Shown: positions 1 through 36,746 of the stretch, piece by piece | Layout of the letters: the number at the start of each line of letters is the position of its first letter | Numbering within the stretch: position 1 is the first letter of the stretch | Source of the DNA: Raillietiella orientalis | Lineage: Eukaryota | Direction of reading: 5' to 3' | Assembly: GCA_036172245.1 (NCBI GenBank) | Contig: JAYWIR010000187.1 | Span: 1-36,746 of the forward strand | DNA: 36,746 nt | Position numbers and translations under genes: made by a program | Notes under the pieces: model-generated | Told to the model about the DNA's origin: nothing | Seen by the model: only the letters and a program-made list of their open reading frames with translations | The model's database searches: none

Positions 1-38
1 CATCGACTCACTCGGGAGCGAAGGAAACACACGTCCAC
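1..38 (-). mobile_element. Piece A: extreme 5' end of an L1/Tx1-like element; the rest lies left of the window
   Basis: The reverse complement, GTGGACGTGTGTTTCCTTCGCTCCCGAGTGAGTCGA, is nearly identical to the 5' end of element M at 33511-33546. Confidence 0.8.
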
Positions 39-2800
39 TCGCCAAGGGATTCGGCGACGGGCTGAGGAACGACCGGGCATACTACCGCGCCCGTCTTTAC
101 TCTAGGACTCCCGACGTTCGACGCCTGACGTAGTATAAAGCTGGGGCTAAGCGACAGACCTGACAATCCGGGTCGGCCAGCTTGCTGGACGCCCAAGGCC
201 AGGAATGCTTAGCTCCGGCGAAAAGAAACGGCATCCTACGGGACAATTACTCCTCCTTGTACGCGCTTAGAACAACAGAGCGCGCCGTGGCGCAGCGCTT
301 TCTGCCGCAAGGCGCCCCAGCGCTACAGGAGGAGCAGACACATCAACTCGAGGAGCGTTTCTCGATGGCGGAGATCGTCTCCGCCATCGGCAAGCTCGAA
401 AAGAGAAAAGCACAAGGGGAAGACGTTCTGCCCGCGGAGTTCTACCAAGGCTTCGTGGAGGAGCTGGCCCCCCTGGTGCATCGGGTTTGCATGCTGATCC
501 GAGAACAAGGGAACGTCTTTAAATCGTTCCCGTCAGCTAGAGTACGTCTCCTGCCGAAAGGAGGAGACAATCGCAACGTAGGCAACTGCGTCTTATCACA
601 GTAGTGAATGCGGATGCGAAGTTGCTTGCCAAGCTTTGAGCTGAGCGACTGGGACGGGTGGCGGAATCCGTGGTGAGTCCGGAGCAGACATACGCTGTTC
701 CCGGACGAAGCATGGAGGCCAACCTGTTCCTCGCCAGTACATGGTGGCAGTTGCAAAAAAGCGAAGACCAGGGAGGTCAAGAGAATCCTGGAGTCTCTTC
801 TGACCAGGGATGGGACGCCCTTCATGGAAAAGCCGCCCCCGGTGCCCTTGCGATCGCAGTCGATCTGCGTAAAGCGTTCCATTGCGTCGACCAGGAACTG
901 CTTCTGGAGCTCCTGGAACGCTTGAGATTCCCGGCCGTCTTCCAGGCTTACCTGCGCTCCTGCTGGCGCTTCGCTCTAATAAACATCTCTTTCAGCGGCC
1001 GGCATGTGTACGGCGTGCCGGTTCGGCGTGGCATAAGGCAGGGTGACAGTCTGAGCCCCATGCTCTTCAGCATCTACTTCGAGCTGGTGCTGAGGGCATA
1101 CAGGGAGACTCTGGCAACCCTGCCAAGCTCGTGTCCCGGCACGCCTGCCGTGTCGGCCTACGCTGACGACCTTCTGCTCCTGCTCCCCGGGTATACCCCG
1201 GCGTCGACGCTCGAATATTTCTTTGAGTTGCTGCGTCGCGGGACGGGCCTCGAAGTAAACAGAGAGAAATCTTCCATCGTTCCAACATCACCACTACTTT
1301 TAAACAATACGGCGTGGGCCGGACGGCCGGACTGGATCCGCTTGGGGATCCCCACGGGCAGGTGCTTCAAGTACCTTGTCGTTCCGCTTGGGGACTTCTG
1401 CGTTGCAGAATCCTGGTCCGACAGTCTCCAAAAGGTGGAGTTGGCGATCGGCCCGTTCCGGAATGGCAAGTTTAACTTGCAGCAGCGGGCCGCGGTGTGT
1501 AACGCGTTCGCGGCATCCCTCCTTCGCCCCTTACTTTTTATTTGCATTGCCCCTCTCATCATACAGAGACAGACCAAAGCCCTCTTGAGGACCGCCCTTT
1601 GGGGTACAGCGTGGTCGCGAGTCCGATTGAAAGACTTGTGCGCTCTACGCAGGGATGGCGGCTTGGGCCTCCTTACGTTGGAGCGCATCCAACTACAAAC
1701 AACACTTCGAAAGTTAGCCCTTGCGGCTAGCTTATGGATGACGCCATGGTGCGTTCCGGCACGGCTCCTCGCCAGAAGAGCGACCGGTTGCGAAGGATTG
1801 TCCACGATTCTCGTGGCCTACCAGCGCAGCCTCTCCAGCTGTGACCCCGATTTGCGTCGAATGGTCGCCCAGATGAGGGGAAATACCTGGATCTCCTGCC
1901 TTCCCGCGAACTGCACTGCCTGGCTTCAGGAGTCAGCTTCCGCGTGGGCTAAGATCAACGGCACGAGCAAGGCGGAATACAACTGCCTACGACGAGGACC
2001 GTACGCCCGAACGCCGCTGCAGGATATTATCAGCACGCCCCGGAAGTTTCTGTGGGCTTCTTTCAGTCCCCTTGCCCCCGTTCTGTCCTCCCTAAAAAAC
2101 AATAGGAGCAGCAACGAGCGGGCATCGTGGGAAGTGTCCGGCCTCTTCCGATGCAGGAAAAAACCTTTAAAGGCGTGGACGACTCGAGAGCCCACGGACG
2201 CTGCCACCCCGAGCGTCCCGCCTCACGGACTTGAGCGCTGGGGAGAGCTGCTGTCAATACCTCCGGAGGAGGTGAAGTTGCCCCCAGCGTCTTGTTATTG
2301 CGACACACTCCCGTGGAAGTGGCAGGAGACGGCGTTGCTATTTCTGCACTGGAGACTGTTAAGCAGAGCACGCCTATCTCACTGGACACTGGGGAATGTG
2401 GATGCCCGCTGTGTCGAGTGCGGAGAAAGAGAAACCTTCCCTCATCTCACCCTCGAGTGTGTCGCGCTGGATGGACTCTGGAGTCGAATCTACCCAATCC
2501 TCCATCTTCCAGTAGGCGTCCCTAAGGAAATTTACCGTCGCCTCTTTCTGCGTCACGGCCTGCGCCCCGCTGCGTCTCTAGCAGTCTTCTGCTGCGTGCG
2601 CGGCATTGTGCAAAGGTGGCATGCCAGAAGAAGAGGCTTAAGATGCAGAAACGCCATCCACTGGACGACGATCTTTTTAGAGACGGCGACGAGGTGGCGT
2701 CTACCTTTCACAATAAAAACGGAACTTGACTGCATCCTTCACAGGATGCGGAGGACCGACCCAGGTGCCCAGTGATCCCTTCCGTGCCCCCCCCCTCTCC
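39..2800 (+). mobile_element. Piece B: L1/Tx1-like element, ORF2 from the post-APE linker to the C-terminus; 3' UTR truncated
   Basis: Starts at (L)AKGFGDG. Carries a Z-region (KAQGEDVLPAEFY), RT motifs and a C-terminal CVECGERETFPHLTLEC. The terminal hairpins seen in other copies are absent. Confidence 0.9.
182..2775 (+). pseudogene. Disrupted ORF2 (RT plus C-terminal CCHC zinc finger) of piece B
   Basis: ORFs 182-604 and 658-2775 contain EQTYAVPGR, VDLRKAF, GIRQGDSLSP, AYADD, FKYL and DGGLGL. There is a frameshift near 590 and stops near 131 and 637. Confidence 0.9.
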
Positions 2801-2864
2801 CCATATAACCGTTTTCACTGAGTGTCCGGCAATTTCACTCAAACCACGTTTCTTTCTCGCCCAG

Positions 2865-4763
2865 GTTCAAGTTGTGTTGCCATGGCGAGGTCACGATTGT
2901 TAACCTTCCCGAGCGTGTCTCATCCTTTCCAGAAGCCGTTTCTTGGCCCCGAGTTTTGCTGTCCCCAGCACGGTGGCACAAATCCTTGAGTGCGAAGACT
3001 CGTCGCGTTGCTTACAAGCAAGCCTCCTAGAGGGCAGGTTCAGCGCCTGGATCCCGCCCTCAGACCTCAAGGTCGCGATGGCATCGGAGGTAAGTGACAG
3101 TGATCCCTGCCCGTGCTACTTGCGACCTATTTTTAGCAAGGGGCAACAGAGAATTCCATGGGAATCCAGGCTCATGCCGATTCCTCCCTTCTGTGCTCGG
3201 TAGAGAAAACCATCCGCAGCTTGTCTGTGCAGCACAAAAAGAGGCAAGAGGACATTCAAGCATTGCTGAAGAGCTCGAAGTTGCTGCACGTGCCATCCAG
3301 AAGGGCGGCGAGAGGGCAGGAAATCAGATCGGTACGTGGACCGCCGTCGGATGTGAGACGATGGAGCGTCGCGACGCTCTCTCTTATTCGAAAATGGGGA
3401 TGTTCCAGAGGTTGGGAGTAAAGGATGGAAGCCCATCGGGGCAGAAGACAAACCACAGAAAGACGGCAGAGGATGTCCGCGCGGAACAGAGCGAGGAGGA
3501 CTTGAGGAAGCGTTGCCTGCGCATGCTCGAGGACAGCCTGGTGCAAGCAACGTGACTATCTGGCGGAGACAAGGTGGCAGTTGCGAGTCTCTGCCGTTGC
3601 TTTTCAGGAGTGCGGTCGCGGCAGGGGATGTGAGTAGCCTCCGTCAGTGGGAAGAGAAGCGCACGGCATGCGCGAATATTCTCTCGCGAGAACTCCATGA
3701 GGAGCTGAATCTAAATGCTGCCTGCTGCGCTTTGCAGGATAAGATCTCAGTAATCACGAACTCTAAGGAGGATCAGCATGGGTTGTTTGCCCAAAGGAGC
3801 ATGTTGTGGTTAGTCGGTTGCAGGTGGTCACTTCCAGTGCCTTCAGCTGTTTGCAGGAACGCAGTTTGTGCGAGAAGGAGTTGGCGGTCTTGACTTCCAA
3901 TATGCCGCAGACCATTATTTCAACCGTGGAAGAAATGCTGTGGAATGAGCTAAGATTTATGAGATTTTGGATCTCACGCATTAAGGATTGCTCAGCGAGA
4001 TTCTTGAGACTTCATTTCCCAAACATTCTTACTTTTCAACGGATGTATGTGCCTGGCATGGAATCTACTTATGAAGAGTTGCATGCTATCGAAATGGTAC
4101 AGCATCTCAGAATGCGAGTGGAAGCTCAGGATGAAAATTTTCGCAGGTTAGCACGTCTCTCCATGAATTCTTTGACACATTCTTCACAGCAATATTTGCG
4201 AGACGCAATTGGCCACTGCGATCCACCAGTCGCGAGAAATTGACGAACAAAACAGAAAGGCATCCGAGAGATTGGAAAGTATTGAGGAAAGGAAGAGACA
4301 GGTGAGGGCAATCATCGCTTTATTTCCATGTATACGTCGGTGATTTTTCCTCGTCCTTAGTGTAGCAGCTTCAACGATGGCCTCCTGGAGGAGCTGAAGC
4401 ACTTGAGAAATGCCCTGTTGTCGAAACTCCGAAGACGATGTCGACTGGGCAGTTCCCTGGTCGGCCTGCACGAATACAACCAGCTCATGCTGAAAATGTT
4501 CTATGCCTTGAGTGCGTGCAGTAGTCAAAGGTGCGTGTGCCTTTCGACGCGGGTTCATGTGATCATGGTCATCATTAGGATGAAAAGCTCTTGTTCTTTC
4601 GGGACATATGTTGGCAGCACTGCTGATGTAGGAGCGCCGGAAGAGGAACTGCAGATGTCTGTCGGACGGGCAGCCGAGAACGAGAATGAGGAACCCCGAG
4701 ATCTTTGACCACTTGAGAAAAGTTTCACAAGGATTCCTCTAGAACCGCTGCTCCATCAATAAA
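2865..4763 (+). pseudogene. Possible intron-containing host gene of unknown product, apparently disrupted
   Basis: Acceptor-like sites end at 2864, 3203, 3408 and 4360. Donor-like sites are GTAAGT 3090, GTACGT 3332 and GTGAGG 4302. Removing 3332-3408 joins ORF 3158-3421 to ORF 3094-3555 in frame. ORF 3806-4243 looks protein-like and AATAAA lies at 4758. Internal stops and frame changes are present, and no family was recognised. Confidence 0.3.
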
Positions 4764-7700
4764 GTTAAATGACGTTTGAAACTTGTGCCGAAAGGTGACT
4801 CGTTTTGTCACACCAACACGCCCAAGCTGCTCCGTGCACCTGCATGCTCCCTCGAACGACCAAAATAGGTCTACGGAACACAACGGGGAAATCCAATGTG
4901 GCGTCTACAATGGTGGTTGAATGCTGCGATCTCGAGAAGGCCATGAGCCAGCCGTTTCTCTCAGAGTCACTACCGGGAAGACCACGCCGCTCGCGGCTGG
5001 TGCTTCGGCTTCACCCGATCCATTCTTCTGGTCACTGTGGCGCGGAGATGGACAGCTCTGTCTGCGGCGCTATATGTATTTTGTATTTGGTCCAGCGACG
5101 CACGGACGGACGTCCTAGGGTCCTTGAGCCATTTGCTTTCAACCGCACGCAGCGTGTTCTCCGGCAGACTACGTTACCCATGGTCGGTCTTGTAGCCAAC
5201 CTCCGGTCTTTCCACATTCCGGACTACAGCAGCTATTACCTCCTTGCAGGGTCGAGGGATGGTCAGTGGACGCACTTTCTGTCGGTTCGCGGTTGTCTCT
5301 TATTGTTCCGGTCGGCACTTCCTCCTTTCACGTTTGCCATGTAGGGCAGACGAACTCTGAAGCTAGTTTTAAGGAGTAGCGGTGCTACTGCGTGTCGTGA
5401 AACGACTGAATAGATTCGCAGTTCACGCTCAGCAGGGAGCGCGGTGTCCTGGTGCTTTTCGATGTTTTCAAGGCGACCGTCTCCTGCAGCAAGCGCTTCT
5501 TCGGATTTCTGGGCTCAGCTCTCTTTCGCTTTTGGTGCGCGCACGTGGAGTATGCGTGGCTTTTTATTGCAGCTCCTTGCTGCTCCTTACCCTTTTAACC
5601 CTTGTGCTCTTGAGGTTTTCTTTGCCTCGATCCCCTCGGTCTGATGCGTCTGCAGGGACACCGAAATAAAAGGTCAAGAGGGTAGTAACGGGAACCCGGA
5701 AGAGTGCCTGCACGTTGCTCGCCTCGCTTCAGGTCGCGATGTGCTGGTGGCCAGTTAGCGAGCATGGATACACCAAATGCGTAAAGGCTGTTCTGCTAAA
5801 GGCCTTCCGCTCTTTCCGTCCCTACCTACCTCTTCCCTTCCTCTGTGTGACGTGCGCTGTCCACGGCTGATTTCATAGAATAAAAACCATCCGAACAAGA
5901 AGGAACGCCCTCCAATCGAGAGGAGGTCTCCTCATAGAGGTCACGACGTTTGCACACTAGAAGGCGCAGCTTAGGTGTCGCCGTATACGACCTCCATGAA
6001 GACCATGGCAGTCATAAGTGCCCGCTAGAGGCAGGCGGATGCGTGTTTCATCCAGCCCCTGCGCGCCTATCCTTAGAATGCGTTCCCTAAGCGCTCATGC
6101 GCCGGAGCTTCTCTGGAAGGTTTGCGCTCCCCGACCGCCTTGAGGGGAAGCGTCGAGCAAGAGACCTGGGGAGGTGGGAGGAGAGCGCAGGATTTCGGAA
6201 TACCAAGCGGGGTAAAGAATGTCGAGATCGATGAAGGAGGGAGGGACGCGTTGCCTGCGAAATGGTGAAGTTCAAATCGCCAACGGCAGCCTGCCGAATG
6301 GTCACTGTGCGACCCCAGCCTGCACTTCGCAGCCTGTACGAGCGCGATGGACCGCAACCAAGTGCGTGGCATGGGTTGGCTGGCGAGCTGGCAAAGGGAG
6401 CTTTCTCTCGTCGGTGAGCGGTCGCGAAAAGCACCCCTCACCGCGAGTTGGCATCGGATAGGTTCGCAACACCGAGCTGGGCGATGCAGGATCCACCGCA
6501 ACATTTGCAGGAAAAATCAGTGCGATGTCTTTTCGTCGTCCAGTGCGGTGGCTTCGAACATCAGGATTATTTTCCCTTTTTTCCCTCATTTATCTTCCTA
6601 TACTTGTCTTGCAGAAAGAGCTGCTTGCTTTGAATCCTTTGTGTTGGTCAGCATGCGCCCTTTCTTTGGGGGTGGTCTGCGTTGCTTCATTGGATTCCCT
6701 GCCCTCGTTGTTGTTTTTCGAACCGGAAAGTTACGAATGCTTGGGCTCCTTTCTCTTGCTGCCTCCGAAGGAATTCTTAGTATCTGCTCGAAAAGAACCT
6801 CGGAGCTTCCTGAAAGATGTTGATCCACTGTACACCGCGGCTGCGCGGGCGTGGCTTCGGAATTCTCTTCTAATAGCCTACAAGAATCGCCTCGGGAACT
6901 TTATCTCCTGGGAGGTGGAGCTCATCAGATGGAAACGTTCTGTGTTGGCGGTACGTGAGTCGCAGTAGCGAACTCTGTAGAAGGAATGCTGTTTCCGCTT
7001 ACCACGTACTCCATCAAGGTACCAATCGCCTACATAAAGTGCCAATTAGAGTTACAATTAAAACCGTTTATTTACACCACATCAAAAAAAATATTTTCGT
7101 GTTTTCCAGACATGTATTCAATTATTTTGGTATTTATATTTAGCTATTCTCCTCTCTATAATGCTTTTCAAATCTTTGGAATAAGCAAACGATGAAAAAC
7201 ATAAAAATATTCAGAGGCGAACTTTTCGATAGACCACCTTAGAGTTCTAACCAGTAACTACCACCCTCTACTTAGTGCACCTCCTAAAATGGCCAAACGA
7301 TTTCAGGGGAAATGTAACAATTCGAAAACTGCGTTGCTGTTTAAGTGGCTGAACTCCCAGGCAGCATAATTTTATGCAGAGAGTAATCATGGAATTCTTT
7401 CAGTGTTCTTCTTGGGTGTGGTTTAATTTTTGGATAAAAATGAAGACAACGCCTTCTTATATGGATGTGGAGAAATTGCTCTCTAATGCAGGACCTCTTA
7501 AGAAGAGATTGGAGCCAACATTACACTTTTCCGCCTGCAGCGAGAAGCTCCGTCGCCGTTGCAAAGGCAGCGGCGGATAACGGAGCGCTCCTAGACGAGG
7601 CAAAGCTCTAATCACACGTAGTTCAAGGCTACAGGCTTGAGCTTTCCACAATGTCAGTGCCTTGCATAGGGACAGGACGGGTGACGAGCTGTGGAGCGAG

Positions 7701-8159
7701 CTGGAAAGCGTCGGGTTCCGATGTTACGACCTCCTAGCTTTAATGACAGTGAGCATGCTCAAGCAGAGTGAAGTGCACTGGAATGATGCGGCCCTCTGTT
7801 CAGCGTCTGCTCCAAACCCCCTCGAAAATCAGGGATAAGCAATTCGTTTTCGGCTCTGGAACAGTCCCTTGTGGTCTAACTCTCAGTTACTTCGCCGGAA
7901 ATCGCCAACCACGATCCAATTGTAGCACTCGAGGTCCTCGACGTAGGCAGTCGCATTCCGCCTCGCTCGTCACTTTGATCTTATCCCAATCGGAGACTGA
8001 TTCCTGGAGTCCAGTCCGCAGAGATGCAGGAGATCCACGGATTGTCCCTCAACAGGGCAACCAAGTCCAGCAGCTGAAACCTACAATCGTTCAGGATACG
8101 GTCTTTGGCTAACAGGATTGAGGTCAATCCGAAACAGCCAGTAGACCTGTGACCGAGGA

Positions 8160-8720
8160 GTGGTCCCGCGTAAAGGAAGGGAGACTTTTACAACTTCCAC
8201 CAGGAATACAAGATGGCGGAGATTGTCTCCACCATGCCAACATTTAAAAAAAAAAAAGCACCAGCGGAAGACGGTCTACCAGCTGAATTCTATCAACACA
8301 TCGCGACAAAGCTGCTTCCCCTGGGGCACAAATTATGTATGCTAATGCGTGATCTGTCCAACTCGTTACGGTCAGCTAGAGTACGTCTCCTCACTGAGGG
8401 AGGAGACTTGCGCAACATTGGCAACGGGCGTTCCATCACTGTAGTGAATGCATACGCAAAGTTGCTCGCTCAACTCTGAACTGAGCGCCTGGGACGGGTA
8501 GCAGAATCTGCAGTTAGTCCGTAACAGACATACGCTGTTCCCGGAAGAACCATGAGGGCCAACCTGTTCCTCGCCAGCACCTTCCGTCAGATGTAACACC
8601 AAGAAGGTCAGATAGGTCGAGAGAGTCCTGGACTGTCCACTGGCCGGGAAAGGTAAGCCGGAGGGGAGTTGCGGCGCCTGGAGCCATCGCGGTTGCAGTC
8701 CATTTGCGCAAAGCTTTCGA
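8160..8720 (+). mobile_element. Piece C: highly degraded ORF2/RT fragment ending at the KAFD motif
   Basis: Translates as MAEIVS..KKKKAPAEDGLPAEFY..SARVRLL..ITVVNAYAKLLA, then TYAVPGRTM and VAVHLRKAFD, with many stops. Confidence 0.85.
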
Positions 8721-8785
8721 TTTTTAAACGGGTTTTCCCGGGGCATTTATTCAAAAAATAAAGTGCGCAAGTACTTCAGGAGTTA
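8721..8785 (-). mobile_element. Piece D: 3' terminus stub of an element
   Basis: The minus strand reads TTTATTTTTTGAATAAATGCCCCGGGAAAACCCGTTTAAAAA, matching the family 3' end (AATAAA, GC hairpin, A5). The right boundary is approximate. Confidence 0.75.
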
Positions 8786-8789
8786 CACC

Positions 8790-11700
8790 GCGAAGGAAAT
8801 TAGAGGAGGAGATGCGACTTGCTCTGCTTTAACCATGAAAGTAGGGGCATCCGCCCCCACGGAATCCGGGGCACTTGCTCCATTAAAATCGATGGCGACC
8901 GCCCCTTCGCGACCCTCTTCGCCAGCGGCGAAGAGTTGGAGTGCCGTCGTTGCTGCGCCATCCGCGGCTGCAGTAGCGGAGCAGACTGCCTACAAGGGCA
9001 GCAGCTACAAACCGTTGCTGATCTATAGGTAGGCAGTGTGTTGGACGAGAAAATTGCACGCTTCTTTGAAATGGAGCTGCAAAGACTGAATGTGAGGGAG
9101 CAAGACCTCGAGGGCCCATCCGTCCTTAGTAGGAGACAGCAAGTTGAGCTGACATGCAAAGAGGCAAGTCTTGTGCAGCGCCTGCTGAACAGTCCCATTA
9201 CGGTGAACGGTCGCAGGATCTTCCCTGTGACGGAGGACCGCTCCGTCGTGGTCCACCTCACGGGCGTAACACTACGAATGGAGAAAACCAGCGTCCATGA
9301 GGAGTTGTCAAAACATAGTACTGTGCACGCGTATTGGGCCAAACCCAATGTCTTCCGAACGTACGAAAGGCTATTCAGTGGAATGCCCGCAGCCCGCGTC
9401 AAACTACCAGAGAATGGTGGGCTTCCCCACAAACAAAATATCGGCGAAGAAAATGTCGATGCTTGGTACGTGGAAAAGCTCATGTATTGTGGCCATTGCC
9501 ATGCTACAGGGAGCTTAAAAAAACGGTGACCTCACATCCAATGCCACTTATGTGGTAATAAGAACCACATCCGCAAGGTGTGCTCCAAAAGGGAAATACT
9601 GTCACCTCCCGCTGCGAAAAAGGCAAAGGGGAAACGCACGGGAGAAGCGAATATCCTGGAACAGGCTGGGAAAAACCAGATGCCAGACCCTATGCCCTCC
9701 CAAGAAACCTCATTTAAGAGCATTCCCGACGAAGCTGGTGACAGCGAAGGCTGGCAGACGGTACAGCCACGAAGAAAACCCGGTAGTCCCAAACGAAACA
9801 CGGTGAAATCAAAAAGGCAGTGCGAAGAACCCTACCGCGAAAATCTCTGCGCATGATTGATGAAATTAGAGCGTGTGGAGGCAGTCGATGCCACCACCGG
9901 GAGAACGATTCCCCCCTCGCGTCCGGGAAAGCCGCGACGGTCAATGCCGAACCCTCTGGGGCTACAGAGAAGGAACCGCGCGCCGCGCTCGACGCGATCG
10001 AGGAGGCCGCCTTCTAGCAGGCGGTGGAAGAACTCGCGGCTGAACTGCAAGGCCGTGAGAGGAACTCGCGGAAAGATTTACGAAGGCCGGCCGCGAGGAA
10101 GGCTCCGGATGCAGATGAGGCCCATCCGGACTTCAGAAGTGCGTCTTCTTCAGCGGAGGCCCCACCAAATAAGACGGGACGTAATTCTTAGAACCCCAGG
10201 AGGCGCATCCGGATCCAGAAGGAGGTGGATGAACCGGGTTCCGAGTGGGAAGCCGGCAGCATGCGAGGCAAGGGTGGGAATCTCTTATTTCCCGACACCG
10301 TGCAGCTGGCGACCCCCATGGAATGGGAAGTTTGGATGGGTAAAGCCCCCTTCCTCTGCATGGCCCTGACGACGATTCGGCCTCCATGGAAGAGAAAGAA
10401 GCAATGCGCCACGCACCCCCTTTTCCATCCGTCCCTTTCGACCAGGTGGCGGGAACCGCACTGCCAAGTTCCCAGGAATAACCCCTGGGCTCGCCTGTCG
10501 CCGAAGGATCCGCGTGGCCTGTTGGAATGTCAACGGGCTGCGCGACGACGGCAACAGGCGAGATACAGCCGAAACCCTGCGAGAATTCGACATGGCGCTT
10601 CTGCAGGAGATCCACGTGATCACTGCAAGAGACGTCGAGGAGATCAAGAGGATCGCAGGAAGTCGGTTGTATTGGCAATGCGGCGACCGCCACACCTGCG
10701 GTGTCGCGTTCTTCCTGAAGCCAGCCGTCGACGCCCACGTGAGGAACGTACGCTTCGATGACAACGGTCGTGTTGGACAGATGATTCTATGCTGGCCTGA
10801 CACGATCGATCTCATCGTTACCAACGTGCATGCTCCAAGCGGCAGCAGAAAAGAACTCAGTTTTTCCAGTACCTGGAGCGTGACTGGCTGACGAATGCAG
10901 GAGTGCGCAAGGCCCACCTGATAGCCGGGGACTTTAACTTCCGCCTGCTCTCAGGTGCGTGCTGCACGCATAAGAACGTGCCAATCGAGTTGTGCTCTGC
11001 CATGAGCGCGCGCAAGTTGACGGAGGGACTTTCGGAAATGGAGAACAGCATCGACCACGTTTTCCTCGACCACGACATGTGTACTCATGTCGGTATACAA
11101 GGAAGGCTCCTGTCGACGCTGTCCGACCATTTCCGTCTGATGTTCGATGTCTGGCCACGCAATAAAGGACCTCCATCCAGGGCGTGGCGTCTACCGGGGG
11201 ATTGGACGAGACTCCCAAGTGCGGCGGAACAACTCCGCCAATTCCTGAGAGGCGTCACCGTCGAGGATTGGGACGTTTTCAAGCGTTCGGTCCGCGAGTT
11301 CTGTGAGGAGATTCCCCTAGGGCGCATACCCTCCGAGTTTGGGGAAGGAACTCGCAACCAAAGGGCTTATCTATACGCCCGTCGTTACGCGAGAACCCCC
11401 AACGTCCGTCGTCTGGCCGACTACCGAGCCGGGGCTGAGCGCCAAGCTTGGCAGTCCGGGCCGCCCACCCTGCTGGACGCCCAGGACCGCGAACACTCGG
11501 CCCCCTCAGCGACTCGACACATGCTGAGAAAATTTTATTTCTCCCTGTATGCCAGGCCGCCTCCCGAGCAGGACACCTCGCGACTGTTGCTCCCGGAAAA
11601 AGCCCCGGTCACAGGGGAGGAAGAGAAAGAAAGCCTCGACGTGCCTTTTACAGCCGGTGAAATCGTCACCGCGATAAAAGGGCTCAAGAGGAGGAAGACA

Positions 11701-12173
11701 CCAGGGGAAGACAGCCTGCCCGCGGAGTTTTTTCAAAGCTGCGCAGCAGAGTTAACCCCTTTGGTGCACACATTGACACAGCTGATCCGGGAAGAAGGCG
11801 ACGTTCCCGCCTCGTTCCGGTCAGCTAGGATGAGGCTCCTTCCTAAGGGAGGAGACCTCCGTAAGCTAACCAACTGGCGTCCGATCACTGTCGTGAATAC
11901 GGACGTCTAGTTGGTGGCGAAACTGTGGGCTGCGCGGCTCGGACAGGTAGCCGAATCCGCAATTAGTCCGGAGCAGACATACGCTGTTCCTGGGCGAAGT
12001 ATGGAGGCTAACCTGTTCTTCGCCAGCACATGGTTCCATGCGCAACAAGAAAATAAAGACCGCAAGGGATCTCTCGGCTACCCCAATATAAGGGTGACCT
12101 CTGGTCAGGGTAGGGACAACCAAACGGGTAAGATTGCCCTAGCGATCACAGTTGCTCTTCATAAAGCATTCGA
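8790..12173 (+). mobile_element. Piece E: element with degraded ORF1 and ORF2 (APE plus start of RT), cut off at KAFD
   Basis: ORF1: KSWSAVVAAP, CGHCHATGSLKKR, second knuckle near 9540. APE: WNVNG, LQE, GDFN, IDH, SDH. RT start: NWRPITVVN, KAFD. Confidence 0.9.
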
Positions 12174-14911
12174 TTTGCACCCGGATTTTGCCGAAGCGTT
12201 TATTGTAACAATAAACTTTAACAAAGACGTAAAGTGGCTGGATCATTGCTACAGCCACGCACGAAGAAACACAGAGCCTGCCAAATCACCGGTCCGCAGA
12301 CCCAAACGGTCCACAACGGCAGCAGGAGGAAGCTGGAAAAACAAAAACAAAACAAAAAAGAAAAGAAAAGGTGGGGAAGAACGGAAAGGGATAACTGTAG
12401 CTGGTGGGGTCGTTGCATCCTTTGCAGGATGCCGGCTAGCTCCTTGTGTAATGCTGGATCCAGGTGGTGCCATTTCGACGCTCTCCTCAGGAAATGGGAG
12501 GCTGGCAGGATAACACAATAGTCGCGTTGTCCTCCTGTAGCCTTGCTCCAGGCGGCGACGATCCCGCGAAGGCAGTGAAGGGCTGCTAACGAGGCTGATG
12601 GCCGAAGGGCGTAGGCAACGAAGAGGGCTTTCAGAGCGTCCCTGAGGTTGCCCCATGGGATGCCGATGGCCGCGGCAAAGCGGAACCAAAGGGGCCGGAG
12701 GGCAACACAATCCACTAGCAGGTGGGAAGGGACTCCCGTTCCCCACACCTGACGCAATTAAGGTCCACCGCTGCCCAGGTCCAGTATTGTCGGCGGGCGT
12801 TACAAGGACGTCCTCCGTGCTGAGACAAGAGAGCCGACTCCTGTTATTTTAAGAGGAGGGTGGAGGTGTTAATTAGTAACGGAAGCCACTTGAAACGTTC
12901 GATGGGAACGACGAACAGCGCGCCTCAGCGAAGAAGTCCATTGGAAGGCGTACTCGGGGTCGCAGCGTCTGTTAACTGGCCCGTCTTCCACTCTCCTATC
13001 TTCTTCTCCTTCCCGGAGATTGTTACTGTAACCTCCCACTTCGCCGCAACATCGCTGTCCAGATCTTCCATCAGGGAAGGCAGAGAAGCAGCGAAAGGGG
13101 TTCTTCCTGCGCACGCTCTCTTCTTTGGATCCTCCAGGATCTCGCGGAGCGTGCAACTTCTGTAACCCCCAAACAGGAACCTTCGTTCCTGTTATGAGCG
13201 TTGCATGCCGAACTGTCCCCACGTTCGAACTGTTTCCTGCAACCAGGCACTACCGTTTAAAGGGCGAAAGGAGACCAATCCTGGGTTTTTCCGGTAAAGC
13301 GCAGCCAACCTCCGTAGCTGAAGTCCGCATCGGTTGACGCGGCGACGGAGTGCAAGAAACGACGACAGTCCCGTATTGCAGGTGGCTTGCTGGAGAAGGA
13401 GACGTTCAGGGACGCACAAACAGGTGCACCACAACTCTGGAGCGAGTGCCGACAATCGGAACTGGAGCTGAAGCTCCAGCGGCTCCAGCGTCAGGAGGCC
13501 CAGACCACCGTAACGACGAGGAGCGCACAAGTCCTTTAAGCGGAATCGGGCCCTAACGTTGCCTTAAGAAGCGATACGAAGGAGGTACTGTGTCCGCTTT
13601 TAAAATCTCTCTGTGAAAGGGCAAACAAAAAGCGGGGGGCAAAGGAGAGGAGCCGCGAACGTGTTCCAAACCGCGGCCCGTTCAGAAAGGAAAAACCTGT
13701 TGTCTCCGAACGGGCCCATCGCCGTCTCTACTTTTTGGAGGCAGCCGGACCACGCTTTTGCAGGGGAGTAGTCCCCCAACGGCACACCAAAGTACTTAAA
13801 GTACCTCATTGTGGGGATCCCCAAACGGACCCAGTCCTGCTGCCCTGCCCGCGCCGCACTTACTGGCATCACGGACGACTTCGCCCTGTTCAACGTAAGT
13901 CCGCTTCCTCGATGCAGCAGGTCGAAGAAACCTCGACCACCGAAGCCAAGGTGGAAATAGGAAGCAGCAGCAGAAGGTCGTCCGCGTACGCTGTAACGGC
14001 CAGCGTACCGGCACAGTCGTGAGGCAGGTGCGCCAGAGTTCCCCTGTACGCTCTCAGTACCAACTCAAAGTAGGTGCTGAAGAGGAAGGGGCTCAGGCTG
14101 TCTCCCTGAGGGATCCCACGCCGCACGGGTACGCTGTGCACGGTCTGTTCGCTGAAAAAAACGTTGATAAGCGCGCCGCGTCAGCTGGAGCGCAGATAGG
14201 CCACTGATGAGGCCGGGAAGCCCAAGCGTTCCAAAAGCTCCAGCAGGAGATTCTGGTCGACGCTGTCGAATGCTTTACGCAAGTTGACAGCGACCGCAAG
14301 TGCTCCCTCCTCCATCCGACCATCCGTCGCATGACTGACGGACTCACCGGAATTCCCGGTGCGCATCAAGCTCCTTTATTGTTAAAGCTCTAGCCAGGTA
14401 GAAGCGTGGAAGAGTTTCGCCTCCATGCTTTGCCAGGAAACAGCATATGTCTGTTCCGGGCTGATGAAGATGTTGCCAACCCGTCCCAGACGCTTTGTCC
14501 AAACCTTAGCCAGCAACTGGACGTCCGATTCACTATTGTGATAAGACACCAGTAGTTCATGCTCCTCAGATCTCCTCCCTTAGGGAGGGGCCGCACCTTT
14601 GCCGAACGTAACAAGGCGGGAACGTCACCTGTCTCGCGCATCAGCAAGAGGAGTTGCTGTACCAGGGGGGTAAGCTCAGCCGCGAAAGTTCGGCAAAACT
14701 CCGCGGGCAGACCGTCCTCCCCTGGAGCCTTGCGCCTCTTGAGATTTTCGATGGCCGAGAGGATCTCGTCCATCGTGAAAGGCTCGTCGAAGGTCTTTCT
14801 TTCCTCCTCCCCGATAGCAGGAGCTCCTTCCGGAAGCAGGAGTCGAGAGACGTTCCTCTTTGGAGGTGCCCTGGCATACAGAAAGGAAGAGTATCTCCGC
14901 AGCAGGCCGCC

Positions 14912-15015
14912 GATTTGGGCGGGTGAAGAGTGCTTGTGGCCCTGATCGTCCAGCAAGCTGGCGGATATGGGTGCGTGAAGAGTGCTCCTGGCCCTGATTG
15001 TCCAGCAAGCTGGCC
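14912..15015. repeat. 52-bp imperfect tandem duplication within piece F
   Basis: 14912-14963 and 14964-15015 both read GATWTGGGYGSGTGAAGAGTGCT..TGGCCCTGATYGTCCAGCAAGCTGGC. The short repeat CCGATTTGG brackets the duplication. Confidence 0.85.
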
Positions 15016-15555
15016 GATTTGGAATGCCAGGCTTGCCTCTCGGCTCCCGCTTTGTATTCCGCCAGCCTGCGGATTTCGGGATGCGTTGCGGAACGACGGG
15101 CCTGCAGATTAGCTCGTTCGTTACGCACCCGGTCCCAAAATCCGTAGGTAGGTGGTGCAGAGAAAACTGGTCGCAGAACTCCTGGACCGACCGCTTCAAG
15201 CGGTCCCAATCCTGGAGTGTCCACAGCCTGAAGCTCCGTATGAACGTGCGGAGATGTTCCGCCGCGTTCGGGAGCTTCAGCTAGTCCCCTGGCAAACGCC
15301 ACGCTGAAGATGGGGGGCCCCTGTCGCGCGGATAGATTTCAATCACGATTGGTCGATGGTCGGACAACTCGCACAGCAACTTGCAGCGCCTGCCCACACG
15401 AGTTCACAGGTGCTCGTCAAGCAACAAGTGATCGATGTTGTCCTCCATCCCTGGTACACTGGCCAACAAATTACATGTGTGCACCGCCATGCACACCTCG
15501 TTGACCATCTCACGCTCGCGATTCTGCCCATCTGGTTTTAGGCGAACGTTGAAAT

Positions 15556-15761
15556 TTTCCACTTGGACATGCAGGGACGTTTTTTGACATAAACAAGCTG
15601 GAGAAAATTGTTCTCAGCTCTCGACTCTGAAAACATGCAGCGGAGATTCAATCTTGGCACGCAGGCCAGAAAAACGGAAGAACATGGACGACTGAGGGGA
15701 GTCCAAAAAAAAAAACAAAAAAAAAAAAAATTATGAATGGGAGGAGTGAGCCAGGGTTGAA
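15556..15761 (-). mobile_element. Piece G: 206-bp 3'-UTR-only insertion in the APE of piece F, with a 13-bp TSD
   Basis: Flanked by CGAACGTTGAAAT (15543-15555) and CGAACTTTGAAAT (15762-15774), with one mismatch. It has a T-tract and a degenerate terminus (AAAAAACGTCCCTGCATGTCCAAGT). Removing it restores GDF(N/K)VRL. Confidence 0.8.
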
Positions 15762-15891
15762 CGAACTTTGAAATCGCCTGCAACTAGATGGGCATTCCGC
15801 ACGCCTACTTCGGTCAGCCATTAGCGCCGGAGGGCAAGGAAAATCAGTTTCCTCGCCCTCCTGTTCATCAGGTCCGCGCCGGTCGTTCACA

Positions 15892-15928
15892 CCCGGATGT
15901 GCCGGGGCATTTATTTCTTAGAAATAAA
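15892..15928 (-). terminator. Element 3' terminus: TTTATT/AATAAA hairpin followed by a CCCGG-N5-CCGGG hairpin (representative copy)
   Basis: Equivalent motifs occur at 8729-8762, 12180-12216, 20269-20304, 27732-27764, 30572-30601 and 35783-35819. Terminator function is inferred. Confidence 0.7.
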
Positions 15929-16141
15929 ATAACAGAAAAAATGTCGCGTGGCGAACCCAAAGGTTCACCACTCCAAAACAGCTTGCTGGTTACCGGCTCC
16001 GTGCCGTAGAGGTCCTTCCGATGCGCGGGGATGGGAAATAAAGAAAAACAAAAAGAAACAAAAAGTTCAAATGTGGGGGGGACCAAATGTTGTAGGGGTG
16101 GGAGGGCGGGGAAGGGATCACGGTGCGCGTGGAGAGGTCCT

Positions 16142-19100
16142 CTAGATCCTATTCAGGATCCGCACAAGCTGAGTCCTTTCAGCGCCCAAGTGGCGCCACT
16201 TGCAGACACTTCGCGCGAAAACGCGAGTCCAGTGTAAGGCGTTGCCGGTTGGCTGACGCCTTCTTCTGATGGCGTTCCAAGCCGCCACTATTCCTCTGAT
16301 GCAGCAGAGGACTGCTACACTAGCGGGCGGGGACAAGGCGTCACTACAGAAGAGGCGCCTGAAAACGTCCTTTGGGCCGAATCCGCGCAAGTCCAGGATC
16401 GCCGCGAGACGATCCCATAAAGGGCGGATGGCACTGCACTCGATGAGAAGGTGGGGGAAGGTCTCTTTTTCCCCGCACCGGTCACAATAAGGATCCACAG
16501 CCCCCCGGGTTGTGTGATGAAGGCGTGCTTTGAATGGAAGTCCCCAGAAAACCACAAGCAACGCCACATCCTGCCATTTCAGGGGGAGGGATGCACTGTT
16601 CCAGGACGCTGGGGGCCACTTCATCTCCTCCGGAGATAGTCCGAGTAGCTCGCCCCAGCGTCGAATTCCGTTGGGCGGGACACTCGGCGTCGCAGCGTCA
16701 GCTGGCTGCCGAGATGTCCACGCCTTTATCGATTGTGTCCTGCCGCCTATAGTGCAGGACACGGTCCATTTCCCCTGCTCGCTACTGTCCCTGGCATTCA
16801 CAAGGAAGGGCAGCACTGGGGCGAGGGGGGTTATCAAGGCCCACAGAAGCTTGTCGTGGGACTGCACGATCTCCTGCAGCGTCCAGCGGGCGTGCCTTTT
16901 CAGGCAAGTGTTTTTTGTGCCCGCCGGAACGTGAAGCTTTTCCCAAGTGGAGACTGTCTCGTGCAACCAGGCGGAGTAGTTCCCTGGGAGGCAGGAGATC
17001 CAGGCGTTCTCCCGAACCGCAACAAAGATGCGTCGCAGCATAGAGCCACAGTATGGTCTTCTGCAGACGCGCGCAGACAGAAACGACAAAAGTCCGCCGA
17101 TTCCGCAGGCTCGTTGGGCCAGGAGGCGTACTGGAACGCACTAAGGCGTGTCCCACAATTCCGCCGCAAGGGCGAGAGTCCTAAACTGAAATTGTACTTC
17201 CATGCGCTCCAGCGTAAGTAAGCCAAGTCCACCGTCCTTACGTGGAGCGCACAAGTCTTTGAGCCTCACACGGGACCTCCCTTTGCCCCAAAGGACTGTC
17301 CTCAGGAGGCCCGCTGCTCGTTTTCGAATAAAATAAGGGGCGGGGCAAACAAAAAGTAGGGGGCGAAGGAGGGGAGCCGCAAACGCGTTCCACACCGCGG
17401 CCCGTTCCTGCAAGTAGAACATGCCTTCTTGGAACGGACCGATCGCCAACGCTGTTTTTTGGAGACGGTGGGACCAGGCTTCTGCTGCGCAGAAGTCCCC
17501 CAACGGTACGCCGAGGTACTTGAAGCACCTGCTTGTGGAAATCCTCAGGCGGATCCAGTCCGACCGTCCAGCCCACGCCGAACCGACGAAGACCATGGAC
17601 GACTTTGCCCTGTTCACCTCCAATCCCGTTCCGCGGCGCAGCAACTCGAAGAAGTCCTCGCGTGCACTCGCCGGGGTGGACCCGGGAAGCAGCAGCAGAA
17701 GATCGTCTGCATAGGCCGACACGGCAGGCGTGCCGGCACACGAGCTCGGCAGGGTTGCCAGAGTTACCCTGTATGCCCTCAGCACCAACTCGAAGTAGAT
17801 GCTGAAGAGCAAGAGGCTCAGGCTGTCACCCTGCCGGATGCCGCGGCGTACGGGCACGCCGTACACGTGCCGGCCGCTGAAACCGATATTGATTGACGCG
17901 TTGCGCCAGCAGGAGCGCAGGTAAGATTGAAGCACGGCAGGGAAACCCATGCGTTCCAGGAGCTCCAGAAGGAGATCCTGGTCGACGCAGTCGAATGCTT
18001 TGTGCAAATCGACCGCGACGGCAAAGGCTCCCGCCGAGTCCATCCCACCCTCTGCCCGATCTTCTTGGTCAGAGGGGGCGCGAGGCTCCCTTGACCGTCC
18101 TGTGCAACGCGTTGTCGCAACTGCCACCATGAGCTGGCGAGGAGCAGGTTGGCCTCCATGGTTCGTCCGGGAACAGCATAGGTCTGCTCGGGACTCACCA
18201 CGGAAGCGGCCACCCGCCCCAAACGCTCAGCCCACAACTTGGCATACAACTTTGCGTCCGCATTCACTACTGTGATGGGACGCCAGTTGCCAATGTTGCG
18301 TAAGTCTCCTGACTTCGGCAGGAGACGTACTTTAGCTGACCGGAACGAGGCGGTAACTTCGCCGTGTTCGCGGATCAGCGCACTTAACCTGAGCACCAGG
18401 GGGGCCAGCTCTGGCGCGAAGCGATGGTAAAACTCCGCGGGCAGGCCGTCCTCCCCTGGTGCCTTCCTTCTCTTGAGCCTGTTGATGGCGGAGATGATCT
18501 CCGCCATCGTGAACGGTTCCGCCAATCTGGAACGGTCCTCCTCCTTGAGCGCGGGAGTGCCATCCGGCAGCAGGCGCTGCGCAAAATGGCGCTCAGGTGT
18601 TAGTGGCGCGTACAAGGAGGAATAAAACTCCCGCACGATGCGGCTTACCTGGGCTGGGCTGGAGCGTTCTTGGCCCTGATGATCCAGCAGGCAGGCCGAG
18701 CCTGACTGCCAGGCCTGCCTCTCCGCCTCAGCCTTGAATTCAGCCAGGCGACGGACGTCGGGACGCCGGGAATAACGGCGCGCCTGGAGGTACGCCCGCT
18801 CGTTCCTGACACCCTCACCGAAGCCCGGCGGAAGACGTTCCAGCGGAAACTGGTCGCAAAACTCACGGACTGAGCACTTCATTTCGTCCCAGTCCGCGAG
18901 CGTCTGAAGCTGGAATCCTCGCAGGAAACAGCGTAGATGTTCCGCCGCTCCTGCGAGGCGCAACCAATCCCCTGGCAGGCGCCATGTTTTCAGGGGAGGG
19001 CCCTTATTGCGCGGATGTAACTCGAGCACGAGCCGTGGATGGTCGGACAGCTCTGCCGGGAGCGTTCCACGAGTTCCCACCCGCGTGCACAGGTGGTTGT

Positions 19101-19710
19101 CGAGGAACATGTGGTCGATGTTCCGATCTCTCCCGGCATCGCCGGCCAACAAGTTGCGCGCATGCACGGCTGCGCACATCTCGTTGACCAGCTGTGCTCG
19201 TCCGCTGGGCGCACCTGCCAGCAGGCGGAGATTGAAATCGCCCGCAATGAGGTGCGCCCTTCGCACGCCTGCTTCGGCCAACCAGTCTCGCCGCAAGGTT
19301 TCGAAGAACGCAGTGCGTTCCTCGGCCCTGTGGCTGCTCACCGGAGCGTTCAGGTTCGTGACCACGAGGTCGATCGAGTCGGACCACTTGAACACAAGCT
19401 GCCCAACTCGACCATCCCCGTCGAACCGTGCACTGCGCAGTGAGTTGTCGACGGTTGGCTTTAGCAGAAAGGCCACTCCGCAGGAGTTGTCCGTTCCGTT
19501 CCTCCACAGTAGCCGCCCTCCCGCGATTCTTTCGATTTCCTGGACATCTCCCGGTCGGAGAACGTGCGTCTCTTGCAGGAGCACCAGGTCGAAATCTCGC
19601 AGTATGGCGGCTACATCTCGCCTCTTTCCGTCGTCGCGCAACCCGTTGACATTCCAACAGGTGATGCGCAAGCGGCGGCAGAAGGCGAGCCCACGCACTG
19701 ATGCGTTTAT
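16142..19710 (-). pseudogene. ORF2 (APE-RT-CCHC) of element H, with two frameshifts
   Basis: ORFs 17818-19698, 17141-18130 and 16142-17089 tile the protein. Motifs: WNVNG, GDFN, SDH, KAFD, QGDSLS, YADD, CDRCGEKETFPHLLIEC. Confidence 0.92.
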
Positions 19711-20262
19711 TGTGGGGTGGAGGCGGCCTCCTCCCGTGCGGGAGGCGGCTTGTTGGCGGCCGTGACGACGGTCGGCTGCTCACACGGGAGCACGTCGTCC
19801 ACAGCGACTTCCATGGGGCTGGCTTCCGAGACACGGATCGGAGAAGGCTCGCGTGACGCGACGCACATTGCCTCCTCCTCCGTGCCCGAGGACATGGCCT
19901 CCTCCACCTGCGGAGGGGCGACCCGTCTCGGGCAACCGGTCTTCTTGCCAGCCTTCCTCTTCGGCACGGCTGCGGAAGTAGAACAACCGGCTTCGGTTTC
20001 GGACTCGGAATTTTCCGGGCCCTTCACCGTTGCCGGTCGTCTCAAGGCCTTCTTCTCGGCCTTGGCAGGCTGCTGTAACATGGCTGCCAGCTCTTCCGCG
20101 GCCTGCGCGAAGGTCGCGTCCGTTATGCGCGCCGCCTCCTCGCTTTCCGCACCGACGCTTTGCGCAGGCGCGACAGGGGCGGCTTCATCGATCGGCGCGC
20201 AGACGTCCTTCGCTGGCAATGCCGGAACGGCATTGTCGTCAGCTGATGGTGACGTCACTGCG
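19707..20262 (-). pseudogene. C-terminal part of ORF1 of element H
   Basis: After removing I and one TSD copy, it continues in frame from the N-terminal part (..PEPVVPAVT|SPSADDN..). It contains FAQAAEELAA, as the other ORF1s do. Confidence 0.9.
20253..20262. repeat. Left target-site duplication of element I (CGTCACTGCG)
   Basis: The identical 10-mer lies at 25907-25916. This copy directly abuts T5, the element's A5 tail. Confidence 0.95.
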
Positions 20263-20510
20263 TTTTTACCCGGATATGCCGGGGCATTTATTTAAAAAAA
20301 TAAAAATACATGTAATTTTCGGGTGAAGAACCTGATGGTTCAGCACAAAGCAGCTTGCTTCTTGCCGGTTCTAAACCGGCGAGGTCCTTCCAACGCGCGG
20401 GAACGGGAAGAAAAAAACAAAACAAAGAAAAAAATGTAAAAGTTGGAGGGAGTACTTATGTTTGGGAAGGGAGGGCGGGAAGGGAATCACATTGCACGCT
20501 TAAAGGTCCT

Positions 20511-23500
20511 CTAGATCCTGTTCAGGATCTTCACAAGCTGCGTCCGTTGTGCACCCAGGTGTCTCCACCTGCAAATGTTTCTCACAAAAAGGCGAGTCCA
20601 GTGTACAGCATTGCCGCAAGGTTGGCGCCTTCTTCTTGTCGCGTTCCAAGCCGACACGATCCCTCTAATGCAGCAAAGAACTGCCACAGAAGCGGGAGGG
20701 GACAAGGCATCACGCAAGAAGAGTCGCCTAAAAACATCTTTAGGGCCGCCTCCGCGAATGTCCAGGATTGCTGCAAGACGATCCCAGAGAGGGCGGAGAG
20801 CAATGCACTCAATAAGGAGGTGAAGGAATGTCTCTTTTTCCCCGCACCGGTCGCACTGGGAATCCACAGCCCCCCGAGTGGAGTGAGAGAGGCGTGCCTT
20901 GAAGGGTAAACCCCAATGTATCACGAGCAGCGCCACCTCCTGCCATTTCAGGGGGAGAGAGTCACTATTCCAAGACGCTGGGGGCCACTTCATCTACTCC
21001 GGAGATAGTCCGAGTAGCTCTCCCCAGCGTCGGATTCCGTTGGGCGGGACACTCGGCGTCGCAGCGTCCGCTAGCTGCCGAGATGTCCACGCCTTAATCT
21101 TTTGTGTCCTACTTTTGATGGTGCAGGATACGGTCCATTTCCCCTGCTCCCTGTTGTCTCTAGCGTTTTGTAGGAAGGGCAGCACAGGAGCAAGCGGGGT
21201 TATCAGGGCCCACAGAAGCTGATCGTGGGACTGCACGATCTCCTGTAGCGTCCAGCGGGCGTGCCTTTTCAGGCAAGTGTTTTTTGTGCCCGCCGGAACG
21301 TGAAGCTTTTCCCAAGTGGAGACTGTCTCGTGCAACCATGCCGAGTAGTTCCCTGAGACGCAGGAGATCCAGGTGTTCTTCCGAACCACAACGGCCATGC
21401 GCCGCAGATGAAAGCCGAAGTGTGCTTGTCTGCGGTCGCGCGCCCAGAGAAACGAAGAAAGTCCGCTATATCCTGAGGCTCGCTGGGCCAGAAGTCGTGC
21501 TGGACCGCACCAAGGCGTGTCCCACAATTCCGCCGCAAGGGCGAGAGTCCTAAACTGAAATTGTACTTCCATGCGCTCCAGCGTAAGTAGGCCAAGTCCA
21601 CCGTCTTTACGTGGAGCGCACAAGTCTTTAAGACGCACACGGGACCTCCCTTTGCCCCAAAGGACTGTCCGTAGGAGGCCCGCTGCTCTTTTCCTGACGA
21701 AATAAGAAGCGGGGCACACAAAAAGTAAAGGGCGTAGAAGGGGGGCCGCAAACGCGTTCCACACTGCGGCCCGTTCCTGCAAGTAAAACTTGCCTTCGTG
21801 AAACGCACCGATCGCCAACGATGCCTTTTGTAGACGGTCGGACCAGGCTTCTGTCACGCAGAATTCCCCCACCGGAACACCAAGGTACTTAAAGCACCTG
21901 CCCGTGGGGATCCCCAAGCGGATCCAGTCCGACCGTCCAGCCCACGCCGAGCCGGTACAAGTTATGGACGACTTCGCCCTGTTCACCTCCAGGCCCGTCC
22001 CGCGGCGCAGCAACTCGAAGAAGTCCTCGAGTGCACTCGCCGGGGTGGACCCGGGAAGCAGCAGCAGAAGATCGTCTGCATAGGCCGACACAGCAGGCGT
22101 GCCGGGACACGAGCTTGGCAGGGTTGCCAGAGTTACCCTGTATGCCCTCAGCACCAACTCAATGTAGATGCTGAAGAGCAAGGGGCTCAGGCTGTCACCC
22201 TGCCGGATGCCGCGGCGCACTGGCACGCCATACACGTGCCGGCCGCTGAAAACAATGTTAATCAACGCGTTGCGCCAGCAGGAGCGCAGGTAGGACTGGA
22301 GCACGGACGGGAATCCCATTCGTTCCAGGAGCTCCAGAAGGAGATCCTGGTCGACGCAGTCGAATGCTTTGCGCAAGTCGACAGCGACGGCGAAGGCTCC
22401 CGCCGATTCCGCCCCACCCTCTACCGGGTCTCTCTGGTCATAGGGGTTCTCGAGGCTCCCTTGACCGTCCTGTGCAAAGCGCTGTTGCAACTGCCACCAT
22501 GTGCTGGCGAGGAGCAGGTTGGCTTCCATGGTTCGCCCGGGAACAGCCTATGTTTGCTCCGGGCTGATCACGGAATCCGCCACCGGTCCTAAACGCTCAG
22601 CCCACAATTTGGCATACAACTTTGCGTCCGCATTTACCACTGTGATGGGACGCCAGTTGCTAATGTTGCGTAGGTCTCCTGACTTCGGCAGGAGACGTAC
22701 TTTTGCTGATCGGAACGAGGCGGGAACTTCGCCGTGTTCGCGGATCAGCGTACTTAGCTTGAGCACCAGGGGAGCCAGCTCTGTCGCGAAGTGTTTGTAA
22801 AACTCCGCGGGCAGGATGTCCTCCCCTGGTGCCTTTCTTGTCTTTAATTTACTGATGGCGGAGACAATCTCTGCCACCGTAAATGGTTCCGACAACCTGG
22901 AACAAACTTCCTCCCCGATCGTGGGAGCCCCATCCGGCAGCAACTGCTGCGCGAATTGGCACTCGGGTGTTAATGGCGCGTATAAGGAGGAATAAAACTC
23001 CCGCACGATGCGGCTTACCTGAGCTGGGCTGGAGCGTTCTTGGCCCTGATGGTCCAGCAAGCAGGCCGAGCCTGACTGCCAGGCCTGCCTCTCCGCCTCA
23101 GCTTTGAATTCCGCCAGGCGACGAACGTCGGGTCGTCTGGAATACCGGCGGGCCTGAAGGTAGGCTCGCTCGTTCCTGACACCTTCTCCGAAGCCCGGAG
23201 GAAGACGCTCCAGGGGAAACTGTTCGCAAAACTCGCGGACTGAGTACTTCATTTCGTCCCAGTCCGCGAGCGTCTGAAGATGTAATTCTCGCAGGAAGGC
23301 GCGCAGATGTTCCGCCGCTCCTGCGAGGCGCAACCAGTCCCCTGGCAGGCGCCACGTTTTCAGGGGAGGACCCTTGTTGCGCGGATGTAGGTCGAGCACG
23401 AGCCGTGGATGGTCGGACAGCTCTGCCGGGAGCGTTCCACGAGTTCCCACCCGCGTGCACAGGTGGTTGTCGAGGAACATGTGATCGATGTTCCGATCTC

Positions 23501-24080
23501 TCCCGGTATCACCGGCCAACAAGATGCGCGCATTCATTGCTGCGCACAACTCGTTGACCAGCTGTGCTCGTCTGTTGGGTGCACCTGCTAGCAGGCGGAG
23601 ATTGAAATCGCCCGCAATGAGGTGCGCCTTCCGTACGCCTGCTTTAGCCAGCCAGTCTCGCCGCAGGGATTCGAGGAACGCAGTACGTTCCTCGGCCCCG
23701 TGGTTGCTCACTGGCGCGTATATGTTCGTCACAACGAGGTCGATCGATTCGGACCACTTGAGAACAAGTTGTCCAACTCGACCGTCCCCGTCGAAGCGAA
23801 CGCTACGCAGAGAGTTTTCGACTGCCGGCTTCAGCAGAAAGGCCACTCCGCAGGAGTAGTCTGTTCCGTTCCTCCACAGTAGCCGCCCTCCTGTGATTCT
23901 TTCGAAATCCTGGCCTGCTTCTGTTGTGAGCACGTGAGTCTCTTGCAGTAGGGCCAGGTCGAAGTTTCGCAGAATGGCGGCTACGTCTCGCCTGTTCCCG
24001 TCGCTGCTCAACCCGTTGACGTTCCAACAGGTTATTCGCAAGCGGCTAGAGGAGGCGAGTCCACGCAATGGTGTTGTTAT
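20511..24080 (-). pseudogene. ORF2 (APE-RT-CCHC, about 1189 codons) of element I, with two nonsense codons
   Basis: ORFs 22548-24068, 20994-22529 and 20511-20993 share one frame, separated by TAG at 22548-22550 and 20994-20996. Confidence 0.93.
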
Positions 24081-25822
24081 GGTGGGGTGGAAGAAACCGC
24101 CTCCTGTTCAGAAGACGGGTGGTCCGGGTCCATGTCGTTGGAGTGTTCAGGGGCATCGCTCACTCCGTCGGCCGTGGACTGTGCTAACAGTTGGTAAAGG
24201 ATGCTCTCAGGCACGGAGTCGCATTGTGCAACGCACATGGACTCTTCCTCGCTGTCAGATGCCATTTCAACCTCTTCCTGAGAGGTGACAGCACGCCTAC
24301 GAGCACCTGTTGCATTTTTATGTTTTCTTTTCGGCAAGCCAACGGAGGGCGAGTTCCCGCTTTCGGCGTCAGACTCGGAGGTTTCCGGGTCTTTTGCCGT
24401 AGCCGGGCGTCGAACGGCCTTCTTCTCGGCCTTGACGGGCTGCCTCAGGAAGGCAGCCAACTCTTCCGCGGCTTGCGCGAAGTTTGCATCAGAGATGCGT
24501 TCCCCGTCATCACGGATTTCGCCGCCTGTTGGCGAGTCGGGTGACGTAACAACCGATTCGATAGCGGCAACTGGCGCGCTATCGTTCGGAACCGCAGCGG
24601 CTGAGCTTTCGCTCGCCGCTACAACGCTTCCAGTGGACTGGACTGGAACAATAGATTCGATCGCGGCAACGTGTGCCGCGCTTTCGATCGCGACCGTAGC
24701 GATTTCGCCGCACGAAGGCGGAACCGCTTTATCGATCGACGCCGCGGGTGCGGTATCGATCGATGGCTTGCTGGTGGAAGCCTTCGCGGGAACGCGATCG
24801 ATGTGCACGGTGGAACGGCGGACGGTTTTTGCCACCATTTTCACCGTTTTCTTGGGGGCCTTACCTTTCCCTTTGCTTTCCTTCTTTTTCACCAACTGCC
24901 AACTGTTTTCGGCGACAGTTTCGCCTTCCTCCGGTTTTTGTTCCACTGGCGTCGATATCTCGCCTGTCTGGGAGGTTTCACTCGATTGGGGATCCTGTTT
25001 GTCCGGTTCCTGTGGCGACTCTGTTCTCTTGTTGCCAACAGGAGTGGAAGCAAAACGAAGAGGGCACACCTTTCTTACGTGGCCCTTGTTACCGCAGCGT
25101 AGACACACGATGTTGGGGCACCTCCGTTTAACTTGCCCTGTAGTCTCGCAGTTTCCGCAAAATTTGGGTTTCCCTATGTACCACAGATCAATGTATTCTT
25201 CATCGACCTGAAGTCGGTGGGGTAAACCACTATCCTCGCGGACTGTCACACGCGCGGCGGCATAGCCACTGAACGCCCTAGTATAGCCCAGGGTGTTCGG
25301 CTTAGCCCACAGAGCGTGGACGGTCCCGTACTTTTCCAGTTCCTGCCTAACGGCATTTTTCGCCATTCGCATCGTCAACCCGGTCAGGTGGATGACGATC
25401 GATTTGTCGGCAGTAAACGGGAAGATCCTTCTCCCGTTCACGGTCACCGGGCATCTCAGCAACTACTGAGTCATTCCTGCAGTTTTGCAGTTCAGCTCCA
25501 CTAGCTGACCGCCACTGCGAACGGAAAGGCCGAGAACTTCTTCTTCCGGCACTTTCAGTTTTTTAAATTCCGCGGCAAACGTTCTCAACATCGCGGGAGA
25601 ATAAAGCCCACCTACCTTATACAGTAGGGCCGGGTTATATCCGTGGGACTCATAGGCCCGCTGTTCCTCGCATGGTGGCGGCGCGGGAGCCGCCACCACC
25701 GCACTCCAAGACCTCGCCGGGGCGGGGGACGAATCTGTGGGGGAGATGGCCCCCACATCCATGGGCTGAGGGGACAAGGCACGCCCGTCCCCCTTTTCCG
25801 CATTGGCGGTGTCCTCAGGCAT
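24077..25822 (-). pseudogene. ORF1 (gag-like, two CCHC knuckles, low-complexity C-terminus) of element I, with one nonsense codon
   Basis: ATG at 25822 (MPEDTA), in-frame TAG at 25463-25465, knuckles CGNCETTGQVKRRC and CLRCGNKGHVRKVC. Confidence 0.9.
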
Positions 25823-25906
25823 TTCTGCCTTCAAAACACCGCCCAAACACCACACAACCTACAACCTCGCGCTAAAACGCAGGAGCAGCAAAAGAAACAC
25901 GTCTGC

Positions 25907-25916
25907 CGTCACTGCG
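25907..25916. repeat. Right target-site duplication of element I (CGTCACTGCG)
   Basis: Identical to 20253-20262. Confidence 0.95.
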
Positions 25917-27028
25917 GGCACGACCGGCTCAGGATCGACGGTATCGATCGCCTTTACCGTTACTTTCTTTACGGCTCTGGCGATCGAGACGCGTTCGATC
26001 TTCACCGTACAAGCGCGGACGACCGGTTTCTGCTTTTTCGGCGCCGACTTGTTTATTTTTTTTGCCTCCTTCTTCTGGGGCTTCTTCCTTTCTACCTTTT
26101 GCCAACCTTCCTCGTTCTCGGCGCTTTCTCCAGCTGGTAGTTCGCTGGTGGATGCCTGAGTAGCGGGTTGGTCGGCAGGGCGGGGTTCTGCCAGTTGTTG
26201 GCTTCGGTCCTTTTCCTTCGGCGTCTCATCCTTTCTCGCGCCTGACAGAACGGACCTTTTTCGGTTCGGGCACATCCGAATGATGTGCCCCTTCTCCCCA
26301 CAGCCCAAGCACACGATGTTGGGGCATTTCTTCTTCAGGTGCCCCGACACCTGGCAAAAGCCCCAGTATACGGGTTTCCCCACATACCACAGGTCGATCT
26401 CCTCCTCCCCGACCTGCAGTCTGTGGGGTAGCCCACCCTCGGCACGTACCGTCACGCGCGCAGCGGCATAACCACTAAATGCCCTGGTATAACCAAGGAC
26501 AGTAGGTTTTGCCCACAACGCGTGAACGGTCCCGAACTTCTCTAACGATTCTCGCACGGCGCTCTTTGCCATGCGCATCGTTATGCCGGTCAAATGCACC
26601 ACGATCAAATTGTCGGCCGTGAACGGGAAGATCCTTCTCCCGTTCACGGTGACCGGCAGGCGGAGCAGCTGCTGAGCCATCCCTGCAGACTTGCAGTTCA
26701 GCTCAACCAGCTGCCCGCCACTCCATACCGAAAGTCCGAGGACTTCGTCCTCCGGGACTTTTAATTTTTTAAACTCGGCCGCGAACGACCGCAAAACCGC
26801 GGGGGAGTACAGGCCACCTACCTTGTATAACAAGGCCGGGTTATACCCGTCGGCCATGTAGGCCCGCTGTTCCTCTGCGGGGGGCGGCGCAGGCGCCGCC
26901 ACCACCGCGCTCCAAGCCCTCGCCGGGGCGGGGGACGATTCCGTGGGGGAGATGGCCCCCACATCCATGGGCTGGGGGGACGAGGCTCGCTCGCCCCCCT
27001 CCGCCGTCTTTGCGGCGTCCTCGGGCAT
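25907..27028 (-). pseudogene. N-terminal part of ORF1 of element H
   Basis: MPEDAAK..RAWSAVVAAP..CQVSGHLKKKC..CLGCGEKGHIIRMC, closely similar to ORF1 of I. Confidence 0.9.
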
Positions 27029-27138
27029 CCCTGCCCAGGAACAACCGCTCAACCCTGAAAACTCCGAAAACACTGGCGAGAAAAACGCGGAGCACCACAA
27101 AAGCACGTCCACCCTCTCAGGAGCGCCGTCGCAAGTCC

Positions 27139-27726
27139 CGGCCAGCTGATTCTCAGGTGGTCCGATACGATCGATTTCTTCGTAACAAATCTGTAAGCTC
27201 CGAGCGGTACTAGCAGGTACCCGGAACGTAAGGCGTTCCTAGAAACCCTGAAGCGCGACTGATTGGTGGAAGCGAACGTGCTCATGGCTCACCTGATAGC
27301 GGAAGACCACAGTTTCCGCAAGCTATCAGGTGAGCCACTCGCACAGGAACGGGCGGCTAACGAGTTGTGCGTCGCCATGCGCACGCGCAACTTGTTAGGG
27401 GATCTCCCGCAAATGGTCAGCAGCATCTAACACGTCTTCCTGGACGTCGACCTGTGATCACGGGTCGGCAAACGGGGCAAAGTTGCGTCGGCACTGTCTG
27501 ACCATTTATGGTTGATATTCTAGGTGTAACCACGCGACAAGGACCCCCTATTTAGCGCGTGCCGTCTGCCTGCGCACTGGACGCGGCTCAGGTGCAAAGG
27601 AACCCCCTTGCGTATTCCTGAGAGGCGTCACCCTCCGCAATCTGAAGGATTGCAACCTATTTAAGGCCTCGGTCCGCGAGTTTTCCGAGGAGTTCCGCTT
27701 GCACCGCTCGCCCCGGGGATTTGGGG
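27139..27726 (+). mobile_element. Piece J: degraded APE fragment ending at HRSPRGFG
   Basis: Translates as GQLILRWSDTID..HLIA..HVFLD..LSDH..LRGVTLRNL..SVREFSEEFRLHRSPRGFG, with several stops. Confidence 0.85.
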
Positions 27727-30570
27727 TTATCATCCTGGTACGCTTGGGGGGTTTATTAATAAACACTACATGCGTGGTACAAGGCCCCACCACGACCGTA
27801 AGCACATGACCTGTCGGGACACCGGGACGCAGCCCGGCGTGGCATTTCCCGACAGCGAAAGGGGATGAGGGGAGAAAACCAAAAGAAAAATAAAGAAATA
27901 AAAAAAAAAAAAAGAGTTTGGAGGGCAGAGTAGGGATTACTGGTCACTGTGAGGAGGGCCCATCCTTCGAAGGAAGCCCTCGAGGTCCCTCCGTATATAT
28001 ACCAGATAAGGACATCGAGCAGCTATCCGCAAGAAGTGCACTGCATACTGGATGACGTCCCTCCCGTTTTCGTCCACATCTTCGTTTCTGGCATCGCTCC
28101 AGGCCGCAACGATGCCTCGGACGCAGCACAGGGCTGCGAGGGCTGCCGCTGGCAGCAGGACGTCCTTCAAGAAGAGGAGCCGGAGAACGTCTCTGAATGC
28201 ACTGCCCATAGGGATCCCGAGGGTCATCCCGAACCGTTCCCAGAGGGGTCGGAGGGCAGCACGATCCACAATCAGGTGGGGGAGCGACTCCCGCTCCTTG
28301 CACCTGCCACACGCAGGATCCACAGCTCCCCTCGTCCAGTGGAAGCGGCGCGAGTTGCAGGGTAGACCCCAGTGCAACAGGAGCAACGCCGACACTTGCC
28401 ACTTGAGGGGAAGGATCCTGGATTACTTCATCACCGGGGGCCACTTCAGCTCATTCCTGGGTATGACGAGCAGCTCGCCCCATCTTAAAAACCCTCCCGG
28501 CTGGAAGCTCGCGGTCGTGGCGTCTGCCAGTTCTTCTGTTGTCCAGCCGCTTATCAACTTCTCCCGTCCCTCGATGCAGCAGGAGACTTGCCACCTTGGC
28601 GTCCAACTGCTGTGAAGCGCCCTCCTCAGGAAGGGCAGCGCCGTAGCCAGGCAGGTTGTCTCTGCCCACGTGCTTCTAGCTGGACTCTGCAAGAGATTCC
28701 TCAGAGTGCAGCGGGCGTAATGGCCGCATTGGAGACGATTCCACGTTACGTGGCTTCTCTGGTTCACCACTGCCCACGTTCCAATATTTTCCTCCAGCCA
28801 GGCGAAGGAGTTGGCAAGGCAGCAAACCATCCTGCTGTTCTCCATGGCCAACGATGCCATGCGCCCGAGCTGTAGGCCAGCACTTCTGATCTTCCGGCCC
28901 GGGCACAGAAGAAAAGAAGCGAGTCCCTCGCACCGGGACACACGACTGGCGAGGAGGCGAGCCGGAACGCACCACGGGGTGCTCCACATCTTCGCTGCGA
29001 TGGCGAGAGTACGCCATCACAGAAGTTCCTCCACGCGCTCCATTGTCAGGAGGATAAGTCTGCCGTCGCGACGAGGAGCGCACAAGTCCTTCAGAGGGAC
29101 TCGGGGCCTCCCCTTGCCCCAGAGAGCGAAACGGAGGAGGTCCTTTGTCCTCTATTTGGTTTCCACGGTGGGGGACAAACAGAAAGCGAGGAACGGAGGA
29201 TGGGGGCCGCGAAGGCGTTCCAAACCGCGGCCCGTTCTGACAAGTGGAACTTGCCTTCGAGGAACGGGCCGATCGCCGTCTCGACTTTTTGGAGGCAGCT
29301 CGACCACGCTTTCTCAGGGGAGTATTCCTTCAACGGCACACCAAGGTACTTGAAGCACCTCGCAGTGCGGATCCCCAGACGGACCCAGTCCTGCTGCCCT
29401 GCCCACGCCGCACCTATTGGCACAACCGACGACCTCGCCCTGTTAACCTGCAGTCCGGTCCCGCGGCTGAGCAGATCGAAGAAGTCTCCGACCGCCTTTG
29501 CCGGGGTGGACATTGGCAACAAGAGCAGAAGATCGTCGGCGTACGCTGCTACGGCGGGCGTGCCAAGGCACGAGCTCGGCAAGGGGGCCAAAGTCACCCT
29601 CTACGCTCTCAGCACCAAATCAAAGTAGGTGCTAAAGAGCAGGGGGCTGAGGCTATCGCCCTGTCTTATGCCCCGCCGCCCCGGCACGCCATACACCTTC
29701 TGTCCACTGAAACAGACGGTAATCATCGCATTCCGCCAGCAAGAGCGCAGGAAGGAAATCAGGGAGGGTGGGAAGCTGATGCGACCCAGCAGCTCCAAGA
29801 GGAGTTCCTGGTCTTCACAGTCAAATGCCTTGTGAAGATCGACTGCGAGAGCTACTGCCCCCTTCCCCGAACGGGGGTCTCTTCTTAGCCCAAATGGCGG
29901 CCCCAATGCGGGGTTGCCGACTTTCCCTATCCCTTTCTTATGTCTTCTCTGCAGGTGCGAACATGTGCTTGCGAAGAAGAGGTTGGCATCCATAGTTCGC
30001 CCGGAAACAGCATATTTCTGCTCCGGGCTAATTATGGATTCTGCCACCTGCCCCAGACGCTAAGCCCTTTGCCCGGCAACCAACTTGCGTTCGTATTCAG
30101 GATCGTGATTGGACGGCAGTTCTTTAAATCTCTGAAGTCTTCCCCTTTCGGAAGGAGCCTTACTCTGGCTGACCGAAACGAGGCGGGAACATCGCCTTCG
30201 TCTCGGATCAGCCTTGTCAGCCTAAGCAGCAGGGGTGCCAGCTCTTCCGCGAAGCTCTGATAGAACTCCGCGGACAAGTAGTCTTCCCCTGGAGCTTTCC
30301 GCCTCTTAAGCCTTTTGATACCGGCGAGAATTTCGCCGGTGGTAAAAGGCTCATCGAGGCTTAACGACTCCTCCTTTCCTATTTCCGGGCGCCATCCGGA
30401 AGCAAGCGCCTAGAGGCGTCTCGATCCGGGGGCTCCATGGCGTAAAGATAGGAATAAGAACTGCGCACGAGATGACGTACCGACGCCGGGGAAGAACATT
30501 CCCGACCCTGGTCGTCCAGCAAGCTGGCCGACTTGGATTGCTAGGCTTGACGTTCAAACCCGGCGATGCC
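27727..30570 (-). mobile_element. Piece K: linker-to-3'-end part of an element (RT, CCHC, 3' UTR)
   Basis: VDLHKAFDC, QGDSLSP, AYADD, CGRCKERESLPHLIVD. Structured 3' UTR at 27727-27935. Confidence 0.9.
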
Positions 30571-33510
30571 ACCCGGATATGCCGCCACGTTTATTAAAAA
30601 CATTTCTACAGTCAATACAGAACGTGGTACAATGCCCCACTGACCACCACGCAATACCGGAACTGCCGGGACACCGGGACGCAGACCGGTGTGGCTCTCC
30701 TCGGCAGTGGAGGGAGATATGGGAGAAAGCAGAAATAAAATAAAAAGAGAAAAACAAACAATAAAAGGAGTTTGAAGGGCCAAGAAGGGATAACACTAAT
30801 CTCCTGGGAGGGCCCATCCTTTGCAGGATGCCTTCTAGTTACATTTTCAAATTTCCTAGATGGGGCCATCGGGTAGCCCTCTGCAGGAAGCAAGAAGCAT
30901 ACTCGATGACGTCCCTCACGATGCAATCTTCATCTTCGGCATCACTCCAGGCCGCCACGATACCACGAATGCAGCAAAGTGCTGCCAGGACTGCGACTGG
31001 ACTGAGGGCGTCCCGCACGAAGACAAGACTGAGGACACATCATACGTTGCCACCATCCGGTATCCCAAGGGTTGTTTTTCGACGATCCCAAAGAATCCGG
31101 ATGGCAGGGAATACAACTTAGAGGTGGGGGAGCGACTCCCGCTACCCACACCTGGCACACGCAGGATTTTCAATTCCCCGCGTCCAGTAAAAGCGGCGCG
31201 TGTTGGAGGGTAGACACCAATGCAGCCATAGAAGCGCCGATTCTTGCCACTTCAGGGGAAGAATCCTGAATCCAAGTAGAAACGGAGGCCACTTCAGATC
31301 ATCCAATCGAATGCCGAGCAGTTCGCCCCATCTTTTTAATCCACGCGGCTGGAGACTAGGGGTCGTTGCATCTGTCAACTCTCCCATGGTACAGCCGCTC
31401 ATCATCTTCTCTCTGCCTGCGATACGGCAGCAGACTTGCCACCTTGGTTTCCGGCTTTCGTGAAGCGCTCTTTGGAGGAAGGGCATCGCCGTTACAACGA
31501 GTGTGCCTTCCGCCCACGTGCAACTCGATGGAAATTTAAGAATTTCACGCAAAGCTCGACGGGCGTAAATGCCAACTCGCAGGCAGTTCATCCGGTCTTC
31601 GCACCTCTGGTTCTGCTTGGCCCAGGTGCCAGCAGCCTCGAGCCAAGCGGAGAAGTTGGCGGGTCCACAAACCATCCAGTCGTTCTCCTTTGCCGGGGTT
31701 GCCATTCGGCCGAGCAGTAGACCACATCTTCGAATCTTCTGGTCAGAGCACAGAAGAAACGATACGAGTCCTTCGCAGCGGGACACACGCTTGGCCAGAA
31801 GGCGGGCGGCAATGCACCAAGCGGTGCTCCACATCTTCGCAGCGATGGCCAGGGTACGCCACCGCAGCTGCTTCTCCACGCGCTCCAGCGTAAGGAGGCC
31901 AAGACCGCCGTCCCGACGCGAAGCGCACAAGTCCTTCAAAGGGACTTGGGGCCTCCCCTTGCCCCAAAGAGCTATGCGCAGGAGCTCCTTCGTCCGCTTT
32001 TTGATTCCACAAGGGAAAGGCAACCAAAAAGCAAGGGGAGGAGGATAAGGGCCGCGAAGGCGTTCCAAACCGCGGCCCGTTTCGGCAAGTGAAACTTACC
32101 TTCCAGGAACGGGCCGATCGCCGTCTCGACTTTTTAGAGGCAGCTTGACCACGCTTCCGCCGGGGAGCAGGCCCCCAACGGCACACCGAGATACTTAATG
32201 CACCTCACCGTGGGAATCCTCAGACGGACCCAGTCCTGCTGCCCTGCCCACGTCGCTCCAACTGGCAACACTGACGACTTCGCCCTGTTAACCTGTAATC
32301 CGGCCCCACGGCTAAGCAGGTCGAAGAAATCTCCGACCGCCCTCGCCGGGGTGGACATAGGTAAGAGGAGCAGAAGATCGTCGGCATACGCCGCTACGGC
32401 TGGCGTGCCGGGGCACGAGCTCGGCAAGGGGGCCAAAGTCACCCTGTACCCTCTCAGCACCAACTCAGCGTAGGTGCTAAAAAGCAGGGGGCTGAGGCTG
32501 TCGCACTGCCGTATGCCCCGCCGTACCGGCACGTCATACACCTTTTGTCCTCGGAAAGTAATTGAGATTATCGCGTTCCGCCAGCAAGAGCGCAGGTAGG
32601 TAATCAAGGAGGGTGGGAAGCCCATGCGAACCAGGAGCTCCAAGAGGAGTTCCTGGTCAACACAGACGAATGCCTTATGGAGGTCGACTGCGATCCCTAA
32701 GGTCCCCTTTCCCGCATGAGGGTCCCTACCTTGTCCCACTGGCGGCCCCAAAGAAGGGTTGCAAATTTTCCCTTTCCCTTCTTTATTTCTCCGCTGCCCG
32801 TGCATCCATGTGCTCGCGAAGAAGAGGTTGTCCTCCATACTTCGCCCGGGAACAGCGTAAGTCTGCCCCGGGCGAATTATCGAATTGGACATTTGCCCAA
32901 TCGCGACGCCCACAGCCCGGCAATCAACTTGGCGTCCGTGTTCACAATCGTGATCGGACGCCAGTTGCAAAGTTTCCTGAGGTCTCCTCCCTTCGGGAGG
33001 AGCCTCACCCTGGCTGACCGAAACGAGGCAGGAACATCGCCTTCGTCTCGGATTCGCCTTGTCAACTCCAGCACCAGGGGTCCAGCTCTTTCGCGAAGCT
33101 CTGAAAGAACTCCGCGGGCAAGCCGTCCTATCCTGGCGCCTTACGTTTCTTGAGCCTTATGATACCGGCGAGAATTTCACCGATCGTGAAAGGCTCATCG
33201 AGGCTTTCTCTCTCCTCCTCCCCTATCGCCACGGAACCACTCATGAGCAATCGCCGCGAGGCGTCTTGTTCGGGTGGTGTTTTGGCGTAAAGGAAGGAAT
33301 AGAAAAATCGCACGAGTTTCCGTACCGCAGACGGGGACGAACGATCCCGGCCCAGGTTATCCAGCATTCTGGATGACCCGGATTGCCAGGCTTGTCGCTC
33401 GGCCCCGGCGCGGTATTCGGCCAGGCGACGGACATTGGGGTTCTTCTCGTGACGACGCGCGTACAAATACGCGCGTTCGTTGCGAGCCCCTTTGCCGAAT
33501 CCCTGGGCGA
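30571..33510 (-). mobile_element. Piece L: linker-to-3'-end part of an element, same lineage as K
   Basis: Starts at (L)AQGFGKG. Contains RT motifs and CARCG. Its 3' UTR (30571-30795) resembles that of K. Confidence 0.9.
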
Positions 33511-35779
33511 GTGGACGTGTTTTTCCTTCGCTCCCGAGTGAGTCGACAGGAAGCGGTTTTTTTTTGTGTTGTTTGGTGTGGAACATCGTTGTTGTCCGAT
33601 GGCAGCGATGCCTGACGACACCACGATGGAGGTGGGTGTGGGGGAGGCTTGCCCACCCCCACAGCCTACAGAATCAGGGGCGTCCGACCCGGAATCGCCC
33701 TCGCCGCCCAAGGCGAGAAGCAGGAACGCCATGGTGACCGCGCCGAGCGTGGAAAGCGAGGCCGAGATGGCGGCCTACCGGGCAGCTGGGTACAAGCCCA
33801 GCTTGGTATACCAGGTAGGCCCCTTATTTGATGGAAAAACGGCAAGCTGGAGTTCGCGCAAGAGAGCGTGGACCTCTGGTACTTGGGAAAGCCACGGTAT
33901 TGCGGCTACTGCGATACCGTAGGACACCTTCGCAAGAGGTGTCTTAACATGCAATGCCACATGTGCGGGGAGAAGAGCCACGTTCGACGTGTGTGCCCAA
34001 AACGCAACACCCCGGTTTCTCCTGCCGCGAAAAAGGCGCAGGGGAAACGCGCACTAAAGGTCGCAAGACCTGAGGCGGACGCTCGCCGGCTGAAGCTGCC
34101 AGATCCTCAACCTCCAAAAGAAAAGACGGAGGATAAACCTTCCCAAGATGCGGAAGGTGAAGAGGGCTGGCAACTTGTAGCAGCCAGAAAAGAGAGAAAA
34201 GCTCCTTTAAAGGAGAAGAAAGAGAAGTTGGCCGGTAAGGCAAAAAAACCCGGGCCGCGTTCGAGAACCATACGCGAGTGCACGGGGGCACTGGAAGGTA
34301 TCGTCGTACCGGAAGATGCCAACCGGGGCGACGAGCCTCCCCTCGCCGTTTCCCCCGCGCCCGAAGTTCGCGACGACGAACCCTCTGTGCAAACAGAGGG
34401 TGAGCCGCGCGACGCGCCGGTCGACACCGAGGACAACGCGTTCGCAAAGGCGGCGGAGGAGCTCGCGGCCACGCTGGCGGAGCGTGAGAACCCCTCACGC
34501 AAGGCCGTGCGAAGGCCGGCTCCCGCGAAAAAGGCCCCCACAGGTGAGTCGGACCTGGGGGCCGGAAGTGCATCCTCCTCCTCGGAGGCACCCCCCACGA
34601 AGTCGGGACGCAAGTCCCAGAAACCCAGGAGGCGCCTCCCCTCCACCAGCGAGGAGGAGAAGCAGGAAGCTAGCGGTAGCGTGGGAATCCCGGAGGAGGA
34701 ACTCCCACGCTCGGAAGCCGTCGAGCCTGCCACCCCCATGGAGGAGGTTGAGCAGGGGGGCCAAGTCCTCCCTGCAGTCGCCGAGCCTGAACAGCCCGCC
34801 CCCATGGAGGAGGGCCAACAGGTAGGCGCGACCCCACCTGAGGGTGACCCGCTCGACGCGCCGTTACCGATGGAGGAGGGGGACCAGGTGCACGCAGCGC
34901 CTGACACTCCTCCTCCACCTAGCGTCCCGCCCCAGCAGGTGACGGACGCCGCATCGTTGTTTTCCGAGGACTAACACCTGGGCTCGCCAGTCGCCGTCGG
35001 ATTAGCGTGGCCTGCTGGAACGTCAACGGGCTGCGCGACGACGGCAACAGGCGAGATACGGCCGACACCCTGCGTGAGCTCGACCTGGCGCTGCTGCAGG
35101 AGATCCACGGGATCACCGCGGCAGACGCCCAGGAGATCGAGACGATCGCAAGGGGTCGGCTGTACTGGCAATACGGCATCCGCAACACTTGCGGGGTCGC
35201 GTTCTTCGTGAAGCCGGCCATCGACGCTGCCGTGAAGGGCGTGCGCTTCGATGACGACGGTCGTATCGGTCAGCTGATTCTCAACTGGTACGACTCGATC
35301 GACCTAATCGTCACAAACGTGTATGGCCCCAGCGGGAAACAGGGGTACCGCGACCGCACCAGGCTGCTGGAAACCCTGAAACGCGACTGGATGGCGGATA
35401 CCAATGTGCGAAAGGTTCAACTGATAGCGGGAGATTTCAATCTCCGCCTGCTAACAGGTGAGCCGGAAACAAAAGTGAACGCGATGAACGAGTTGTGCGC
35501 CGCCATGCGTGCGCGCAACTTGTTCGCGGGTAAGAGGATAATGATCCGCAGCATCGACCACGTCTTCTTGGACGCTGAACTGTGTTCACGCGTCGGCAAA
35601 AGGGGGAGGGTAGCGTCGACGTTGTCGGACCATTCCCCGCTAATTTTCGAGATGCGGCCTCGCGACAAAGGACCGCCATCCAGGGATTCGCGTCTGCCGG
35701 GGAACTGGACGCGAATCTCAGGTGCGAAGGTACACCTTCGCCAATACCTGAGAGGAGTCACGCTCCGGAATCTCCATTG
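33511..35779 (+). mobile_element. Piece M: 5' end, ORF1 with an internal deletion, and the APE of an element
   Basis: 5' motif GTGGACGTG, ATG at 33599/33608, knuckles CGYCDTVGHLRKRC and CHMCGEKSHVRRVC, ORF1 stop at 34974, open APE frame to 35780. The ORF1 segment between the YQVG and DLWY motifs is missing near 33845. Confidence 0.9.
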
Positions 35780-36746
35780 AAACCCGGGTGCACCGGGACG
35801 TTTATTCTCACGAATAAACCTATACAATCTGTGACTGGACCAGTAGTCTAGCCACGCCCTGGAAAGATATAGCTTGCTGGGCTACCGGTGCGCAGACCGG
35901 CGCGGTCGACCTCGGCACCAGAGCGGAGGGGGAACGAAACAAAAAGAAAACAAAAAATAAACAAAAATCAGGGAGGGAACGGGAAGGGATCACAGTCTGC
36001 TGGGAGGCTCCGTCATCCTCTGGAGGATGCCGGCAAGCTGTTTCTGCGTGTGTGGTTCCAGATGGGGCCATCGCGTCGCCATCCTGAGGAAACGGGCGAC
36101 ATACACGTTGGCATCCCTGTCGCTGGATCCTGCCGTCGCTTTGCTCCATGCCACGACGATCCCGCGTAGGCAGCACAGGGCTGCAAGCGAGGCCGCTGGA
36201 GGCAGGGCGTCACGGACGAAGAGGGGGCGCAAAGCGTCTTTGGGGTTGCCTCCGGGGATCCTCAGGGCTGCGGCAAAGAGTTCCCACAAGGGAAGGAGGG
36301 CAACACAGTCCACTAAGAGGTAGGGGAGGTATTCCCTCTCCCCGCACCTGACACAATTAGGGTTGACACCCCCCTTGTCCATTGGTGTCGGCGGGCGTTG
36401 CAAGTAAGCCCCCAATGCAACACCAGCAGTGCCGACTGTTGCCACTTCATGGGGAGGGTGCGCGAGTCCATGAGCACCGGGGGCCACTCGAGATGTTCCA
36501 CAGGAATATCCAGTAGCTCTCCCTAGCGCAACAGTCCATTTGGGGTGGTCCTCGGGGTCGCAGCGTTCTTGAGCTGACCCGTTCTCCAGTCCGCGATCTT
36601 CTTTGCCCTGCTGGCGATCTTGACAGTAACCTCCCATTGTGCCGCGACGTCGCTGTCCAGATGTTACCGTAGGGTAGGCAGTACCGCAGCAAGGGAGGTT
36701 CTTTGTGCCCACGCTTTCCTTCGGGGATTCTCGATGATTTCTCGGA
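35780..36746 (-). mobile_element. Piece N: 3' end of an element (ORF2 C-terminus plus 3' UTR), continuing beyond the window
   Basis: CVRCGEREYLPYLLVDC and LAALCCLRGIVVAW. Terminal hairpins at 35783-35819. Confidence 0.9.

Follow-up and report, generated by a model that had tools for sequence, protein, structure and literature searches.

Recurrent head-to-head joints at one ORF2 position in a self-nesting LINE cluster of Raillietiella orientalis

Among LINEs, the target-specific Tx1 and R1 types (the U2, tRNA, and 5S families and R1Bm) have an APE-type endonuclease that prefers a certain nick site, and Tx1L inserts into Tx1D transposons. According to excerpts of two accounts, the Zepp and Zepp-like (ZeppL) elements, which are L1 LINEs of green algae (Coccomyxa, Chlorella, and Chlamydomonas), form local clusters by inserting into existing copies, and the Zepp arrays are rich in 5′-truncated copies and 3′ ends (PMC8226300, PMC3446292). 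Neither a preferred break site in ORF2 nor head-to-head joints are mentioned in these excerpts. The 5′-inverted human L1, as described in the excerpted report, consists of two arms in opposite orientation, with the inverted arm upstream and joints made by short complementarity; in humans and chimpanzees, 5′ inversion affects approximately 30% of the recent L1 insertions, with microhomology at the joints (PMC2912911).

The window analyzed here, a stretch of 36,746 nt from Raillietiella orientalis, is a self-nesting stack of approximately 15 diverged pieces of one LINE group. The sequence of this group fills positions 1–2793 and 8133–36746 entirely and includes numerous 5′-truncated copies, and the open frames within 3094–6965 gave no Pfam match. 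Judging from their predicted domains, the elements are APE-type non-LTR retrotransposons (L1/Tx1-like LINEs) with a CCHC zinc knuckle in ORF1 (zf-CCHC, 24.1 bits against a cut-off of 20.8), an APE endonuclease (Exo_endo_phos, 50–59 bits in H, G, and M, with Pfam-type profiles), and a reverse transcriptase (RT; RVT_1, 54–70 bits in B, H, and L), together with a zf-RVT signal of 22.5 bits, under its cut-off of 27.5. The matches in the protein atlas were generic RVT_1/zf-RVT clusters only. As the earlier note had described, relatives are inserted in or beside one another; two insertions are clean, each with a target duplication (10 bp for H and 13/14 bp for a short copy in F). In structure this is a Zepp-like self-nesting LINE cluster, made up of local, almost solely nested copies of one group. 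The likeness to Zepp, as far as the excerpts describe it, lies in an L1-type LINE forming a local self-nesting pile, and it concerns cluster structure, not sequence kinship; the GC contents are similar (61% in Zepp and 55–62% in the window). CpG depletion, sought as a decay clock, was absent in every piece. The pieces are as follows.

A: 1–38, minus strand; the first 38 nt of a LINE (5′ UTR start), with base 1 at 38 and the remainder beyond the window
17-nt stretch: 39–55, plus strand; TCGCCAAGGGATTCGGC ('LAKGFG' codons), identical to L at 16 of 17 positions
B: 39–2793, plus strand; 5′-truncated LINE from behind the endonuclease through RT to the ORF2 end, with an open frame of 711 aa at 640–2775
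P: 8133–8720, plus strand; old ORF2 fragment, broken after TTCGA (KAFD codons) and directly followed by the complement of the A5 tail and 3′ end of Q
Q: 8721–8772, minus strand; the 3′-terminal ~50 nt of a copy (AATAAATGCCCCGGGAAAACCCGTT plus TAAAAA)
E: 8787–12173, plus strand; 5′ UTR remnant, ORF1, endonuclease, and RT start
F: 12174–15834, minus strand; copy whose 3′ end abuts E
Short copy nested in F: ~15562–15760; flanked by the 13/14 target duplication
G: 15891–20262, minus strand; 3′ part of element I/G, which is split by H
H: 20263–25906, minus strand; full-length copy with an A5 tail, nested within ORF1 of I/G in sense orientation
I: 25917–27112, minus strand; 5′ part of I/G, with base 1 (GTGGACGTGC) at 27112, head-to-head with J
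J: 27113–27726, plus strand; old endonuclease-domain fragment that crosses the joint site and ends 17–19 nt beyond it
K: 27727–30569, minus strand; its decayed 3′ end (plus ATAA) abuts J
L: 30570–33510, minus strand; from behind the endonuclease to the 3′ terminus (..GGCATATCCGGGTG), with the same start base as B
M: 33511–35781, plus strand; bases 1 to ~2271 of a LINE, comprising the 5′ UTR, ORF1 (with a gap of ~119 aa), and an open endonuclease frame
N: 35782–36746, minus strand; 3′ part of a copy, whose exact 3′ terminus (AATAAACGTCCCGGTGCACCCGGGT, 35806–35782) abuts M

The ends of the family are set by H, which lies between two copies of a 10-bp target duplication (CGCAGTGACG, at 25916–25907 and 20262–20253). 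H starts directly after this duplication, at the homologous base (GCAGACGTG, at 25906), which identifies GTGGACGTG as the genuine first base of the family; the start of I at 27112 is a further example. Exact 3′ ends are abutted by other copies at six junctions (L/K, G/F, N/M, F/E, Q/P, and K/J), and K is 5′-truncated ~96 nt past the joint site, at the 3′ end of L. A 3′ terminus of B was not found in the window, a target duplication around I/G did not emerge above shuffles, and the upstream part of J was not the source of the 55 nt beside the 3′ end of G.

At 38/39 and at 33510/33511, base 1 of a LINE (GTGGACGTG..) abuts a relative on the opposite strand, and at both joints this relative begins two codons before 'GFG', just past the endonuclease domain. 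The alignment of B and L thus bears out the claim of the earlier note that two head-to-head joints share one ORF2 base. The element 5′ ends at the joints are also near-identical, as claimed: A and M agree at 35 of 36 bases, and the 28-nt 5′ end GTGGACGTGTNTTTCCTTCGCTCCCGAG is present twice (38–11 on the minus strand and 33511–33538 on the plus strand), whereas chance would produce none (0 of 100 shuffles). The flanks TCGCCAAGGGATTCGG (39–54, plus strand) and TCGCCCAGGGATTCGG (33510–33495, minus strand) are the sole perfect matches to the motif in the window. The near-identity had been thought to end at the joint, but it runs past it: positions 3–55 and 33546–33494 are identical at 51 of 53 bases (96%), after which identity drops to ~60%, so that the break in relatedness sits 17 nt into the relative (+17) and not at the joint itself. 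A blastn alignment (3–1686 against 33546–31880, 67.7%) crosses both joints without interruption.

The joint site is crossed intact by four copies (E, F, G, and H). J, on the plus strand, also crosses it and ends at ..GGGGATTTGGGG, where the minus-strand 3′ end of K takes over from 27727. The antisense junction of K and J, placed at ~27726 in the earlier note, was therefore found at 27726/27727, 17–19 bp beyond the joint position. The target duplication of 16–19 bp deduced there fits this offset, but the duplication itself is unseen in the window. The motif TCGCC..GGGATT occurs in all three broken copies (B, L, and J) and in none of the four intact ones (E, F, G, and H), an association with a Fisher p of ~0.03 for these seven copies. 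M is only 2271 nt long and holds nothing past the endonuclease domain, contrary to the assumption that it is a whole insert; it breaks off ~60 nt ahead of the joint position, precisely where the 3′ terminus of N lies.

B and L differ by a dS of 1.22 and a dN of 0.41 (dN/dS ~0.33) and are therefore different lineages that diverged under selection, which means that the joints are not a plain segmental duplication, as the earlier note had held. A composite spreading as a propagating subfamily was ruled out, the identity of B and L (67.7%) being no closer than that of B with G or H (71–73%). M and I, whose ORF2 distance is about that of B and L, share 19 of the 36 bases at the 5′ start. Given the match of A to M at 35 of 36 bases and the distance between B and L, A and B are hardly derived from one RNA. 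In terms of decay, J carries seven lesions in 0.62 kb and K eight in 2.1 kb (p = 0.036), the sole comparison in which lesion counts reach significance as an age clock. M has two lesions in 2.27 kb (both in ORF1 and none in the 0.8-kb endonuclease frame), L has five in 2.2 kb (non-significant against M, p = 0.2), and N has three in 0.73 kb. The GC contents of M and L were uninformative.

A second recurrent break was found at the KAFD codons, where E and P are both broken after TTCGA, at one shared base, by antisense 3′ ends. The two recurrent breaks, which fall between TCGCCMAGGGATTCGGC and R and between GCATTCGA and CTGCG, each lie 1–2 nt past an ATTCGR hexamer, which occurs 14 times on 28,216 nt of sense strand. 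Of the eight 3′ joints to relatives that were tabulated, four are at sites of the ATT(C/T)G type. An RNA hairpin at the 17–19 nt, as a possible cause of RT stalling, was not apparent from single folds, which were no better than shuffles (six folds at the joint site, z −0.75 to +1.1); the alignment predicts a small stem.

We tentatively regard 33510/33511 as the inversion joint of a single 5′-inverted (twin-primed) insertion, the most probable of the readings, although still a little less likely than not. Target-primed reverse transcription would place new copies within or next to older ones. The first cDNA would have run from the 3′ end of the RNA up to the 'GFG' region behind the endonuclease, yielding L. 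For the second, the free 3′ end of N, the neighboring older copy, would have served as primer ~60 nt further upstream on that RNA, and extension to base 1 of the RNA would have yielded M; both cDNA ends would then have been joined head-to-head. The same 53-bp joint sequence at 38/39 may have arisen when such sequence-directed joining took place a second time, or it may be a copied joint that continues from +17 in a different lineage (B). The stretch 17–19 bp past the joint may be a fragile place with the rare ATTCGR hexamer, where the resident J would have been nicked and the incoming antisense K would have used the nick as a primer; such priming at +17 fits the more decayed state of J.

The layout of the arms, which lie on opposite strands, favors 5′ inversion: M spans the element from base 1 up to base ~2271, L takes up ~60 nt later at the joint site and continues to the 3′ end, and the far end of M is at the exact 3′ terminus of N. 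Only the inverted arm of a twin-primed insertion can lack the 3′ end of the LINE. M and L are also equidistant from E (dS 0.63 and 0.72, respectively), as would suit one RNA, and N is no less decayed than M, whereas insertion of M as a nested element requires a younger N. Furthermore, other head-to-head pairs are built alike, E (bases ~60 to KAFD) being paired with Q (the last 50 nt) and P with a decayed minus-strand piece at 7929–8184, and the six junctions at exact 3′ ends point the same way. The earlier note had itself named a single twin-primed copy as the case that would overturn its proposal; the anatomy of M and L fits that case, but the arms A and B appear to be of different lineages.

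Several observations argue against 5′ inversion. A is as good as identical to M, but B and L are as distant as any two copies, and two independent inversions at one base would need a putative hot spot. Microhomology may have fixed the joint; the certain overlap there is 1 nt (C), with a possible overlap of ACC at N/M. The junction of J and K lies 17–19 bp away, as a staggered cut predicts, and the head-to-head pattern does not suit J and F, which flank I/G and are 61% alike. M has fewer lesions than L, a difference that is non-significant. No target duplication is readable around M and L together: their flanks are the 3′ end of N and the truncated 5′ end of K, where a duplication is indistinguishable from the shared ..CCGGGT end.

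The proposal of the earlier note, that one lineage targets its relatives, is possible but doubtful. An endonuclease of the A/M type would prefer a site in the sense strand of the ORF2 of relatives, nicking after ..GGATTCGGC with a second nick 17 bp upstream, and antisense insertion would leave the head-to-head joint at base 1; M would be a whole insert in L that was later hit by N, and the same process would act at the second site, after ATTCGA in the KAFD codons. This is consistent with one 5′ joint in two hosts of different lineages with near-identical incoming ends, and with the finding that the resident J, older than K by lesion count, is interrupted by the 3′ end of K at +17 to +19. A target of 17 bp would also explain why B and L agree at 16 of 17 positions within that stretch and at ~60% beyond it, and this length is plausible given the 10- and 14-bp target duplications of the clean insertions. 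However, no insertion at either site has both edges in one host within the window, beyond which the missing edges would lie; the 17-bp duplication is unseen, and N does not look younger than M. In addition, M would have to stop ~60 nt before its own site, a coincidence of approximately 5% if N fell at random in the 3.2 kb of visible M. Overall, the proposal is supported in part.

The breaks of E and P after TTCGA by antisense 3′ ends, and the position of both recurrent breaks 1–2 nt past a rare hexamer, likewise suit targeting. The specificity is nevertheless loose at best: H, the short copy in F, L beside K, and I/G lie at unrelated sequences in sense orientation, and insertions at other sites and in both orientations rule out strict site specificity of the family. 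The motif is also not enriched in the window at up to three mismatches (12 found against 8.85 expected). The whole window can be parsed as a one-sided deep nest, but E must then predate F, J, and K, yet it is less decayed in ORF2 (1.2 lesions per kb, against 3.6, 11.3, and 3.8, respectively). A homing version of targeting, in which a LINE lineage would enter the ORF2 of its relatives by nicking after ATTCGGC (GFG) and ATTCGA (KAFD), appears rather unlikely to us. In this version, antisense entry between endonuclease and RT would disable the host copy, and a 17-bp target carried or regenerated at the 5′ edge would give base-perfect joints across lineages. The recurrence of target sites comprises the same-base 5′ joints in B and L, the break of J at +17–19, and the breaks of E and P at one base of the second site.

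It seems quite improbable that a single ancestral rearrangement was multiplied within the array by segmental or tandem duplication of the DNA, with one copy patched from +17 by gene conversion or break repair from a relative of the B lineage. Over ~2.9 kb of homology, the switch of lineage would have to fall no more than 17 nt from the joint; at random this has a chance of less than 1%, unless repair was initiated by the break site. Duplication of DNA is seen in this array in K and L (in tandem, 76% alike, dN/dS 0.67), and it would agree with a 53-bp joint block that is 96% identical at both places with ~60% beyond, and with a blastn alignment that passes through both joints; however, the dN/dS of ~0.33 between B and L indicates that B proper did not descend neutrally from L, and the visible part of A is only 36 nt.

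Outside the window, exact searches returned no match to a 25-nt 5′ UTR pattern in metagenome contigs or genome contigs, and none to a 36-nt joint pattern in viral contigs. A protein-profile scan of metagenome contigs found five loci, with 30–42% identity only, which were left out of the comparisons, and a word-index protein search found one protein, P0001, with 67% identity over the RT side. An exhaustive HMMER search with the joint-spanning frame gave three matches (E up to 0.001), of which P0001, which begins ~49 residues past the joint position, was the only close one; the public protein sets thus contained only one close relative. Among the sequencing runs listed as sharing words with the window were one DNA run (X1), with 7% of the words, and no RNA run. 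The 315 pieces of the X1 contigs were mostly distant relatives, 209 of them being less than 90% alike to the window; one X1 contig links 33501 to 35774 on opposite strands, as expected of an unbroken element of the M/L type, which counts in favor of 5′ inversion. Chimeric assembly between copies of a highly repetitive array is highly improbable as the origin of the joints, even though one of them lies just 38 nt from the window start and the region consists of diverged repeats throughout, because the joints lie in otherwise different sequence (~60–68% identity), which is not a single collapsed repeat, because fold-back reads would give identical arms whereas the arms here are different element parts, and because contigs of the independent run X1 cover 33426–33634, although a single contig bridging the joint is not evident from the table.

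Under either 5′ inversion or targeting, two recurrent breaks beside the rare ATTCGR provide a concrete candidate endonuclease sequence. If 5′ inversion holds, the locus would be a well-resolved case, from an organism that has been poorly sampled, of inversion and stacking within a self-nesting cluster; it would be of use for annotation and not new in kind. As far as the excerpted report on human L1 goes, twin-primed L1 and the M and L pair have in common their opposite arms, an inverted arm that is the upstream part, and a small gap. They differ in that M and L are surrounded by further copies instead of unique DNA in which a target duplication could be read, that the inverted arm reaches base 1, and that the joint base is found a second time here, next to a partner from a different lineage; twin priming on a single RNA would not lead one to expect this recurrence. 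If, on the other hand, the targeting of relatives is true, this would be the first demonstrated case of a LINE that aims at a defined coding site of its own relatives; it would amount to direct competition between transposon lineages by targeted disruption, would explain the growth of the nest, and would bear on the origin of Zepp-like, possibly centromeric, LINE clusters. In comparison with LINEs of the Tx1 and R1 kind, the target would then be the family's own ORF2, hit in antisense and with loose specificity (four of eight joints), whereas the APE-type endonuclease, the repeated use of one site, and the stacked copies are common to both.

Self-comparison of the window yielded 45 repeat pairs, almost all of 65–76% identity, and long frames contained, according to Pfam, an apurinic-type endonuclease, a reverse transcriptase (RT), and a CCHC knuckle. 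When the pieces were mapped onto H, the most intact copy, positions 1–2793 and 8133–36746 proved to be made up of about 15 pieces, some on each strand, all belonging to one L1/Tx1-like LINE group. All statistics derive from this single window and involve small counts.

LINE pieces of the window, lettered by position
Plus-strand order: A (−), B (+), P (+), Q (−), E (+), F (−), G (−), H (−), I (−), J (+), K (−), L (−), M (+), N (−)
A, minus strand: first 38 nt only
F, minus strand: contains a short nested copy
I and G, minus strand: one element, split by H

The LINE family is nearly missing from public collections, where one protein relative (67% identity) was found. CpG depletion was seen in no copy of the window (observed/expected 0.80–1.10). 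At 2810–8130, the open frames contained no Pfam family, and only faint minus-strand LINE traces were present; the GC content there is lower (about 51%), and one possible exon edge is a GGTAAGT-like site near 3088. K and L (aligned over 27773–30565 and 30623–33410) lie in tandem on the minus strand and are 76% identical, with dN/dS of 0.67; a tandem duplication at the DNA level, or a pair of old insertions, seems a better fit to this than lineages held apart by selection.

The best reference for the ends of the family is H (25906–20263, minus strand), a full-length element of ~5.64 kb with one in-frame stop in ORF2, which is nested in sense orientation in ORF1 of I/G (20253–25916 including duplications) between perfect copies of a 10-bp target duplication, CGCAGTGACG. 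H starts with GCAGACGTGT and ends in ..AATAAATGCCCCGGCATATCCGGGT plus an A5 tail (AAAAA), and I starts with GTGGACGTGC at 27112. These two starts identify GTGGACGTG, at 38 and at 33511, as element base 1, as the earlier note had assumed. The 3′ motif AATAAA-N4-CCGG-N5-CCGGGT was found seven times in the window (0.09 expected); two matches, each with three mismatches, are internal to G and H, and the other five are as follows.

8727, 15891, 20268, 30571, and 35782, minus strand: real 3′ termini

The 3′ ends consist of AATAAA, a short GC stem–loop (CCGG-N5-CCGGG), and T(G), with an A tail that is absent or 3–5 A long. From the sequence, the end type looks like a putative stem–loop instead of a long poly(A), and its predicted fold was no better than those of shuffled sequences. 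A second clean insertion, a heavily 5′-truncated copy of ~190 nt nested in sense in F (15562–15834), lies between copies of ATTTCAA[A/C]GTTCG (13/14 match); what is left of the element is a T-rich 3′ UTR piece and a decayed 3′ terminus with a short A tail. The 10- and 14-bp duplications at these two insertions make a 17-bp stagger credible.

At 38/39 (A|B) and 33510/33511 (L|M), an element start is joined head-to-head to the ORF2 of a relative, as had been noticed previously; the 28-nt start is present at these two places only, against an expectation of none. A and M are alike at 35 of 36 bases, and B and L start at the identical ORF2 base, two codons before the GFG codons, a position across which E, F, G, and H are unbroken. 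The near-identity extends 17 nt beyond the joint (window 3–55 versus 33546–33494, 51/53), and successive 40-nt bins beyond this block are 60, 60, 72, and 60% identical. B and L are of unlike lineages and not recent duplicates (67.7% identity, dS 1.22, dN 0.41); B is at least as near to G or H (71–73% identity) as to L. The proposed antisense junction of J and K was also borne out: J crosses the joint place and stops 17–19 nt on, where the 3′ end of K follows on the other strand. The ORF2 frame of L (33128–33673, minus strand) is open for 55 codons over the joint into the antisense of the M 5′ UTR, with an in-frame ATG 27 codons before the joint; at A|B, the corresponding frame is open over the 13 visible codons, with stops soon after in B. 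The open frame across the joint is probably due to chance.

A second break recurs in two plus-strand copies of unlike lineages, P and E.

8715–8730 (P) and 12168–12185 (E), both plus strand: second recurrent junction, broken after TTCGA at the RT 'KAFD' codons

Beyond each break lies an antisense copy (Q after P, F after E), its short A tail (as the complement) and 3′ end coming first. At a third head-to-head joint (27112/27113), I base 1 adjoins J, whose truncation point lies within the endonuclease domain. On its opposite side, I/G is bordered by F, which is truncated near the element position of J yet only 61% like it, and a target duplication was sought around I/G but not found.

A LINE made by target-primed reverse transcription always has its 3′ end; what marks twin priming is an arm that spans base 1 to somewhere inside the element and faces the rest head-to-head across a small gap. 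M is incomplete: it comprises the 5′ UTR, an ORF1 with a gap of ~119 residues relative to E, H, and I and a frame change (33830–33845), and an open endonuclease frame, and it ends at 35781, ~60 nt short of the L start position. The 3′ terminus of N, on the opposite strand, begins at the very next base, and N shows no less decay than M. E is equally far from M and L (dS 0.63 and 0.72), and one contig of run X1 links 33501 to 35774 on opposite strands, which fits an unbroken M/L-type element. E with Q is arranged like M/L, as is P with a decayed minus-strand piece (7929–8184). In humans and chimpanzees, about 30% of recent L1 insertions are attributed to twin priming (PMC2912911). Our best reading, held tentatively at somewhat below even confidence, is a 5′-inverted copy at a sequence-determined fragile place within a self-nesting LINE pile. 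The earlier note had named as one refutation that L+M is one twin-primed copy and A+B a descendant of the same rearrangement; the internal end of M, the head-to-head order, and the small gap agree with the M+L part, which is only one half of that case. Inversion leaves the A/M versus B/L discordance, the identical joint base, and the J/F pair around I/G without explanation.

A serious rival, which we consider less likely, is a site-preferring antisense insertion into relatives. The partners B and L are far apart although A and M are near-identical, and a hand count found just 19 matches among the first 36 bases of M and I, whose lineages are ~67% alike in ORF2; it is therefore improbable that A represents the 5′ end of the RNA that gave B. 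Decay is heavier in J than in K (7 lesions in 0.62 kb versus 8 in 2.1 kb; p = 0.036), suggesting that J was already in place and that a nick in its sense strand, 17–19 nt past the joint base, primed K. TCGCC..GGGATT is common to the three broken copies (B, L, and J), whereas the four unbroken copies carry other sequences. The hexamer ATTCGR lies 1–2 nt before both break places and is found only 14 times across nine pieces (28,216 nt, sense strand). Together, these observations indicate that sequence decides where the breaks fall. A one-sided deep nest is another possible parse of the window: P would hold Q, Q would hold E, and the series would continue to N. However, this nest requires a chance hit of N on M within ~60 nt of M's own copy of the site, an N younger than M, which it does not appear to be, and an E that predates F, J, and K, even though in ORF2 E has the lowest decay of these copies. 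Moreover, no insertion at either site in the window shows both edges, the duplication was never seen, four of the eight tabulated 3′ joints have unrelated sequences at the junction, and some insertions are in sense orientation. For these reasons, inversion is ranked above antisense insertion. The proposal that one lineage targets a conserved site in its relatives' ORF2 is partly supported: the recurrent, sequence-linked antisense breaks stand, whereas a two-edge insertion is lacking and M is incomplete, with the anatomy of an inversion.

Judging from these sequences, a mixed history of both processes is likely. Resident copies would repeatedly serve as primers after nicking at a small set of preferred sites, and part of the incoming copies would be inverted, aided by homology between target and RNA. 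A limited literature search found no account of LINEs directed to a defined site in their relatives' ORF2. The nearest known system is that of the Zepp and Zepp-like L1 clusters of green algae; these clusters are attributed to nested insertion, with existing copies as the targets (PMC8226300 and PMC3446292).

Follow-up and report, generated by a model that had tools for sequence, protein, structure and literature searches.

Two antisense LINE insertions at one base of the RT motif A codons in a nested family cluster of Raillietiella orientalis

In a 36.7-kb stretch of Raillietiella orientalis DNA, two copies of a LINE family break off at the same base of their own RT gene, and beyond each break the 3' end of another family member begins in antisense. 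The question raised by this locus is whether one base was hit twice by separate insertions and, if so, what brought both of them there: the cutting preference of an ordinary endonuclease, a dedicated recognition of the family's own gene, or an inversion produced during integration.

A cluster of one LINE family

The window, by which we mean the whole 36.7-kb stretch analysed, holds about 14 diverged copies of a single L1-type LINE family nested in one another. Family pieces adjoin one another through the window except for a non-family stretch at ~2810-7900, and none of the nine ORFs in 3094-6968 of that stretch gave a Pfam match. GC content lies between 45 and 65% across the window (1-kb windows). 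The element is ~5.6 kb long and consists of an ORF1 with an apparent CCHC knuckle and an ORF2 with an APE endonuclease, an RT and a weak zf-RVT match. In ORF2 of copies G and H, an N-terminal APE domain (PF03372, Exo_endo_phos) scored 59 and 54.4 bits against a cut-off of 24.5, and it is followed by RVT_1 (PF00078) at up to 70 bits (cut-off 29.6). The zf-RVT match reached 22.5-24.1 bits in A and G, under its cut-off of 27.5, and zf-CCHC was found in one ORF1 only, that of copy I (24.1 bits, cut-off 20.8), with no match in ORF1 of copy H. The APE-then-RT order in ORF2 fits an L1-clade non-LTR retrotransposon (LINE). The copies are 55-79% identical in the regions compared, the exception being the young pair G/H at 88-91%.

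The family's 3' terminus comprises AATAAA, a putative hairpin of 5 bp (CCCGG/CCGGG) and an A-rich tail of a few nucleotides, and is also found on G, H, L and N; the hairpin has five conserved pairs, with compensatory change in none of them. All seven recognisable 3' termini lie on the - strand, and all five + strand pieces are without one. Copies F, K, L, J and C are 5'-truncated. As the reference for element coordinates (H-numbers) we used copy H, the most intact copy at 5643 nt:

20263..25906, - strand: H, the full-length reference copy (5643-5644 nt; A5 tail), whose insertion interrupts ORF1 of copy G/I

H is flanked by a perfect 10-bp target duplication (20253-20262 and 25907-25916), and excising H plus one duplicate leaves the host ORF1 open for 625 codons, a canonical TPRT insertion. 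With its A-rich tails, variable 5' truncation and target-site duplication, the family in the window shows TPRT-type insertion. No clean target duplication was seen for G/I itself.

Two junctions after the KAFD codons

The two breaks and the pieces on either side of them are as follows:

8201..8720, + strand: host copy C, ORF2 residues ~407-583 (H3017-3546), ending at KAFD (tblastn, blastn to H, translation)
8710..8720, + strand: KAFD codons of C, AAAGCTTTCGA, with the break after the A of the Asp codon
8721..~8768, - strand: D, a family 3' terminus only (~45 nt), with AATAAA, a CGGG/CCCG hairpin and an A5 tail; right boundary approximate
8769..12173, + strand: host copy E, with 5' UTR from ~H80, ORF1 at 9182-10263 and ORF2 residues 16-583 (10487-12173), ending at KAFD
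12163..12173, + strand: KAFD codons of E, AAAGCATTCGA, with the break at the same base as in C
12174..15885, - strand: F, with an A3 tail, a ~740-nt 3' UTR and ORF2 from ~H2177 to its end

At C/D, AAAGCTTTCGA is followed by TTTTT (8721-8725) and then AAACGGGTTTTCCCGGGGCATTTATTC; at E/F, AAAGCATTCGA is followed by TTT (12174-12176) and then GCACCCGGATTTTGCCGAAGCGTTTATTG. Both 11-mers encode, in frame on the + strand, the K-A-F-D of RT motif A, and both hosts stop after ...TTCGA, inside the Asp codon, at a base that blastn to H places at H3546 in each case. Past each break comes the T-run and then the family 3' terminus in reverse complement. The initial annotation had described two junctions at an identical base after the KAFD codons, each followed by a reverse-complement family 3' terminus, and the sequence is as it described, with AATAAA, hairpin and tail present at both. 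One correction concerns D, which is just ~45 nt long and then gives way to the start of E.

Copy C is decayed, with 3 stops per 143 codons by translation, and F is decayed too, with 7 stops per 538 codons; ORF2 of E has a single in-frame stop. The start of E is slightly 5'-truncated (~H80) and directly adjoins D, which is 81% identical to the H 3' end across 42 nt (8722-8762). F holds a foreign 212-bp poly(A) retroposon at 15556-15767, and its 3' UTR is 68.75% identical to that of N over 752 nt.

Searching the window with the 11-mer pattern gave 11 matches. Eight of them are homologous in RT position and belong to copies A, C, E, F, G, H, K and L. The KAFD site is broken in two of these eight copies and unbroken at the following positions:

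14265..14276, - strand: unbroken KAFD site in F, its 11-mer identical to E's
start 871, + strand: unbroken KAFD site in A (pattern search)
starts 18001 (G), 22370 (H), 29831 (K) and 32676 (L), - strand: other unbroken KAFD sites (pattern search)

The 11-mer is identical and uninterrupted in F, G and H, and K has a near match. The six unbroken copies read on past KAFD with GAC, GTC or CAT, then TGC (AGC/TGT), GTC and GAC. By comparison, C and E break off between the second and third bases of their Asp codon, with a 1-nt ambiguity if the lost codon was GAT. Neither the right half of the KAFD site (H3547 onward) nor a target duplication for this site was found in the window.

Two such junctions could be the remains of a single one. 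The initial annotation had claimed two independent insertions, and had named as its own refuter the descent of C/D and E/F from one old duplicated composite. In such a history an RT fragment with an antisense terminus would have been duplicated and then diverged in place, and this would accommodate the alignment of C with E and the homology of the D and F termini, which are identical at 30/49 positions. We found that C and E are only 62.9% identical and are not sisters: C is nearest to A (72.7%), then G (70.0%) and H (69.4%), and E is nearest to L (71.8%) and K (70.5%), with which it groups at 97/95 support. A clade of C and E was rejected by the AU test (p-AU 6.5e-5). The 40 nt around the two junctions are no more similar than other sequence. 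The antisense partners also differ in extent, as D runs ~45 nt and F 3.7 kb; over the last 48 nt of D, 33/48 positions agree between D and H, compared with 30/49 between D and F, a stretch too short to resolve D's lineage. The identity of C and E together with the rejected clade refutes a single duplicated composite, which we regard as scarcely credible. As judged from these alignments and the tree, C/D and E/F are confirmed as independent events in hosts of different lineages, as originally claimed.

Chance is a poor explanation for the shared base. Given seven random 3' junctions, the probability that any two coincide is 0.0019 for position and strand, 0.0037 for position only and 0.023 if sites are restricted to those adjacent to CG, so the earlier statement that two hits on one base are unlikely by chance holds, at a computed ~0.2-2%. 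We likewise consider an assembly artefact or pure coincidence very improbable. The region is highly repetitive and the junctions are known from assembly sequence, but the joined partners, a sense RT and an antisense 3' terminus, share no sequence that could mislead an assembler, the copies compared are no more alike than the identities given above, and coincidence meets the probability of 0.002-0.02. Ectopic recombination between inverted copies was also considered and rejected, as it would join equal element coordinates and not a tail to KAFD.

Site 1 and the nick signature

The window holds a second recurrent site, site 1, at GGATTCGG^:

27707..27724, + strand: left half of site 1, where copy J ends CTCGCCCCGGGGATTTGG; the reverse complement of the K 3' terminus follows from 27725
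33495..33512, - strand: right half of site 1, where copy L starts ACTCGCCCAGGGATTCGG, adjoining the full-length 5' end of antisense M (33513 onward, + strand)
1..54, + strand: second right half; an M-type 5' end (copy X) occupies 1-36 in reverse complement, and from 37 copy A starts ACTCGCCAAGGGATTCGG

The left half in J ends ...GGATTTGG, and the right halves in A and L begin 17 nt upstream, at CTCGCC. The two right halves (2/2) thus share their first base, which lies 17 nt short of where the single left half stops, consistent with a putative 17-nt target duplication. Site 1 had been proposed in the initial annotation as sharing a loose core with the KAFD site; it proved to be real, its core resembles that at KAFD, and its halves overlap by 17 nt in the manner of a target-site duplication. 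Site 1 behaves like a target used more than once. The right halves of A and L both adjoin the same M-type 5' end (X and M are identical at 33/36 positions), and both absolute orientations of the junction are present, as X(-) in A(+) and as M(+) in L(-). Hosts A and L agree at 18/19 positions in the duplicated stretch, third codon positions included, and at 61/100 beyond it. The carriers of GGGATTYGG at site 1 are A, L and J, all of them broken; E, F, G and H differ there and are intact.

Past the tail, the flank begins with CG or TCG at five of the seven termini (H, G, L, F and D; not K and N), where the element has 464 CG per 5643 nt, and TTCGA occurs only 6 + 6 times per full element. The degenerate core GSWTTYGR has 22 matches in the window, of which 17 lie at no junction, and of the seven visible 3' junctions three fall at the two recurrent sites and four elsewhere. 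The family is therefore not confined to one defined target sequence.

Explanations for the shared base

We put at about even odds (a probability of roughly 0.5) that C/D and E/F are two separate, ordinary TPRT 3' junctions made at a preferred nick, in a self-nesting cluster of coexisting lineages. The sense (+) strand of an older family copy would be nicked between the A and the C or T of the KAFD Asp codon (...GCWTTCGA^Y), and the freed 3'-OH would prime reverse transcription of another member's RNA from its short A-tail. Priming from the A-tail at a sense-strand nick leaves the newcomer antisense, its tail reading as a T-run. The APE endonuclease would have a moderate preference for CG one to two bases before the nick, with ATTCGR^ favoured and common to site 1. 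Since the nick sequence at KAFD codes for RT motif A, every copy retains it, and the DNA of the region is almost entirely family DNA, a third reason for the reuse of one base. The same base would have been used twice because of these three together: the nick preference, the conservation of motif A and the family-only surroundings. D and F have complete termini, and their tails, A5 in D as in H and A3 in F, are like those of other copies, the outcome expected of initiation at an RNA 3' end. D and F would then have entered through a nick in C and E and not in the reverse order of events, and the recurrence would reflect endonuclease preference.

Some observations sit less easily with nesting at a preferred nick. 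Under it, some ten entries must follow one another from left to right (B<C<D<E<F<J<K<L<M<N), the only exits being H in G/I and the small retroposon, and every recognisable terminus lies on the - strand. At two near-coincidences an inversion geometry fits better: the end of M is at H2640 where its host L has its start at H2710, and F starts at ~H2177 next to the start of J at ~H2100. The missing right half and target duplication of the KAFD site, the identical 11-mer left whole in F, G and H, the 17 of 22 GSWTTYGR matches away from any junction and the lack of a clean duplication at G/I also count against this reading. Private changes at otherwise invariant codon positions 1+2 amount to 0.137 in C, 0.10 in E, 0.11-0.13 in F and 0.137 in J, and the ranking of decay departs from the nesting prediction (seven stops in F vs one in E); because this measure is non-monotonic and confounded by tree shape, we did not use it to choose between models.

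The inversion of L1 5' ends by twin priming was reportedly set out by Ostertag and Kazazian in 2001. A twin-priming-like 5' inversion here, which we think unlikely but a serious rival, would make the window a polar head-to-tail chain of - strand insertions, with inverted 5' segments as its + pieces (C, E, J, M). The 3'-OH of a neighbour's A-tail (F, D) would prime internally on the incoming RNA at KAFD, so that E+D and C+B would each be one insertion, and the repeated KAFD start would come from homology between a target already ending in KAFD and the motif in the incoming RNA. The strand bias of the termini agrees with such a chain, and each + piece, followed on the - strand, is succeeded by a direct piece (M-L, J-G/I or F, E-D, C-B), as L1 twin priming places an inverted 5' segment directly upstream of a tailed direct 3' segment. 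Decay within pairs is similar (C/B heavy, J/F heavy, M/L light), the 70-nt gap between M and L is classic, and no nested right halves are needed. However, twin priming draws both parts from one RNA without overlap, a geometry of adjacent segments that only M/L fits: the gap between the inverted and direct parts of E/D is ~2 kb, and J and F overlap by ~550 nt at only 55.7% identity and hence do not come from one RNA. X/A and M/L are the same junction with the inverted and direct roles swapped, which nesting explains and a polar chain does not, and X is M-type while A goes with G/H, whose 5' ends differ. Past KAFD, none of the six intact copies offers an A-tail primer a U-run or a microhomology longer than 1-2 nt. 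The 17-nt overlap of the site 1 halves is left unexplained, and the TCG past the D and F tails would agree only by chance with the CG signature seen at H, G and L. No target duplication flanking the inverted and direct pairs was seen in the window.

The initial annotation had taken the two hits to point to an endonuclease specific for the family's own RT gene. Two forms of this idea can be considered. A dedicated kin-targeting, which seems improbable to us, would have the RNP recognise extended sequence within the family's ORF2, at the KAFD codons and the GFG site, by a long protein site or by RNA pairing with the antisense strand, and insert antisense as an evolved safe-haven and cluster-building strategy. 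A self-homing LINE, which we hold to be doubtful, would have an RNP that recognises conserved stretches of its own ORF2 (KAFD and the GFG site ~820 nt upstream), with antisense insertion and a fixed stagger; the incoming sense RNA may pair with the resident antisense strand and so free the sense strand to be nicked. Kin-targeting is in keeping with the five breakpoints, which fall at two sites that have a common core, and Zepp-type LINEs are reported, in the portion of the source available to us, to target existing copies (PMC8226300). The close likeness of A and L within the duplicated 19 nt, relative to the sequence beyond, is what selection by a long recognition site would produce, and the common starting base of the site 1 right halves implies a fixed stagger. 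Events at the recurrent sites are all antisense, with the three clearly sense insertions (H, G/I and L) at non-recurrent sites. Against this, the upstream likeness of C and E goes no further than the 11 conserved nucleotides, the same 11-mer stands unhit in F, G and H, four of the seven visible 3' junctions are at other places, and there are just two KAFD events in one window. These observations, together with the missing KAFD right half, put specificity for the family's own RT gene beyond the data. The rarity of TTCGA and a 5-6 bp preference inside a family-only cluster would give site reuse without evolved kin recognition. The recurrence points to a favoured cutting site, and family targeting itself is not provable from one window.

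The closest known system appears to be the self-nesting Zepp/ZeppL, compared here by description and not by sequence. In the accounts available in part, these green-algal LINEs of the L1 clade are found almost exclusively as clusters in which copies of the element, many of them 5'-truncated, lie nested in one another, with one centromeric cluster per chromosome in the green-algal host. The ~14 window pieces nested in a family-only cluster resemble them in architecture; unlike the window family, no base-level target within the elements' own RT gene is described in those accounts. Yamamoto is said to have placed Zepp at Chlorella chromosome ends in 2003. Among APE-type LINEs, the Tx1 group, R1 and TRAS/SART (compare PMC4640811, PMC1919474) are target-specific. 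Such elements use a defined nick sequence in a conserved multicopy target, reuse the same base and build arrays by re-insertion, and they make target duplications of constant length, with which the identical start of the two site 1 right halves may be compared. In contrast to these target-specific elements, the window target would be the family's own coding sequence and not a host gene or another transposon, site use is partial (KAFD broken in 2/8 copies, 4/7 of the 3' junctions elsewhere), and the tails carry no target-derived sequence. As in the telomeric LINE arrays of Drosophila (HeT-A/TART; PMC6581046, in the part available), tails all point one way and each adjoins the next unit's upstream end. 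Unlike telomeric end addition as outlined there, the window contains sense fragments in inverted position, and H is inserted internally between the two copies of a target duplication.

A protein search returned one relative at 65% identity (P0001), which reads through KAFD, all others being at 39% or less; the nearest named proteins are land-plant L1 (22-32% identity), with no named algal element among the matches. Searching a protein atlas gave generic RT clusters only. A metagenome scan yielded 14 loci at 35-47% identity, all distant families; an ORF2 match was found in 12 of the 14, running through KAFD in seven and ending at KAFD in none, which is uninformative on the window family. No self-target site was described in the literature searched, weak evidence of absence given that the primary Zepp papers lay outside it.

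The means by which Zepp and other LINEs that form clusters locate their own copies, and so build centromere-like repeat islands, is left unexplained in the available portions of the literature, where mention is made only of targeting of existing copies or of centromeric hot spots. Whichever reading holds, the KAFD site and site 1 are simple sequence probes for a genome-wide test. If the recurrence is a by-product of inversion during integration, it would represent an unusual and frequent mode of rearrangement for this family; if the family is self-homing, self-targeting alone would build and maintain family-only clusters like those that mark centromeres in some green algae. A reproducible nick in the element's own most conserved codons, if true, would be a natural case of an APE endonuclease with a defined site, and would offer a concrete mechanism, in which endonuclease preference is combined with selection on the RT that conserves the target.

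Composition of the nested LINE cluster

Pfam placed an APE endonuclease and then a reverse transcriptase (RT) in long (−) strand frames; zf-RVT matched weakly, and one ORF1 gave a CCHC knuckle. Mapping with the ORFs and DNA of the most intact copy, H (25906..20263, (−) strand, about 5643 nt), resolved ~14 pieces of one L1-type LINE family. These are 55–79% alike pairwise in the compared regions, except the young pair G/H (88–91%).

Pieces in the window (element positions in H coordinates)
1-36, −: X, 5' end only
37-2808, +: A, H2710-5450
about 2810-7900: non-family stretch
about 7929-8184, −: B, very decayed
8201-8720, +: C, H3017-3546
8721 to about 8768, −: D, terminus only
about 8769-12173, +: E, about H80-3546
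12174-15885, −: F, about H2177 to end
15886-20252 and 25907-27110, −: G/I, one full-length copy, split by H
27112-27724, +: J, about H2100-2728
27725 to about 30560, −: K, about H2800 to end
about 30560-33512, −: L, H2710 to end
33513-35774, +: M, H1-2640
35775-36746, −: N, 3' part
8751, 12204, 15915, 20292, 27757, 30595, 35806, −: AATAAA first bases of seven family 3' termini

Between about 2810 and 7900, family homology was not detectable except for decayed traces at 6079-6258 and 7929-8184 (copy B), and none of nine long ORFs between 3094 and 6968 had a Pfam match. Copy A stops at 2808, so that its last ~190 nt and terminus are absent. The L/K boundary (30553-30567) is ambiguous: L's terminus may end in GGGTGGCA, with K sequence TCGCCGGG... 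coming next, or include a second hairpin arm and end in GGGTTTGAA, an arm that resembles K's native ORF2 sequence at that position. F, K and N share a purine-rich low-complexity tract at the same 3' UTR place (12330-12370, 27860-27900 and 35930-35975), with GAAAA/CAAAA repeats on the (+) strand and hence T/C-rich in element sense. F also holds a 212-bp insert (15556-15767, (+) strand) without similarity to the LINE family, ending in an A-run of ~27 nt interrupted by one C, versus only 2–5 A in the family's own tails; it resembles a SINE or a retroposon of processed RNA moved by poly(A)-dependent machinery.

The family performs canonical target-primed reverse transcription (TPRT). The full-length H (about 5.64 kb; 20253-25916 including the flanking duplicates) lies within ORF1 of G/I. 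Its tail is A5, the 10-bp target duplication around it (CGCAGTGACG) is perfect, and its ORF2 has one in-frame stop. When H and one of the duplicates are removed in silico, the ORF1 of G/I reads through the joint as a 625-codon open frame. The young full-length G/I lacks a clean target duplication (15881-15890 and 27111-27131), its flanks showing only gapped resemblance (CGACGGCGC...CCTGAGAGGG versus CGACCGGCGCGGACCTGATGAACAGGAGGG).

Junctions at the KAFD codons

The initial annotation described two antisense insertions at the KAFD codons (RT motif A, ORF2), and both sequences were found as it had described, positions included. Searching for these codons recovered the homologous motif in eight copies, six of which run on with codons for C/S-V/E-D-Q. 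Hosts C and E both end at H3546, stopping after TTCGA, and pass through a T-run (five T in C, three in E) into the reverse complement of the family 3' terminus, in which AATAAA is accompanied by a 5-bp stem (CCCGG/CCGGG) and a short A-rich tail. All seven recognisable 3' termini in the window are on the (−) strand, and the five (+) strand pieces all lack one. The right half of the KAFD site is absent, no fragment starting near H3547 being found in the window, so a target duplication is not demonstrable there. The flank after the tail starts with CG in H, G and L (TCG under L's alternative tail reading) and with TCG in D and F; K and N are exceptions. Because five of seven tails lie one or two bases from CG, versus a CG frequency of 8%, D and F resemble ordinary 3' junctions, with priming at a sense-strand nick in C and E.

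Across 517 nt common to eight copies, C is nearest A (72.7%), G (70.0%) and H (69.4%), E is nearest L (71.8%) and K (70.5%), and C and E are 62.9% identical. The maximum-likelihood tree joins E with K+L (support 97/95), and a tree with C and E in one clade fails the AU test (p = 6.5e-5, lnL difference 37.4); therefore, the C/D and E/F composites do not come from one event. A single duplicated composite, the alternative raised by the initial annotation, is thereby ruled out as their source, and its claim of independence stands. The termini of D and F disagree at 19 positions in an alignment of 49; H is a slightly closer match to D (33/48), 48 nt being too short for lineage. Any exact coincidence among the seven visible 3' junctions has a chance probability of 0.0019 with both strands counted, 0.0037 for positions only and 0.023 when eligible sites are limited to CG-adjacent ones, in agreement with the earlier view that chance is an unlikely source of two breaks at one base. 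We regard the KAFD junctions as firmly established and non-random.

A second recurrent breakpoint

Site 1 (H2710-2728, codons for L-A-K/Q-G-F-G), upstream in ORF2, was used three times (1-54, 27707-27724 and 33495-33520). Host J ends ...CTCGCCCCGGGGATTTGG, followed by K's terminus, and hosts A and L start ACTCGCC(A/C)AGGGATTCGG, each immediately next to the 5' end of a full-length antisense copy. Left and right halves therefore have 17 nt in common, which we infer to be a target duplication. On the insert sides, the 5' ends of X and M are identical at 33 of 36 positions; the host sides match at 18/19 within the duplication and at 61/100 past it, and A and L fall in separate clades of the tree. 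All three copies carrying GGGATTYGG at site 1 are broken; E, F, G and H have other sequence and are intact there. The core ATTCGR^ is common to both sites, bearing out the shared core proposed earlier.

Proposed nick-site reuse and its alternatives

Our best reading, to which we give roughly even odds, is that a self-nesting LINE reused a preferred TPRT nick site located in its conserved RT codons. A twin-priming-like origin, in which chained insertions carry inverted 5' segments, seems unlikely. Such a chain would fit a left-to-right reading in which every step leads into a further insert (B<C<D<E<F<J<K<L<M<N), the lack of 3' termini in all (+) strand pieces, and close joint coordinates, with M ending at H2640 and its host L starting at H2710 (33503-33512 with 35760-35774), and F starting at about H2177 beside J at about H2100 (15860-15890 with 27111-27140). 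However, J and F overlap yet are only 55.7% alike, E/D would have a 2-kb gap, X is M-type whereas A groups with G/H, and neither a U-run nor useful microhomology was found after KAFD. The site 1 junction is present in both absolute orientations, a result not predicted by a polar chain of inversions. The near-equal element coordinates at the M/L and F/J head-to-head joints are unexplained by nesting, and decay, by a weak measure, shows no right-to-left increase, against the nesting prediction.

Beyond the window, a metagenome scan returned distant families only, and protein searches returned one 65% relative, which reads through KAFD. By architecture alone, the nested cluster resembles those of Zepp/ZeppL, green-algal L1-clade LINEs which, in the portions of the literature compared, occur almost only in nested-copy clusters, ascribed to insertion into copies already present, and are proposed or shown as centromere markers (PMC3446292, PMC8226300, PMC11005252, 10.1101/2022.06.16.496473, 10.1101/2025.03.28.645958). 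Those portions, which lie outside the primary Zepp papers, describe no base-level self-target; we do not claim its absence from print.

True evolved kin-targeting, the specificity for the family's own RT gene read into these junctions by the initial annotation, is more doubtful still. The reuse of one base in two independent hosts holds, but the identical KAFD 11-mer is unbroken in F, G and H. TTCGA occurs only 6 + 6 times per full element, and therefore a 5–6 bp preference within a family-only region would suffice for reuse of the site, without evolved self-recognition.
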